Positions 1 through 64,000 of a DNA stretch of 64,000 nt are shown piece by piece. The notes under the pieces were generated by a model that did not search any database, was not told where the DNA came from, and saw nothing but the letters and a program-made list of their open reading frames with translations. Position 1 is the stretch's first letter. The number at the start of each line of letters is the position of its first letter. The position numbers and the translations under genes were made by a program. The stretch spans positions 18,788,001 to 18,852,000 of the forward strand of contig OZ076409.1 in NCBI GenBank assembly GCA_964187785.1, in the 5' to 3' direction. This stretch comes from Amphiscolops sp. MND2022 (Eukaryota).

Positions 1-1452
1 AATTTCTAAAGTTTTACATGATGATACTAACAAAAAATGCTTGGCTCTAAACCTAATGCTACAGATAGTTGTACACACAAAACACAAAACATTGATCTCT
101 GTTTTTAAATCCTACATTTAGTCGAGGATTCCTGTAAAAATTAGTGACCATCACAGAACTTATCATGTCTTACGTGGCAAAATTATACCATGATCGGATG
201 AATAACGGAACTCATCGTAAATTGCATGCCGCAATTCGTACAAGGGAACACTTTGCTCATGAGAATACTGTATGGAAATATTTTCTGCATCGAAACTTTT
301 TCTGTTGTCAATGGAGCGGTAGGATAAGTGATAGATGAAGATTTTCTTGAAGAAAACGCGCATATGTCGGATAAACTAACTGTTACAAGAACCTACTTTT
401 TCATTAAAACGTCTCAAGAGAAATATTGCAGGAGTTTTGTAAGTTTCTGTTAGCCTTGCAAGAAACTGACATAAAACTTGCATGAATCCAGCAAAACTTC
501 CGGGAGGTCAAAGCTGTGGAGCTCAAAAGTTATATTTTGACATTTGAGACTCTCGGAGCGGTGTGACTTCCCTTGAATTCAGTCCACGCGACCAAATATA
601 CTGTCATTTTTGGAAACTTTATTATAAACTCATTGAATATCCGCCGGTCGATTGTTTTCCAAAAGCAAATGTTTTCGGTGGAGTTCTCGAAGAATTTCCT
701 TCGCTTTATTATTCTAATTTTAATTCGAAGCAATTGTAACGGCATCCTGTAATCAACGAAATTTTGACGCTTTTTGAAATATTCGTTCAGATCCGACGTG
801 GCACCCAAACATGACTTTGGTGAAGTACCTGTCAGCAGAAAGTATGGGAAGACGGTAAAAGAAGCCGCCCCGCGAAAGAGCGAAACGATCGCGAGTATTG
901 ACAGTGAAACAAACAAAAACAAGCCAAAACCACGGTGTTTGCCCGCAGAAATCATGGTTTTTGCAGTGCTGAACCCAGAAACATCATGACAGCCTGAGGA
1001 CTGTACCCGTGGACGGGGATTGTGCCCAGCTCGAGCGCTGGTCCGTGCCGCCCATTATCCACAGCTTTCGCCGAACTGGACTCTGTTATCGTAATTTGTG
1101 TGCTTTTTGTGTGTTTAGATCATAATATGCTCGAGGGCTTTTTCGTGTTCGTATTGCATTTACTCAGATTCCCACTGGAGAAACTCAGTTATTTACGACT
1201 TTGCCGTTTTTGCAAGCTATCTACACGGTGGTTTCAAATTTCAGAGCAATACCCGTGATTCCTAGCAATAACAGACTGGTATCAGGCCAGAGAGCGTTCT
1301 TGAAGACGGTTCGACCTCCGCAGGACCGGCTATCCTTAGGAGGACAATTCCATGCTACCAGTTTCTCCACTCTATTGTCACGTCACAAACGCTTAGCGCT
1401 TGTCGTTACAAAATATACGATTATGTTTCACTTCAATGGTTTGAGGATGCTT

Positions 1453-2199
1453 TGTAACGTCCGGCTAGCGGCGCACATCTAGGAAGAGGAACAATGCCTA
1501 GGGTGCTTAAACAGGAGACCGTCGTCTTACTACATCCCTAGGCACTAGTTTTTGTTCCCAAAATGGTCTCCTAGGGGGATTTTTCTTGCGTCTAAGGAGC
1601 CTCCTCTAGTTAGGGCTCCGAGGCGACGTGCCAGTACTCTCAAAGTCCGAACACGTCCCAGAAGCCTGTAAAAACGAATCTTAAGGTTTCTAACGTGTTC
1701 CCGCATCTCCTACATACTTCCGAGGCCAAAAACAGAGGTTTATGCAAATTGCATTTTATTAGGGGAATAAGTTCTAAAATACAGATCTAGTTGATCGAAC
1801 ACCACCAAATACCTGCAAAAAACACAAATACAGTACAACAGGCTAGGAAAACATCAAGCGTCAGTGTCAGCGCGTCTTGGGTTTGCGCGGTGGCACATGC
1901 AAACGTTGCAAACTTCTGAGTTTCTTCATCTTTTGGGCCATTCTTCGAGTTTCGCTGTTATCTGGGACGTCTTCCGGGGGTGATGGCACCGCACTGCGAT
2001 TTCAGGGATACTTTTATGGCGGGCTGTTCTCTCTCGAGCTGGGTCTGGCTCTGTTCTGCCTTGATTTTTGCTTCCTCTACTCTTTTCGCACCTGCCGGGT
2101 CGAAAACCCATCTTAAATGTGCTTGTTTGATAACGCACATTTCGAAATTTTGATCGAAATTTTCAAAAACTTCTGCAAAGTCCCTTGCCTGACGTTACA
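1453..2199. repeat. LTR-like direct repeat, copy 1
   Basis: TGTAACGTC...GACGTTACA, matches 5750-6492. Confidence 0.8.
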
Positions 2200-5100
2200 T
2201 CTTCAACGGTCTGTAGGTTGTCGTCCTCGACAAACGAGAGAGGACGTTCACATCTTGATTGCCACCATCCAGTGATCCAGTGATACCGTTGCAAAATGGT
2301 ACCTCAGGAGTCTAAATAGGAGTCGTTGCCCAAAAACATGTTACTGCCCAAAAACATTAGTCTTTGCCAGCCTAGCAGGCTTCCTTGGATTCCACACCCA
2401 CTGGGTCCTAGCACTGGAATACTATTAGCACCTTTAGCCACTTAGCATTGTATTCAAAACGTTTTCAAACATTTAATTTCGCTCCAAAATTACTAGCACT
2501 TTGTCTCACCGAATCTGTATAAATATAGAAAGCCCTCATCGCAACAAGTTTCTCATTGGCCGGGGGCCCACTTGATAGGTTAGGTTTTACAAAAAGCACG
2601 ATAGCTTTTGAAAAGCGAAAAATAAAAGTACCAGCTGTGGTCTTGCAAAAGTGTCGTACTTCGGGGCCAACGGAAACTGCACAATAAAAAGCACCAATGG
2701 GCAACAGAGATCGAATGTTCAAAATATCATCGAAAGTGAGGACCTATTCAGTCTATTGTGTGAGCAGTTTACGCTCAGATAAAGGTATTGTCTAAGTAGT
2801 ACAAGCACCAGTGAAAATGCAAGAGTTGGAAATAAACTGCTTCTCAAGAGGATGACAATGTCAATAGCGACGATAGAGCAGATCCAATAAAAGTCAAAAA
2901 TCAGGCATGATAGATCATGACATGAAAACAGTCTTTGGCAATAAAAACAAATTCCAGAGCAATCATTCGAGTTTTAAAAGCACGCCGCTGGCCAAGTAGT
3001 TCTCAGAGCTTCGAAGCTTTAGGTGTTTCATCATGCTTGGTGTCGATTTCTCTCGGGAGAGTCGGGCCAATCTCTTTTCCGGTGTTTTCACATCGACACG
3101 GTTCAGAGAACTGTGGTACCGAGAACCGAGGTACACCTCACGCACGAATCGAGCAACGAACACTGATTTTTTGAGTAGCCTGCTTGGCTACAAATGCTAG
3201 ATTGTCTGAAAAGTCCGTTTGTCACTCATGCTACCCTGTCTCTGCAGAGCACCAAGCACCAGTAAGGATGTGAAAGTGACCAACGACTAGGAATAGGCCT
3301 TGGGGTTAGTAGAAGGAAGGACACTGAGTGTCAAGTGATTTCTTGCATTACGATCTGTGTGCGATCAGAAAAAGCGTTATTTTTCAACTATGGTGATCAC
3401 TACTGTACTTGATGTTCTGTTTTGAGACGCACTGCGTTCAAAGTCTGAACCTCTAAAAGTGCCTAAAACGAGCTCAAGCACCCAGTAGGTACACAAGGCA
3501 CCACGCATGCGTGTTCACAACGAAAAACTTGCACTTAGGTGACTTTGATAGCAGTCACGAGGCGAATTTCGTTTTCTAGTTTTCCACCTCTATGTCTCGT
3601 AGAACGTTTTCCCGAAGACCCGAGATCTTAGCGTCGGTTTAGCACTAATCAATGTGAATCAGCAAGACGTGCTGAGCGTGCCTGGTATGTTAGTGAAGTC
3701 GTTTGGGCCCTCACTGGCACGTACACTGACAAAAAGAAAGCAATTTGTCTCGCAAAACTGCAAATACAACAATTTTTGTCAACAGGCACATCGAGGGAAT
3801 GTAAAATTCAGTTTAAGCGCTGCTAGCGACCTGGAAGTTTCACACCGTTCACTACAATAGCTGAATCGTGGGGAATTAACCTCCGACTGCTCCGAAAGTG
3901 ACGCTGTGTGTGTAACGGTCACTTTACATTGTTCATGTCGTGAAATTCACAAAAGTTAGTCAAACTCACCTTCTAGGCGTCCTGGCTACCTGAACTTTTG
4001 TTTGAGAGCTGCCTAGATCAATACCTGACGAATCAATGTGACAAAACTCTGATGTACCTGAGGTACCACTTTTTCAGGTCAAACTTCACAAAAATTTCAA
4101 TTTCTCAGCTTCGGCTAGCCACTGGTTGCTCAAATTGTACAAATCGTTGTGTTTTGGTACGACGTGCTCAAAAATACGCGAAATTAGGTGCTGGGATACC
4201 TAGGGGATATCGCACTGGGCTCAACTAAACTTCCGTTTTTTGGCAATTTTATGCACTTTCCGAGCAAAACAGCAGCTAAGATTTTTCTACGAGTATTGAC
4301 AGTAGCGCCACCAACATTATGCAACCAGCGTAACGTTTTGCGCGCTACACAGTGGTGCAATCTGCTTTTAGCTCTTCCTGCTAGGAGAAATTTCGACTTG
4401 TCGAAAAAAACGTGATTGCCGAATTCCCAAAATGTCGAAAAAATAGTACGTTTTCGACTATTTCTCAGCAACCACTGCTCGGAATCACTCGCGGTTTTCT
4501 GCGTTAGCAACGGTAAACTCTATATTAACAGAAAATAGGCGAGCGAAACCTGGTAGAATCCAAACAAGGTCCCTCAAAAAATTTTCAGATTGCACTTTTT
4601 ACACTATCGGAACAGTACTGAAAATGCGTATTTTCGCCAAGAACTTGCTGTTCCCTTGTTCTCAGGCGTTCCGAATGATTCTATCAGTAGTAGAGGGCTG
4701 TGTAACAACTTTATTCAGGGGACTGGGGTGATTTCAATATTTAGTTTAGTATCAATAACACTCAGGTCTATGGGGGTCCTCCACTCAGGTCTATTTGTAA
4801 CAAAAGGAAAGCACCGATAAAGTCTCAATTTATATGGGGGATCACTAAACACCGTCTTGGTAGTACTGTTTCGTACTACCAAGCTCAACAATAAAACTTT
4901 TGGGCTGTCCGAAAAGCTTGGGGACTAATGCCCAAGGCTTCGCCCTTGCCAAATTTGGTGAAAAAAGCCAAATTTGACAATTTTTTAACAAAAATTTCTG
5001 ATTTTTTCGCATTTTTCCAAATTTAGCCCAACAAAAGCTTTTGTTCCTGACCTAGTAGGTCTGTTGGAACGTTTTTCTAGTATTCCCACAGGCCGTATTC

Positions 5101-5749
5101 ATTTCTACAAAATTTTGACTGTCAAAACCCAAAAAATCGGAATTTGAGTTATAAATAGTGTTTTTTTCAGGTTTTCGCGCTCAAATTTTTTAACAACCTG
5201 TCCGAACACCCGCTGGGTATTTTTTGCAGTTAGTTTACATGGGAATAGGCCTGGGAAAACTCTTTTTGGGCTATTAATTACAAGGGGAACGAAATAACCC
5301 AGCTGGCGTCGTAGATTCGGCAGTTGAAGGGGAAGTGGAGGCTGCGACGTGAAGGACCTGACGTCTTGCACTCAGCTAGTTGGGGCCTCTACGGGTTGTC
5401 CTCTCGGTCCTGTGCATTGCCAATTAGCTGAAAAGGAGCTGAAAAACCCGTTAAAACACGTTCCGGATTCGCCGGATTAGCTCTTTCAGCAAGTACAGTT
5501 AAGGCAAAAGGGGGTACACCGTCTGAAACTATCTATTTCTGGCTCTACACCTCGGAAACATGCAGGAAACGCAGGAAACGCACTATTACAAGGCCCAAGG
5601 GGCCAGAAAAAGTAATAAAAACAATGTAGGGACCTCCGAAAAGCTTCTTTAAGATCCGGAACTAACAGGGCCGGAAAGCAGGAGTTGCTCCTAGTTGCAC
5701 GTAAAAATGAAAAACATCCCTCTTTGGTCGCCATAAAAACTTTTCCAGA

Positions 5750-6492
5750 TGTAACGTGCGGCTAGCAGCGCACATCTAGGAAGAGGGACAATGCCTAAGG
5801 TTATTAAACAGGCGACCGTTGTCTTACTTCATCCATAGGCACTAGTTTTTGTTCCAAAAATGGTCTCCTAGGGGGACTTTTCTTGCGTCTAAGGAGGCTC
5901 CTATAGTTAGAGCTCCGAGGCGACGTTCCAGCACTCTCAAAGTCCGAAGACGCCCCAGAAGCCTGTAAAAACAAATCCTAAGGTTTCTAACGTGTTCCCG
6001 CAACTTCTACATACTTCCGAGGTCAAAAACGGAGGTTTATGCAAATTGCATTTTATTAGGGGAATAAGTTCTAAAATACAGATCTAGTAGATCGAACACC
6101 ACCAAATACCTGCAAAAACCACAAATACAGTACAACAGACTAGGAAAACATCAAGCGTCAGTGTCAGCGCGTCTTGGGCTTGCGCGGTGGCACATGCAAA
6201 CGATGCAATCTTCTGAGTTTCTCCATCCTTTGGGCCATTCTTCGGGTTTCGCTGTTATCTGGGACGTCTTCCGAGGGTGATGGCACCGCACTGCGATTTC
6301 GGGGATACTTTTATGGCGGGCTGTTCTCTCTCGGGCTGGGTCTGGCTCTGTTCTGCCTTTATTTTTGCTTCCTCTACGGTTTTCGTACCTGCCGGGTCGG
6401 CCATCTTGAATGTGCTTGTTTGATATCGCACATTTCGAATTTTTGATCGAAATTTTCAAAAACTTCTGCAATGTCCCTTGCCTGACGTTACT
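5750..6492. repeat. LTR-like direct repeat, copy 2
   Basis: TGTAACGTG...GACGTTACT, matches 1453-2199. Confidence 0.8.
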
Positions 6493-7972
6493 CTTTTGTG
6501 ATCGCTGCTTCAAACTTTTCAAACTTGAACTCTTTTTAAAATTTGTAGGAGCCATTTTCCTCACTGTATCAAGCATTTATTCATCAAACCTAGAGAGAAA
6601 TGATTTTTTTTTCAAATCGAGAAAGTGACTTAATTGAAATGAGCAAAACATGAACTTGACTTTCTCCTCAAACTTGTCACGCTCCGATGACATCATTATT
6701 ACATCATAGAAACTCTTCTGAATCTTTTTACCTACAACACATTCGTGAAAAAATTGTTTATTCGCATTAATGAAATAATGAATTAAATATTTCATTCACA
6801 ACTAAAACTCATCAACTTAGTTTGGATTTTCCAGACATCTTCATAGCTATCTTTCAAAATTTTGCATTCACGATGCCTGAAACTCACCATTTTTGCCCTG
6901 TTACCAGGATAGAAATGACTCACAAGGACGCCGAAAGACGATTTACAAGAGACGAGCCCAAAGAATTATCACTTTCGCATCGGGACAAACGTTATAGAGC
7001 TCTTGGGTGCGTGTGTATTGTAATTGTCCTTTACTTACTTTCCATTATCACCATCTTATCGGTGCTAGAAAAGACGTACGGTATTGTAACTACAGTTGTG
7101 AACAGATTTCAACTATTTTTCCAACTGGCCAATTAAATTCAATCAGCATGAGTGACGTCAGTTTCTGTACAAACATGCATACCATAAAAAATGCGATTGT
7201 GGATACTGCATTAGCTGATTTTAAATGTAAAGTTGATTCAAAGTGAATTTTTTCCACGGCAATGTTATTCCATTCCTTATGATTTTTGATGTATGATTTT
7301 ACATATTCGAATTTGGATCTCAACTTGCTTCGCACTGTTGGAAATTATTGCCAATTATTGGATTTTTGAATTTATTCTTCTTCTGGCACTGTTTTTCTCC
7401 AGGAAAATAAAACAGAGGCTCTGTTCCTCGATACCCTAACCCCCCAAGAGAGCACATTAAAAACTATTTTTAACCCAATGACATCTACTAGAATGAATTT
7501 TAAGCAAGTACTGAAACACTCAATTTCATTCAATTTTGAATGAATGTTTTGAAAGCGTTTAATTTTTTTCGTAGTTTCGTCGGAAACTTCATTGGTGAAT
7601 TTTATTGAAGATTTTGCCATCCCATTTTAGCACAAATCATCAAATACTCATATACTTGCTTGAAAAAAACATTTACAAAGGAGGTTCTTAGACTCCTGTT
7701 GGTTGAAATGCGTTTTCGGGTGATTGGGGTTGAATCTGGAAAACTGCGGGCACTTGCGGGTAGTTTTAAGACAGTTTGAAGTTGTCGAGGAGCACGTTCG
7801 GGTAGTTTTCAGGCATATTTGTACCCCTTGGATACTTTCGGGGCACTTATGGGATCGATCAGCGGTTTCGGGGCACAGTTGGGAACTTTTGGGGTATGCC
7901 GAACACGTCAATGCAATTTTTTGCTGACAATTTTGTAGGTCTGAGACAGTTTTATAGATGATCGGTTTTGCG

Positions 7973-8460
7973 TTTTTAGTCGGCGCTTTTCTTAGGAAAA
8001 GAGCCCGACTATTACAGTCACTCCTTTTTTTTCTTTTTTTTTATTTGAGACAGACTCGAAGCGACGAACGTTAAAATTAACGTTCAACTACTAAATACAG
8101 TCCTAAACTACTGGACCGGTAAAGGCAAACAGGGACCGCATTCATTTACTTTTAAACGTTACCTACAAGCCCGGACGGGACTAAAGGGTCCCCCCTTTCG
8201 ATTTTTTTCGGCACTGTGAGACTTTTTTTTCGAAATTTTTTAAATGTCCCTAAAGGGTCCCCCTTTGAGTTTTTTGTTATTTTGCTACAGAATGCATGTT
8301 TATAAATCAAAAAGGGTCCCTTCTTTTACATTTTTCGGCACTGTGCGACATTTTCCGAAAGAAATTTTTTTTTCGAAAATTTAAGTTTTTTTCCAAAAAA
8401 AATGTTTTGCGCTTTTTGAGCCTTAGATATAGCGCCGACTTGAGACGTTCCCGTCTTTTT
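7973..8460 (+). mobile_element. Helentron/HINE-like short interspersed element, family A
   Basis: 5' TTTTTAGTCGGCGC, 3' GCGCCGACT subterminal inverted repeat plus AGACG-TTCC-CGTCT hairpin; copies at 52524 and 57381. Confidence 0.7.
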
Positions 8461-11400
8461 TATTTTAAGCAAGTAAAATATTTTGAAAGGCTCCTGTACT
8501 CAAATTAGACAAAATTTTTGCTATTTATTAGGTCAGTGATGTTGCCTTTATTTTTTCGGCACCAAACAGTTTTTTCTTGAATTTTTTTTCCAAAAAGTCG
8601 CCGTCCACTTTTAGCAAAGAATTAGAATTTCCGAGCATTAGCACTCAAGAGTTTGGGCACTGTGTGACCAACCTAAGAATATATTTCAGTATTTGATGTC
8701 GTGGGTTTTCGAGCCTTAAGGGTGTTCCAGTGCTCTTTTGGAGCCAGTTTAGCCATTGGCCTTTACTGAGGTTTCATTCCCGAGGACGTATGTTGGGTCA
8801 AACCCAATAATCATTGACCATTATCTAGCTGTTACCAGTGACTTCATTCTGGTAAGGATAGGTATTTGCATCCTCGAATCAAGAGCTAGAGTGCATGCTG
8901 AAAATGTTCAGCATACACTGGAGCCCCCCTGCACATCAAGCTAAATATCGTGACAATATTAGTAGCGCACACTCGCTATCCCCAATGACAGCAACCAAAC
9001 AACTTGTCCGCTTTTTTTAAACTCAGTTCCAGAAAGTTGGAATATCTACTCGGCCCCCTTATTGTTTCAATGAGGTTTGTGCGTTTCAATAATTACAACT
9101 GACCTTCCCTGAGAATATTATTCTGTTGGGAAAGGTGCAAGGCGGATCTTTCCGCTTCGTTAAGAAGGTTCCCACGGCTGTCCTATTTATACCTCAGATT
9201 CTCCCTGTTCAGTTGTTTTCCTACGTCAATGAGATTCTGCATTGGGTTCAGGAGAAGTTGAAGCTGAGCCTTAGTGACCGAGGTCACCTTGAGACTCCTG
9301 CAAGCGGATCCCTTATACTTCGGTGCAGGAGAAAACGGCGAAGATTGTCATTTTCAACAAGTAGTAAACATCACTAGATCGTGAGCGCTTGATACGCATG
9401 TCCAGGACCATCGATTTAAGAATGACGTTTACTCCGAACGAGCACTACATGAAGTAGATCCGAAATGCAGCATGCGATTACAGCGTTTGTCACCAAAATT
9501 AGCGCAGAGGTTAATTTCGCGAGACCCAACCGGGTTTGGGAGTGCAATAAACACGCCCGAGTGTGAGTTACCATCAGTTTGCCTCTCCCAGAGAAGCTGA
9601 GATGGGAGCATACCCCGATTCTCATTTGAAGACTTTGAGTAGCCAGATGATTAGTGAGTCCTTACTAGTTACTAGGACCGGGGAGATTTGGTTGTGGGTG
9701 TCACCCACTGAGCAATCTAGGTTGACACTCAAGAGTGGATCTCAAACGTCACTAGAGGCTCTGTCGGGAATTCAAGGTTTAAGCAAATAATTTGCTGCTT
9801 GAGGGCGAAAACAGGAAAAGCATCTATACCAGGATCGTGGTGGGACCCAAATGTCACAGCTCTTTTGAACTACAATCAGACACTTACATATTAACGACCG
9901 ACTAAGGTTGACCTGTTAGTGAAAAGGGTTCCGTTAAAAGGCCTCCCCCTTCCAGATCTTCCTGTCCAATGGAAAACTTCTCTACCAGTTGAGTACTCAT
10001 CACCAAAAGTTTGCTGACTTCACAAAAATGATACTTATTGGTAGTTGTTAAGTCCGCCCTGTTGTAAGGACTCTTGAGGATTTAGTTCCAGGCATCTTCT
10101 ACTAAGAAACCGTCTTTGCCACCTAACAGTAGCTCTCATACTCTAGTGATTGCTCTGCCAAAGATGTGAGCTTTACCTAACCAAGGGCAGAACTTCCATT
10201 TCACATAACTTAGTGTTTTGAGAATTTGTGGTAAACAAACTGTTTTTCAAGTCCTAGGGGTAACTTTTTTGGCACTATGAGAATAACCGAAGAATGTTTT
10301 TGCGGATTATTAGGTGTTGTGTTTCCTGTAGAAGAAACTCTCTTACGAAACCTAAGGGTAATTTTTTTGGTTTTGTGGGACTTACGAGAGTTTTTTGAAA
10401 AACTTTCGTAGGCAGAAGGTAACCAATTACGCTATTTTTGGCCCTGTATGACCTACCAAAAAGCTCGAGCTTTGCGAGGTGACCATATGGTGACGTTTTT
10501 TTCGCAAATTTCGTGACATATGCCAACTGTTCAAACTTGTGAAGCAAATTTCTCGAAACCCAGAACAGAGATGGACACCATGTTTCCGCCTAAAGATGCG
10601 CAGTATCCTCGTCTATTGTTTCGTTGAATAAAAAATTAAAATTTGGCTTCATGGGTTTTTTTGAAAAGAATTTTTGAAAAAACGGTATTTTTGACTGTTT
10701 TTCAATTCGATCCCCTCTATCTCAGAACTGAGACTAAATACAGGATCCGTAAATTGTACAAGCGTTTCATAGGCTACGTTTTAACCTAAAAACTGACATC
10801 ACACAATTTTTTTTCATATTGGGTTTTTTCGGGAAAAAAATGAAAAAATGTCGAAATATTTTTTCTCATTCCTAGTTCATACTTCTCAAAACTGATAAAA
10901 AATACAGATACCATTATCTTTCGAGAAAAACACCAACTAGGCTATTTTTTGGACCAACAAAGTTTCCTTCATCAGGTATGAGGCACAGGTATTCTGCCAA
11001 AAATTCTTTCGAAAAACTTTCTTGGGTTTTTTTTACTTGAGCTCCTATATCATGACTGAGACCAAATATGGGGTTCATGGTTTCCTTAATTTTACGAGGT
11101 TTATGTAGACTAAAAGTTACGTCGAGATTTTGTCACTCTGAGTTCGTTTGAGCGAATAACGTAATGAAAAAATTTTTCAGATTTTCTTTCATTTTTTTCA
11201 AATTTTTCTCAGATCTGAAATTAGAGACGGAAACCATTCTCCCTCACAAAGTGAGGCAAGTATGTAGGCTACTTTTTGTACCAGCAAAGTTTCCGTCATG
11301 AAAAATGACACCTTCGGGTTTCTGCCAGAAATACAGTTTCTGATTTTTCTCAAAAAACATTTTCGTTCATCTTTTTAGCGCTTTCATCAAAATCCTGATC

Positions 11401-12836
11401 TGAAACTAGGTATGTTCACTAGGTTTTGGGCCCTCGGCGATACTCATTTTGTAGCACCTTCTTCAGACCATTGAACGTTTCTGCTCGAGGCCAAGCGCGA
11501 CATGCCGTCGCGTCTATGTTTTTCAAAATGATTTTAATTGCTTCATTCTGACGCCCAAAAGGTCACATCTGTGGGTAATTTTAGCTATTTGCTTTTTTTG
11601 TAAGAAAAAGTTTTGTTCATTTTTTCCTTGTAAGGGTAACCCTTGTAACTTTTTCATTATTTTTCAAACGCTTGAGGATTCTTGACATTGTGACTTTTTT
11701 GGCGAAAAAGTTGAAAAACGCAAATGCGGGTCTTTTTGATATCTCAACACAGGTATGTTGAGGAAAGTCTTCTTTACTCTGAAATGTTTACCCTAAGCCC
11801 TTTCTGTTTAATGCATTGCTTTTTCCTCAATGCGTAGTTCTTCAGCGTGAGAGTTCACAATAAACCCTCGTGGAGCTTCTTTATTTTTCAAATTTGAACA
11901 ATGATGATACCAATTGAGAATATTTATATCGATTAAAAAAGCGGTATATTGAATTTCAAGACCTTCTTCACGATTTATTCTGTTTTGACAAGGATAAATT
12001 GGTGTTTACGTTTATTAGTTTTCAAACTTTTGTTTGTTGTTTATACTTTAACATTTCAAATTTTTCGAAGATATTTCGACCATTCTTCTTTGTCAAATAA
12101 GCAGGAAGGTGTCTGGTTTTTCCCGAAAGCGTATTATCAGAATGTGCGGTGCTATTGCGCTTCTTGTTGACTTTTGGATTGTAATTCTGTACGAACTTTA
12201 AAAATTATTCCAATATAGTTTCATTCTGTTTTCAATCCCAAAGAATTTTTTTGGCTGTTTCACATCATAACTTGTTTACAACACAACATAAAATCCAAAA
12301 AATATTAACGTATTCGGCAAAGAAAAGCAAACAAAAAGCAAACAAAAAGCAACAGTGAGCACATAGACCTTTGTGACTTTGAGCAAGTCAATTTGAAATC
12401 ACAACTTCAAGCCAACCATTGCTTGACCATTTCGCTGTAAAAATGGCACCATAGCTTGCTATGCGGAGATGATGTCCGAAGCTGGCACTGACTTAAAAAA
12501 GTAGAACTGCTTATTCGGCGTCCACCCCGCGGTGATGGGGAAATTAGCTTTTTTCTTCTCCTTCCTTGGGTTTCAAGTGGTTTCGATAAAAAAAATCACT
12601 TGGTCAAATTGAATTAATTTGCTGGGCGAAATAGGCATCCGAAATTTTGTCTCGGAAAAATATTAACTATCCAAATATATTATTTCACATTCCTCTAATT
12701 TCGAATTAGCACAGATATTTATATTTTTGACAAAAGTTGTCAGGATAAAGTAGCAAAAAGAGGAAGAGGTTTTTTGCCAAGGTTGAAAAATAATTCAAAC
12801 AGGGTAAAATAATTATATATCCATATATTAACATCT

Positions 12837-12842
12837 TTTATT
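12837..12842 (-). terminator. Candidate polyadenylation signal of ABCA
   Basis: AATAAA on the minus strand about 45 nt after the stop. Confidence 0.5.
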
Positions 12843-12887
12843 CAAAACTATTTTTAAAAATTCCTTTGATGTCCTGTCTTTTCCAAT

Positions 12888-13099
12888 TCAAGATTTCTTG
12901 AACTCGTCTCTTTGTTGGCGGGCGAAGTTGAGAAATATTTGCTCGAGGGTGGTTTGAGAGATTATGTAATCGGTGACGTTGAATTTGGGCTTTGCTTCTT
13001 CAACAGCCGAGAAGAGAGTGGACCAGGAATGACTAGCGTCCAGCTCGTAATGCAGATACCCGATAGTAGCTGTGATATGCGCGTCTTTGAGAATGCATC
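12888..13099 (-). CDS. ABCA: ABCA terminal exon ([13 protein letters not shown], stop)
   Basis: ttacag acceptor, TGA at 12890-12888. Confidence 0.93.
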
Positions 13100-16000
13100 C
13101 TGTAAACAACTCGCAGGGATGATGAACAGAATATTTGATTTAATGCAAGAATCATGTATAATTCTTTCCGAATCTTAAAAGTGAATACAAATTTTTGCAA
13201 AATGCTGACAGAATTGTGCATGATACATGGATGCGCTCAGTGAGATAAATAATGAACTCAAAAACTATAACTAGTTTAAACAGTCTTTGAAAAGTGGTGT
13301 AGTCACATTGACAAAGCATACAGAATTTTGCAAAAAAACCAATGAAAATTGATTATCAGCCGGAAACTGACCCTGAAACTGCCTCTCAATGTACTCCTTG
13401 AGCCCTGCAGCGTCTGTGTTGACAGTGGAGTCCGTCAAATCCTGTGCGTCGTTGTTGATCTCACTTCTGGTCTTGCAGATGAGAGTGAAGCCACTTCCAT
13501 ATTTGGACTTGAGATGTTGCAGACTGCCGAGACACTGGAACCTTCCGTTCACCATCACCACCATCCGCGTACACAGTGCCTCACATTCTTCCATGCTTGA
13601 AACATACAAACTCTAGTCTCGTTTTTAGTCGACTTTTTATTATTCGGCGCTTTTTGTGCAACAAAAAATGCCCGACTCTGACAGTGACTAGATTCTTTTC
13701 TTTCCTTTTCTACAGACCACAGACCTCACAGTGAAAGGTCCACTTCCTACAGAATTTCTCTAGGCCGTTCTTCCTACCTTACTAGCAAGCAATCTCTGCT
13801 GCTTCCAAAGGGTACCGCCTGTGGTTACCATAGTTTTTAAAGCTTTTGTCGTTACTAGATAGACAAATCCGAAAGTTTTACTGTTTTATCGGCATTGTGA
13901 AGCTTTTTTCCCAAATTTTCTTGCTGTCGCCAAAGGGTCCCCTCTTTGATTGTTATTCTTAAAAAGATGACCGTTATAGTAAAGCTATGCCTCAGCGGGA
14001 TATAGTCGGCAAAAAACCTGCTTCCGTTTCTGAATCTTGTTTCGAGAATCATTCAATTTCTCGATCTCTCAACAGCGAGATGAAAATTTCTGGCTCTTAT
14101 CCAACCAGAAAGTTAAGTTTTGCCCAAACAATAACCAAAGGCCTCGAATACATACAAACTTTGACCACTATGTAAAAGCTCTCTGTATACATGTACTATT
14201 GATTTACTGCGTCGCTGATGATAATTACTATTTATGAATTACAGAATTTTTATAAGATTCCTTATATAGAACAGTATTGTTCAATGCGATTCCAATTGAA
14301 ATCATGAGATCTCACCAAACTATGCGAATCCACTTGAAACTATATTCTATGCAAAACCATATCGCTTTTGTGTATGGGGACACGGATAATAAAAATCCTC
14401 CACCATGTCAATTTGAAACCATGAAACTACAGCTTCAAGTCGGCCATTGCTTGACCACGTTGCTGCACAATTGGTACCATAGCTTGTTAGATAGTATTCG
14501 AAAGGGCGCAAAGTTTTCACCCACGCTGAATGAGCATTTCGCTTTTTCAAGTCGGCGCCATATATGGATCAACTTTGATGATACCAGAAGGTTGCAAGTA
14601 TGAAATTGTAGAGAAGTTTGATGAACTGAGACATCTTTATCCTTGCTTCAGGTATTTTTTCTTTTGTCAAAAACTGCCCTCATGATCTTTTTATGATGCC
14701 CTCATGATTTTATTCTTGATGTGGTGAAATGAGAACCGAAAGAGCCAATTTTTGTCTTTGAATTTTTCTATTAGATTTTTCACACATTTTGTCCAAAAAC
14801 AGTCGAGGAATCTCCATGCGTTTTCAAAACATTTTTATTTGACGAAAAGTTGGACCAGTTTGACCCTTACTGATACAGTTTCGAAGAATCTTTCTCAAAC
14901 TTAGTTTGTAACCCGTTTTTGCTAATCATATTCATTGATTTGACAACTTTGTAAACACTAATCTTGTCTTTCAAAAATATATCTCTAAATTACCAAATAC
15001 CTTCCAGAGAGAAATGACAATTAATAACCACTGAACCAAATATTACCGAATCAGTGAAATCTTTCGGTCATGAAGACTTTTCTCTAAATAGGAGTATTTT
15101 GGAAACTATTCCTCAGTGAAATTTCATTTTCTGCAAATTTTGCCATGTTGCAACTTTTCACTGACAAAATCAGGTAGCACTCAGGTAAATTTTCACATGT
15201 AGCATAAGCATTGTCGCAATTCTGTTGCTCATAAAGACTGGACAAAACTTGAAGTCTCATTGTCCGAAGGAAACTGTCTCATGGTGAAGTTTCTTGCTTG
15301 TATCAAAAAGTAATGATTGAATGTTTTGCTAAAGGCAAAAACCTTTTGTCGTCGCCTTTGAAACTGAATAAACCTTAATCAGTTGAATTCACAAATACCG
15401 TTGAAGTTGAAAGCAAAAAAGCAAATACATAAAATAAGGCGAAGACAATGATAGTGCAAATGATAACCAGAAAGACTCTACAATACAAAAATCATAAAGA
15501 ACTTCTTTGTGATTTTAACTCACCTAGTTGGCTGGCTGATTTTGACGCTTTCATTTTTTGTACGTGGTCATTCGGTCTATTCATATTGAGCCTTTTTTGA
15601 ATACTGACTATTGTTCTTTACAATTTTCGTCACTATTCTTTACAAATACTTGCATTGTTTAATTTGACTAATTGGTAAGAGAATCTTTTCATTTATTGAA
15701 ATGAATATTTCTCTTCGATGCACCACAAAATAGCCTATTTCTAAGTGTAACAAAATGGTCGATTGTGAAAGAATCTTTCTATTGAGTTAATTGCTCCAAT
15801 TTTTTTCCGAATTTGGCGTTCCTAATAATTTAGCTAGAACAGATATTATCTCTTTTCTCAGAGACGTTTTTATCTCTTCTAAGTTTTCAGGTTGTATTTT
15901 AGGAGATTTACTAGGGCCTGCTGTTACGCTTTCTTTCGGGTTGATTGTTTTCTACTGTAGAAGTTTCAATCTCTCCAGAAACTAGCTCAACTACTGCCTT

Positions 16001-19000
16001 TCTTTTCTGACTTCTAGTTGTCATTTTTCTGGTTGAAAATTAGAGTCTTCGGCAAAGAGTGAATTCTTCGAAGAAAAGGAGGTTTACGTCTGAACAACGA
16101 AACAATTGAACACAAAAAGCATTTTACAAGATTAACTGAAATTACATGTTGGCTCAAACTATATATACCTTCCCAGCATCAGTTGTTCCCAATTCCAATC
16201 TAGACAACTTTAAACCCTGAAGGCTTTTATTCCGTTCCATCAACGTCATCATTTTTGCTTGTCATACTTTTGTTTGGAATTGTAGATTTTCCCAACTTGG
16301 GAATTGACTCAAATTTCGTCAAACACTATAAGTTGATTCCCAAGTTGGGAAAATCTACAATTCCAAACAAAAGTATGACAAGCAAAAATGATGACGTTGA
16401 TGGAACGGAATAAATGCATTGAGGTTTTAAAATTGTCGAGATTGGAATCGGGGGGAACAAACGATGCTAGAATTAACAAGATTACATGGCATAGAACACA
16501 AAACACTACAAGACTGTAGTAATCAACAAATTTCATACGTTGCCTGAATATTGTTTGCATATTCAGTCAATTCTACACAAATTAAAATAGGGAATAGCAC
16601 AGCAGCAACAGAAAAAAATACATTCTGAACATCTTGCAAAATCAATGAGTTAACTCAATCTTTGGAGAACAGGAACAATGGGAAACTTTACGTTGCTTTT
16701 AGTATGTTTCTTATATAAAGTGGCAAACGCCGTATATTGTCATTCCCTAAAAGATTATTTGCAACGTAAGATCAAGATCAACGTAAACTCCTTATTACAA
16801 GTGTAATACTGGTTTGATATTCATCATTAAAGGCAAGGCTTTCTAATCCTTTCTTACAGTACAGTTTTCCCTGGAATAAGACTAGTCCTAAAAGAAAATA
16901 CTTGAAGCATCAAAATTCGAAGGAATCTCATTCGAAAATCCTCTGAATTTTTAATTCATAGTTTCAATTTTATAATTCAATCCGTAGATGCTCCGTAAGT
17001 ATTAAGAATAGACAGATTCTTACAATTCGCTCCGTAGTCACTCCGTATGTATTAATATCAGGCATAGCTGAGCGGTAGCCGACGGAGTTATTGCAGAGCG
17101 CGTCGGCGTTCAATCTCTTTCTCCTAGCTGGTCGGCGTTGCTATGGTGACATTCTTATTAAATTAAGCTTGCGTCCTATTGGAATGCGCTCAAATAACTT
17201 AGCTAAAGGGCGACAATATTGGTTCGTATAAATAGAAACACCAGCTACTAGCTGAACGGAATGACGCTGTCATTACGTTGTAATTATTTGCTTAAATTAC
17301 ATGACTGTACTTTAAGTGAATTGTGACAACTACATTAACTTTTGGAAAAGGATCCACTATATTTTCTTGTATGTTTTTTCATTTTAGATTGTATGGATTC
17401 CGCTATAATTACGGAGTTTATCTTTGATCCTGATTTTTTCATTTCAGGGTGGAAAAAAACTAATTTCTTGTAACACAATTTGTCTCTGTTTTGCTAATTA
17501 GATCTGCATGTGAATTTCAGAAGATGAGACCGGAAATAAAATAATCACGTGTAAAAAGTTAGACCGGAAGTTTTAGCTATATCGAAATCCTCTCCTAAGT
17601 TGCTTCGTATTGCTTACGTAGATTTTGTTATTCGAGAAAATTACCTGCAAATAGTTTGCCTGTACTGTAAGTAGGATTTAACTAAAGTTTTTAATACTTG
17701 TTGTATCCTCTTCCGTGTCCTCTCCCGAAACCTGGTATGCCAAAACAGCAAGTAAAAGTGCCACCGGGAGCGGGTCGGGACATTCAGCACAGCATTTCCT
17801 GACCTGTTAGATAGATAGGATTTTTGGGACATTAGAACCGATTTGTAGAATTTCAAGGTTTAAAAACGCTAATTTTAGATGATAATCGGGTTCTAATCAT
17901 TTAATCTTTTGGTTAAAATGACCCAGGTTATAGATCTGATTCCTGATTTTTCAGTAGTTAATTTCAATGATTCAGCGTCTATTTTGGTCAATTTTTAGGT
18001 CTTTCTCACTGATTTTAGTCGAAAATGCAGTTTTTCATGATTTTCAGGTGCATTGAGACCCAAATATGTATCTCACGATCTGAGTGGCTCCCTAAAACTA
18101 CAGCATAAGGGCTCTGTAACCAATTTGTGAACTTTGTTTCAGGAGGTTGCCATAGCCCACATCTCCATTTCCAATCTCGGCTGGGGCCCAGGTTGACCTC
18201 ATACTCAGAAATTGTGAATCATTGTTTGTCAAAGTTCGATCATGTTGAAAAATCATAGTATGATCATCATATGGTCACAGTATGGGTCATATATGACTAG
18301 CATGGCAACGATTATGGTCATAGTATGAGTAACCATGTTCGAAATTTTTCAAAAATTCGAAGTCCTCTTAGCGGTGAAATTTGAAATTCGGAACACATCA
18401 AAACGTGACTCATTTGTTTTTTCTAGCTATGAAACATGATCGATCATAGTATGGTCATATGAAACATGGTCGCCATTGTAGGGTATTGGAAATAGCCATG
18501 ATCATTGTATGATCATGCTGTGATCATAGCATGGTGAGTATGATTGGTCAACCTGGGCTGGTCGGCATTCGTCAAAACGAGCGACCAATCAAGTAAGTAC
18601 AAGTCGCTCCGCTTCGCTTTGCTTCGCTTAGCTTCGCTCATGCACGTATGGCACTGTACTCAATTTGGCACTATACACATGTATATTTAGGCGTGTCGCC
18701 ATAGCTGATCAGGTTTTGTTAGTCGGCGCTTCATGAAGTGAAACGCGACTATACTAGTGGGTCTTTTTTTAATCCACACGAACTGACCAAAATAGTTCTA
18801 CAAAGTTCTACAAAGTTCTACGAAACTTTGAGACGCCAAATTGGCACAAGGAACTGAAATATGAAAATTGTTCCTTTTTTCTGCGTAACATACAAACCGG
18901 GCGAGACTAAAGGGCACCTTTTCAGTTTTTTTTGGAATTGTGAGACTTTTCCGAAAAAATGTTTTTCCCCTCAATTTTTTGATGTTTTGCGGTCCAACTT

Positions 19001-22000
19001 TTGAGTTTTTTGGGTATTGTAGAAGAGAATACGTGACACTTTGAAGTCCTTCTGCTATTTTCGAGCCTTGGACATTGCTTATGCAGCTCCCGACTTACGC
19101 CGTTTCCGGCTTGTTAAATTTCAAAATTGACTGAATTTTAACAATTACATAACCGATCATTTTGTTATGCCTAAGATCTGGTCTTTTTGTGGCGTCCCTG
19201 ATGTGTAGAGGGACACAATAATTAAGATAAAAGATTCTTAATTATTTTTGAGGAAATTAATTTTTATGGTAGTTGAAGCAGTTGTTGTTATTGGAAGCCA
19301 ATGTGATAAATCTTTGGTTTTCAAATGGTAGGTGTATGGTGATTTTGACATTTTGTGTAAAGTTTGAAAGATCTAGAATTCGATCTTGAGTCTCTTCGAA
19401 GATCTTGAAATGCTTCATTACCGCCCATATCCCATATGGAAAAAGAAACTAACCTCTCGAACGAGTTTTGCTTTCAAATTTGGCCATTAGCAATTTTTTA
19501 CTACAGAAATTGAGGTTTTTCCTCAATTGATTTCCTGAACAGATGAGGACAGCAAATTAGGTCCGTTACATGTATCCATGAAATGATTTAAATTTTTGAA
19601 TAAAAGTGCCTGAATTGAAAAAAGCTTTTTTTGAGGCATTTTGGGACGTTTTATGTATTTTACACTGTGATTAATGGTTCGATCAATTTATAGGCGAACT
19701 TACGGTTTCTACGAACTTTGGTGGGATGATTTGCGAAATTTCGGGCTGGAATTAGAATACTTTGTCTGCGTAACTATGTTTGATGCTTTTCTTCAAAAGT
19801 TTCAAGTGACCAGAGTTTGCAATAAATTGCATCCTAATATTTTGAAACATGAAACTTTTACCATGTTTTTATACACTTACTACACTTTTATGATTGAATG
19901 AAAATGATGATAAAAATGTCATTATTTATTTTCAAGTTCTTCATCGATAATTCGAAATTGATCGCTTCAATCAAAAACAATTCTTGTCAGGTGTTTTTCC
20001 CAACATTATTTGGCTTTACCATGTTTTGAATGGAGGGAGGAAAAAACAAGAAGGTGATTGCCAGAAGGTTCAAGTTGATTGTTTCAATTTGTTTATAGTT
20101 TATAGTTGCTACATGCTTATAGCCGCCTACCTGTGAGAAGTGATGACGATAGACCTTCCGTCCTCGCGCACCCTGGAGAGGACGTTCCACAGACGGCGTC
20201 TGGTTACGGGGTCCATGCCGCTAGAGGGCTCGTCCAGAAACACGACGGGAGGGGAGCCCATCAACGCGATTGCAGTGCTGATCTTACGCTTGTTGCCTCC
20301 ACTGAAATGCATCATCCCGAATATAGGAAAACTCGTCGAAAACAACTCGCCGAAAACAACTGGTCGAAAATACTAGGCGGAAAACTCGTCGAAAAACAAC
20401 TCGCCGAAATTTCTCCGGCGGAAAACTCGTCGCAAGAACAGATAATAATCTCAGGCAAATATAGTCCTAAATTATTATGAAGTACTGCACTGTAAACTAT
20501 AAAGTGAAACATTTCAAGCAATTATATAATTAAAAAGCTATTGTAGCAATGCGCTATTTCTAATTTAGTTCATTTTCCCAACAGAGGAAATTGACTCAGA
20601 GACATAATAATTTCCAAAGCGGAATTATTAGAGCATTTTAATTTCTAAGCGAATAGCAACGCGCTAAAAGGAAATTGCAATTCCCAAATTCCTTTAATGC
20701 TCAGCCAATAGGAAAAAGCCACGCGACAGTAGAACTGTCCTGAGCTGGAAAGAGAAATACAGGTACCCATTCCAACGCGGAACACTGAGAATTCACTCGC
20801 TCTCTTCTCTTCTCTTTCTTTCCTTACTTTGCTCTCTGACTTAAAACTCTCCCTTAAATTCAGCTGACAAAGAGTCCTGAATTTTAACTTAGAAATATTC
20901 TAAAGTCTGAAAAGCTCGACTTAGAAAATTATTCTATCTTATAAACACCCCACTTCTAATTTACCTTCACTTTATAACAATTTTTTGAGACTTATTGCAA
21001 AGTTAGAAAGCGAGTCCTAAGTAACTAAAATCACCGGTTTACAACATCTGGTGCGGCCAGAGCAAAGAACAAAATCACTCCGCAATTTGTACGACCATAA
21101 AACCGAGCGTACAAAATAAATCTCTTTTCCCTGTGGTGGGTCCTATTTTGCAAAACTGAAATATTTAAAGCAAATATTTCTGAGAAAATTCAAATTCTTG
21201 TTTTTGCAACACTTAGTATCTAAAGCAGATACTAAACAAAATTTCAATTTTTGCAACATTTAGTAATCTAAAGCAGATACTAAACAAAATTCATACTCTT
21301 GGTACTGAGTCTAAACAGTATCCACTAACGCTAACTTCGGTATTAGCGTGTGCGGGTTCCGTGGAAGAAATTTATTTCTGACACACGAGTGTTCCTTAAA
21401 TTGCACGATCCCAGCGAGGTTTCGCAAGAAATTGGAAAGTCCATATTTCACCTCGCCTGCTGCCTTGGAATCTAGCATTCCGTGTTAAGGCTTAAATACG
21501 CAGAAACTGTCCGTTTCAAAGGAGCAACAAAACTCCAAAAATATATATTTGCGAAAGGATCAAAGAGATTCCTTTGTGAACAATTTCTATATGTGTCTTG
21601 GAGCAAAGATACTTCTACACAAAAAACCAGTCTGTTATTGCCAGAAATAATAACAAAATTGTAAATTGTGAAAAAAAGGAGCAAAATAAACGTGATTAAA
21701 TAGACAAATGGCAAACACTGTAGCGTACCCTGACTTAGCATTAGAAAAATTCATTGGAATTGACTCAAGTGAAGATTCAACTGCCTTTATTCGTTTGTTA
21801 GAAAAGAAAATCAGCTTCTCGCTAGGAAGTAGACCTACGGCAAATGAGAACGGCCAACAAACCATTTATGACGACCGTAGAAAAGCACTTTTTGGATCAG
21901 TCCTACGCGGACCTGCGGCTGAGTGGTTTGATTCACTAGACGCTGCGTTAACAAGGGAAGAAATGAAAACACAGTTCATAAACAGGTTCACGGACGGAAA

Positions 22001-25000
22001 AATGCAATATAGATTCCGAATTGAGGCCGAGAATCTGAAAAGACAGCCTGATGAAAATATGGAAAGTTACATCCACAGAATAAAAACGTTGGTAGACAAA
22101 GGCTGGCCAACACCGTCAAATGCGAAAACAAGAGGCTATCACAGCATGCGAAAATCAGAGAATTGGGAAGTACAAAGACTACTTCATAAAAGGCTTAATG
22201 CCCCCGGGTCTTAAACAGAAAGCCCATCAAGCAATGATTGAAGATCCCAACAAATCATGGGACGCTTTACAGGCTCTTATCATAAATAAAGATATGAGTT
22301 TAGTTGTGAGTGCCGAAATGTCCGGCTTGCAACCTTCAAGTTCCCAAACTTTAACAGGGACAATGGACGCCCGTTTCACTAACATTGAATGAAATCACCA
22401 ACATGGTGAAAAATCATCAAATCAATGCTACCTATGACCCGAACAACCCAAAAATGAAACAAGACCTTACTAGATTTTGCAACTATTGCAAAAAATCCGG
22501 ACACACAATCAAGTACTGTTGGACCTTGAAAAAGAAGAAAGAAAACGAGGAAAAACCTCCTCCCCAACCAAAAGAAACATATGCGCAAAACTATCCAAGT
22601 CGACCCAAGTCTCCGAATAATAACACATCACAATCGGACAATCGGTCCAACGGCCAAAGAGGCAGAAGTAATAGTCCTTATGTTTCAAATGGCTATCGAA
22701 GCAGAAGTAACAGCTACTCTGGAGCTGTTCGGTTCGAAGCAAGGCCTGACAAGGTGAATTCTTTGTATGACACTCTGCAGTCATGCAATCCTTTAAACTA
22801 ATCAAGTCTCCGAATCAACAAAGTGAGGAATCAAATGAAACCCCTCACATTCCAACTGCTGGAACGTCCGGCCAACATTTTTATATAGAATTATTTCAAT
22901 ACGCCGTCGGAGACAAAAATAAAAATAATGGCCTTAGCACCCAATTTCTCATAGATACTGGCGCAACGTGCTCCATTATCAACCGTGAGACATTCACTGA
23001 GATTAACAAAATTCAGCCTTTAAATGTAACGCCTCTCGAGAAATCGCCTTTAGCTGCTAATGGACACGCAATGCCAATGAAAGGGAAAACTATTATTCAG
23101 TCTGCGTTTGACGTAGAATATTCTTGTGTGATCGAACACACTGTTTATGTGTCTGATTCCCCCGAGGCGAGAATGAACATTCTTGGAATGGATTTTTTGG
23201 CAAATTTTGGTGAATTCATTAACTTGAGAAATCCAATGCTAATTTTAACGGTCTTCCCCGGCAAATGTGTTAAACTGTCACCTTATTTAGACAAGCCTTT
23301 ACCCTACTTCTCCCAGGTTAATTCAGTAGAATTGACTCAAGACATTACAATTGCACCGTATTCGACCCGAGTTTTGAGTTTAATTGCTAGAGATGAAGAT
23401 AAACATTTGTTCAAACAGGGAACAAGTTTCCGTTTACACCAAGACATTTTAGATACTGGCATTTACACGTATCACGTGTATTGCTCACAAGACGAGTCGA
23501 AATATCCTTTAATGCTGAACAATCCGAACCCGAATAGTATTACTATTCGTAAAGGAATTCTTGGATACACATTGCTCGACAGCGTCCAAGAGACCTCGCA
23601 ATTGATGAGTGTCGTTGACAATGTCGCTTTCATTGAGTATCTCAAAACTTCTGAGTCTCAATGGAACAAGGATTTACACGTTTGTTCGACCGAACCGTAT
23701 ATTTATTCCTTAACGGAAATTGATTCACGGAAACAAATGGCCGAAAGCGCTATTTCGCAAAATGAACTGGCTACTGATTTCTCCAATGAGGTGAAATCAT
23801 TACAACCGAAAATGCCCAAAATTGCTTTCGATATTAAAAGGAAACAACTCGACGATGAATTTTACGCCGAGTTTAGTCCCGCCGAACGCAACTTTTTAGA
23901 AAAGTTCGACTTTTCTGAATCTGATATAAATGACCGTGAATTACAACATCTTCTCCGAGTTTTAGTTGAAAACAATGACGTGTTTTCAAAATTTACTTAT
24001 GATGTTGGAAAAATCACACAAGCATTTCATGTACAATTGAAGAAAAACGCCGAATTACGAAAACAAAGGCCCTCAAAAGTCCCTCTGCACTACAGAGACC
24101 GACTTGAAATTCTTCTGAATGAACTGCAACGAGCTGGAATCATTCGAGAAATGGGAAATGATGTGGAAATGGGTTCCCTATTCACAAACCCTATCATCAT
24201 TTTACCAAAAGGAGATACCGTGAAGCTTGTGATTGACGCACGTTATCTTAACTCAATCACTGACTTGACTAACTACTCATGGCCCCTTGAACCAGTACAA
24301 ATGTTACTGACACGACTTGATGGAGTTTATTACACAACGAGTGATTTAGCTTCCGCCTATAACCAAGTACCCCTCACCGAGGATACGAAGAAGTTGACAA
24401 GCTTTATTGTTGGTGGAAAACAGTACATGTTCGAACGAGGATTCTATGGTCTTTGCGGACTACCAAACTTCTTCAGTCGGATAATGACTATTCATTTCGC
24501 TGAAATGATAGCCAAGAAACAAGTGATAACATATATTGATGATGTTATCTTACAGGGAAAAACCAAACAAGAAATGTGGAATAATTTGGATTCATACTTC
24601 AAGTGCTTGAGATCATCAGGTCTGAAAGCTGCACCGAACAAAACAAAACTGTTCTTGAGGAAAGTTCAGTTTCTTGGACACATTGTTTCCGACAAAGGAA
24701 TCCAGCCAGTAGCCAAAAAGGTACAAGATTTGAAAAACCTGAAAAGCCCTGAGAACAAAAGAGATGTAATGCGCATCTTAGGAAGTTTAGGTTTCTACAG
24801 CACTGTCGAGCCCCACTGTGTGGGCCGGCTTTGAAGGACCTTTCGAAGTTGATTGTCGGTTTTCGGTGTCTGCCTTACTTATGACAGCCATCATTAAGTC
24901 CTTCAGTTGACTAAACTCATTTTGTAACTCGTTTATCTTTCTTTCATAACTCTCTTTTATTTCAGACAACTGAGACGAGATATCAGAAGTTTCGTTACTA

Positions 25001-28000
25001 TCGGAGTCATTGGCAGAGGACTGAGCCATGTCTGGATCCGTTGGAACAGGTGTTTCTAACGAGGAACTAATAATTCTTCCGCTTCTGAGTTCAGTGCCTA
25101 GATCTGGGTTCATAGAGATGGGAGAAAAGAATTATGAGTGAAGACTGGATTATCTGAGATGTTATTGCGATGTATTTTTGCTATTTTATCTGATTTTACG
25201 ATCTCTAATTCACTAAGTTTGAACAGAGATGTTTTATCGATGACTAGTACAAATAAACAAGTCGTAAAGAAAGTAGCAGGAAATTAGTAAGGTGAATAGG
25301 AAAGTTCATCCAATGTTCATCGCAGTTGTAAGTGCGTCAAAAGAAATTACTCAGTTTTAGTATTATAGTTTCTGAAGATGAAAATGAGATGTATTTTCGA
25401 GTAAAATTCGACGTGGGGTGTTCAACTGGATAGTAGCTTGTCGCAATTTCGGTCTCAGTAATCGCTAATGGCGGTCCAAAATACAGCAGTTCACGTGTCT
25501 TTTCAGGCTGGTAAGACGCTAATCTCTTACCAGCCTCTTCTCATTGGCTGTTACCACTGGTGTTAAAATGGTAAGTCACGTGACCGGTGTTGTGAACTGC
25601 CGCAAAGTGGCCACGCACCATGGCACATCTACATGTGTTAATGGCGTTTAGTCATCAATTTACAGTGTCGCAATTGCCTGCACATAACATCATGGTTTCT
25701 ATAGTAATTAAAATGGACTCAAATTATTCAATAACGCACAAATTTCAAGCAAATTTAGAGTAAAGCACACTTTGGGATGGGAAAACGATGTTTTCCGCTG
25801 ATTCTAGCACCAAAATCAATGATTTAAAACTCGAAGATGGAAATGCGATGAACTTGTAAGAATATTCGCTGATTTCCAAGTATAGTTTAGCTCTGGATGA
25901 AAATGCGATGAATGGTAGTCTTTCTCGCTCGGAAATCAACACTATTTAAAATGACGATGATAAAAGGATGAACTCTCTTCGAAATGAACGATTTCCAGCA
26001 CAATTTAAATCGACGATGGTAAAAGGATGAACTCTCCTCGAAAATAGCTAATTTCCAGCACTAGTGAAAATAACGATGAATTCAGGATGAATTCAGTCGA
26101 TAAAACAGGTGAAACAACTAATTCTACAGTAAAGACAAATATACGATGACTTTAGGATGAATACATTCAATAAAACAGCAAAATCTAATGAATCGAATTC
26201 CAACGATGAGTTTAGGATGAACTCAACTGAAAATTTGGCTAATTCTAGCGCAAGTTGAACTAGCGATGAATTTACGATGAACTTGTGTAATAAATCTGCC
26301 AAATGTAGTGCGAACTAATTTTACAATGAACTAGTGATGAATTAGTCTAATAAAACAGATATCCAGCACTTCACTCTTTTTTAGGATGAATTAAGGATGT
26401 ACTTTCTCATTTCTTATTGTTACTAGTCAGGACGATGAAATATAGATGTGTTATGCTCTTTTAAGAAATGAGAAGCATATTGAAGGTTAATAATCACAAA
26501 ACGGCGATGAGTATGGGATGGTTTTCATGCATTTTAAAGTCCCGTGAGATCCGCTGATGGATCATTAAATGAAATCAAATAAATGTCCCAATTTTTGTTC
26601 ACCCGCAATCTTGGCGATGTGATTGCGATGAACTTTGATAATATAGCACTGTAATTTCACTAGTAAGTCAAGCTGAAGGATCACTAAGTCCGCTGATGGA
26701 TTAGTGATGAACTCTTTCTGAAATTCGTCACGACTACAAGCCCTGAGGCGGGGAGCTAGTAGAAGTTACAGGTTTCATTATTTCTACATCTCTCGGTCCA
26801 GTCTGACCGGAAAACTTCTCTCCCTTGTCGTGACAAACCAATATTGAATAAGATAGCACATTAAAGGCCATTGGCAAGATCATTTGTGCGGACACCGGAA
26901 CTAGAGCGCTCAGTATTAAGTAAATATATATAGCTCAAACTCAGGGGGGATAGGGATTAAGGTACAAGTAACGTAGGGTTGCTCACAACCATGGCTCTTA
27001 TTATATGACATCATATTGCCCATATCTAAGTACATAAGACATAATATTTACATTACAGATATTTAGTAGATTATATTTCCATCATGCTGGCATGACACTC
27101 CCCGGGGCGGGATTTGGACTGAGAGTGCAGGGGCCAAATGTGCAGAGGATGGTTGTCTCGGCGTTGGCTTCGACTGGTCCTTCGTTTGGTTGGGGAGAAA
27201 ATGGCCTTCGTTAGTTCTGAACTGGCATGTCCTTCGTTTGTTCTGTCCTGTGAGAGCTTCTCCGAGAAGAGGACCTTCGGTAATCGTCTTTTCTGGCATC
27301 ATCCTGGGTGATTTCGGTTAAAATTTTCGACGCGGCAACTCTAATTCTTGGTCCATCGAATGTCCGCTGATCTGCATTTTATTGATTGTCATGCTTTTGA
27401 CGGGAGTTTCGGCTGGTTATTTTCGGTAGAAGCTGATTTCTCGGAGAAAAGTTTCCCTCCAAAACGCCTACGCTGAATAAACAATTCGATTAGCTTCATT
27501 GACAAATTGGCAGCGAGTCGGGGATGAATGAACGATGAATTGTTTGCTCAGCGAGACATCGATGCTGGTTTAGCGGAATGGCTGGCGCCGTTGCTTTGTT
27601 TACTCGCGATGGAAAGGAGATGAATCGTCGTCATAGCAACTGCCAAAAGTTACTTCCGCTGCTCGACTTTTGAGTGAATGAGAAAGAGATGAATTCGTCG
27701 CCATAGCAACTGTTGCCCGATCTGATTGGCTGAGACTGAATTTATAACTGAAGGAAATTACAACCGGTTGTCAGCAGCATTCTCATCCATAAATCATCCT
27801 CCATTCAAGTCGGTTTGAAAATCGCCACGATTTCCTTTTGCGCGTTTTCCGCTCAACTTCGTCGGTATTGATCTGAGACTGGCAGCTGTCAACAAATCAA
27901 ATACTTGAAGTTTTTTGTCAAGTCCTAGGAGAGGACGATCCATTTTTCAGAGAAAGCTTGAGTTGGCTGTACTGAGAAGAAAAGTGATGTCAGTATTTGA

Positions 28001-31000
28001 AATCGGAGAATTTTTTATCGATTTTTCATCTTCTGAATCCAAGTATTTGATTAACATGGCATTCAAGCTGCGTCGCGCCCTTTGAAATCTTCTATTGAAT
28101 TTGTTCTTCCGTAATCATGGTTGATCAGGCCATTTAATTACTGATCAAATTCTCTGTTCCTGGATTCTTCGATTTCTTTCCTTCTTTCACCTTCTTCCAT
28201 TCTTTTCAGATTGTTTCTGCAATTTCTTCTTCGAGTGCGAGATGTCTGATATTCATTCAGTTCATTCGTTACCTGAGACCGAGGCCACAGAAAGTAAGTG
28301 CACTATTTTTTCTCTTCTTCACAAACGGGTTAGGGACAATCAATTACTTAAGACGCACCCTTGCTTTTAGCTGATTCAGTCCACTCAGTGGGCGTCGTTT
28401 CCGAACTGACGACTCTAGAGACAGTGCCGCCACAAGCAGCTCCAGTCACTCAAGAGGTGAATCCTGAGTTGACTCCAGCTCCGAACGTCCCTTATTATCC
28501 GCAGTGTAAGTACTTATCCATCCAGAATTTCAATCCAGTCCGCGATCCTCTCGTTCTCATCCCTGTCCAATCTAGCAACTAACTCTCTCCGTTCGATGTT
28601 TAGATTACTATCCCTGGTACTCCACCCTTGGTAGTATCACCTTCGGGTGGTACGACCAGCATATGAGAGACATGCTGCGGGATAGCATTCTTCAATACAG
28701 TGAGTTGGCCAATTTTCATCTCCGTTTACTAGGGCGTCGTCCAGACATTGCGATGTAATTCCGATATTTTCTATCTCATCTTCATGTAATGTCTTTTGCG
28801 GTCGGTTTGCCATTTAATGTATTATAGGGATGAATTTGAGATGAATTAAGGGTATTTGATTCCCTTTTTGAACGATATTTTGCATTCTCCATTCAGGGAT
28901 GGATTTGTGATGAAGTTTTCGTCAATCTTCTTTCTTCACGCGTTATACGCGCACTTTCTTCTCAGGCCCATTTCTGTTTGAGTGTTATTTTTGTAGGCCC
29001 TACTCCGATTCATGCGCCCGTCCCACGTCCCATCGTGTATTCGATCGGGATTGGGACCAGTGACTACCCAGACGAGGGCGTAACTGTCAACACCTCCGGA
29101 GGGCCACCACAACTGAACGTCTCGTCGTTCCTCGACGACCTGACTGCCGCCGATACCAGTTCTCCAGTCAGGCGGACGTCGGTTCCGGTGTTGTCGCCGA
29201 TTTTGCAGCGAACTTTCTCAATTGTCAGTCCACGCCGTCCCCGACTTACTATTGAGTCGGGTGTCAATGCTGTCGTCTGCTGCAGTGACGTTTCTTTGAG
29301 TGCCTGTGTAGATACTGCGGACAAGGAGGTCCAAGCCGTTATTGAGACTGCTGATGGTTCCACATGTTATGAACCCCAGGTGGAGACTTCCCTGTCTGCT
29401 TCTCCTCCAGTCGTCGATGATACTGAACTGCTCACCCCTGATGCCAATCAGACTGCTACTTTTGCTTCTGTTCACTCTGAGGCGATCATTCCTGAGGATC
29501 CTGCCATCGGAACAGGGACTTTTTCTGACGTTCCAGCAGGCATCACGATTGCTGATCCCTCGTCTGCCGCACTTGATTCGGAGACAGTTCCACTTCAGCT
29601 GGAGCTTGAGCTTGCAGTGACTTCTCCGATGGGGCCTAGCCTACTAGACTCAGACGATGAGCCAATTGCTTCCCATCTCCCAGGTTACCTAAACAGCTTT
29701 AAAACATGTGAAGTATCTGATCAGTACCTGCATTCATTCATTTTCCTTTTTTTCATTCTTGCTAGCAATTCAGATTTTTCGTCTTTTTCATCTATTTTCC
29801 ATCGTTTTAGTTCTTTCCGCTGTTCATTTTTGCAAGTTATGTTTTTTCATCATTTTCTCATCGTTAAAGGTTTTCAAACATGGCGTTTTTCTCTTTTGTC
29901 TTGCATTCTAGCTATTTTAGCCACTTTTCATCTCTTTTACATCCTTAAAATTTTCTTTTTCGTTTTGGCTATTTTTCAGTGTTTTCTTTTCAGTTTACAT
30001 CCCCTTTTCATCGTTCAGTTGTTTTCGCTCTACAATATCTCAATTTTGGTTCAAATTCGTTCTACACATCTCTTTTTCATCGTTCGATTTTTTCGTCTTT
30101 AAAAGTTTCAATTTTCATTCTGGTGGTCTGCAAACACATCTCTTTTTCATCTTTTCGTTTTTTCTTCGTTTTTTCGCTTATATTTCCCGATGAAAATATT
30201 ATTTTACATCATTTTTTCATCACTCCGGGTGAGATTTTTGGAAAATTTCAGTGGATTTTCGAATTTTCTTTTTCTGAGGATGTGTAGAGGATGAGTTAGA
30301 CAATTTCCGTTTTCTTTTGATTTCAGGAAAGAAGATTCTCAAGACTGCGTGGTTTGCTCATGCGTATTGTGGATTGGCCCTGGGCTTCGCTAAGGACCAC
30401 CGGACGCGAGAGTCCTATGTCAGGTGTCTCCTGTGCAAGCAGGACGTCAAGATCGCCAGCAGAGGTATCACGACGTTCTGGGAGCACTGTCGGGGCATTC
30501 GTCATCATAGGCTCGATTGCTTGATTCGGCTACGGCGGGGTCTGGCGTTGCGGAAGCGCGATGGGACGCTAATGTCCGAGGCAGAGTCCAAAATGTGTGT
30601 CGCTAGTCTGGCGGGTGAGGCTGTGCCTGCGGTGGAGTTGTGCCCGAACCTGAGCGTTGCGGAGGTTCTGCGAGCCGAGCTGGACGGCAGATCTGCATGG
30701 GGCGAGAGTCAGGAAGCCGAAGACGAGATGCAGACCGAAAGTGTGCGGCTATTTGTATGTTTAGTGATCGATGCAATCTACCGTGACTGCAATTTCACAA
30801 GTGTGCAGCATTTGTGGGATTTAATGGTTGCATCAAACTCCCGACATTCGGCTCTGTTTGGCGCGTTTTGCCGAGATAGCGACGTTCTGGTTATTATGAT
30901 TTTTCGTACTACTATATGTGGTTTACATGTTACATGTTTTCGGTTTATGTGAACAATTTCATGAATATTTACAATTTTGGGTGAGGGGTACACATTTTTA

Positions 31001-34000
31001 GAGTCTCTTTTTTTGTTTTGAGTATTTTCGTAATTGGTTGTATGGGTTTGTACCGAGTTTTGGACGATGTGTTTTGGATGGATTCGATGTTGTTGTTTTA
31101 GCGTGTGGTGCTTGTGGGACTCTGGCCATACGTTATGCGCCGGATGATCAATGTGTGGACCGAGACCGAGTTTACGAGTTTCAGTGTCGCCATTGTTGCC
31201 GGAAGAGTGGTGGGGTCAGTGACCGTATGCACGCCAGAAAAACCTATGAGCTACGTTGTGTTCTCATTTATCTATGCTCAGGGGTGGGAACGTCGCGTGG
31301 TTTCATGGGTCGTGGACACGCTTTGTTGCGCTGTCGGGCAAGTTGCACCAGTTGGTGTGAATTGCAAATTGATGCCAGGCCTCGAGAATGTTTTGGCGAG
31401 CAGTACTGGACAAGGAACTGTGACAGTTGTCCCTTTGCGTCTGGTGAAGATCAATAAGACCCTCGTGGATGTCAGTGTACGAGTGATGGGCGGTATTGAT
31501 GTTCACACGATGTTAAATCACCTTCAGACGAGGTTGAAAGAATTCATGGACGACCCTATCATCTTGGCTTGTCCCAAGTTACTGCAGGTAATTTTGGTAC
31601 TTAACAGTAGACTGTTTGGTTTCTATGTACATGTGTTTAGCTGGTATGTGGTTTATTGGCAATTTTTATATATTTTTCACGTGTTGATTTCAGTCTGTGC
31701 TCGACGGTGAGGTCACCTTGTGGGACGTTCCGGACGTGTTGGTCGAGCTTTGTGAGAACTGGTCCGGGGTCACCATGTTGCTGCGAGTGCCTAGCCGATC
31801 CGGAATGGTCGATTCATTGGATTTGGTTCTGTGTGGCGATGTTAGCTTGCCGTTGCGGTTGCATGCTTTAGCGGTTGTTTTTCGTGCTCGTTAGTATGTT
31901 TTATATGTTTTGCGTGGAGAATGTCTAAACAGTAAAGTTGCATGGGTAGGAACGGGAGGGGGGGTAGTGTTGGTTAACGTGGGTTGGTTTTTGGCGCAAA
32001 GTCCTGAGCAATGTTCGTTTGTTTTAGTTGTAACGTCGTATCAGTGGAGCTTTAGCAGCTGCAGTTTACGCAGTTGTCATTGGGCATTTGAAAGTGCCTC
32101 GTTTGTTCACAAGCTCTTAACTATTCTGGTGGACGATGTGGATCTGCCATCTATCTACAATGTGAGGGCGTGCCTGAATGTCGATGTGGCAAGTCTTGTG
32201 GTGTCGCCTATGAAGGTGGAAGCTCTGAGAGGGCAATTCAGACAGTACGAAGAGTGTTTCACGGATCCTGCCGTGTTTGTCAATCATTTCCTGCAAGTAC
32301 AGAATTTCTTACTGGAGGTGGTTGCAGAAGTGCTCATTGTGGACGGGATGAGGGAGGAAGTTACCTTCCACTTGAGTGTCTGTTGTCCTGCTTTATTGTT
32401 GTCCAGTGACGTTGCAGTGTTAACAGAAGAGATGTCGCTGTTTACAGGACTGCTGTTTGATCTAAATCGCGTGACTGCCGTCGAGAGAGCGCGTATGGAA
32501 CAAAGTTTCCCCTCGTTCCTAGAACGATTTAGGAGTCTGGCAACCGATGTGTCGGTCCATGATGCTGGTTCCGCAGTGGAACTTTTCCGAGTGTGCAACA
32601 GTGTTTCGATGCGCAAGCTGATGCGTTATTTGATGTGCCTCAACGAAAGTCCTCTGTTGCCAGTGGGTGCCGCATGTGTGGAGGTGGGCCAACTTAGTGG
32701 TGACGTTACGACGAGTGTGTGTGCGAGCATCCTAAGTTTCTTGAAGTCGCAGTCAGTGAGAACGTATGAAAGTGTCAGCGGGCCTCTACTAGAGGAAGTC
32801 TGTGAGTCATTCGGGCGTCTCACCGTGTTGTCAGAGCTGACGGAAGAAATGCTCTGGGACGATGTGGGTGTGGTTGCCGCCGAAGACTATAGACAGTCTC
32901 TTTACGAACTGGTAGGCTACACCGCTGAGGGGGAGAGAGCACCAAGTCCCGAGATATGAGAGTACTGATGCTGAAACTTTGTCTTTTATACATACTGATG
33001 ATTTTATATGTGGTATTTGTATTATTATAGATAGCAATTAGTTTAGTTGTGGGTGGCCAAATGGACATGTCGTTTTAAGTGACATGAATGAATAAAAGAA
33101 AAAACACTGCGTCGGAAAAATCGGCAGTGTACTATGTACAAGTTAAAGATTTGGCACCTGAATTTGTTTTTCACCTGAGTTTCTAGTGAGTGGGAATGCA
33201 GGCAGAGTTCGGCTGTGGTCGCATTATGTGTTTCGTGATATAGTTTGCGTTAAATGGCAGTTCTATTTTCATTTGTCATCGTATTCACATCGTTTTAAAT
33301 TTATTCGGAGTTTTTGATGGTTTTTGTCACGGTGTTCATCATTATTATATCTCGTGCAAATGTAGGTAATTGGACAGCGCTTCGTGTGGACCTTTCATCT
33401 CACATTCATCACGTTTTCTTCAGTCGGCCGAGCGACGTCGTGGAAACTGTTTTTGTCATCGTTTTTACATCGTTTGTTATATGCGATTTATTGCATGTTT
33501 GTTACATGTGATTTTTCTACATAGTTCATCGTTTTTTCATCTTGCCTTTGAATTTTTGCATTTTTGCTAGTTTTTTGGTGTAATTCATCGTTTTTGCATC
33601 GCAAGTTTGACTTGGCAAGTTTTTTGCTCATTTTGTTGTATAGTTCATCTTCTTTTTATCGTGGTTTTGAAGTGTACGAATTTTTGCGTGTTTTCGATGT
33701 TATTTGGCTATAACGTAATCGGGGGTTGCATTTTTCATGTCTGGGAGAAATTATTATTAATATTGCGTTGTTTCGAAGTATTTTTTCATGTATTTTAGCG
33801 TTATACGGTTATAACCGTTTGTCGTGTTTTGAATTTGCATGAATTTTGTGGTACATGTGTTTTGATCATCGTCGTCATGTTTCGAATTTGTCAACTACGG
33901 AACGTCATTGCATGTATTTTTATTTCGAGTTCTTGTGACCGCCGCTTGCGTGGCAGTCGAAGATAATTTCACTCAGCAGTGGTACTGATAGCCTGTAGGC

Positions 34001-37000
34001 GTGCAAGGTACTAGTGGCTTCAGTCCAAAGCTGGGTGAGTGGAGCTGCTCCGCTGCTTTCAGATGAATGGAATCTCGTAGTTTCGGGCTATATATAGTCT
34101 ATATGTCATTTTTTCGGTTGGTTGTTTGCCATTATTCGTCGAAATGGGTTTGTCCATTTGACGGTCAGTCCGATCAATTAATATGATTGACAACTACGGT
34201 TATGCATGTGTCCAGTTTTAGACTATCTGTTTCTTGTATTTGCATGTATGGGTTGTTACATGATGTGTTCTTTTAAATGGGTTGCCCCATTATTGACATG
34301 TCGTTATATGTTCGGTGTTAGTTTCATGTTTTTAATTTTATTTTCGTTCATTTGGACAGGGCTTTGTCGTCACAAAGCCCCTACAAAACTAACTGAGAAT
34401 CCACTAGCCGCTGGATAACCAACGCAGCAAGCTTCATCCGAATATGGTTGTGAGCTCCCCGCCTCAACTAACCAGCACTCTTTTCAGAGAAATGCCAGCC
34501 AGCACGAAGGAATGTTTTTGGCTTATCGATAGGGGTGTCTTGGTTGTTATGAACTGATGTTTGCTGGGGGGTGCTCACTCCTTTGTTAGTTTTGTAGGTG
34601 TTTCGTCAGTTCTTATATTTTGCATGTAAGTTAGTAGGCTTCATGTATTTTCGATTGTTTGTTTCATTTTTATTCGTCTAGGTTTGGATGGTTTTGGTGT
34701 GAATTGCATATATTATCTCATTCATTTTTAAACGGTACATGTATATTTCCGTGCGTGGCTCATTTGTATTGCATGTAGTTTGGAATTGTTAATTTCTTTC
34801 GTGACGTCATTGATTTGGCAGGTCTTTGAACCGTACATGTATTGATCATTTCATTTTTGTGTCGCATAATTCTATTTGCATGATTCGAAATAAGGTCGGC
34901 TGTTTTTATCGTTTCGTGGAGTTACATGTTTGTTTGAGAATTAGCTGATTTGTTGTGATGTTATGTTGATGGTGTTTCCCATCACAAAAAGGTTTTGGTA
35001 AGTCATTTAATATTTTCGAACTTCCATTTAGACTAAATTCATCGTTTTGACATCCTCCAGCGAAGCTAGAGTATTGTGTCAGGATAACGATAAATTCGGT
35101 CACGATTTGATGGTAGTGTCCATCACAAATTCATCTCGTTGAATGATTTCATGTAGTTTATGAGTAATTGGGTCGGGTTCATCGCTATTTCATCCTCTAG
35201 CCGAGCTAGAGTCTTGTGATAGCATGAACGTGAGTGCGTTCGCATTCTGATGGTAGTTTCCATCTCAAATGCATCGCTATTAAATATTACATGTTGATTG
35301 GTCGAATTTTTGACTGAGTTCATCACCTTTTCATCTCTGAGGTAAATTTTCATGTGATTTCATCCTTTTTTCATCTCGAAATTTTTATGGTTTGTTTTTT
35401 TCTGGTTTTTTGATCGTTTTTCATCCGTTTTACATCGCGTTTTGTTTGTATGCGTTTTTCATGTGATTTTTAGTAACTTTTCATCCATTTTACATCTTCA
35501 TGTGTTTTTTAATTTAAAATTGCATGTAACTAACTGGTTTTTGTGACCTTTTCATCCTTAACACATCGTGTGTTTGGAAATGTGGTTTTTCATGGCTAAA
35601 TCGCTACGTCTACTTTGTTGGTCTTTCTCAGAGAGTTTCTAGCTGATGTAATCTCATGAATAAGGAAGTCAGGATATTTTTTCGGTGTAGGGTTCTCGCG
35701 TAACCTGTACCTACTTTGATTTGATCTAGACGGTCTAGAACTCATCCTTTCTTCATCTTTATTTTGCGTGTTTGTCTGTTGTGACTGATTTTCGTGTTGT
35801 TCGTCTCTCAGAGGTACTCTTATCCTACTCTCATCGCGGGGAGGCGGTAGAATAATTTCTTCTCGCGTTCCAAATCTAACTGTAGGTGGTCTAAAGTTGT
35901 TGTGGTCAGTTTCTACTTGTTGATATTCTATTCTCGTGGTTATTTCTGGTGGAAATACTTGTGGACTGTGTCGCTCTTGTACTGGTGGAACTATTTCTGC
36001 TGAAGGTTCATCTTCGACTAAGTCTTGATCTAGATTGTCGTTCTCGTTCTGATCTACGTCGTCGGTTGTCGGAATATTCGAATCGAATATGTCCGTGTCT
36101 TCAACCCTTTCAGTGTCTGGGTAAAGATGCTTGGACACGTTGATGTCATCAATCGGAAATTCCGGTTTGAACAATCTCAGTCGCATGCGATGTACGCACT
36201 GAGTTTGGTGTGTGCCTACTTTGCGGATGATGTAGTTGCTATCGGATATTGCATTTCATCACCTTGTACGGTCCTTTCCAGTGGAAAGTTTTAAACTCTT
36301 CTTTGCTTCTCTGAGAGTCGTACTTAGGGTCTAGTAGGAATACAAATTCGTTCACCTTCAGTGGTTGTGCTCGTGCTTTTCTATCATAGTACGTTTTGTA
36401 CTTGTGATAGGCGGAAATGATGTTATCTAGATTGTCTCTGAAGATAAAATTCATTTTGTCTAGAATTTCGTTCACGTCCTTGCACTTTGTTTCAGCCGGT
36501 TTGTTTGCGTTTCGGAATTGCAGATCTAGTGAGTTGTATGGTGTTCTTCCGTGGAAAATTTCAGTTGGTGAACATTTCAGTGAATCATGATACGTTGTGT
36601 TATGGGCCATGATTGCTATGTCGACATAGCGGTCCCATTGTGGTCTGTCTGCGTTTACACTAATTTTAAGGATCTTTTTCAATTTCGCGTGCGTTCTCTC
36701 CACCATGCCTATTGTCTGCGCGTGCTTTATCGTGGCATGGGAGATGTGAATATCAGCCGCTTTCGCGATTTCAGACAGAAGTTCAGCCGTGAACGCCGTG
36801 CCCTTGTCCGTCAGAATGTGTTTGGGCACATACGCGTGTTTTGTGAAGATCGACAGTAATCCTCTGACTACGGAATGTGTATCAGGTCTCTTCAGCGGAA
36901 CGGCGAACAGGTAGCGCGAAAAAACGTCAACAGCCGATAGAATGTGTGTAAAACCGTTCGATGCCGGGAGTGGACCAACGATGTCTATTTCCAACAGGTC

Positions 37001-40000
37001 TTCTGGTCCGTCGCACGGGTCGTAGATATTTTGTAACGGTGGACGTAGTTGCGTTTCTTTTACACTTTTAGACTTCATGCAGTTTTCACATCCGTCAAGG
37101 ACTTTTTGAACTTTACAGGCTAAGTTAGGAGAGTAATATCTTTTACGAAGTTCATACAACATTTTCTTTAAACCAGGGTGTCCTTGTACCGGGCTGTTAT
37201 GTAGAGTCCTAATTATTTTTAAAATACAGTCTTCAGGAACAACTAACTGCTTGTGAGACTCCAGTCCCGTGTGACCAAAAAACTGTCTGTACAAGACACC
37301 GTTTACAACTTGTAGGCGTTTTCGGTTTTTGTGCAACTTTTGAAAAAACTGATCTTGCATATTAACTGGGTGTTGCAAAATTTCAGTACCTTCTAAAAAT
37401 CTAATCATTTTTTGAATAACCCAGTTATTTTTCTGGACCTGAATTAGATCGATCCCCTCAGCGGGGCTAACCTGACTCATTACCGGGTGTGATAATGTTA
37501 CTTTACGGATGAATTGCGAGAGTTGAATCGGCTCGTCCACGTCTGTGAGGCGGTACGTCAGATGGTTGTCAGTCGCGAAGTCATCTGAGGCCGCTGTTCT
37601 CTCACAGTTGGTGAACTTCATCCCTTTCCCATCGTCATGAGCCACGTCAGTGCCAGTTGCCAATTTCATCTCTTTGACATCCTTCTGGCGTTTGCATCTG
37701 AGTGGTTCGCTCGCGGGAAAGTAATCAGGCTCGTCTTCCTCCTGTTTTGGTGTACGGGAGGCGATGTCGATCTCGATTCTGTGAATTGGAATAGTATCAG
37801 TCAATTTTAAATGTACACGGTCTTCAGGTCTAATCTCAAGCCGAGATAAGTAATCCGCTGCGGGATTTTCAACTCCTGGTACATGTGCTAGTAAAAAATT
37901 GAACTGAAGGGTTTGGTCACAAAAATTCCAAAGTGAAGGCGGGATATGTTTCGCCTGAAAAAATCTAGTCAAGGCCTTATTGTCAGTCATAACAATGATG
38001 GGTTTTTTCGCACCCCACAAAATGTGGCCAAATTCATCGAAGGCAAAGTGCATAGCTAAAAACTCTTTGGCATACATTGTTAGAGACATCTGGCCGCCCT
38101 GAAATTTCTTAGAGCCAAATGCAACAGGGGCGTATGTATGTTTGACTGACGGGTCTGCATAATCCTCGATTAACAACACATAGCCGGCAGCGTGTTCGCT
38201 GGCGTCACACATGATTACCAATTGTTTATCTGGTAATGGCAATTTCAGGGACACTTTTGTTGCTTTTAACAAACTTTCATTAATTTCAAAAATAGCATCT
38301 TTATGTTGTTGGTTCAGCTTGAAAGGGACGTCTTTCTTGATGAGTTCCTGTAAACAACAAGTTTTATCAGCTAGACGGGGAATATAAGACCTGTAAAAGT
38401 TTACAAAACCAAGATAACGTTGCAACGCTTTCACTGAATTGGGGGGTTTCAAATTGGTTAAATAGTCTGTTACGCGTTTTTCAATGGGAGCAATACCAGT
38501 GCTAGAAATGGTTTTTCCCAAGTACTCGATTTGTTTTTGTCCAAATTCACATTTACTCATGCTAAGTTTAAGACCAGCTTTGTGCAATTGTTGAAAAACA
38601 AGTTCAAGGTTAGTAATCAATTCTTCGGGTGAGTGTGCTGCAATTCCAATATCGTCAACATATTGGGCACAGCGGTCCGCTTTGACCAAGGGGTCCAAAT
38701 ACTCACGGATTACTCCTGTGAATGCTGACAAAGAACGATTAAGACCTTGTTCTAGACGTAAAAATGCAAAAGTTCTAGACCCAAAATTAAACGATAACAG
38801 TTGGACAGATTGCTCATCGGCCATTGGAATGCAATGGTAGGCCTGGGAACAATCAAGTTTGCAGAAGTACTTTTTCCCGGCCATGTGTTGGGCAGCGTCA
38901 GCAATTGTTGTTACGGGATGATTGTGCTCACCGTAATCGTTTTTGATCAGGTGGTTTATTCTTCTCAAGTCAACTAAAATCCTCAATTTACCATTAGGTT
39001 TACGCTGAGCAAATATCGGGGAAGAGTATTTGCTGTGAGGCAAAGTAGTTATAATCCCGTACTCTTGCATTAGAGCTAACTCCACGAGCAAATCGTCCTT
39101 CAAATTTGTCGGAGTCGGGAGACTTTGTGAATAAACACGTTCTTCATGTTGAGGTGTTAACTTAACTTTAATATCAGTGTTCATGCCAATATCAAAACGA
39201 TGTCTAGCAAAAATGGAGTTGTACTTTACCAGCAACTCCTCTACCTGTAACCGTTGAGACGGAGTAAGAAGCGAGTCGTCCCAGTTGAAGTTCTTCAGGA
39301 AGTTCATCCGTTGTTCATCGGATTGGGACGGGTCAAGCTTCTCGAGCTCTCGCAGTGCCAGAATCTCATCATAAATCCGTCGCTCAATTGAGTTGAGTTT
39401 GTCTGGCTCACTGCACGTCTCGGGAGTTGGGTACCACTTGGTTGACTTCATTTCAGGGTTCACGAACAGTTGGTTGATCACTGCTTCGGCTTCATCTGGG
39501 TACTTGGTGATCAAGTTCAAGTGTTCCACTGGCATGGGCGTGATGTTTGCCGCCTGGTGTGGTGTCGGGATGCGAAAGTGTGCCAGAGTGGTGTTGGCTT
39601 CAAGTGTGTACGTGTGGTTGTTTGGGTTGGTGACCTGGATTGTCGTCTTGCCCTCGTCTAGGTCAACCAAAGCTGGAGAAACAAGCAAACACGTCTTTCG
39701 CATGAATCCAGGTGAGCCCTCAACTGTACCAGTTGTAAGTGAGATGTCCGCGTCACTGTGGACCTGTATCATCACTTGATGGAGAGGAGGGATCACTGTT
39801 CTAGTACTGGAACACAAATCAATTAAACCAGTTTTGAATCTGTTGTTCTTTTGCTGTCTAACTTGCATGGACATCATGTGATTAGGGAAGTGGACAAGGT
39901 GGTTTTTGATGTCTAAGTTGACTGAGTACTTTTCAAAAAAGGACATTCCAATTAAAATTGTTCCCATTGTTGGAAGGATTAGGAACGTTTCTTCAAATAC

Positions 40001-43000
40001 TTTTCCAGCAACGTAAAATCTAAGTAAGACTTGCTTACGCACTGGGACTAAATTCCCGTTTGCTATTTGAATTTTGAAATTCGGAGGGGGGAATTCTTGA
40101 AGGATGGCTTCTGGATGAGCCGTTGTTATTTTTCGCAATTCGGCTTCAGACATTGCACTTTGTATTGCGCCTGTGTCTAAAAGTGCGCTGTTTTCGTATT
40201 TGTCAAACTGAAGAGGGACGTAAAGCATTTTATCTTTCTTGTTTAAATGTAAAGTGGGACTGAGAACGTGAATTTCTGTTTTAGTTGCATGTTTTTTAGC
40301 TTTTGAAACGTTAATACTACTCTGTTTTGCATGTTTTTTAATACTAAGCCGTTTGTCGATTGTTGAGTGTGAAGTCGAGTCGTCGTCTAGATGGGTGGTT
40401 TCCATCTCTTTGGCATCATCCACCTGCCTCATGGTGTTTGGTTGCCAGTTCATCGTTTGTTCATCGTTGATTTCAGCGAGTGGAGAAAAGCGGCTGCCGT
40501 TGAGTTGACGTGCATTTCCCATCGCTTTTTCATCGTTGGAAAGTCTTCGCTGATAGACGTCGTCAGCTTTTGGTCGTTTGTCCAGTGAAGGCTGCCATTT
40601 CTTCATTGGACGGTCGTGTGTAGTCGGTTGAGTCGAAAGTCGTTGGTTGCGCGTTGTATTTCTAGCGGGCGGAAATCGTGGCGGAATCAAAAACCCTGAT
40701 TTATGTCTTCATCAGAGTAGCTTTCTTGGTCTTCTTCTTCGGCAACTGCTTGCATAGGGTTCATCGGTTTTTGCTGTCGTTTTAAATCTTGTCTTCTAGT
40801 TTTGTTGTCTTCTTGTGAATTCGTTGCGTATGGAATCTTTCCATATGCAGAACTGCTTTCTTTAGGGACGCGTCGTCTGCAATCCCTTGCTGAGTGGCCT
40901 GTGTAACCGCAAATCTGGCAGACCAATTTTGGATTGTATTTCGGCTTATCTGGATCGGCTGCTTTCTTCATTGGGATTGCATCCTCCTTCTTTATGCCGT
41001 TCGCTTCGTCTCGTTGTCGGGCGCGACATTCCGTTTTGCGGTGTCCTGTCTTTCCGCAGTAAAAACATTGTCCCTCAAATCGTTTTCGTTCTGTCGGTTG
41101 CGTGGTCGTCGTTGTTGTTGTGGGCTTCGTCGTTGTAATCGTAGGTGGTGCTGAGGAGGTGACCGCGTTAAATGGTTGGATTGCCGTAGGTGGCGCGACG
41201 TACTGCTGGTACTGGTATTTTCGCATTAGGTAGGTTTTGATTTCCTCTGGGGAGCTCTCTTCTTTGTTTGCCATAGTGAGCTCTTGTTGAATCTCGACTG
41301 GCAGTTTTCCAAACAAGAACATTTTGATTATTCTGTCGGCCTCATTGCCGAAGGCTTGTTTGGCAGTCTTCTTGAGATTTTTGAGGAAATCTCCGAATGT
41401 TTCTGTTGTGGGATCATAGCGTGCTTGGTCCCATTTGTAACGGGCCACTTCCTTTAGATCCTCTTTTGCAAATTCTTTTCTGAAGAGGTCGAGTACATCC
41501 TTTAGTGTTGTCATTAGCGTTATCTGGATGGATTGCCAGTATTCTATTGCGTCATCTCTCAAAAGGCTTTGAAAGAAGTGTAGTTTGTTCTCCTCGGTGA
41601 TTTTGTTGGCAAGCGGGCTAAGGTGGTTGAGGAGAAGGTGCTCAAATTCGACGAATTTGTCTTTTTGGCCTCTGAAATTTGGCACGTGTGTCTGCAGAAG
41701 CTTCGTGTTGGTGGTTGTGTTTTTGATCCGTTGGGGGATCGTCTCGATTGCATTGAGTAGTCGTTCCTCATTGCTTCTGGGGGTTGATTCTCCCTCTTCG
41801 TCTGAGTCGTCTTCTTGGTATCTGCTGCAGTTGGTGAAGCTGGTTGTCGGGCGGGTGGAGCGGGTTTCTGTTGCTCCTGTCACCATGTCGAGCCCCACTG
41901 TGTGGGCCGGCTTTGAAGGACCTTTCGAAGTTGATTGTCGGTTTTCGGTGTCTGCCTTACTTATGACAGCCATCATTAAGTCCTTCAGTTGACTAAACTC
42001 ATTTTGTAACTCGTTTATCTTTCTTTCATAACTCTCTTTTATTTCAGACAACTGAGACGAGATATCAGAAGTTTCGTTACTATCGGAGTCATTGGCAGAG
42101 GACTGAGCCATGTCTGGATCCGTTGGAACAAGTGTTTCTAACGAGGAACTAATAATTCTTCCGCTTCTGAGTTCAGTGCCTAGATCTGGGTTCATAGAGA
42201 TGGGAGAAAAGAATTATGAGTGAAGACTGGATTATCTGAAATGTTATTGCGATGTATTTTTGCTATTTTATCTGATTTTACGATCTCTAATTCACTAAGT
42301 TTGAACAGAGATGTTTTATCGATGACTAGTACAAATAAACAAGTCGTAAAGAAAGTAGCAGGAAATTAGTAAGGTGAATAGGAAAGTTCATCCAATGTTC
42401 ATCGCAGTTGTAAGTGCGTCAAAAGAAATTACTCAGTTTTAGTATTATAGTTTCTGAAGATGAAAATGAGATGTATTTTCGAGTAAAATTCGACGTGGGG
42501 TGTTCAACTGGATAGTAGCTTGTCGCAATTTCGGTCTCAGTAATCGCTAATGGCGGTCCAAAATACAGCAGTTCACGTGTCTTTTCCGGCTGGTAAGACG
42601 CTAATCTCTTACCAGCCTCTTCTCATTGGCTGTTACCACTGGTGTTAAAATGGTAAGTCACGTGACCGGTGTTGTGAACTGCCGCAAAGTGGCCACGCAC
42701 CATGGCACATCTACATGTGTTAATGGCGTTTAGTCATCAATTTACAGTGTCGCAATTGCCTGCACATAACATCATGGTTTCTATAGTAATTAAAATGGAC
42801 TCAAATTATTCAATAACGCACAAATTTCAAGCAAATTTAGAGTAAAGCACACTTTGGGATGGGAAAACGATGTTTTCCGCTGATTCTAGCACCAAAATCA
42901 ATGATTTAAAACTCGAAGATGGAAATGCGATGAACTTGTAAGAATATTCGCTGATTTCCAAGTATAGTTTAGCTCTGGATGAAAATGCGATGAATGGTAG

Positions 43001-46000
43001 TCTTTCTCGCTCGGAAATCAACACTATTTGAAATGACGATGATAAAAGGATGAACTCTCTTCGAAATGAACGATTTCCAGCACAATTTAAATCGACGATG
43101 GTAAAAGGATGAACTCTCCTCGAAGATAGCTAATTTCCAGCACTAGTGAAAATAACGATGAATTCAGGATGAATTCAGTCGATAAAACAGGTGAAACAAC
43201 TAATTCTACAGTAAAGACAAATATACGATGACTTTAGGATGAATACATTCAATAAAACAGCAAAATCTAATGAATCGAATTCCAACGATGAGTTTAGGAT
43301 GAACTCAACTGAAAATTTGGCTAATTCTAGCGCAAGTTGAACTAGCGATGAATTTACGATGAACTTGTGTAATAAATCTGCCAAATGTAGTGCGAACTAA
43401 TTTTACAATGGACTAGTGATGAATTAGTCTAATAAAACAGATATCCAGCACTTCACTCTTTTTTAGGATGAATTAAGGATGTACTTTCTCATTTCTTATT
43501 GTTACTAGTCAGGACGATGAAATATAGATGTGTTATGCTCTTTTAAGAAATGAGAAGCATATTGAAGGTTAATAATCACAAAACGGCGATGAGTATGGGA
43601 TGGTTTTCATGCATTTTAAAGTCCCGTGAGATCCGCTGATGGATCATTAAATGAAATCAAATAAATGTCCCAATTTTTGTTCACCCGCAATCTTGGCGAT
43701 GTGATTGCGATGAACTTTGATAATATAGCACTGTAATTTCACTAGTAAGTCAAGCTGAAGGATCACTAAGTCCGCTGATGGATTAGTGATGAACTCTTTC
43801 TGAAATTCGTCACGACTACAAGCCCTGAGGCGGGGAGCTAGTAGAAGTTACAGGTTTCATTATTTCTACATCTCTCGGTCCAGTCTGACCGGAAAACTTC
43901 TCTCCCTTGTCGTGACAAACCAATATTGAATAAGATAGCACATTAAAGGCCATTGGCAAGATCATTTGTGCGGACACCGGAACTAGAGCGCTCAGTATTA
44001 AGTAAATATAAATAGCTCAAACTCAGGGGGGATAGGGATTAAGGTACAAGTAACGTAGGGTTGCTCACAACCATGGCTCTTATTATATGACATCATATTG
44101 CCCATATCTAAGTACATAAGACATAATATTTACATTACAGATATTTAGTAGATTATATTTCCATCATGCTGGCATGACAAGCACCTTCATCAAAAATCTA
44201 CATGTAGATTCGAAACCTTTCTACGAACTTCTGAGAGATGACACTCCATTCAAATGGACAAAAGAGCATGAGAACTTGTTCCAAGACATAAAAAATAGAA
44301 TCAGCGAAGAAACCATCTTAGCTGTACCAAACCCAAAGTATCCGTTCCACATCCATGTCGACTCCTCCAGTATTGGTACGGGATCAATCTTAATTCAAGA
44401 TTTTCCTTCCGGGAAACGTATAGTTTCCTTCAATTCGCGAGTCTTTACAAAGGATGAACAAAAGATGTCAACGCTACATCGAGAACTGTGCGGAATCATT
44501 TCTGCTCTACAAACGTATGAGCATTTAATAATTGGATCTCGGCATCCCATCAAGGTATTCTGTGATCACAAGCCCCTCCTGTATCTATGGGCACGCAAAG
44601 GAAGATTATCTCATAGATTCTTCCGCTACCAAGTGATTATCACTCAGTTCACTAATTTGCAAATCATTTGGACCCCTGGAACGAATTTAGTGTTTCCAGA
44701 TTTGCCGAGCAGGAATGTGTCGTTGAAAGATCTCAACGGTCACCAATTACTTCACAAAGAAATTCCAAAAGATATAAAGTTCTTCAGCCAAAGTGGACAC
44801 GAAGTTCAGTATCTGATAGACCACAACAGCCCTGCTGAAAGCGCCAATGATGATTTTTACCTAATTGTTTGCACTCACCTGGGTGAAACCAAGAAAATTC
44901 ACCTGAAAAATGATGGTACAGATCTTATTTGTACGGTATACGATCCAAACTCTCCGAAAGCGCTCTTTGATGTTTCTGACTCCTTCCGTGAAGGTAAGGA
45001 CATCAACATTCGACGTAAATGGCAAACCCCACCAATGGTTGTGGAAGCCGAAGTTCAGGAAAATCATTATTCCGAAATTGACTCCGAAACTGACAATAGT
45101 GACAATGAGGCTTCTGACGAAGATCCTGTATTGAACACAGAGGTTGTAAATGCATCTAAAGAAGATGTTCCTTTCATCCTCTCCATTTTCACCATTCAAG
45201 ACTCACTACAACCATTGAAACTCGTTACCGATAATCTAGATTTAAACAAAATTTTGGCAAACCAACAGGATGACCCAGTCCTGAACACTGCTAAATCATG
45301 GATAATTAAAGGCAAAGTGCCGTCAAAAGATGTTGAGTCCCGACAATGCAAAAGATTACTCGGTTATTCAAATCAATTTGAAAAATTGTTCATTGACGAA
45401 GAAACACAACTTGTTTGTAAAACTAGCAAGCATTCATCACGACAAATATGTCTGCCCCGCAACTGTTTCATTGAAGCTTTCAATGTTGCACACGATCATC
45501 GGCTTTCAGGACATCCAGGATGTGAAAAGACACTTTCGTCTCTGAAAAGATTTTTCTATTGGCCTGGTATGTACAAATGGGTAAGGACTCTAACGAAGAG
45601 CTGCCTGATCTGCCGAAAAAATAAACAAATCAGAAAGGATCAAAACACCGCTCCCAACGAAAAATGGGGAGAAGAAATTCCTTATCCCTTCCACACTGTT
45701 CACATTGACCTTAAAGGACCTTTGAATTCCATGAGTGACGGAAAACATCACTGTTTAGTTGTGATTGACGCATTCTCACGATTCATACAAGTTTACCCAG
45801 TCAAGTCGACTGATGCAAGTAATACTATTGAAGCCATGACTTCTTTCATTACTTCATTTGGTATTCCTCAAAAACTTGTATATGATAGAGGTACGTCGTT
45901 CATGAGCACTGATTTCTCAACCTTTCTCTTGGATTTAGGCATAACGCATGCCCCAAGAACTAAATGGTCCCCTTGGACTAACGGCAAGGTTGAAATCCAA

Positions 46001-49000
46001 AACAAACACCTCACTCGATACTTTCGATGCTATCTTTCCGAAGCAGGAAATAATTGGGCCAAGCTGGCTCCTCAATTCGCCTTTGCTCATAACACTTCAG
46101 TGAACGCCAGTACAGGAGCAACTCCCTATGAAGTTGTTTTCGGATTTAAACCACAAATTCCGATTTCGTTGAAACTAGGTCTCGTAAGAGACGACAATGA
46201 TTTGTGTCAATCCGAATTCTGTCAGTCTTTACCTGACCATTCACACATGAATAAAGACACGAATCATTCTTGCATTGACTCCTTACTGACGTCAAAATGT
46301 TCGTTGGATTTGTTACACAGAGAAACACAATTCAAAAACATATACAGAAAAGTATATACCAAAGTTCGTAAAGCGAATCATCGATCTCTGCCGTACCGAA
46401 ACAAGTACAAACTCGCTAAACCATTACGAGTTGGACAAAAAGTACTACTCGAAAATCATCAAGTCCCATTCGGGAAATCACAAAAGTTGTGCGAGCTCCG
46501 AAGTGGACCGTACACTGTGACTAAAGTGATCACGAAAGTGAACTACCAAGTCGCGCTCGATTCGGATCCAACGAGGATTCAAGTCGTTCATCGTAATCAT
46601 CTCGTTGAATTCTTCCCTCGTGACAATGATTTACCGACTTTATTGTCCAATTACGAAAAGCCTGTCAACGACGACAGAACCGAACATTTTTACAACGAGT
46701 ATGCAAAGAATCGACTCTCCGAATTGAACAAACCAATTGAAACGCTTGCTGAACGACAGCACGTACAAGAATACTTACCTATTTTTCCCGACGCTCCTGG
46801 TCCATCCAGGATGAACACGACTTATAGTTCGCCTGCTAAATGCGGCTCTGCTCATTCGACACCGAATTTCTTAGCGAGCTCCCCCGACTCTGGCATCCCG
46901 CAGTCATCTCCTCAAACCCCTATTTCATTTCAAGGAGAATCGCCAGCAATAACCAGTCAGCCAATCACACCTAGTCCTTTGCCTCGCACTTTTAGTACTA
47001 ACCCAAACAATATTACTTCAAATAGCACTGCCGCTGCTCCACGCTCAAGAAACACTGGAACGTTACGAAACATTCCTAGAGAGTGGTACGGAAAGCCTTA
47101 TTTCTAATATTATTATCATTTCTCTTTTTCTACTCTCTCTCGCCAAATCATTCCAAACAAATCCTATGCAAAGCGCATTTGTATAACTTTCTACTGTTTC
47201 TATCTCTATTTATACAAGATGTTTTATTTTATTCTTTTCCTTTTTCCTTTTTCTTGTGCAAGTGATGACTTTGACAATGTGTCAAAGAACTTGTTTGTAT
47301 CTCATTACGATTGCACAAAAATGCAAGACAATCGAATGTACTCCCTGAATAAGGTAGCAGAATGCAAGATTACACCAGAAAACTTGTATGTCACGCCGGC
47401 TACTATCACACTTTATCAGAAGAACTACCGGACTGACCTGGCAGCAACAATGTGTTCTGTCAAGGCCCATGTCTTCCGCTACAATTGTGGAATGTTTTCG
47501 CATTCGTCCTACGTTCATACTCAAAATAGTATAACGTATGACCTCATCGTTACCCCTGAAATGTGCCGACAGGCATCAAAGACGAACAAAATTAAAATTT
47601 CGTCTTTTAGCGAAAACTTCGATGCCCCAATTGAATTCGATACAAAGAAACAATCGAATTTCAATGATGGACAATCAGTCCGCACAACCATTCATTGCTC
47701 AAGTGGTCAAGTACAGCACTATACCTTCGAGACGTTCATGCAACGTGTGAATTTGACATTCGATTACGCAACCAAAGAGGTTTCCAATCCAAATAAACAA
47801 AAATTGCCATGTCTTTTAATGGAGGGTGGTTGCGAGACCACTACTTTAGACCCATTCGCTTACACGTGGGATACTCCCGAAAACTGCGTGATGACAAAAA
47901 TCCTCACTCAGGAAGCAAAAATGCTTAAGTATCCATTGTCAACGAACAGAAACGAAAACCAATTTTTCCTAATCAGCGAATATAATGAGACTGGCAAAGG
48001 AATGAACCTCAAAATAAAAGTCTTCCCTGAAAGCTATGAGCTATGTGGGAAACCTGAACGATTGTTCAAAACAAATTTTGAGAGTCTATTTGTGACTTAC
48101 CAAGGAGGTTTCGCAATGCCAGGTGGAGAACTACGAACTAAAGAACATGCTTTTAACGCCTACCAATTTTCCATTGACAACTCTAGCCAGGTCTCTTATT
48201 CGTCATTATCTTTCAGCAAATCAAATGGCCAATGGATTGGTGCACAGCCTTGGCATACCGTCGGCGCGGATGAAATTGATTATGAATTGCACTTGGGAAC
48301 AAAGTTAGACTATATAATGTACTTCAATGCGAAGCAATTGAGGCATTCTGAAATGACACTTCTGCAGAGTCAATGCGAACTCGAACGAACTCAAATGTTA
48401 ACTATTTTAATGTTAGCAATGCAAAACACAAGACTTGCCGGTTACATGTTAACTGGAAACAGGTCTATGTTCCTTGACACCGATGGAAGTGTCGCATGGT
48501 TATACCATTGTCCGAAGTTTTTGTCGCCCTTGAAAGTGCTTGATAAATGTTATGATCGAATCCCGATCATGTTTGAACGGTCTACGAACTTTGTAGATCC
48601 TATCACCCGTCAGACTTATGATTTTGCATCCGAGATACCCTGTTTGGGAGATTACACAAATGTGTTTCAACTTGATCTCGAAAATGACAATTCCTGGTAC
48701 CAACTTTTACCTGAGCCCATGCCTTTCAATAAACCTTTGTTGTTCAAGCCAACTGAACTTGGACATATTACTCAGTTTCCAACTTTCGACACCAGGCGTG
48801 CTGGAATGTACACCCCAAATCAAATGAAAAATTTTTGGGATAATGTAAATGATAGACTTCTGTTGGATCACTTGTTGACGCCTTCTTTTTTCGTCGATAA
48901 ATTCAAGGAAACTTTTGGTGAATTGGGATATATTATCCAATGTTTAGGAAACTTTTTTGCTTGTTTCCTTTTGGTAAAGTTCGTTATTGATGTTGTTGTC

Positions 49001-52000
49001 ATCGTCCTGCGAGGACTTGAAATTCGAAAAGTTTCTGGTGCCACTTTTGGTTTTGTCAGAACTATGTTAGGCGCAACTTTTAATTTATTTGTTCTCTCAC
49101 TTCAGACTCCAATGTACGAAAATGAGGAAAATAAAAGGATTTCAAATGGTTTCTCGCAGAACCCTGCAGGCAATAGACCTATAGCTGCACCAATGTACGA
49201 AGAAAATCCGACACTTTTGTATCCTGAAGTACATCTCTTGAACAATCCGATTGCGATTGGTTCTACTCTTAATGAAAGACAAAGAGCTGACTCAAATGTA
49301 TTAAATCAAACAGGAAATGCTCCTAGTACATTAAATACCTTTTTACAAAATAACAATGGCAATAACAGTTCTGGAAATGCTCCGACTACTGTCAAAGAAA
49401 ATGCTCCTAGTACCTCAAATAACAACAGTAATGGAAATGCTCCATTACCCCCACCATAAAGTTTACAAAAAACGTTTACTCTTTAGTGAAATTTCTCTTA
49501 CTTAAAAGTGATAAGGCTTCTTGGAATAGATACCACTGTGATTGTTGATGTTTTTCTTCTGGTCACAAACATAATGACACAAGCACAAATTGACTTACAA
49601 ACCCTATATAACTCGCTTTCTAAAACTTAGTACAGTCGCCAACTACTTAACCTCAAGCCTAATACCAACTATTTATTCTCCAGTTACTCCACTTATCCAG
49701 TTCTCTTGCTTTTGATATTCACTTTTAATAATCAACTACAAATATAATTCATAATGTCGGATGCTATTGACTTGTTCGAACCTGAAGGTTTTATCCCCAA
49801 CGACTTACGCCCCCCTAATGTCAACTTCCGATCACGAAAAACTAAGCGGGTAAAGCCCTGATTCCCCAAACCCTTCAGGCAGGCTAACAAAAGAATAGCC
49901 TCTGAAGCTCCTGAGCCAAATTGGCCGAAAAAGACATCCAAATTGGAAAATGATATGAACTTAGACCCTAACCGCCTGTCAAAGAGACTCGGTGATGGAA
50001 AAATTAAAGGCCCCTCGTGCGTGTCAATGAGACTCGACGACGGGTTACCCAAAGAAAAAAATTGGTTTCCAAGCCTTAAAGAAAGACTTGATATCCAAAA
50101 GTCCCGAGAGACAAATATAGATACAGACGACCCAAAATTCATTAAATTCCTGAAGTATGGTATAAGGAAGGACCATAATGAATGGTTCCTTGCCACACCT
50201 AAACAAGGAATTGAACTTGTTAACAAGAAGTTGAATTGTTCCATTGTCATTCCCCCTGAACGCTGCCCCGCTATAAACATTAATCTACCGAAGGAAATGA
50301 ATCAATGGAGACTAAAAGATCGTCTTCCCGAAGAAAGGAAGTACGTAATCTACAACCATCAAATTGATTCTCTAATTAAAGCCCCCTTTGGTGTAATCAC
50401 CGCGTTTCCTGACGACCCAAACCCCCTGTTTAACGACAACGCCAGTACTTGTAGCTCGTCAATCAGTACACCAGCTTCCAAGAAATCACATCATGATAAC
50501 TCCCAAATCTCACACAACAAACAACCAACAGTCAATGCGACTACACAAACAAAAAATGAAGAGTGGATAGACACACCTGATACCAATCTTACCGCTGCAC
50601 TCTGGAAAACTGAATTCGCAATTGCCGAATTTGAACAGCAAAACCGTAGTCTGAATATCGAACTAGCCAACTTAAAGAATGCCCTTTGCTCTGCCAATCG
50701 ATCACGAGCAATGGCTAAAGAGAATGCAACTCGAGCAGAATTTAAGTTAGAGATCTCCGAAAGAGTAACATCAGACCTTTTCGATGAGAACAAGGAACTG
50801 AAGAGCCAAATTGAAGAAGCGACCTCCAAAGCGGAGTCACTTACAAGTCAACTCTTGGAGTCCAACAAAAGAAACATTCTTCTCAAAGAAAAACTTGATG
50901 CCTTCGATGAGGCAAATAAACAGTTCAAGGAGATCCTTGATAAAAAGGACACCAGGCTCAAAGACCAAGCTAACATCGACAAATTGATCAAACAACTGCA
51001 AATAATGAGAGTCGAGATTGACATTCAACGTGCAGAGGCTATCCAGTTAATCCAAGCAGTAGATGGGAAACAATATGAAAAATTAGAAAAATGCCTACAC
51101 GCCTTGTTAACCCATGCAGACCACTGGGATTGGCAACAGTATGAGAAGTATTCCATATTTAACCTAAAACGAGGAAATGTAAAAGCCAGACTATCAACTG
51201 TATTACTACCCCATCGCCTATAACTTCGACAAGGATCCAGAATGGAAAACCAAATGCACTAGACTACCCTGGCCTGTCAACACGAAACAAGTCCCAACTG
51301 GCAAAAATCACTAAAAGCCCCTATAAACTGCTCTTCAACAAAAACTGAAACTCTTTTAACATGATAATTTGCTTAAACATATTTAACTTTTAAAATTTCT
51401 TTACCTTAACGTAAACTTTACATAAAGCTTTACCCATTATTCATTATATCCATTTTATAACCATTATACCCATTAATTGATTTTGGTATTACGACTAATG
51501 CAGTCTTCTCTGTCAACTGGGGTGAGTTGTAGCAATGCGTTATTTCTAATTTAGTTCATTTTCCCAACAGAGGAAATTGACTCAGAGACATAATAATTTC
51601 CAAAGCGGAATTATTAGAGCATTTTAATTTCTAAGCGAATAGCAACGCGCTAAAAGGAAATTGCAATTCCCAAATTCCTTTAATGCTCAGCCAATAGGAA
51701 AAAGCCACGCGACAGTAGAACTGTCCTGAGCTGGAAAGAGAAATACAGGTACCCATTCCAACGCGGAACACTGAGAATTCACTCGCTCTCTTCTCTTCTC
51801 TTTCTTTCCTTACTTTGCTCTCTGACTTAAAACTCTCCCTTAAATTCAGCTGACAAAGAGTCCTGAATTTTAACTTAGAAAAATTCTAAAGTCTGAAAAG
51901 CTCGACTTAGAAAATTATTCTATCTTATAAACACCCCACTTCTAATTTACCTTCACTTTATAACAATTTTTTGAGACTTATTGCAAAGTTAGAAAACGAG

Positions 52001-55000
52001 TCCTAAGTAACTAAAATCACCGGTTTACAACACTATATTATGCGTAAAACTGAAAATTTCACGCATCAATCAAGGAAAATTAATCCATTATTAGCACTGT
52101 GGGTAATCTCTAATTATTCGACGAGTTTGCAGTCAATTGTTATTCGGCGAGTTAATTTTCGACCAGTTTTCCGCCTTTTTTTCGACGAGTTGTTTTCGAC
52201 GAGTTGCATTCGGCGAGTTGTTTTCGACGAGTTTTCCGTATACCAATCATCCCATATGACTCATCACTTCTTTCCAAACTTGTTATATAAAAAAGCTACA
52301 AAAGGCTTTCGGAAAAAAACCGAGACGAGTTCGTATATTTGAATAAATGGTTGGTCTTCGTGACAGTCGCCAAAAAATCACCTCTTGGATTTTTTGTATT
52401 AAAAGTTATGATAGTGTTTCAGGTCACAGAGTCTCACAGCTTTTGTTGAATGAAACCTTTGTCAGATGAAAGTTTTTCACAGTTTCTCGTCAAGAGAGTC
52501 TAGAAAGCTGACTATCACAGTTGTTTTTAGTCGGCGCCTTTTCCTTTAAGGAAAAAAGCCCGACTATTACAGTGGCTAGTTTTTTTTTCTTTTTTTTCGT
52601 CAGGCCACAGAGCTCATCGCGTATGTACCACTTTTTACAGAAACTGATAAGACTACTCAGGCCAAGTCAGGCCAATAGAAACTTAGTGCAAAGGGTCCCC
52701 CTTTCATTTTTTACCTTTTTTACGTAACCTACAAAACCGGAAGAGACCAAAGGGTCCCCCTTTTCATTTTTCGGCACTGTGCGACATTTTCGAAGTTTTT
52801 TTTCAAAAAAAAATTTTCAAAAAAAATTTCAAATTTTGTTCCCGGTCGGGAAACAGTGATTTTCCAGTCATATCGAGCATGAAAGGCACATTTTGGGTGT
52901 CTCGAAAGTGTTTTCAAAGCTTTTCATGAATACGTCCTGAGAATATTTAGAAAACTTTGCGCTTCTTGAGCCTTAGATATAGCGCCGACTTCAGACGTTC
53001 CCGTCTTGTTTGTCATGCGTCTTCCGTTTTTGAGCTTTGAGAGGGGCCCTTGTTATATGCTGTTGATCCGATATGACCTCTACCGATTATCGGTCTAGAA
53101 ACAATAGACGGTACCAGAAAACTGGTGACAAACATTATTGTATATTGTCAATGCTTTGTGTTTTGTATTTCTGCATTGATTTTTGTATAGAACCGGTTGC
53201 CATTAAAAGAAAGTTACTGTAGTGAATTCAGTTTTCTTAATTCTAGTCTTAGAATACAATAGCCCAGACGTTCAGAGTTTACTTTTGCTATCATGTTACA
53301 AGTTTTCTCGCAATAAGCCTGGTAACTTATGAAACATGAATCTAGTTCTTATAGCAGAAGTGGGGTACCTGTAGGTGCCGACTTGTCTGTCCTTGTACAC
53401 AGTTAGCTGCAGTGCCTCCATCAACTCCTGAACGATGACGTCAATCTTGTTTTCTGGCACCCCCCGAATCCGGGCGTACATCTCCAGGGTCTCCGTACCA
53501 GTCATGTTCTCTATAATGGCGTCGAATTGAGGGCAGTACCCCATGCGTTGTCTCGCCTGAAACATGTCTTGTCTGTCACCAACCAACCTGATCAAACTTT
53601 CCTTTCTTTGCTACATTTCTTTGCTCTCCCTGAGAACTTTCGATTAATCTCGTCGATCTTGGAAAGATTTCCAGTAAGTTTTGGTAATCTTCCGTTATTT
53701 CCACATTGCCAAAATAACGAACGCTGGCAATTGCCATAAGTAATGTACCCATTATTTTACTGGGTTTGGTTCGTTTTTTTTTCAATCGTGAACGACGAAA
53801 AAGAATTAATCATTTCGATATGGAGTCACCAACTTTTAAAATAATTATAGCACTGTGCCATATTATGAGTTTTAGATGACAATGGTGATAGCTTCACCAA
53901 TATCTAAAAGTAAAAAAACCCACACATTCACCAATTTTGCATCCTTAGACCACATTTTAGGTTTAACTGAGTGATTTCAAGACTGAGAGAGTGGTCCACA
54001 CTCTAAGTTTTCGGCAAAAGGTCACTACTAGCAAAACGGCTAAGTTTCGGAAATTACCCTTGTTTAAAAAAATATCTCTAAATGGCCGCTCAATTGTGCC
54101 TTCCCGGACTTGTTTTCAAACAATGCTCTTAAAAAGTCTTAGAATATTACCCAGGATTGCCGCAGATGGATATATTTTGATACAGGAGAGCAATGTTCTA
54201 GTGACTAAAAACTTTCGCTGCAGTGGAAACTAACCCTGACAATGTTGCTTCGTATATTGACATTGTCAATGAAAGCAGTTCCCTCGTCAATCATTAGATC
54301 CCCGGTCAACATGTTGAACGTCGTGCTTTTACCTGGAGAATGAAAAATTCATAAATTAGTTTTCACATCTTCAACTAAAAAGGGAAAAACGATTGAGTTT
54401 AGCTAAAAACAGCATCTTTTCAGGTCACTGAAAGTTCTCAGACGCTCACGTACTACTTAAAACCTTCAAAACTTTCAATAATGACGTACAAGATGGAAAA
54501 ATCTATATTTTCTAGAGAAACTCGTTTTTCCTTGATAATTCTGTTTACTTAATTAGAAATCGTGGCCAGTACGTACCAATGTTTTCTCTTCCAAACAGTT
54601 GCAATTTGAAGTATATTATATCAACAAGACACCTCCTGGGCACTGTGATAATCTCCGCTCCAACTAGTTTAGTTTAAAAAAACTCGAGAAAATTGAAAAA
54701 TTTCACACTTTTTCATTCATCTCATTCCTTCTGTTTGAACAAAACTGCAAGCTTCTTCATGCAAAAGCAAGCTAATTAGCTGTAAAGAATGTTATTGAAC
54801 TCTGTTGATATGCATATCAACGAAACGTCCAAAAATTCAAACCGAATTGCATAAAACAGTCAAAAATTGAGAAAATTGAGAAAAATTGAATTACATAATT
54901 CAATGTTATGTAATGTTATGTAATGTTAAAAAAAAGGAAAAATGTTCCTTTCCCCAATTTCACGGGTTGGACGCCGAATAAAGCAGTTCTGCTTTTCTGA

Positions 55001-58000
55001 GTCTGCCTGTTTCAGACGCTATCTTCCCAGCGCTTTAAATTGCTTTAAATCATAATTCCGACTCCTAAAAATTGAGATAAAGCCAAGTTACGACCCCCTC
55101 AACGTTCCGGAAGTTAAAGGGGCCGCATAAATTCATAAAACAACATTGTTCCTTGTATATATAAAATTTTCAGAATTTTTCATTCAAGAATTTATGTCTT
55201 GATAATTAGGGCCAAGAAGTACAGTATTTACCTAGAATTGCTTGACTGTAATCATTCATTAAATACTCGCGAATTACGCTTCAGAGCATGATTACGCTGT
55301 GAAAGCTTTATTGTGAACAACGATGACGAGAAAAGGAAACAGAATGTTATTTTCGTGAATCGGTAAAAAAATGCAGTGTACACTGCAGTTATGACTCACC
55401 GGCTCCATTGACACCCAGTAACCCAAAGCACTCCCCTTTGGCGACACCGGCGTATAGTCCATGCACAGCTTTCATCACAGGAGCTCCAAACGTATTTCGG
55501 TACGTCTTCTTTATCCCTAAAAAATTGAAAGTTTTCGAGGTTGTTGCTTTTAACATGAATTTCAACGTGATTAAAGTTGGTTTTCCATGAAAACGGGGAG
55601 GTTTTAGATGTTAAATAGCTCATCGATGTTGCTATTGGAGCCCACGCCTTTATGTCTTGAAGCATGGCTCTGACAAATTAATGCACAATTTGAGTACAGA
55701 AGATAAAGTCGTTTTTGAAATGAAAGCATTTCTTTGAATTTAGCTTACACCATGGCTCTAAACTTTTTGTTAAAAAACGACTTCGTATATATTATTATAT
55801 TTATTATATTTATATATTATATTTATATTTATATTATATATTAGAAATAATGTATTGTGTATTTTTATTAACAGCAGAAATCATGCTTAGAAACAACTGT
55901 TAAGATCATTTTTTAAAATCTTTTCGAAGTTTGTACTACCCTAAATGAAAGTAATTTAGTTTTTCACATATTTCATAGGTTGCCAAATGTTTTCATCAAG
56001 ACATACCCAAGTTATTACAATAAAAGTTTCTTTATACATTATTACCATCAAGTAGGTTAGATGGGAAGTCTATTTTCGAACGTTCTAACCTTGAATGACG
56101 AGAACGTCGTTGGAGTTGTTTCCCGAGAGAATTCGGTTCTTCTCGTCCACTATGTCGACATCTTCGGCATTCTCATTCATCTCTTCCGACAATTGGCTCT
56201 TTCGTTTGCACTGAAAACAAAATTTATAGATGTGCCCTTTAGGGAAGCCATCCAATTGTTGAGATATCTTATTCATAAACAAGTCGAGAACAGCTCCTAG
56301 TCGGAGCAAAAAATTGGACAGTAGTGAGAATCGACCTCCGTTCGCTTGCTTGAAAAGTCAATGTTCCAACCACTTGATAAACTGCAAAATCTAGTCCAAC
56401 TTTCATATCATCCGCCGCCCTATCCGTTTCGTCGTGTTAGTGTCTGCTTTGGAAAAAAAGGCGTACCAAAAAAAGCCGACTGAAAAAAAACGTATTCTAA
56501 GTTATAAGTATAACTTTCAATAGACTTTTTTTGGCTCATATTTGAGGGTTGCTTCCAAGATTAATTATCTTGACCATGCTTTTATCAGGGAACGACTTTT
56601 AATCTTTTCCTGATATCATATTGGCTGCAGGTTTGCTAAACCCCCAGCGAAATTGCGGAAACTTGATGACTGTTGGTTGAAGTAACAGAGAAAAGGGCTT
56701 TGTATAAAGCATTTAAGGATCATTATTTCTGCTATGAAAATATGTTGAATGTTTAACTTTGCTTTGTAAGAAAAGATCAGTTTTTGCTGAAAAATTTAAA
56801 GGAAAATTTTTTAAAATAAAAAGGAACACCATTGTCGTCTGTCTATACATGAGGTCATAACGTGTAACTACTCACATAGCAGCATACGAGACAGCAAAGA
56901 TCTCTCATCAAAGACATTCCACCGAACTCCACTAGGAACACTATGGCCCAGAACATGAGCCCATCGATGAGAAGGAAAGCGACAAATCTCCCAATTCCTG
57001 GCTCTTTGAACCGAATGTAATCCAGCTCATCCAGTCCTGCAGAAAATCAATCGTTTTGAAATATTGTTGAAAAGAAGAAACAAAGGTCTCGTTTCATTAA
57101 CTTAATGGCTGATGAATTTTCTCAGTAATGTCTCAGTTTTCGAATAGATTCAAGGTTTCAGGTTGCTTAACCTGTTAGAAAACTTGTTAGGTTAACTTGT
57201 TTCGGTTAACCGATTAAGAATATTTTAACCTTGTCAAGCTCTACTGGAAACTGAAAGCGGAAGTATGGCATTTTTACCATTTTATGGGTACGTTATGTTC
57301 AGACCAGCGTTCGCAGGTTGACCGACCATCACAGGTTGTTTTCGGCGTTTGATTCATTATTTAGACTTTGCTTTGACTTATTTTTAGTCGGCGCTTTTCT
57401 AGAGAAAAGTGCCCGACACTTACAATGGCTAGTTTTTTTTCTTTTCGTTTTTCGTCAGACTACAATCTCACTCTGATTGGGCCACTTTTCTTACAATCGA
57501 AACTACAAAAACTACTAGCATAAGGCCGAGTCCGGTCAGCGGAAATTAGTGCAAAAGGGTCCCCCCTTTCATATTTTACTATTTTACCGTAGCCTACAAA
57601 ACCGGACGAGACTAAAGGGTCCCCCCTTACATTTTTTTTTTCGGCATTGTGCGACTTTTTTTCAAAAATTTTTTAATGTATCAAAAGCGTCCCCCTTTCG
57701 AGTTTTTGATATTTTGCAACAAAATATATGTTGATGAAGCCCAAAGGGTCCCCCCTTTTACATTTTTCGGCACTATGCCACTATTTCTGAAAGAAAAAAT
57801 ATTCAAAAATTTTTTTGAAAAATTTTTTTTGCGCTTCTTGAGCCTTAGATATAGCGCCGACTTTAGACGTTCCCGTCTTGTTCTTTTTTGTCGGAAATCA
57901 GTAGGTTACGATTCCAATTACATAAGGAATCATGCATCCATACTGGTCATAGATAATTCATCCAATTCGAATGAAAATTTCGATCAGAAGTCCTAGATTT

Positions 58001-61000
58001 ATATCAACTGCAGTTGTTAGATTGCTTTATACTTTTTCAAATCAATCGATTTTTTCTTTTATGTTCTAGGATAGCATCATAAAAATTGACTGCGTCATGA
58101 AAAGCGATTCCCCTTCTTTATTTCATACTTTCGGCTCTTTTATACTTTTCAAAACATCTTTTCAAGTTTTCTTGTATTTTGTGTCAATTGAGATATCTGT
58201 AGTAAACTGAGACTGCTGTTCCCTAATTGTTGTTGTTGTTGTTGTTGTCCATGGATTGAAGTGAAAAAGCGACTGACCCATTTTTCTGCGCAGTTCGTTG
58301 AGGTTGTACATGGAGCTGATGTCAACCATAGAAGCGGTGGCTGAAAACTGCGGAAAGAAGAACCCGATGACCATGAGGGGACCCATATCACTCTCCAGAG
58401 AACTCATAATCAGATATGTGACACAGAATGCTGAAGCAAAACAAAAAGCATTTAACCCTTATCAACTACAATTCTTTTGAGAAGTGTGACATCTTTAAAT
58501 TTAGGCGTTTTTTATAAAATTCCCATTGCTTTTACAGGGTACCCGGAAAATAGACAGAACTATGTTTATCACGTTTTCAGACCGTTGGATTAGAACAAGC
58601 AGCTGGCTATAACATGTTTTGTTAATGCTTATTTAGAAATCTCGGCGTTTACTTAGCAGACGATACTTCTCACTACTTGAAGATAACTTGGAAATGACGT
58701 CAGCAATAAAAGTGTTCGAATCGGTTAAAATAGACTTGATCTCTGAGACAAGGTTTTTTATTTCGAGCGAAATTCTTCTAAGATACCAATTCGAGACATC
58801 AAACTTGGCACACGTATATTTGAGCTGTTATGATATTCGTTTATAAACTTAGAAGCGAGTCTGGACACCCTAGTGCCGGGCTATTAGCACCGGAAAAACA
58901 CTAGTTCGACACTCCTACAGGCGCATCGACAAATCTCGGAATAAGTTATGTTTTATATAGAACTGATAGCCCATGGAATATTAGGACGTTTGCGTACATT
59001 TTGGGAACCCTAAGACACGCGTGAGAGGACGGGCCCAATGTAAACAAACACCGAATGTCATGTAAATCGCCACCAGTTGGCCCAAGGACCATGAAACGTT
59101 CCTCAGATGTTCACCTACCAACCCTACGTAATATTCTTGAAAGTCACGTGTCACATGATCAGTCAAAACTAGGAGTATTGTTTGTATAGAGTACGTGGGA
59201 CCGACCGGACGCGCGGACCTGGCAGAAAAAGACACTTGACCTTGGTAAACTAGTCAACTACTGTAGTTTCCGTTGGTGTAAACAGGTCAATTCACGAAGC
59301 TGTGTCAACTAGTGTAATGTCATATCAATGCGAGTGATGTGTGACATGTGTAAATCTTCCAAAACCAGAGCCGCATGTGCGGTAAAGGAGTCGGCTTAGG
59401 TTTTTTCCCTTCTGACTCGCTCGAATCCCAGTGATATGATTTTGATGCCCTTGCACACATAAGACCATAATATTGTGTAGAATGACTGTACGAATTTTCA
59501 TTCGAATCGTATGGACAGTTCCTGCGAAAATCAAAAAAGTCCAAAATTGGCTAATTTTTGGCCAGTTTTGGGTAATTTTGGCTATGTTTCTCACATCCCA
59601 GATATACGAATTTGATGAATTTACACTTAGAGGAATCTAATATCGTGTAGAATGACTGAAGAATGTTTCGTTCGAATCGTAGTGTGGGTTTTTTTTAGAA
59701 AATCGAAAAACGTCGGAAAATGGCAGTTTTTGGCACTTTTCCGGCTAACTTTGGCTTTCCTTCTCACATTCCAGCCTTACAATTCTGATGCCATTGCGCA
59801 CGCAGGGGCCTCTTTGGGTGTAAAATGACTGTGCGAATTTTTATGAAAATCATATGGACAGTTTTCGAGAAGTTTGAAACTTTATTGAAAGGTCGGGAGA
59901 ACAAAAAACAAAAAAAAACGATACGATGGCATAAGTAGTCGATAGTTTTTTCCGACTCTCAAAAAATATTCGCGCTCTGATTGGCAAGAGTCGAACTAGC
60001 AGGAGATCCTGCTAGTTAGTTACAAGGATGTGTCTGGTAAGTTGATAATATGAATGAAACTATATTTGTAACTTATCCGGGATTAACCGCCTTAAGTAAA
60101 CAAACCATACTCATATCACGTAACTCGAAATCCACTGACCGTAGAACCGTATATCTTAACATAAAAGTACAAACAACTTCAAGGTCGCGGGCGAATCTCA
60201 AGGGCATTTCAGACCCTTGAATATATGGAAAGTGTCAATCAGCGTCGTTTGCGAGACTATTTATGCTTTTCAGTAAAACCAAAGGACGGGCGATAAACCG
60301 CACTTGTAACGACGGAAAGGTACCCACGTGTAGAGAATATGCCCCCTATGTAAATGAAGGTCATGGAGCAATTGTCTTGATATTAGAAATGTCTCGGGAG
60401 ACATAATTTATCATGGACTGTTAACTTCGAGCAATTCGTTGAACTACTTGTTATTGGCGGCAAGGAATGTTTATTCAAAGTATAACTAGAAGATGATATC
60501 TCCAGAAACACGTGCGATGAACAAACACAAATGATGCCGAGTTGGAATATACTGGATTAGACACAGCCGAGTTACAGAGCTAAAAGTTGATCCTCGAGAC
60601 GGGGGCAAGAAACTTGGCTTAGCGAAAAAAACTGGTTCGTCGCCCGTGAGCTAAAGACCGAGGTTCTACAATTCCGGAACATGCGTTTTGAGCTTCCGCA
60701 CAGTTGGCTGAATCGAGAATAGTTGCTCATTATTGACTGTTGTTAAATAACTCAACCTGGTCTCTTGTCACCCCCATTTTATTCAAGAGTTATTTCGATG
60801 ATTCTCGAGCATTAGGACTCAATGATTGCAATTTTTTGTGAACATTGTTGAGTTTTCATGAAGTGGTTCAGAACTACAATACTACAAAGATGAATTTTGC
60901 TAGCGCCAAATACTGAAATTACTACTGTCGCGCCGAGAACAAAATTGATTTTACGGATCAATTTCATTTCTTCGTATAAACCGACGTTTGTCGTTTCACA

Positions 61001-61451
61001 GCGCTATGCACCCCTTCAGCTCGGTCTTCATCAAAACCAGTCACTACTGCATGTAGGGCACTCAAGGAATGCGACAATAGCTGATTACGTTATCTTATTT
61101 ACTTCGAAGCAGTATACAAATTCAAGTCTTCCAATTTTCTTCTATTTGAATATTGAGCAAATCAGAAAAATTGAACAAATGTTTTTTTAGCGCAATGAAG
61201 CTTTGAAAATTTTGGCGCTTTGAGTAGATGGCGCGATGGGAAGTCACCGACTACATATTCGATTTCGTCCGATTGTGTACTTTGTGTAAATGTATACTAA
61301 TCGATGCTTAATGACTCACCGATCGCGCCCACGATGTTGAAGAGGGCGGTGACAAGGAACCCGTTGGCTGGGATGTTGCTGAGGAACGAGAAGGCGTACA
61401 TCTGAGGAATGACACCCCACCCGTACATCATCATCACGAAGAAGAAGATCA
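12888..61451 (-). CDS. ABCA: ABCA-family ABC transporter, 3' part (TMD2 end, NBD2, C-terminal regulatory region); 10 exons, 5' part lies beyond the window
   Basis: Exons 61320-61451, 58278-58430, 56876-57036, 56090-56210, 55400-55516, 54235-54332, 53369-53556, 20131-20301, 13372-13595, 12888-13099 all have GT-AG junctions with matching phases (about 524 aa). Motifs: [17 protein letters not shown] (Walker A), [22 protein letters not shown] (ABCA NBD2 signature), [11 protein letters not shown] (Walker B), [21 protein letters not shown]. Exact paralogue not assignable. Confidence 0.95.
13372..13595 (-). CDS. ABCA: ABCA exon ([11 protein letters not shown]...QHLKSKYG)
   Basis: ttcaag acceptor, G|GTCAGT donor. 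Confidence 0.93.
13622..13950 (+). repeat. Truncated copy of HINE-like family A (5' part)
   Basis: TCGGCGCTTTT...GCCCGACT...ACAGTGACTAG and AAAGGGTCCCC motifs. Confidence 0.5.
16175..16468. repeat. Long inverted repeat (about 130-bp arms, about 25-30-bp spacer)
   Basis: 16226-16304 is the near-perfect reverse complement of 16337-16414; outer arms are degenerate. Confidence 0.9.
18187..18557. mobile_element. MITE-like element
   Basis: CCCAGGTTGACC...GGTCAACCTGGG terminal inverted repeats, internal ATCATAGTATGRTCAT-type repeats. Confidence 0.65.
18714..19115 (+). mobile_element. HINE-like element, divergent subfamily of family A
   Basis: TTAGTCGGCGC start; CCGACTT plus GCCG-TTTC-CGGC hairpin plus TTGTT end. 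Confidence 0.6.
20131..20301 (-). CDS. ABCA: ABCA exon (SGGNKRK...[10 protein letters not shown]...ITSH)
   Basis: tttcag acceptor, AG|GTAGG donor; signature, Walker B, H-loop. Confidence 0.95.
20542..21046 (+). repeat. 5' LTR of outer element
   Basis: TGTAGC...ACAACA; 3 mismatches to 51528-52032 seen by eye. Confidence 0.97.
21049..21063 (+). promoter_or_regulatory. Putative primer-binding site of outer element
   Basis: TGGTGCGGCCAGAGC 2 nt after the LTR; TGG complements tRNA CCA; tRNA identity not determined. Confidence 0.65.
21708..22801 (+). pseudogene. gag: gag of outer element, two frameshifts (near 22120 and near 22388)
   Basis: Three overlapping ORFs; LRGPAAEWF capsid-type motif, zinc knuckle [14 protein letters not shown]. 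Confidence 0.88.
22783..24803 (+). CDS. pol: pol of outer element, 5' part (protease, RT), interrupted by nested element
   Basis: [12 protein letters not shown] protease motif; [20 protein letters not shown] motifs; -1 frame relative to gag after TTTAAAC (22792-22798). Confidence 0.95.
24804..27097 (-). repeat. 3' LTR of inner element
   Basis: Matches 41886-44179 (about 7 mismatches seen); preceded on the minus strand by short purine tract GGGGAG (27098-27103). Confidence 0.97.
28242..32959 (+). CDS. Spliced antisense cargo gene of inner element, about 1048 aa, BED-like zinc finger, possibly hAT-transposase derived
   Basis: Exons 28242-28293, 28371-28505, 28604-28699, 28997-29683, 30327-30889, 31102-31587, 31694-31889, 32028-32959 join through GT-AG introns into 3147 nt with no internal stop; CLLC...HCRGIRH motif in exon 5; AATAAA at 33091-33096. 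Confidence 0.8.
35596..40690 (-). CDS. pol: pol of inner element (protease, RT, RNase H, integrase); one frameshift near 36254 in the GPY/F tail
   Basis: [33 protein letters not shown] zinc finger, EIDIVGP/TDKGT/GMVER (DDE); KGPYKV continues in another frame as [24 protein letters not shown]. Confidence 0.95.
40687..42195 (-). CDS. gag: gag of inner element (502 aa), begins inside the 5' LTR
   Basis: Two CCHC knuckles [14 protein letters not shown] and [14 protein letters not shown]; ends at G GGT TTT TGA slippery site. Confidence 0.93.
   Translation of the reverse strand: MNPDLGTELRSGRIISSSLETLVPTDPDMAQSSANDSDSNETSDISSQLSEIKESYERKINELQNEFSQLKDLMMAVISKADTENRQSTSKGPSKPAHTVGLDMVTGATETRSTRPTTSFTNCSRYQEDDSDEEGESTPRSNEERLLNAIETIPQRIKNTTTNTKLLQTHVPNFRGQKDKFVEFEHLLLNHLSPLANKITEENKLHFFQSLLRDDAIEYWQSIQITLMTTLKDVLDLFRKEFAKEDLKEVARYKWDQARYDPTTETFGDFLKNLKKTAKQAFGNEADRIIKMFLFGKLPVEIQQELTMANKEESSPEEIKTYLMRKYQYQQYVAPPTAIQPFNAVTSSAPPTITTTKPTTTTTTTQPTERKRFEGQCFYCGKTGHRKTECRARQRDEANGIKKEDAIPMKKAADPDKPKYNPKLVCQICGYTGHSARDCRRRVPKESSSAYGKIPYATNSQEDNKTRRQDLKRQQKPMNPMQAVAEEEDQESYSDEDINQGF
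41873..41885 (-). promoter_or_regulatory. Putative primer-binding site of inner element (tRNA-Leu-like)
   Basis: TGGTGACAGGAGC directly after the 5' LTR; resembles the TGGTGTCAGGAG Leu-type PBS. Confidence 0.65.
41886..44179 (-). repeat. 5' LTR of inner element
   Basis: 2294-bp copy of 24804-27097, followed by PBS. Confidence 0.97.
44185..47107 (+). CDS. pol: pol of outer element, 3' part (RNase H, integrase, GPY/F)
   Basis: Rejoins 24803 in frame (GFYST-FIKNL); HVDSS, RELCG, CDHKPL, HHCC, HIDLKGP/YDRGT/GKVE, SGPY. Confidence 0.95.
47219..49459 (+). CDS. env: env-like type I membrane glycoprotein, chuvirus-G/class III fusogen-like
   Basis: N-terminal signal peptide, YDC...SL..V..C...CGMFSHSS cysteine pattern, Cys-rich ectodomain, TM segment [19 protein letters not shown], long cytoplasmic tail; located after pol. 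Confidence 0.85.
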   Translation: MFYFILFLFPFSCASDDFDNVSKNLFVSHYDCTKMQDNRMYSLNKVAECKITPENLYVTPATITLYQKNYRTDLAATMCSVKAHVFRYNCGMFSHSSYVHTQNSITYDLIVTPEMCRQASKTNKIKISSFSENFDAPIEFDTKKQSNFNDGQSVRTTIHCSSGQVQHYTFETFMQRVNLTFDYATKEVSNPNKQKLPCLLMEGGCETTTLDPFAYTWDTPENCVMTKILTQEAKMLKYPLSTNRNENQFFLISEYNETGKGMNLKIKVFPESYELCGKPERLFKTNFESLFVTYQGGFAMPGGELRTKEHAFNAYQFSIDNSSQVSYSSLSFSKSNGQWIGAQPWHTVGADEIDYELHLGTKLDYIMYFNAKQLRHSEMTLLQSQCELERTQMLTILMLAMQNTRLAGYMLTGNRSMFLDTDGSVAWLYHCPKFLSPLKVLDKCYDRIPIMFERSTNFVDPITRQTYDFASEIPCLGDYTNVFQLDLENDNSWYQLLPEPMPFNKPLLFKPTELGHITQFPTFDTRRAGMYTPNQMKNFWDNVNDRLLLDHLLTPSFFVDKFKETFGELGYIIQCLGNFFACFLLVKFVIDVVVIVLRGLEIRKVSGATFGFVRTMLGATFNLFVLSLQTPMYENEENKRISNGFSQNPAGNRPIAAPMYEENPTLLYPEVHLLNNPIAIGSTLNERQRADSNVLNQTGNAPSTLNTFLQNNNGNNSSGNAPTTVKENAPSTSNNNSNGNAPLPPP
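49754..51223 (+). CDS. Fourth ORF of outer element, unknown protein with long predicted coiled coil; in-frame TGA at 49859-49861
   Basis: ATG 49754 is in frame with the 426-aa ORF at 49943; heptad-rich K/E/L region in the C-terminal half. Confidence 0.7.
51528..52032 (+). repeat. 3' LTR of outer element
   Basis: Copy of 20542-21046, preceded by PPT-like GGGGTGAG. Confidence 0.97.
52524..53010 (+). mobile_element. HINE-like family A copy
   Basis: Same termini and internal AAAGGGTCCCCC blocks as 7973-8460. Confidence 0.72.
53369..53556 (-). CDS. ABCA: ABCA exon ([12 protein letters not shown]...VGTY)
   Basis: tttcag acceptor in phase 0, AG|GTACC donor; Q-loop. Confidence 0.92.
54235..54332 (-). 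CDS. ABCA: ABCA exon ([12 protein letters not shown])
   Basis: ctccag acceptor, GTTAGT donor; second half of Walker A. Confidence 0.92.
55400..55516 (-). CDS. ABCA: ABCA exon ([12 protein letters not shown])
   Basis: ttttag acceptor, G|GTGAGT donor; first half of Walker A. Confidence 0.92.
55788..55843. repeat. AT-rich simple repeat (TTATATT)n
   Basis: Directly visible. Confidence 0.8.
56090..56210 (-). CDS. ABCA: ABCA exon ([12 protein letters not shown])
   Basis: ttttcag acceptor, G|GTTAGA donor; EDxDVxxE linker preceding NBD2. Confidence 0.88.
56876..57036 (-). CDS. ABCA: ABCA exon ([27 protein letters not shown])
   Basis: ctgcag acceptor, GTGAG donor; PGIGR motif and last TM helix of ABCA; not in the ORF track. 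Confidence 0.88.
57381..57882 (+). mobile_element. HINE-like family A copy
   Basis: Same termini and internal blocks as 7973-8460. Confidence 0.72.
58227..58247. repeat. (TTG)7 microsatellite
   Basis: Directly visible, intronic. Confidence 0.9.
58278..58430 (-). CDS. ABCA: ABCA exon (FCVTYLIM...FFFPQFS...LRRKM)
   Basis: ttcag acceptor, G|GTCAGT donor, phase 1/1 consistent with neighbouring exons. Confidence 0.85.
59361..59966 (-). mobile_element. HINE-like element, family B
   Basis: Minus strand: TTTTTTGAGAGTCGG start, CCGACTC subterminal repeat, CCGCA-CA-TGCGG hairpin, CTGGTT end. Confidence 0.6.
61320..61451 (-). CDS. ABCA: ABCA exon (TM helices, [23 protein letters not shown])
   Basis: tttgcag acceptor, G|GTGAGT donor; typical ABCA 'YGW..IP.MY..SF' segment. 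Confidence 0.88.
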
Positions 61452-62142
61452 CTGCAAACAAACAACAAAACAAACATATTCTCTTGATGGTCAAACTTCT
61501 GATCTGTTGAATATGTACTGTAGTATAAAATTCAATATGGTAGTCGAGTCACATATGTGGTAGTGTATGTGGTAGTAATGTTGGGCCCATATTACGTGAT
61601 TTCCGTCATATCTTGTTTCTTTGCTTCATCTGAACGTAAGTTTGAGGATTACAATTATAATAAAAATAGCATGAAAAATTGAATTCGAAACTGATATACC
61701 CACTGGTTGAGAAAATGCCATTTTGCATGATCCTTGCTAAAATGCATTCCATGAAAGATTTTGCCAGTAAACGAAATCTTTGCGAGAATCTTAGGAATGC
61801 ATTATATGCAAGGATCTGGCGAGATTCTTTCAAGGAATCGAAAGAAAAAGCAGTATTAAGCAAGATCTTCAACCAGTTTTCAAAAATCCTCGCTACGAAA
61901 TCACTTGCGTCCGCACAGAAATTTGAGAGTTGAGCCTAGGCAAGAAAAGAGCTGTCTCTTCAAAATTGCGTAATATAGCATGAAATTGTATGAAAAAATA
62001 CCAAAATTATCAATTTTGGCAAAAACTTTTGTTTCGTATTCTACTCAGCACCGAAAGAGCTATTTTTGCAGCCAACTAAAACATTTCACCGAAGAATCAA
62101 AAATTGAACTTTGAAATTCTGAAGCCACTGTTGTTGGACTTA

Positions 62143-63193
62143 CACTATGGTAGCAAAAAACGACGTACAGCTGAAAATTAAATCTTATTCAGTGTGTGAA
62201 GAACTTTTCATTTCCATTCTCAACCGGAAGTGAAATCAATCACTCTTGAATAAAACATTGTTTAAAATTGTCAAACCGTTGGATTCATACGTTGTTTGCA
62301 AAATCGTTACACTTCGCGAAATGGGTTTATCATACAAAAGAATTAAAGGAAAAATGGGCCTTAAATCAGCGTTTCTTGAGAACGAACTCGTATGTGGCGA
62401 AAAAACCTTCAGCCCGCCCAGAAAAGCTCAACGAAAAAGAGCAAAGACTAATAGTTCGAAGAAGTGGAAGAAGACCCTAAAACAACATCAGAACGAGTAA
62501 AAGTACTACAAAGCTAGCTCTTTTTCAACGTCAAAAACAGTTTCTAGATGTACTTTTCGAAGAATCCTGAAGAAGTACGGAATTTTTTCTAGAAAAGCCG
62601 CGAAAAAGTTCAACTTGAACAAAAAACAAAGACTGATCAGAAAACGTTGGTGCTCTAGAATGTTGAAAAAGACCCTTGATTTTTATCGAGCTTCAATTTT
62701 CCACCGAAAATGGGAAAAAGTTTTGGACTTTTTTGGAAAAAAACCAGAAAGACATAAAAAAAGTTTCATCAAATCAATCACTTTCGTAGTGAACTAATAG
62801 CGCTTTTGACGGTGCTCCCGATGATACACAAAAGTGAAGTTGTTCGCAATTTTCTGACACAAAAGCAATGGGAAGCGCTGGATTGGCCAGCTTACAGTCC
62901 TGACCTGAATCGTATTGAAAATATTTGGGGCATTTTTTTAAAAAAAAAATTGCGAGGTCAGATTGTTACCTAGGAAAATTTAGAAGAAAATGTTTTGGAA
63001 GTGTGGAACAACATAAACCCTGAGGTTGCTCGCAACTTGTCTTCATCGTATGAGAATCGCCTAATGAAGGTAATCAAAATTCATGGAAGTTTGACGGGAT
63101 ATTGATTTATTATTTGTTTCAGCAGTTGTTTCAAGTTTTATTCTGTTCTGAGTTTTTTTTTAAATGTTGGTGTAGCTTTTTGATACCATAGTG
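62143..63193 (+). mobile_element. Decayed Tc1-like DNA transposon
   Basis: TIRs CACTATGGTAGCAAAAA / TTTTTGATACCATAGTG, TA on both sides, transposase remnant DGAP...WPAYSPDLNRIENIW with frameshifts and deletion. Confidence 0.9.
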
Positions 63194-63336
63194 TATATGT
63201 CGTGTCATTTTTGTTTACAAATTTTGAAAAAAAAATGTGTAAGTTTAGCGTGAAATTGGCCGAAAGTATCCTGACACTGCGCCGTGAAGTTATTGGTTAT
63301 TTAGCGTGCATTGCTGCGGAGACTAGCTGAGAAGTT

Positions 63337-64000
63337 GGGCGACCATTCGTCCAAAATTCCAAAAAGCGTTAATTCGTCAGAAGCGACAATTCGTCCCAAG
63401 CGACAATTCGTCCCAAGCGACAATTCGTCCCAAGCGACAATTCGTCCCAAGCGACAATTCGTCCCAAGCGACAATTCGTCCCAATTTGCAAAAAGCGACA
63501 ATTCGTCCGAAGCGACAATTCGTCCGAAGCGACAATTCGTCCGAAGCGACAATTCGTCCGAAGCGACAATTCGACTTAAATTCCAAAAAGCGACAATTCG
63601 TCCCTGGCGACAATTCGTTCCAAGCGACAATTCGTCTCAAGCGACAATTCGTCCCAATTTGCAAAAAGCGACATTTCGTCCGAAGCGACAATTCGACTTA
63701 AATTCCAAAAAGCGACAATTCGTCTCAAGCGACCATTCGTCCCAAGCGACAATTAGTCCCAATTTGCAAAAAAACGACAGTTCGTCCCAAGCGGCAGTTC
63801 GTTTCTTTTTGAAAAAGTGGCAATTCGTCTCATTTGTAAAAAGTGACAATTCGTCCCAAATTGTTTAATTGATCAGCTAATTAATAATCGTTTGGGACGA
63901 ATTGTCACTTTTGACAAATGGGACGAATTGTCGTCTTTTCAAAATGGAACGAATTGACACCTGAGACGAATTGTCGCTTTTTGGAATTTGGGACGAATTG
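63337..64000. repeat. Foldback/MITE-like element built from 17-bp AAGCGACAATTCGTCCC units
   Basis: Tandem units 63337-63860, inverted units from about 63893; window end mirrors the left start. Confidence 0.85.

Follow-up and report, generated by a model that had tools for sequence, protein, structure and literature searches.

The analysed window, a stretch of 64,000 nucleotides of eukaryotic DNA rich in repeats, holds two Ty3/gypsy elements, one nested inside the other. The inner element carries many copies of the bipartite motif GATG-N7-GATG (the doublet), which form a code spread over the whole element and most concentrated in the LTR array. The doublet occurs 76 times in the window, compared with 1.72 expected copies (0 of 100 shuffles gave more than 5), and 73 of these copies belong to the inner element, whose LTRs hold 18 and 17 and whose internal region holds 38. 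Elsewhere, two doublets fall in 12.1 kb of the outer element and one in 32.5 kb of flanking DNA, where the cargo-free control is the single outer element and the DNA compared with it comes from one cargo-bearing element. The doublets are very probably DNA-binding sites. We propose that the cargo protein encoded antisense by the same element binds these doublets and thereby plays a regulatory role in either direction, with a leaning toward activation; for this reading as a whole, we regard the balance as even.

Nested elements and the antisense cargo gene

The inner element is located on the minus strand, spans 19.4 kb and interrupts the pol gene of the outer element (Table 1). It displays the features by which a Ty3/gypsy element is recognized, namely a TG...CA LTR pair, a short target-site duplication, a primer-binding site and a polypurine tract, and Pfam assignments place gag before PR-RT-RH-IN, as in Ty3/gypsy. 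The inner element is young; its LTRs are 99.7% identical, with 7 substitutions over 2294 bp in a self-BLAST comparison. The first ATG of gag is located 310 bp into the 5' LTR. On the strand of the element, the LTR has a single AATAAA, which falls at 42043 within the LTR-internal portion of gag (about 100 codons, 41886-42195; equivalent 24804-25113). The outer element has an env-like ORF (PF24664) at 47108-49459, a further 453-aa ORF without a Pfam match at 49862-51223 and an apparent 4-bp target duplication, CTAT.

Other repeats also occupy the window. On either side of the outer element (20326-20440 and 52143-52242) lie short arrays of the AACTCGTCGAAAAC type, inversely oriented, as if the outer element had inserted into the centre of a small DNA transposon. 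At 63305-64000, units of 17-27 bp (GACAATTCGTC-type) form arrays that include inverted copies and are truncated by the end of the window; these arrays look like the subterminal repeats of another DNA transposon. The window further contains a 750-bp direct pair (1453-2203 and 5750-6495; 93%), a dispersed family of short elements (7972-8466, 52521-53016 and 57378-57888), a 122-nt inverted repeat (16188-16452) and a 170-bp tandem triplet (59420-59854).

The cargo is predicted to be an intact spliced protein gene, whose introns would survive reverse transcription because they face backwards. At the borders of intron 6, conservation in the read-through frames of a relative stops and then resumes. 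Exons 4, 5 and 7 have 80, 52 and 43 matches, respectively, many of which belong to multi-copy clusters; judged from these matches, the cargo is conserved over many multi-copy families. The TATA-like stretch upstream of the gene may be a possible antisense promoter. The net charge of the cargo protein is +13 in the finger region, -33 in the N-terminal 291 aa and -11 in the tail. The last 50 or so residues of this tail (32790-32959) are acidic and poorly modelled and constitute the best-conserved part of exon 7 (conservation of 0.81-0.83 versus 0.62-0.79 for the rest of the exon in 34 aligned sequences), and they are a candidate partner-binding motif.

Table 1. Features of the nested elements, the predicted cargo gene and the doublet clusters
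Feature	Position	Strand	Description
Outer gypsy element	20541-52032	+	LTRs near 20541-21046 and 51527-52032, 99.4% identical
5-bp target-site duplication AGCAC	24799-24803 and 44180-44184	+	within outer gypsy pol
Inner element 3' LTR	24804-27097	-	2294 bp, TG...CA, 18 strict doublets
Second LTR cluster	25158-25391		4 doublets, 3 plus and 1 minus
Main array	25776-26709	+	14 strict and 1 one-mismatch GATG-N7-GATG, one orientation, 10-bp phased
TATA-like stretch	26920-26935	+	TATATA at 26925, between array and cargo gene
Polypurine tract and cargo leader	27098-28241		tract adjoins LTR; 3 doublets (27523, 27608, 27784)
Cargo gene	28242-32959	+	predicted 7 exons, 1016 aa, no internal stop, introns all GT-AG
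Cargo exons 1-4	28242-28293, 28371-28505, 28997-29683, 30327-30889	+	predicted
Cargo intron 2	28506-28996	+	2 doublets, 69 bp apart
Cargo intron 3	29684-30326	-	8 doublets (7 minus, 1 plus), gaps 59-81
Cargo exon 4 finger	30327-30889	+	basic C-x2-C-x16-H-x5-H, then helices; model pLDDT 88
Cargo exons 5-7	31102-31587, 31694-31889, 32028-32959	+	predicted
Cargo-pol spacer	32960-35595	-	15 doublets, clusters 33277-33600 and 34957-35567
Inner element pol, PR-RT-RH-IN	35596-40708	-	8 doublets; frame changes near 36239-36255, towards the end of pol
Inner element gag, CCHC knuckles	40687-42195	-	coding part without doublet
Primer-binding-site-like sequence (TGG...)	41868-41885	-	abuts 5' LTR
Inner element 5' LTR	41886-44179	-	17 strict doublets, main array 42858-43791

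A doublet of fixed spacing and helical phase

The original prediction described an array of paired GATG cores in the LTR, and the repeat units are indeed present there, with 14 strict doublets in 25760-26730 versus 0.045 expected from 200 dinucleotide shuffles. They recur in the main array of the other LTR, as was also claimed. The cores were thought to be 12 bp apart, but the actual distance is 11 bp, at which 18 LTR pairs are found versus 0 at the other spacings from 6 to 19 bp. The proposed period of about 60 bp is real as an autocorrelation peak at lag 60 (identity 0.394; mean 0.277, sd 0.023; next peaks at lags 120, 11, 130, 71 and 49) but fails as a fixed unit length, given that the real spacing follows steps of 10 with gap values of 49, 59-60, 70, 72, 79, 110 and 120. 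The predicted contrast of conserved cores and diverged spacers holds over 15 units, in which identity amounts to 0.98 in the cores, a value set by construction through the choice of units, 0.40 in the inner 7 bases and 0.33 in the outer flanks, compared with 0.27 in random sequence. The inner spacers are A/T-rich. The main array covers 934 of the 2294 LTR bp, and the doublet at 25158 in the second LTR cluster is missing from the other LTR through a core substitution.

Because the doublet flanks are near random, the array is not a minisatellite. A plain minisatellite, with equally conserved spacers and one unit length, was rejected on these flank identities and on gaps that range from 40 to 120 in steps of 10. 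Tandem duplication does feed the array, because two adjacent units share 71% of their flank sequence and form a 59-bp tandem repeat, a recent duplicate. Tandem Repeats Finder detected only 25940-26079 (period 59, 2.4 copies) and one 11-mer pair in the array.

The motif had been regarded as a feature of the LTR, a view that is too narrow for the 38 further doublets of the internal region, which lie mostly on the opposite strand. When every 4-mer direct repeat with a spacing of 4 to 24 was scored without reference to the motif, GATG at a spacing of 11 ranked first in the inner element, with 56 occurrences versus 1.6 (35-fold), and the same analysis of the outer element and flanks did not place it in the top five. 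Doublet density per kb is highest in the LTR (7.9), the cargo introns (6.6) and the cargo-pol spacer (5.7), followed by the cargo leader (2.6), pol (1.6), the cargo exons (0.3) and gag (0). Doublets occur in both orientations, and each cluster is mostly of one orientation. The LTR clusters are oriented plus and the majority of internal clusters minus, a pattern in favour of a duplex target.

Same-strand neighbouring doublets with gaps of at most 130 bp are spaced at multiples of ten, with a best zero-phase period of 10.0 bp and a negative phase fit at 10.5 bp. To lessen the influence of tandem duplication, a gap value was entered a single time for each cluster; of the 26 distinct values, 24 deviate from a multiple of 10 by no more than 1 bp, a result that none of 2000 random sets equalled. 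Two same-strand pairs that lay outside the defined clusters or more than 130 bp apart were excluded from the phase test; one excluded pair, in the cargo leader, has a gap of 85 bp and is off phase. The seven clusters show flank identities of only 0.24-0.32 among one another and are not copies of each other. Thus, in the absence of common flanks, each cluster attained or retained the phase on its own. From the 10.0-bp phase, we infer a multivalent reader or wrapped DNA.

The doublets extend into coding sequence. Seven of the eight pol doublets lie outside Pfam domains and are translated as D-x-x-x-M, and the eighth is located on the opposite strand within the protease. Among 120 pol relatives, at least three D-x-x-x-M peptides are found only in the inner element's own cluster (4) and in a family that is about 90% identical in RT-RH (3). 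In this latter family, 12 of the 15 listed proteins have compatible D-x-x-x-M peptides, and the longest protein contains 6 versus 0.5 expected; the middle residues of the peptides have changed, and two positions go beyond those of the window element. The 13 listed sisters at 70-76% identity have 0 or 1 D-x-x-x-M peptide each, and of the comparison clusters, one has such peptides in 2 of its 15 proteins, at a single site each, and the other in none of 15. At the level of these protein sequences, from which the motif of the sister family was back-inferred while DNA was read for the window element alone, the pol motif is shown to be family-specific. In one sister cluster, 11 of 15 proteins contain 2-3 peptides that would fit a core spacing of 14 bp. 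A 14-bp half-site spacing in this cluster, noticed post hoc at homologous positions, would be only a lead. In the pol RH-IN linker of P0005, P0008, P0011, P0013 and P0100, two D-x-x-x-x-M peptides are 21 residues apart, and these would fit the GATG cores at a distance of 14 bp.

The cargo finger protein as candidate reader

What kind of protein would read these doublets? The original prediction favoured a BED finger from a hAT transposase. The cargo does contain a conserved C2H2 finger, and its ligands are kept in 39, 37, 36 and 34 of 41 aligned relatives, which represent 41 of the 80 exon-4 matches. The BED assignment fares less well, as sequence methods lean weakly to BED and structural alignment leans to a U1/matrin-type finger, whose fit is equal or better. 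ZBED2 (2DJR) is the top match of the cargo finger, at a non-significant level. The Arg-Gly pair that presumably reads bases is kept in 35 and 37 of the 41 relatives, down to about 21% identity, and thus does not look like fast-changing specificity.

The hAT link failed in the profile tests. Exon 5 scored 9.5 against the RNase H-like hAT core, and 23 of 25 shuffles scored as high (sequence profile alone); the whole-cargo profile gave P 0.21 against hAT. The PF05699 dimerization domain was detected at E 0.5 in 0 of 34 exon-7 relatives versus 5 of 8 reference hATs (hhalign P 0.53), and no inverted repeats of at least 40 nt were found around the cargo gene, which sits inside the LTR element. A hAT transposase identity is not supported: every profile test against hAT references was non-significant, and PF05699, TIRs and a target-site duplication of its own are not seen for the cargo. 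As a separate observation, language-model features of exon 5 point to GNAT acetyltransferases (atlas 0.89; 105-123 shared features, a low count). No Pfam or NCBIfam match to GNAT was obtained in 35 relatives, and a RimI profile, whose segment does not cover the fold, was equalled by 2 of 25 shuffles. If real, a finger combined with an acetyltransferase would suggest direct chromatin modification. Because the hAT and GNAT tests were all non-significant, the cargo is a finger protein of no assigned family, and its transposase ancestry is a guess drawn from motifs.

We propose that GATG-N7-GATG would function as a double-stranded-DNA site composed of two 4-bp half-sites one helical turn apart, which would repeat along one helix face at 10.0-bp multiples. 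The element would place doublets wherever its sequence is free, in the LTR, introns, spacer and pol linkers. The most likely reader would be the element's own antisense cargo finger protein, expressed from the 3' LTR side; provided that the doublets are DNA-binding sites, the cargo has a reasonable likelihood of being the binder. A 4-bp core alone would be too short for specificity, which pairing, phase and density would supply as several fingers of an oligomer bind the dense phased clusters, so that even a short motif would be family-specific. Through its acidic regions at the N- and C-terminal ends, the protein would attract factors of transcription or chromatin and maintain the element in an open state, as with VANC and TnpA, and once cargo binding is granted, activation or anti-silencing is likely rather than another use. 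The identity of the reader, the oligomer and activation are components of the scheme that we infer. CpG depletion was seen nowhere in the window, elements or flanks (o/e 0.88-1.19); there is therefore no sign of DNA methylation of the kind that VANC removes, and any silencing that the cargo opposes is probably not CpG methylation.

Several other explanations deserve consideration. The doublets may recruit a host DNA-binding protein, such as an activator, insulator or chromatin factor, to which the cargo is unrelated, in the manner of the Su(Hw) array carried by Drosophila gypsy. Distant cargo families retain the loop residues of the finger, whereas the pol motif is confined to one clade, which fits a host factor. 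However, doublets are scarce in the outer element and flanks, site density is greatest in the LTR, in the introns of the cargo gene itself and in the spacer next to it, and an enhancer would not require sites in introns and pol linkers. We consider a host factor the foremost rival, though an unlikely one, and the strict 10.0-bp phase together with motif copies in pol linkers would be notable even with such a reader.

Alternatively, the cargo may bind the doublets non-transcriptionally, either by coating or wrapping linear cDNA, so as to protect it or to assist its entry into the nucleus or its integration, or by organizing the integrated copy. The doublets span the element from end to end, pol included, and the 10.0-bp phase suits wrapped DNA better than free DNA, for which 10.5 bp would apply. 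A role of this kind is nonetheless quite improbable, because the densest array adjoins the presumed promoters, the protein has long acidic regions and the LTR tips are devoid of sites, which first appear about 400 bp in.

A motif that acts in RNA is highly improbable. Complementarity between LTR and internal region in genomic RNA or a U1/matrin-type finger that reads sense-antisense duplexes could be envisaged, since 11 bp corresponds to one A-form turn and U1/matrin-type fingers often bind RNA. However, even the longest stretches matched between the LTR and the internal region (16-36 nt) consist largely of the motif, the doublet gaps follow 10.0 rather than 11, intronic sites would be absent from the cargo mRNA, and no Rfam match was found in the element. 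A decayed minisatellite or a passive nucleosome-positioning pattern without a specific reader, which the one 59-bp tandem pair recalls, is largely refuted and barely credible, in view of near-random flanks despite exact spacing, a motif and phase common to seven clusters with unrelated flanks and persistence of the motif in coding linkers of the sister family.

Comparison with known self-recognition systems

Element-encoded regulators that act via LTR repeats include foamy virus Tas and HTLV-1 Tax, whose response elements are few and mostly LTR-bound, and HBZ of HTLV-1 is an antisense gene expressed from the 3' LTR. The cargo system resembles them, by these general descriptions alone, as an LTR-repeat regulator and an antisense gene from the 3' LTR, but its doublets are many and element-wide.

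Closer functional parallels come from DNA transposons. The VANC motifs of VANDAL elements, which are MuDR-like transposons of Arabidopsis, are dense, same-oriented and also located in introns of the element's own genes, and motif binding and demethylation have been demonstrated (PMC5735166). Density is the source of specificity for both VANC and TnpA (PMC5735166; bioRxiv 10.64898/2026.08.24.746577). Like VANC, the present element encodes an accessory gene and carries a dense, family-specific short motif that has one orientation per cluster, occupies non-coding parts including introns and spreads by tandem duplication. Such dense oriented clusters in the non-coding parts of an element that encodes the candidate factor are what typifies a VANC-type system. 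Unlike VANC, the host is a Ty3/gypsy element, the motif is a bipartite 4+4 site strictly spaced at 11 bp and phased at 10 bp, pol contains sites as well, and binding by the cargo is proposed. Membership in VANC was rejected, as the host is not MuDR-like and Pfam scans of the cargo exons revealed no VANC/MAIN-type or other known accessory domain.

TnpA of Spm/CACTA is likewise an element-encoded regulator on dense clusters of a family-specific motif, and the study describing it proposes that transposases become activators via loss of catalysis (bioRxiv 10.64898/2026.08.24.746577). That study deals with DNA transposons, and the terms 'LTR' and 'retrotransposon' are absent from its main text. The cargo is similarly a regulator candidate encoded by an element with dense clusters of a family-specific motif; it differs from TnpA in its retroelement host and in a transposase origin that is a guess. 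The BED finger of the hAT transposase Hermes reads a 4-bp motif in an AT-rich context through two domains that act cooperatively, and ZBED2 (2DJR) is the only zinc-binding structural homologue named in the accessible part of that report (PMC10368747). The doublets share with Hermes a 4-bp core in an AT-rich context, which Hermes reads by paired fingers, and the 2DJR link, which is non-significant for the cargo. In contrast, the Hermes sites form a quasi-palindrome near the tips and serve excision, whereas the doublets are direct repeats across a retroelement, and no hAT catalytic or dimerization domain was detected in the cargo.

The nearest retroelement parallel, as far as the accessible text extends, is Retand, a plant gypsy element with antisense TRP28 ORFs that are predicted to bind DNA and for which a regulatory role has been proposed (PMC11963269). 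Both elements have a long region between pol and the 3' LTR with an antisense ORF and family-specific repeat arrays (PMC11963269). The cargo differs in its predicted splicing and its zinc finger and is paired with an explicit element-wide candidate motif, whereas none is defined for TRP28 in that text (PMC11963269). The Retand lineage was rejected because Pfam scans of the cargo gave no TRP28 (PF04195) match. Accessory ORFs are also described in the accessible portions of PMC13547354 and PMC6431247, without such a protein-motif pairing there, and our literature search, with supplements and subscription papers outside its reach, returned no published match for this system.

The best-supported reading is that the system would work like VANC and TnpA while being a member of neither, nor of Retand. 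Sequence-specific self-recognition found in print (VANC, TnpA and transposases as activators) concerns plant DNA transposons. A broader picture, which we hold tentatively and with some doubt, is that of a non-plant LTR-retrotransposon clade with a captured spliced, catalytically dead transposase-like antisense finger gene as its private activator or anti-silencer. Its family-specific phased address would lie in LTRs, introns and pol linkers, and the half-site spacing may differ (11 bp here and perhaps 14 bp in the sister). It would constitute an independent VANC/TnpA-type system without visible CpG depletion that possibly reads wrapped or nucleosomal DNA. In the present case, a single LTR retrotransposon combines a candidate protein with a candidate site of unusual sharpness, and the role of antisense cargo ORFs therefore becomes testable.

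What the first reader, a model, noticed from the sequence alone, without database searches (positions are those of the whole stretch)
28242..33096. Intact 8-exon antisense gene carried inside a giant Ty3/Gypsy retrotransposon
Seen: between pol and the 3' LTR, on the strand opposite gag-pol, several separate ORFs join through seven GT-AG introns (phases 1,1,1,1,0,0,1) into one open 3147-nt CDS of about 1048 aa, followed by AATAAA. I see no TIRs or TSD marking it as a later insertion. Established: sense-strand introns tend to be lost during retrotransposition, whereas antisense introns are not spliced from the genomic RNA and persist. Inference: this is a stable, selected accessory gene of a young element (LTRs about 99.7% identical by eye), an architecture I do not recognise from described animal Gypsy families.
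Basis: partly seen in the sequence, partly recalled or inferred. Interest (0 to 1): 0.92.

Follow-up and report, generated by a model that had tools for sequence, protein, structure and literature searches.

The report
Spliced backward gene inside animal retrotransposon
A 19-kb jumping gene in an animal genome carries, on the strand opposite its own genes, a real eight-exon gene for an unknown 1048-residue protein, and copies whose polymerase genes are nearly identical hold very different versions of it.

Summary
Window 24804-44179 is a minus-strand Ty3/Gypsy element with 2294-bp LTRs that are 99.7% identical and a 5-bp target duplication. It is nested inside a second, env-bearing Gypsy element. 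Between pol and the 3' LTR, on the plus strand, eight exons (28242-32959) join through seven GT-AG introns (phases 1,1,1,1,0,0,1) into a 3147-nt CDS.

No RNA run was listed, so the support is evolutionary.
- All eight exons and all seven intron positions recur in 13 diverged genomic copies. Donors are GT in 95 of 97 and acceptors AG in 96 of 96.
- 9 of 14 copies give an intact 1045-1052-aa protein.
- dN/dS between versions is 0.06-0.30, with synonymous sites at or near saturation.
- A second Gypsy family (pol 71% identical) carries a 25%-identical homologue in the same place and orientation.

New here: the gene behaves as a swappable cassette. Copies whose pol is 98-99% identical in DNA (dS 0.07-0.12) carry versions only 45-76% identical in protein, some of them mosaic with a switch at intron 4.

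The protein has no Pfam, PDB or fold match. It has a disordered N-terminus, a CxxC...H...H zinc-finger-like motif with a basic patch, and about 650 further residues. Its function is inferred only: probably a nuclear regulator or counter-defence factor.

Antisense accessory genes of this layout are known in plant and fungal Gypsy elements. My searches found none described in animals.

The parts
24799..24803 (.). Target-site duplication AGCAC, left copy
   Evidence: the same 5 bases flank both LTRs
24804..27097 (-). 3' LTR of the element (the element's sense strand is minus), TG..CA ends
   Evidence: 2294 bp, 99.695% identical to 41886-44179; ends
27098..28241 (+). Region between the 3' LTR and the ATG. 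On the minus strand it holds the polypurine tract next to the LTR. On the plus strand it is the presumed promoter and 5' UTR of the antisense gene, with a conserved pyrimidine tract plus CAG acceptor at 28155-28209 that suggests an upstream non-coding exon (inference).
   Evidence: 97-99% identical among four of the five profiled copies at 27751-28250 (82-97% in L035 and L038); acceptor-like tract kept in 9 of 9 copies
28242..28293 (+). Exon 1 (ATG, 17 codons + 1 nt)
28371..28505 (+). Exon 2
   Evidence: dN/dS 0.07-0.21
28604..28699 (+). Exon 3 (conserved aromatic motif)
   Evidence: dN/dS 0.03
28997..29683 (+). Exon 4: Ser/Pro/Thr/Asp-rich, fast-evolving, probably disordered
   Evidence: dN/dS 0.21-0.27; no Pfam
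29684..30326 (+). Intron 4, 643 nt, T-rich; the switch point of the mosaic versions lies at its 3' end
   Evidence: (L036: 94% up to 30250, 70% after)
30327..30889 (+). Exon 5: invariant C-x2-C-x16-H-C-x4-H-x4-C motif, the basic patch [13 protein letters not shown], an acidic linker, and the start of the conserved C-terminal region
   Evidence: invariant columns; zf-BED in 4 of 8 members, best E 0.041, below cut-off
31102..31587 (+). Exon 6: predicted helix, three-stranded beta meander, helix
   Evidence: pLDDT 53.6
31694..31889 (+). Exon 7
   Evidence: collinear with residues 3-47 of the foreign homologue P0022
32028..32959 (+). Exon 8 (309 codons + stop), predicted all-helical, with a conserved C-terminal W..VG.V...YR...LG...G.R..SPEI motif
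33091..33096 (+). AATAAA
   Evidence: present in only 5 of 13 copies within 400 nt of the stop
35596..36255 (-). Sense ORF of 219 codons directly after pol in another frame; in the second family it is fused in frame to pol
36239..40708 (-). pol: protease, RT, RNase H, integrase
40687..41880 (-). gag with two CCHC knuckles
41886..44179 (-). 5' LTR
44180..44184 (.). Target-site duplication AGCAC, right copy

Best explanation
This is a genuine protein-coding accessory gene of a lineage of Ty3/Gypsy retrotransposons in an animal genome. It lies between pol and the 3' LTR and is read from the strand opposite gag-pol.

SHOWN. Because it is antisense, its seven introns are not splice sites in the element's genomic RNA. 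They therefore survive reverse transcription and are inherited by every new copy. The gene encodes about 1048 residues in three parts: a fast-evolving, probably disordered N-terminal third (exons 1-4); a conserved CxxC...H...H zinc-finger-like motif with a basic patch (start of exon 5); and about 650 conserved residues of unknown fold (exons 5-8). Selection acts on the protein. For a sequence present in on the order of a thousand copies, that can only work through the success of the elements that carry it, so the protein serves the element.

SHOWN. The gene has a separate history from the rest of the element. Versions only 45-76% identical in protein, with saturated synonymous sites and diverged introns, sit between flanks and pol that are 93-99% identical. 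Some versions are mosaics joined at intron 4.

INFERRED as the cause: repeated recombination between elements, as happens between co-packaged RNAs during reverse transcription. This moves the cassette, or halves of it, between backbones.

INFERRED, about one chance in three each for the two leading options: the protein works in the nucleus on nucleic acid or chromatin. It acts either as a regulator of the element's own expression, as retroviral antisense and accessory proteins do, or as an antagonist of a host defence. The second option would explain the rapid diversification.
For: Gene structure and conservation
- The 8 exons give a 3147-nt open CDS.
- All 8 exons map end to end in L031-L043.
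- Donors are GT in 95 of 97 and acceptors AG in 96 of 96.
- The spliced CDS is intact in 9 of 14 copies, at 1045-1052 aa.
- dN/dS is 0.06-0.30 for the whole CDS and 0.03-0.27 for exons 2-8 against the diverged versions, with dS from about 1 to saturated.
- Within the young subfamily the nonsynonymous:synonymous ratio is 229:134 = 1.7 against 3.25 expected at random. Exon divergence is 0.59% against 1.21% for introns.

Belongs to the element
- 40 of 40 scored DNA matches are full length.
- 33 of 40 pol-ascertained copies have the gene at the expected place.
- 5 of 5 pol-ascertained copies that I fetched blind carry it.
- A second family with pol 71% identical has a 23-54%-identical homologue of exons 5-8. 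It is antisense, lies 1.9 kb from the end of pol, and keeps GT/AG at the positions of introns 5-7.
- In a homologue from another organism (P0022, at most 31% identical to anything in this genome), the exon 7 and exon 8 equivalents lie in one ORF and are collinear with the predicted junction.

Cassette behaviour
- Sliding identity is 97-99% in four of the five profiled copies at 27751-28250 (82-97% in L035 and L038), 42-92% for the four non-mosaic versions across 28251-33250, and mostly 93-99% at 33501-37250.
- The 3' part of pol has dS 0.07-0.12 (0.36 in L035) in the same copies whose gene has dS of 1 or more.
- Pol distance does not track gene distance. L038 has the lowest pol dS (0.074) and the lowest exon 8 identity (59%).
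- L036, L037, L039 and L040 have window-type exons 1-4 (92-100%) joined to foreign exons 5-8 (53-73%).

Protein features
- Invariant C33, C36, H53, C54, H59, C64 and a basic patch in exon 5.
- zf-BED appears as a sub-threshold match in 4 of 8 members.
Against: - There is no transcript evidence of any kind. No RNA run was listed, and no spliced or annotated protein of this family exists in the protein collections searched. All 72 and 64 relatives found are unnamed ORF-level calls.
- The AATAAA is not conserved: 5 of 13 copies.
- The function rests on weak cues. No Pfam family passes cut-off for any exon. There is no PDB sequence match. The AlphaFold models have low confidence, pLDDT 41 and 54. 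No fold match appeared: Foldseek best E 0.03 and VIA best Z 3.4.
- Recombination is inferred from discordant divergence over 10-kb stretches. Full-length elements of each version could not be fetched, so breakpoints at the gag/LTR side and a formal recombination test are missing.
- The 13 diverged copies were partly chosen for being open in exon 8 (8 of 13), so the figure of 9 intact out of 14 is not a genome-wide rate.
Confidence: 0.72

Rival explanations
1. The ORF is a passenger: a host gene once transduced into the element and carried along without serving it.
For: Gene transduction by LTR elements is known (PMC7264820, passages read). The protein has no recognisable retroelement domain.
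Against: Transduced genes sit in one or a few copies (PMC7264820, abstract). Here the gene is in 40 of 40 and 33 of 40 copies examined and in a second family with 71%-identical pol. A useless passenger would decay, yet dN/dS is 0.06-0.30 across versions with saturated dS. No stand-alone host copy was seen among the hits inspected.
Confidence: 0.06
2. The working product is the antisense RNA itself (double-stranded RNA with the genomic RNA, or a small-RNA source that limits the element's copy number), and the open frame is secondary.
For: Non-coding antisense transcripts of retrotransposons are known, for example micropia and TART (PMC7264820, passages read). An antisense transcript over 5 kb of the element would pair with the genomic RNA.
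Against: An RNA-only function does not explain codon-level constraint (dN/dS 0.06-0.30), intact 1045-1052-aa frames at 45% identity, or conserved splice sites. Both functions could coexist.
Confidence: 0.07
3. The gene region is so divergent because it mutates faster than the rest of the element, not because of recombination. A candidate cause is editing of the double-stranded RNA formed with the antisense transcript, copied into new insertions.
For: The diverged stretch coincides roughly with the predicted transcript, from intron 1 to a few hundred bases past the stop.
Against: The substitution spectrum in the gene region is balanced: A-G 295, C-T 371, and all four transversion classes 99-174, with ts/tv 1.2. 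It is similar in kind to the backbone (ts/tv 1.6-1.8), not the one-type bias expected of ADAR or APOBEC editing. Mosaic versions with a sharp switch at intron 4 are the signature of recombination. Near-identical copies within each version (96-100%) show no ongoing hypermutation.
Confidence: 0.08
4. The region is an unrelated mobile element (for instance a DNA transposon with its own multi-exon gene) that inserted into an ancestor of this family.
For: The CxxC...H...H motif gives weak zf-BED matches. BED fingers are common in hAT transposases (recalled). Exon 6 is predicted to have a beta-beta-beta-alpha unit, which RNase H-like folds also have (the comparison is my reading).
Against: No terminal inverted repeats or duplication bracket it. 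No transposase family passes in Pfam. No fold match to any transposase appeared (inconclusive given low model confidence). It is present in two Gypsy families in the same place, so any such capture would be ancient and the gene has since belonged to the element.
Confidence: 0.05

Closest known systems
Antisense additional ORFs between pol and 3' LTR (aORF-3R) of plant Ty3/Gypsy elements: maize Grande gene23, rice RIRE2, Silene Retand (TRP28 domain), Phaseolus PvRetro13 (PMC7264820 and PMC11963269, abstracts and passages read)
   Same: Same place (pol to 3' LTR) and same orientation. [quoted passage not shown] The function is unknown, with a nuclear or DNA-binding role suspected. Grande gene23 has its own promoter upstream.
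   Different: There is no sequence relation: no TRP28 (PF04195) or other Pfam hit. The host is an animal. The gene here is far larger (1048 aa) and is split by seven conserved introns; neither paper's text contains the word 'intron'. Deep divergence of versions inside one backbone is not reported in the passages I read.
brtn, the antisense gene of Boty-like Gypsy elements of Botrytis cinerea (Zhao et al. 2011, Virology 417:248). Seen only as a citation and in passages of PMC8365987 and PMC7264820, and as the closest-known entry in earlier notes of this scan on fungal elements.
   Same: An antisense extra gene of a Gypsy element behind pol. According to the scan's earlier notes, the fungal versions also carry introns.
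   Different: It is a fungal host and, by those notes, small cysteine-cluster proteins. I did not have the brtn sequence, so homology was not tested. No Zn2Cys6 (PF00172) or DUF3716 match was seen in the Pfam scans of the exons.
Antisense genes of deltaretroviruses (HTLV-1 HBZ, HTLV-2 APH-2)
   Same: A protein-coding gene on the minus strand of a reverse-transcribing element, sited towards the 3' LTR. The products are nuclear and regulate the virus (PMC11963269, passages). That HBZ has a spliced form starting in the 3' LTR is my recall. Here a conserved acceptor just upstream of the ATG hints at a similar upstream exon (inference).
   Different: There is no sequence similarity (not tested directly; no bZIP or other Pfam hit). 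HBZ is small with one intron, against seven coding introns and 1048 aa here.
Giant Gypsy-like Burro elements of planarians and other giant retroelements with accessory ORFs (PMC6431247, passages read)
   Same: An oversized animal Gypsy element whose extra length comes from accessory coding capacity. Mononegavirus-like fusion glycoproteins are reported there; here one lies in the outer element of this window.
   Different: The extra domains of Burro are in the sense polyprotein or in sense ORFs. The review text has no occurrence of 'antisense'.

Membership tests
Ty3/Gypsy LTR retrotransposon (the carrier) | Two LTRs with TG..CA ends, a target-site duplication, and a primer-binding site next to the 5' LTR | tested here: met
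   2294-bp LTRs 99.695% identical, AGCAC duplication, TGG-starting site after the 5' LTR
Ty3/Gypsy LTR retrotransposon (the carrier) | gag with CCHC; pol in the order protease, RT, RNase H, integrase | tested here: met
   zf-CCHC; gag-asp_proteas at residues 166-259 (below cut-off), RVT_1 569-734, RT_RNaseH 826-930, Integrase_H2C2 1157-1215, rve 1235-1325
Antisense accessory ORF between pol and 3' LTR (aORF-3R class) | Lies between pol and the 3' LTR on the strand opposite gag-pol | tested here: met
   gene at 28242-32959 (+); pol at 36239-40708 (-); 3' LTR at 24804-27097
Antisense accessory ORF between pol and 3' LTR (aORF-3R class) | Present in all or most copies of the family, not in one or a few | tested here: met
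   40 of 40; 33 of 40 pol-ascertained copies, 7 not examined, none shown to lack it
Antisense accessory ORF between pol and 3' LTR (aORF-3R class) | Transcribed from its own promoter in antisense | not testable with these tools
   no RNA run listed
Retand/Grande-type aORF proteins | TRP28 (PF04195) domain | tested here: not met
   no such hit in any exon at E up to 0.01-10
brtn of Boty-like elements | Sequence similarity to brtn | not tested
BED-type zinc finger | Cx2C...Hx3-5H spacing with upstream aromatic residues, and a match to the Pfam zf-BED model | tested here: inconclusive
   invariant W8, F9, C33, C36, H53, H59 (C-x2-C-x16-H-x5-H); zf-BED in 4 of 8 members, best E 0.041, below cut-off; DUF7830 in 5 of 8, best E 0.0079, below cut-off
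hAT-like or other DDE transposase | RNase H-like catalytic core and hAT dimerisation domain | tested here: inconclusive
   No Pfam hit. The exon 6 model shows a beta-beta-beta-alpha unit, but pLDDT is 53.6. There is no Foldseek match at E<=0.001, and the VIA best Z is 3.4.

The most novel reading that the evidence does not exclude
One animal Gypsy family exists as many 'types' that differ only in a backward-facing, spliced gene. The gene would be the element's specificity or counter-defence module. It would be kept polymorphic by selection that favours rare versions (an arms race with a host factor, or interference between elements). Recombination at the cassette borders and in intron 4 would shuffle it, whole or in halves, between near-identical backbones. 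That would be the retrotransposon counterpart of env or accessory-gene swapping in retroviruses, run with an intron-bearing gene that only an antisense position can preserve.
Probability: 0.3. Interest if true: 0.86.

Novelty: new variant of a known kind. Interest (0 to 1): 0.74.

Why it matters
Antisense accessory genes of LTR retrotransposons are a little-understood class, described so far in plants and fungi. This case extends the class to an animal, with three further points:
- The gene is unusually complex: eight coding exons and seven introns conserved down to 25% protein identity.
- The protein family is an orphan with no known domain.
- Copy number is on the order of a thousand. First-look candidates were 518 to 1796, which are lower bounds or rough counts.

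The contrast between a near-uniform backbone and versions of the gene as low as 45% identical makes it a natural system for two questions: what an element-encoded accessory protein does, and whether transposons maintain diversity in the way viruses do.

There is also a practical point. Gene finders will call these loci as host genes, with good introns and strong conservation, which would inflate gene counts in such genomes.

Tried and rejected
- RNA evidence: no RNA holder was listed for 28242-33096.
- Annotated or spliced relatives: searches of longer proteins with exon 8 and exon 5 found none. The exhaustive profile search found only unnamed ORF-level pieces of 367 aa or less.
- Function by similarity:
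  - Pfam found nothing for all exons, nothing above cut-off for exon 5 at lenient settings, and nothing for a 15-member exon 8 set beyond one DUF3213 hit at E 0.014 in 1 of 15.
  - PDB profile searches gave only E>1 rows.
  - In the ESM Atlas, exon 8 gave weak look-alikes among helical-repeat proteins (INTS2, MMS22L; recognition 1425, below the useful range). Exon 6 gave no usable hit.
- Structure: exon 8 gave pLDDT 41 and exon 6 gave pLDDT 53.6. Foldseek found no match at E<=0.001, and VIA-wide gave a best Z of 3.4. My lead that exons 5-7 form a dead hAT-like RNase H core is therefore unsupported and is kept only as a rival.
- Folding a longer stretch by reading through an in-frame intron (L035 intron 5, 147 nt) failed, because the intron has four stops.
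- Terminal inverted repeats: only short chance-level pairs were found.
- Hypermutation as the cause of divergence was rejected on the substitution spectrum.
- The alternative exon 5 donor at 30754 was rejected on conservation of residues 467-511.
- Earlier notes of this scan held nothing for this genome or this sequence.

Full report
WHAT IS THERE

The window holds two nested LTR elements.

The inner one spans 24804-44179 on the minus strand. Its two 2294-bp LTRs are 99.695% identical. They end in TG..CA and are flanked by the 5-bp duplication AGCAC, and a TGG-starting primer-binding site follows the 5' LTR. Gag (40687-41880) has CCHC knuckles. Pol (36239-40708) has protease, RT, RNase H and integrase in Gypsy order.

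The inner element sits inside the pol gene of an outer plus-strand Gypsy-like element. That element has LTRs at 20542-21046 and 51527-52032 (99.4% identical) and the duplication CTAT. Its env-like ORF matches the Pfam family Monjiviricetes_fusion.

The host is an animal by one test. There are ten matches over cut-off to the nuclear-receptor ligand-binding domain and none to the fungal Zn_clus domain. That the former family is confined to animals is my recall.

THE OBSERVATION

The exons are 28242-28293, 28371-28505, 28604-28699, 28997-29683, 30327-30889, 31102-31587, 31694-31889 and 32028-32959. There are seven GT..AG introns with phases 1,1,1,1,0,0,1. The CDS is 3147 nt, 1048 codons plus TGA, without an internal stop. 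AATAAA lies at 33091-33096.

An alternative, shorter exon 5 (donor at 30754) also keeps the frame. The long form is the one conserved at protein level.

No terminal inverted repeats bracket the region.

IS IT A GENE?

No RNA run was listed for the region, so the test had to be evolutionary.

Copies in the genome. The genome (1.07 Gb) holds many copies. All 40 scored DNA matches to 30327-33096 are full length at 96-100% identity, out of 518 first-look candidates. A six-frame search with exon 8 scored 128 of 1021 candidates. They fall into groups at 96-100% (55), 72-76% (30), 69% (7) and 58-60% (36) identity, and 121 of the 128 are open across all of the match.

Exons and splice sites. I fetched eight diverged copies (L031-L038) and later five more found through pol alone (L039-L043). 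In all 13, every one of the eight exons maps, mostly end to end, and in the same order. At the projected boundaries the donor is GT in 95 of 97 readable cases. The two exceptions are both in L033, one of them at a boundary I had extrapolated. The acceptor is AG in 96 of 96 readable cases, usually as TTTYAG.

Intactness. The spliced CDS is intact in 9 of the 14 copies (window included), at 1045-1052 aa. The other five (L032, L033, L035, L037, L040) have a frameshift, a lost donor or a lost start.

Selection. Nei-Gojobori dN/dS between intact versions is 0.06-0.30, with dS from about 1 to saturation. Against the diverged versions, each of exons 2-8 is on its own below 0.3. Within the young window-type subfamily (29 copies compared with the window copy), nonsynonymous to synonymous changes are 229:134 = 1.7 against 3.25 expected at random. 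Exons differ by 0.59% and introns by 1.21%, and exons 5-8 are intact in 22 of 29. These copies are not independent samples.

One junction has outside support. An ORF-level protein from another organism (P0022, at most 31% identical to anything in this genome) carries the exon 7 and exon 8 equivalents in one frame, collinear with the predicted join.

DOES IT BELONG TO THE ELEMENT?

Yes. A search with a pol segment (37000-38500) scored 40 of 1576 candidates, all at 98-100% identity. For 33 of these 40 an exon 8 homologue lies at the expected distance and strand. None was shown to lack the gene. The five I could fetch blind all carry it.

A second, much more distant clade of the gene (P0026 type, about 25% identical in exon 8, 1575 candidates) sits in a Gypsy family whose pol is 71% identical to this one. 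It is again antisense and lies 1.9 kb from the end of pol. Its exons 5-8 are homologous, and GT/AG stand at the positions of introns 5, 6 and 7. Its N-terminal part is not recognisably related. The gene is therefore an old, inherited feature of this Gypsy lineage.

THE UNEXPECTED PART: A DIVERGENT CASSETTE IN A UNIFORM BACKBONE

In the very loci where the gene is 45-76% identical in protein, the adjoining integrase end of pol is 92-98% identical in protein, with dS 0.07-0.12 (0.36 in L035). The gene's dS is 1 or more.

A sliding comparison shows the pattern along the element:
- 27751-28250 is 97-99% identical in four of the five profiled copies and 82-97% in L035 and L038.
- Identity drops inside intron 1 to 42-92% for the four non-mosaic versions, and stays there across 28251-33250.
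- It returns to mostly 93-99% between 33500 and 34250, depending on the version. L035 has a gap and L038 a dip further downstream.

Pol distance does not track gene distance. L038 has the smallest pol dS (0.074) and the most diverged exon 8 of L031-L038 (59%). The pol-ascertained copies, with 99%-identical pol DNA, carry the most diverged versions of all, at 45-58% in exon 8.

Four copies are mosaics: L036, L037, L039 and L040. Their exons 1-4 are of the window type (92-100%) and are joined to foreign exons 5-8 (53-73%), with the switch at the 3' end of intron 4.

The substitution spectrum inside the gene is balanced, with all six classes and ts/tv 1.2. Editing-type hypermutation is therefore not the cause.

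The simplest reading is repeated recombination between elements that moves the cassette, or its N- and C-terminal halves, between backbones. I infer this and have not shown it, because full-length elements of each version could not be fetched.

WHAT THE PROTEIN MIGHT DO

Exons 1-4 (about 320 aa) are Ser/Pro/Thr/Asp-rich and fast evolving, with a few invariant short motifs.

Exon 5 opens with invariant W, F, then C-x2-C-x16-H-C-x4-H-x4-C, followed by the basic stretch [13 protein letters not shown]. Four of eight members give sub-threshold zf-BED matches, best E 0.041.

The remaining roughly 650 aa have no Pfam, PDB or Atlas relative. AlphaFold gave an all-helical exon 8 at pLDDT 41, and a helix, beta-meander, helix unit for exon 6 at pLDDT 53.6. 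Neither Foldseek nor VIA placed the exon 6 model; the exon 8 model was too poor to search with.

There is no signal peptide or membrane segment by eye.

I therefore commit only to this: an intracellular, probably nuclear, zinc-dependent nucleic-acid- or chromatin-binding protein that the element needs. Two roles look equally likely. One is a regulator of the element's own expression, as proposed for plant antisense ORFs and known for retroviral antisense proteins (PMC7264820, PMC11963269). The other is an antagonist of a host defence, which would fit the rapid diversification.

COMPARISON WITH WHAT IS KNOWN

The layout (an antisense ORF between pol and the 3' LTR, in most copies, of unknown function) is that of plant aORF-3R genes: Grande gene23, RIRE2, Retand TRP28 and PvRetro13. 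It is also that of brtn in Boty-like elements of Botrytis (PMC7264820, PMC11963269, PMC8365987; abstracts and passages read). Earlier notes of this scan list many fungal Gypsy elements with intron-bearing antisense genes (unchecked by me).

None of these is homologous as far as tested: there is no TRP28, Zn_clus or DUF3716 hit.

I found no description of such a gene in an animal Gypsy element. A review of giant transposons, including planarian Burro, contains no 'antisense'. This is an absence in the open-access library searched, not proof. Steinbauerova et al. 2011 and Zhao et al. 2011 were seen only as citations.

VERDICT

It is a new variant of a known kind: an animal host, eight coding exons, an orphan 1048-aa protein, and a striking cassette-like diversity inside a near-uniform element family.

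Noticed in passing
window 20542-52032: An outer plus-strand Gypsy-like element with 505-506-bp LTRs (99.4% identical) and TSD CTAT, split in its pol by the inner element. It has a gag (21696-22214), pol in two halves (22771-24834 and 44120-47107), an env-like ORF at 47108-49459 matching Pfam Monjiviricetes_fusion (E 5e-35), and a further sense ORF of 453 codons (49862-51223) with no Pfam hit.
   Followed up: partly
window 35596-36255 (-): A 219-codon sense ORF starts right after pol in another frame. The one-base offset is the same in all 8 diverged copies checked. In the second family (L044) the two are one frame. This is either a programmed frameshift or a family-wide shift in a C-terminal extension of integrase.
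   Followed up: partly
window 28155-28209: A 55-nt pyrimidine tract ending in TTTTCAG lies 33 nt upstream of the ATG and is kept in 9 of 9 copies. It looks like the acceptor of a 5'-UTR intron, so the transcript may start further upstream, possibly in or near the 3' LTR.
   Followed up: no
window 25907-26385, 27523-27688, 28829-28840 (and the LTR copy at 42989-43467): The heptamer GATGAAT occurs 22 times inside the element out of 27 in the whole window. It is clustered in the LTR and just upstream of the antisense gene, all on the plus strand. This may be an antisense promoter or a binding-site array.
   Followed up: no
window 25940-26079: A 59-bp tandem repeat, 2.4 copies, inside the LTR.
   Followed up: no
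proteins P0016, P0022, P0029, P0031: Unnamed ORF-level proteins from short contigs of public assemblies are 22-28% identical to exon 8 and share its C-terminal motif. P0022 is at most 31% identical to anything in this genome, so the family exists in at least one other organism. There the exon 7 and 8 equivalents are one ORF.
   Followed up: partly
window 1453-2203 and 5750-6495; 63300-63870: A 750-bp direct repeat pair at 93% identity, 4.3 kb apart, and a block of about 65-130-bp tandem repeats near the right end of the window.
   Followed up: no

What the first reader, a model, noticed from the sequence alone, without database searches (positions are those of the whole stretch)
47219..49459. 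Gypsy element with a chuvirus-like (class III) envelope glycoprotein
Seen: open 746-aa ORF after pol with signal peptide, YDC/CGMFSH cysteine motifs and a TM anchor; no obvious furin site plus fusion peptide. Established: insect errantiviruses use baculovirus F-type Env, and chuvirus-like glycoproteins are known in BEL/Pao elements. Inference: an invertebrate endogenous retrovirus-like lineage that acquired a class III fusogen independently of errantiviruses and may be, or have been, infectious.
Basis: partly seen in the sequence, partly recalled or inferred. Interest (0 to 1): 0.75.

Follow-up and report, generated by a model that had tools for sequence, protein, structure and literature searches.

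The report
Broken gB-type enveloped Gypsy retrotransposon
This is a broken copy of an animal Gypsy retrotransposon whose envelope gene encodes a protein predicted to fold like herpesvirus gB and chuvirus fusion proteins, a combination already published for many animal groups; the only unusual part is a conserved extra gene after the envelope gene that likely helps the element express or move its RNA.

Summary
Window 47219-49459 is an open 746-aa env after a Gypsy pol. It hits Pfam PF24664 (E 4.7e-35). Predicted structures match herpesvirus gB in the PDB and chu-, xinmo- and qin-virus glycoproteins among viral models. No furin motif is present.

It is not a new kind. Chary & Hayashi (eLife 2026) list 221 Gypsy elements with gB-type env, including 114 found with chuvirus-like baits, and one carries the same CGMF-SHSS motif.

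- env lacks 38 residues that all 12 sisters compared have, in the predicted C-terminal arm;
- gag has two frameshifts;
- pol is split by a nested 19.4-kb element;
- the fourth gene has a stop and a frameshift.

The family itself looks recently active: the LTRs are 99.4% identical, and 7 of 15 listed cluster members are full length. One feature I did not find described is a conserved ~510-aa coiled-coil gene after env, also present twice in a distant relative. The host lineage was not determined and infectivity is untested.

Verdict: new member of a known kind, interest 0.3.

The parts
20542..21046 (+). 5' LTR of the env-bearing Gypsy element (505 bp, TG...CA), preceded by target-site duplication CTAT
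   Evidence: 3 differences from the 3' LTR in 506 aligned bases
21049..21060 (+). Primer-binding-site-like TGG motif just after the 5' LTR; the tRNA was not identified
   Evidence: no match in the published PBS table
21696..22801 (+). gag, broken into three reading frames by two frameshifts (near 22130-22180 and 22345-22360)
   Evidence: PF03732; tblastn with the L001 gag hits frames 3, 1 and 2
22771..24803 (+). pol, 5' part (protease, reverse transcriptase), overlapping the gag end at a TTTAAAC heptamer (candidate -1 frameshift site); cut by the nested element
   Evidence: same heptamer at the same place in L001
24804..44179 (-). Nested, unrelated Gypsy element (19.4 kb; 2294-bp LTRs with 7 differences; TSD AGCAC; gag 40687-42213, pol 36239-40708 and a tail at 35596-36255; no env found) that interrupts the outer pol
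   Evidence: its pol is only 25-28% identical to the outer pol
44180..47107 (+). pol, 3' part (RNase H, H2C2 zinc finger, integrase, Tf2-like SH3), stop-free
47219..49459 (+). env: class III (gB/chuvirus-type) fusion glycoprotein, 746 aa, with an in-frame 38-residue deletion near residue 541-543 (about window 48845)
49754..51311 (+). ORF4: conserved accessory gene (sisters 496-519 aa; basic N-terminus, long predicted coiled coil, no transmembrane stretch, no Pfam family); broken here by a stop at codon 36 and a frameshift near the end; end coordinate approximate
51528..52032 (+). 3' LTR, preceded by a short purine-rich tract and followed by TSD CTAT
20133..20306 (-). Host ABCA-transporter exon on one side; the whole element lies antisense in the intron between this exon and the one at 53371-53598
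   Evidence: consecutive segments 13-88 and 88-145 of P0477
53371..53598 (-). Host ABCA-transporter exon on the other side of the element

Best explanation
This is a broken copy of a Gypsy LTR retrotransposon with the gene order gag-pol-env-ORF4, whose env is predicted to be a class III (gB/chuvirus-type) membrane-fusion protein that in full-length sister copies likely lets particles enter other cells of the host, probably reaching the germline. Shown: the LTRs, target-site duplication, Gypsy-type pol domains, the PF24664 match, conservation of 14 ectodomain cysteines, and lesions in all four genes of this copy. Predicted: a gB-like fold with PH-like domains, a central helix (residues 355-400), a crown domain and a C-terminal arm. 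Inferred from other class III fusogens (established knowledge, recalled): a trimer that needs no furin cleavage, inserts internal loops into the target membrane and is probably triggered by endosomal acid. Also inferred: Gag-Pol is made by -1 frameshifting, and env and ORF4 come from subgenomic RNA. The 38-residue deletion removes much of the predicted arm, so this copy's Env likely cannot fuse. ORF4 is most likely a soluble, oligomeric, probably nuclear regulator of the element's RNA, working like Rev or CERV (about 30%).
For: PF24664 E 4.7e-35 here and 5.5e-40 in a full-length sister. The atlas's top clusters are PF24664, gB and rhabdovirus G at 0.93-0.96. Foldseek against the PDB: HSV gB E 7e-10 for this copy and 5e-14 for the sister; every row shown is gB, GP64 or Dhori Gp. 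Foldseek against viral models: chu-, xinmo- and qin-virus G at E 2e-20 to 6e-17. VIA: HSV gB Z 9.5 (430 aligned, rmsd 19.4, model 27-561 to gB 111-719) and pseudorabies gB domain IV Z 8.5 (156 aligned, rmsd 3.6). The 14 cysteines are kept in at least 94% of covered rows among 76 long relatives. Between this element and L001, env (46%) is as conserved as gag (44-47%) and pol (44-58%), which points to long joint descent under constraint. 7 of 15 listed members of this 35-member cluster are 783-784 aa, and those compared are 98-99% identical to this copy. LTRs are 99.4% identical. Arm mutations reduce gB fusion (PMC5433099, abstract and passages).
Against: There is no functional or expression evidence. 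Whole-chain TM-scores to gB are low (0.10-0.24) and rmsd is high, so only the domain folds match, not the arrangement. The model of this copy is weak (pLDDT 55) and the sister's is moderate (73). The putative fusion loops are polar in many family members (position 93 is His in 24 and Phe in 14 of 70 rows), which is unusual for a membrane-inserting loop. The atlas recognition score (1536) was below its reliable range. Only env, not gag or pol, was seen full length in sisters. Some lesions could be assembly errors. ORF4's role rests on analogy only.
Confidence: 0.85

Rival explanations
1. A recent, independent capture of a chuvirus glycoprotein gene by this Gypsy lineage, as proposed for the mosquito BEL/Pao element Anakin.
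For: The best structural matches among viral models are chu-, xinmo- and qin-virus glycoproteins, about ten orders of magnitude better than herpes gB. The precedent is in PMC7642597 (abstract).
Against: Identity to those viral proteins is only 13-16%. No relative was confirmed in viral contigs (0 of 61 pattern matches). Env diversity within the family is deep and matches gag/pol divergence. The same SHSS motif occurs in 12 published Gypsy env rows, from insects and a planarian.
Confidence: 0.12
2. Env is retained but is no longer used for infection: it serves as a restriction or cell-fusion helper, or is a passenger, while the element spreads inside cells.
For: This copy is young by its LTRs yet has a deleted env. 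Many cluster members are fragments (8 of 15 listed are shorter than 783 aa). The putative fusion loops are polar.
Against: Cysteines and core domains are conserved across many subfamilies only 35-50% identical. Env sits inside LTRs beside pol here, and beside gag and pol in L001.
Confidence: 0.15
3. The lesions in this copy are assembly errors and the real locus is intact apart from the nested insertion.
For: The frameshifts in gag and ORF4 could be long-read indel errors, and many database members are truncated.
Against: A clean 38-codon in-frame deletion and a nested element with its own target-site duplication are not typical read errors. The LTR pairs agree at 99.4-99.7% with no indels, which argues for good base accuracy.
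Confidence: 0.07

Closest known systems
HSV/gB-type 'errantiviruses' (Ty3/gypsy + class III env; Chary & Hayashi, eLife 2026, PMC13524379)
   Same: Gypsy pol followed by a gB-fold env with signal peptide, transmembrane anchor, conserved cysteines and no obligatory furin site; multicopy. CG(x)xSHSS occurs in their Insecta_C1 rows (exactly CGMF-SHSS in Ajap_errantivirus_1) and in planarian Smed_errantivirus_2.
   Different: A distinct sequence lineage: family motifs AYTW, EGGC, TLDP and DHSS were absent from their domain I-II table. It carries a conserved fourth gene after env, not found in the sections read. The order is gag-pol-env, unlike their planarian, nematode and bryozoan elements (gag-env-pol). 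This copy would fail their intactness filter.
Anakin: mosquito BEL/Pao elements with chuvirus glycoprotein (Dezordi et al. 2020, PMC7642597)
   Same: An LTR element carrying a chuvirus-like class III glycoprotein.
   Different: The pol here has Gypsy-type Pfam domains (Retrotrans_gag, Integrase_H2C2, SH3_Tf2-1) and no BEL/Pao-specific family was listed.
Glycoproteins G of Chuviridae, Xinmoviridae and qin-like viruses (Pfam PF24664)
   Same: Above the curated cut-off; best structural matches.
   Different: 13-16% identity; encoded in a retroelement, with no RNA-virus genes found nearby.
Insect F-type errantiviruses (gypsy, ZAM) and Oikopleura Tor elements (PMC4402516)
   Same: gag-pol-env layout; proposed soma-to-germline spread.
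   Different: Their Env is furin-cleaved (Tor: passages). No Rx[KR]R was found in 0 of 76 long relatives here.
CERV of C. elegans Cer1 (PMC10309623)
   Same: An accessory non-membrane protein of a Gypsy element that exports genomic RNA; a functional analogy for ORF4.
   Different: No homology was tested. CERV comes from a spliced mRNA of Cer1; ORF4 is a separate gene after env.

Membership tests
Ty3/Gypsy (Metaviridae) | Paired LTRs (TG...CA) with target-site duplication, PBS and purine tract | tested here: met
   the PBS tRNA was not identified
Ty3/Gypsy (Metaviridae) | pol order PR-RT-RH-IN with Gypsy-type domains | tested here: met
   gag-asp_proteas, RVT_1, RT_RNaseH_2, Integrase_H2C2, rve, SH3_Tf2-1; same in L001
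Ty3/Gypsy (Metaviridae) | RT phylogeny within Metaviridae against named references | not tested
   no named reference RT sequences were available through the tools
HSV/gB-type errantivirus (Chary & Hayashi, operational definition) | env next to Gypsy pol with class III (gB-like) fold | tested here: met
HSV/gB-type errantivirus (Chary & Hayashi, operational definition) | Ectodomain between a signal peptide and a transmembrane anchor, with conserved cysteine bridges | tested here: met
   signal peptide judged by eye, disulfide pairing not read from the model
HSV/gB-type errantivirus (Chary & Hayashi, operational definition) | Uninterrupted gag, pol and env in one copy (their inclusion filter for 'intact' elements) | tested here: not met
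   this copy is broken, so it is a defective member of the lineage, not an 'intact' element; full-length env exists in sisters; L001 has open gag and env but a frameshifted pol
HSV/gB-type errantivirus (Chary & Hayashi, operational definition) | Multiple near-identical genomic copies | tested here: inconclusive
   35-member cluster, 10 members compared are 98-99% identical, but whether they lie in one genome is not shown; no genome is held
HSV/gB-type errantivirus (Chary & Hayashi, operational definition) | Placement in the 'ancient errantivirus' pol clade; RNase H + mini-domain bridge | not testable with these tools
   their pol sequences are on GitHub, not in the held supplements
Anakin (BEL/Pao + chuvirus G) | BEL/Pao-type gag and pol | tested here: not met
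   one search gives Gypsy-type domains and no BEL/Pao-specific family at E up to 0.1
PF24664 Monjiviricetes fusion glycoproteins | Score above the curated cut-off | tested here: met
   121 bits vs 27; 8 of 8 relatives tested also pass
Chuviridae glycoprotein specifically | Nested within chuvirus G in a tree | tested here: inconclusive
   chu-, xinmo- and qin-like G score alike; no tree with viral references was built
F-type (class I) errantivirus env | Furin site followed by a hydrophobic fusion peptide | tested here: not met
   no RxxR in this protein; Rx[KR]R in 0 of 76 long relatives
F-type (class I) errantivirus env | Class I fold | tested here: inconclusive
   best matches are class III; lists show only top rows
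Infectious endogenous retrovirus | Env-dependent cell-to-cell transmission | not testable with these tools
   needs experiments

The most novel reading that the evidence does not exclude
A very large, recently active radiation of 'complex' invertebrate endogenous retroviruses (gag-pol-class III env plus a dedicated, previously undescribed accessory protein, ORF4, duplicated in some lineages) in an animal group not yet surveyed, spreading to the germline with a stand-alone gB-type fusogen and a Rev-like regulator.
Probability: 0.3. Interest if true: 0.6.

Novelty: new member of a known kind. Interest (0 to 1): 0.3.

Why it matters
The env-plus-Gypsy combination is published, so this adds a lineage, not a concept. 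Two things keep some value. How gB-type Env of retrotransposons enters cells without herpesvirus helper proteins is stated as unknown in PMC13524379 (Discussion), and this family offers many diverged, apparently full-length versions (4143 member sequences, fragments included, in the 25 clusters tallied). The conserved fourth gene suggests a complex-retrovirus-like organisation that I did not find described for these elements. If it regulates RNA export or counters silencing, it would be a new accessory-protein family.

Tried and rejected
Sequence search of the PDB found nothing for env: 0 hits for the single protein and one chance portal-protein hit at E 0.98 for the profile.

Viral contigs: 61 pattern matches, none confirmed. 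No whole genome is held. No sequencing run was listed, which is no evidence on expression.

Host lineage was not determined. An ABCA exon is 84% identical to one unnamed protein and 46-48% to named fish ABCA1. From memory the sequence style suggested an acoel; this is an untested guess. I only checked that six xenacoelomorph names are absent from the eLife supplements and from the genome groups listed.

ORF4: no Pfam hit above noise, no atlas hit at 0.9 or above, one weak PDB coiled-coil hit. An ORF4-like match after env in L002 is inconclusive (E 0.07), and none was seen in L003 or L006. No LTR pair was found in L001, so it is not shown to be a complete element.

The motif search was uninformative because that supplement holds only domains I-II.

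No class I fusogen or host non-fusogen appeared among the top structural rows. In one search the non-fusogen rows were helix or PH-domain matches at Z 5.5 or lower.

Literature searches for a fourth gene after env in such elements found none. The search listing counts two uses of 'accessory' in the longer version of PMC13524379 that were not in the text I could read.

Four of five look-ups of earlier scan notes returned nothing.

Rejected: BEL/Pao identity, F-type env, and the idea that the 44120-47107 frame is a stand-alone pol (it is the 3' half of a split gene).
Full report
Observation. The frame at 47219-49459 is open, 746 aa long, and starts 112 bases after the pol stop. It has a short hydrophobic N-terminus (judged by eye), a transmembrane stretch at 566-607, five N-glycosylation sequons in the ectodomain and no RxxR motif. 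It matches Pfam PF24664, Monjiviricetes fusion glycoprotein, at E 4.7e-35. A protein search gave 227 relatives among 2866 candidates, and all 120 listed carry PF24664. A profile of 55 relatives found 2942 proteins at E up to 0.001, of which 323 at 1e-30.

Anatomy. The gene belongs to a 31.5-kb nested structure. The outer element has 505-bp LTRs at 20542-21046 and 51528-52032 (TG...CA, 3 differences, target-site duplication CTAT), a PBS-like motif and a purine tract. It reads gag, pol, env and ORF4 on the + strand and would span about 12.1 kb on its own. It lies antisense in an intron of a host ABCA-transporter gene, between consecutive exons at 53371-53598 and 20133-20306. Its pol carries Gypsy-type domains in the order PR-RT-RH-IN. 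An unrelated 19.4-kb Gypsy element with 2294-bp LTRs (7 differences, TSD AGCAC) has inserted into that pol on the opposite strand; the two pols share only 25-28% identity.

This copy is broken in every gene. Gag is in three frames. Pol is split by the nested element. ORF4 has a stop at codon 36 and a frameshift near its end. Env lacks 38 residues near position 541-543 that are present in 14 of 14 aligned relatives and 12 of 12 sisters compared pairwise. Of 71 long relatives spanning the site, 70 have 30-50 residues there. In the model of a natural full-length sister, the missing stretch covers the second half of helix 533-562 and the following linker. The structural alignment to HSV gB ends at model 561 and gB 719, so this helix likely corresponds to gB's C-terminal arm, where point mutations impair fusion (PMC5433099, abstract and passages). 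I infer that this copy's Env is unlikely to work. The family is another matter: this env's cluster has 35 members; 7 of the 15 listed are 783-784 aa, and the 10 compared are 98-99% identical to this copy. With near-identical LTRs, that indicates recent activity. Whether these copies lie in one genome, and whether any has all genes open, could not be checked because no genome is held.

Fold. The model of this copy was weak (pLDDT 55), yet Foldseek returned herpesvirus gB first (E 7e-10) and only gB, GP64 and Dhori glycoprotein in the rows shown. Among viral models the best ten were at E 2e-20 to 6e-17, mostly chu-, xinmo- and qin-like glycoproteins at 13-16% identity, and the first herpes gB was at rank 16. 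The sister's model (120-row alignment, pLDDT 73) gave HSV gB at E 5e-14. In the VIA search of 48,161 chains it gave HSV gB Z 9.5 (430 aligned, rmsd 19.4), pseudorabies gB domain IV Z 8.5 (156 aligned, rmsd 3.6), Chandipura G Z 5.7 and Bourbon Gp Z 5.6. Whole-chain TM-scores are low (0.10-0.24), so the domains match but their arrangement is not resolved. Fourteen ectodomain cysteines are almost invariant among 76 long relatives, and none of the 76 has Rx[KR]R before the anchor. Against simple expectations, the putative fusion loops are fairly polar in much of the family.

Related loci. A metagenome scan gave 6 loci from 59 pattern matches. L001 (13.2 kb) has gag, pol, env and two ORF4-like genes in the same order. 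Its identity to this element is 46% for env, 44-47% for gag, 44-58% for pol and 28-34% for ORF4 segments. Env has therefore diverged in step with gag and pol. A tree of 54 long relatives shows many deep subfamilies; the 25 clusters tallied hold 4143 member sequences, fragments included (FastTree, no viral references, long branches unreliable).

ORF4. A search gave 136 relatives among 8000 scored candidates, with full-length forms of 496-519 aa at 58-98% identity. By eye, seven contig lengths are shared between env and ORF4 hits, an indirect sign of linkage. A profile built without L001 finds both L001 genes (E 2e-7, 7e-6 and 8e-13 for three fragments among 1659; L002 only E 0.07). The two L001 genes are 35% identical to each other. 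ORF4 has a basic N-terminus and no hydrophobic stretch, only weak coiled-coil-type Pfam matches, and no atlas hit at 0.9 or above. My best guess (about 30%) is a nuclear, oligomeric regulator of the element's RNA, by analogy with CERV of Cer1 (PMC10309623, abstract). Alternatives are an anti-silencing protein or a particle-associated scaffold.

How it likely works. Shown: structure of the element, family membership of env, conservation, and lesions. Predicted: class III fold. Inferred: Gag-Pol by -1 frameshift at a TTTAAAC heptamer shared with L001; env and ORF4 from subgenomic RNA, by splicing or an internal promoter as in Tor elements (PMC4402516, abstract and passages); a trimeric, uncleaved, probably acid-triggered fusogen (recalled general knowledge of class III proteins) that carries particles from somatic cells to the germline. 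None of the functional steps is tested.

What is known. Chary & Hayashi (PMC13524379) describe 1512 env-carrying Ty3/gypsy elements, 221 of them HSV/gB-type, across most animal phyla. [quoted passage not shown] I read the abstract, sections 5 (part 1 of 2), 6, 8, 9 (part 1 of 2), 13, 14 and 22, further passages, parts of supplements 1 and 2 and searches in all seven supplements, but not the GitHub sequences. Other family motifs (AYTW, EGGC, TLDP, DHSS) were absent, so this is a distinct lineage of the same kind. Anakin (PMC7642597, abstract; PMC12440569, passages) is the BEL/Pao counterpart. Extra ORFs in LTR elements are known in general (PMC5408684, passages). I found no description of a conserved gene after a gB-type env; subscription papers and bioRxiv supplements were out of reach. 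PMC10084718 was seen only as a search listing. The host was not identified; xenacoelomorphs, my recalled and untested guess, are not in the published survey.

Verdict. It works like, and by gene content belongs to, the HSV/gB-type errantiviruses, as a broken copy of a new lineage. Interest 0.3. The most novel reading, a complex four-gene lineage in an unsurveyed animal group, has probability about 0.3 and would deserve 0.6.

Noticed in passing
window 28840-32959 (+): The nested Gypsy element carries four long frames (420, 224, 202 and 354 aa) on the strand opposite to its gag-pol, with no Pfam hit; 30278-30952 has a CxxC...HxxxxH pattern resembling a BED/U1-type zinc finger (by eye). Possibly antisense accessory genes.
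   Followed up: partly
window 40687-42213 (-), LTR edge at 41886: The nested element's gag frame begins inside its 2.3-kb 5' LTR (first Met at 42195) and reads through the primer-binding site, so each LTR contains the start of gag.
   Followed up: partly
window 24804-27097 and 41886-44179: Unusually long LTRs (2294 bp) containing a triple 59-60 bp repeat (family D5).
   Followed up: no
L001:9651-12095: Two tandem ORF4-like genes after env in a distant relative, 35% identical to each other.
   Followed up: partly
window 22791-22799 and L001 about 1728-1736: A TTTAAAC heptamer at the gag/pol overlap in both elements: candidate -1 frameshift site.
   Followed up: partly
window 12891-61425 (-): Host ABCA-transporter gene with short exons and one 33-kb intron filled by the nested elements.
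   Followed up: partly
window 62234-62973 (+): Fragments resembling a Tc1/mariner transposase (by eye), next to an array of about 17-bp repeats with inverted arms at 63345-64000.
   Followed up: no
window 7972-8466, 52521-53016, 57378-57888, 13631-13745, 18884-18965: A dispersed non-coding repeat family of up to about 500 bp, 69-80% identical, in the host gene's introns.
   Followed up: no
window 1453-2203 and 5750-6495: A 750-bp direct repeat, 93% identical, 4.3 kb apart; possibly the LTRs of another decayed element.
   Followed up: no
L002:2541-3490, L003:2868-3356: Further frames directly after env in two more distant relatives; the L002 one weakly resembles ORF4 (E 0.07) and a second L002 frame looks as if it has a signal peptide.
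   Followed up: partly
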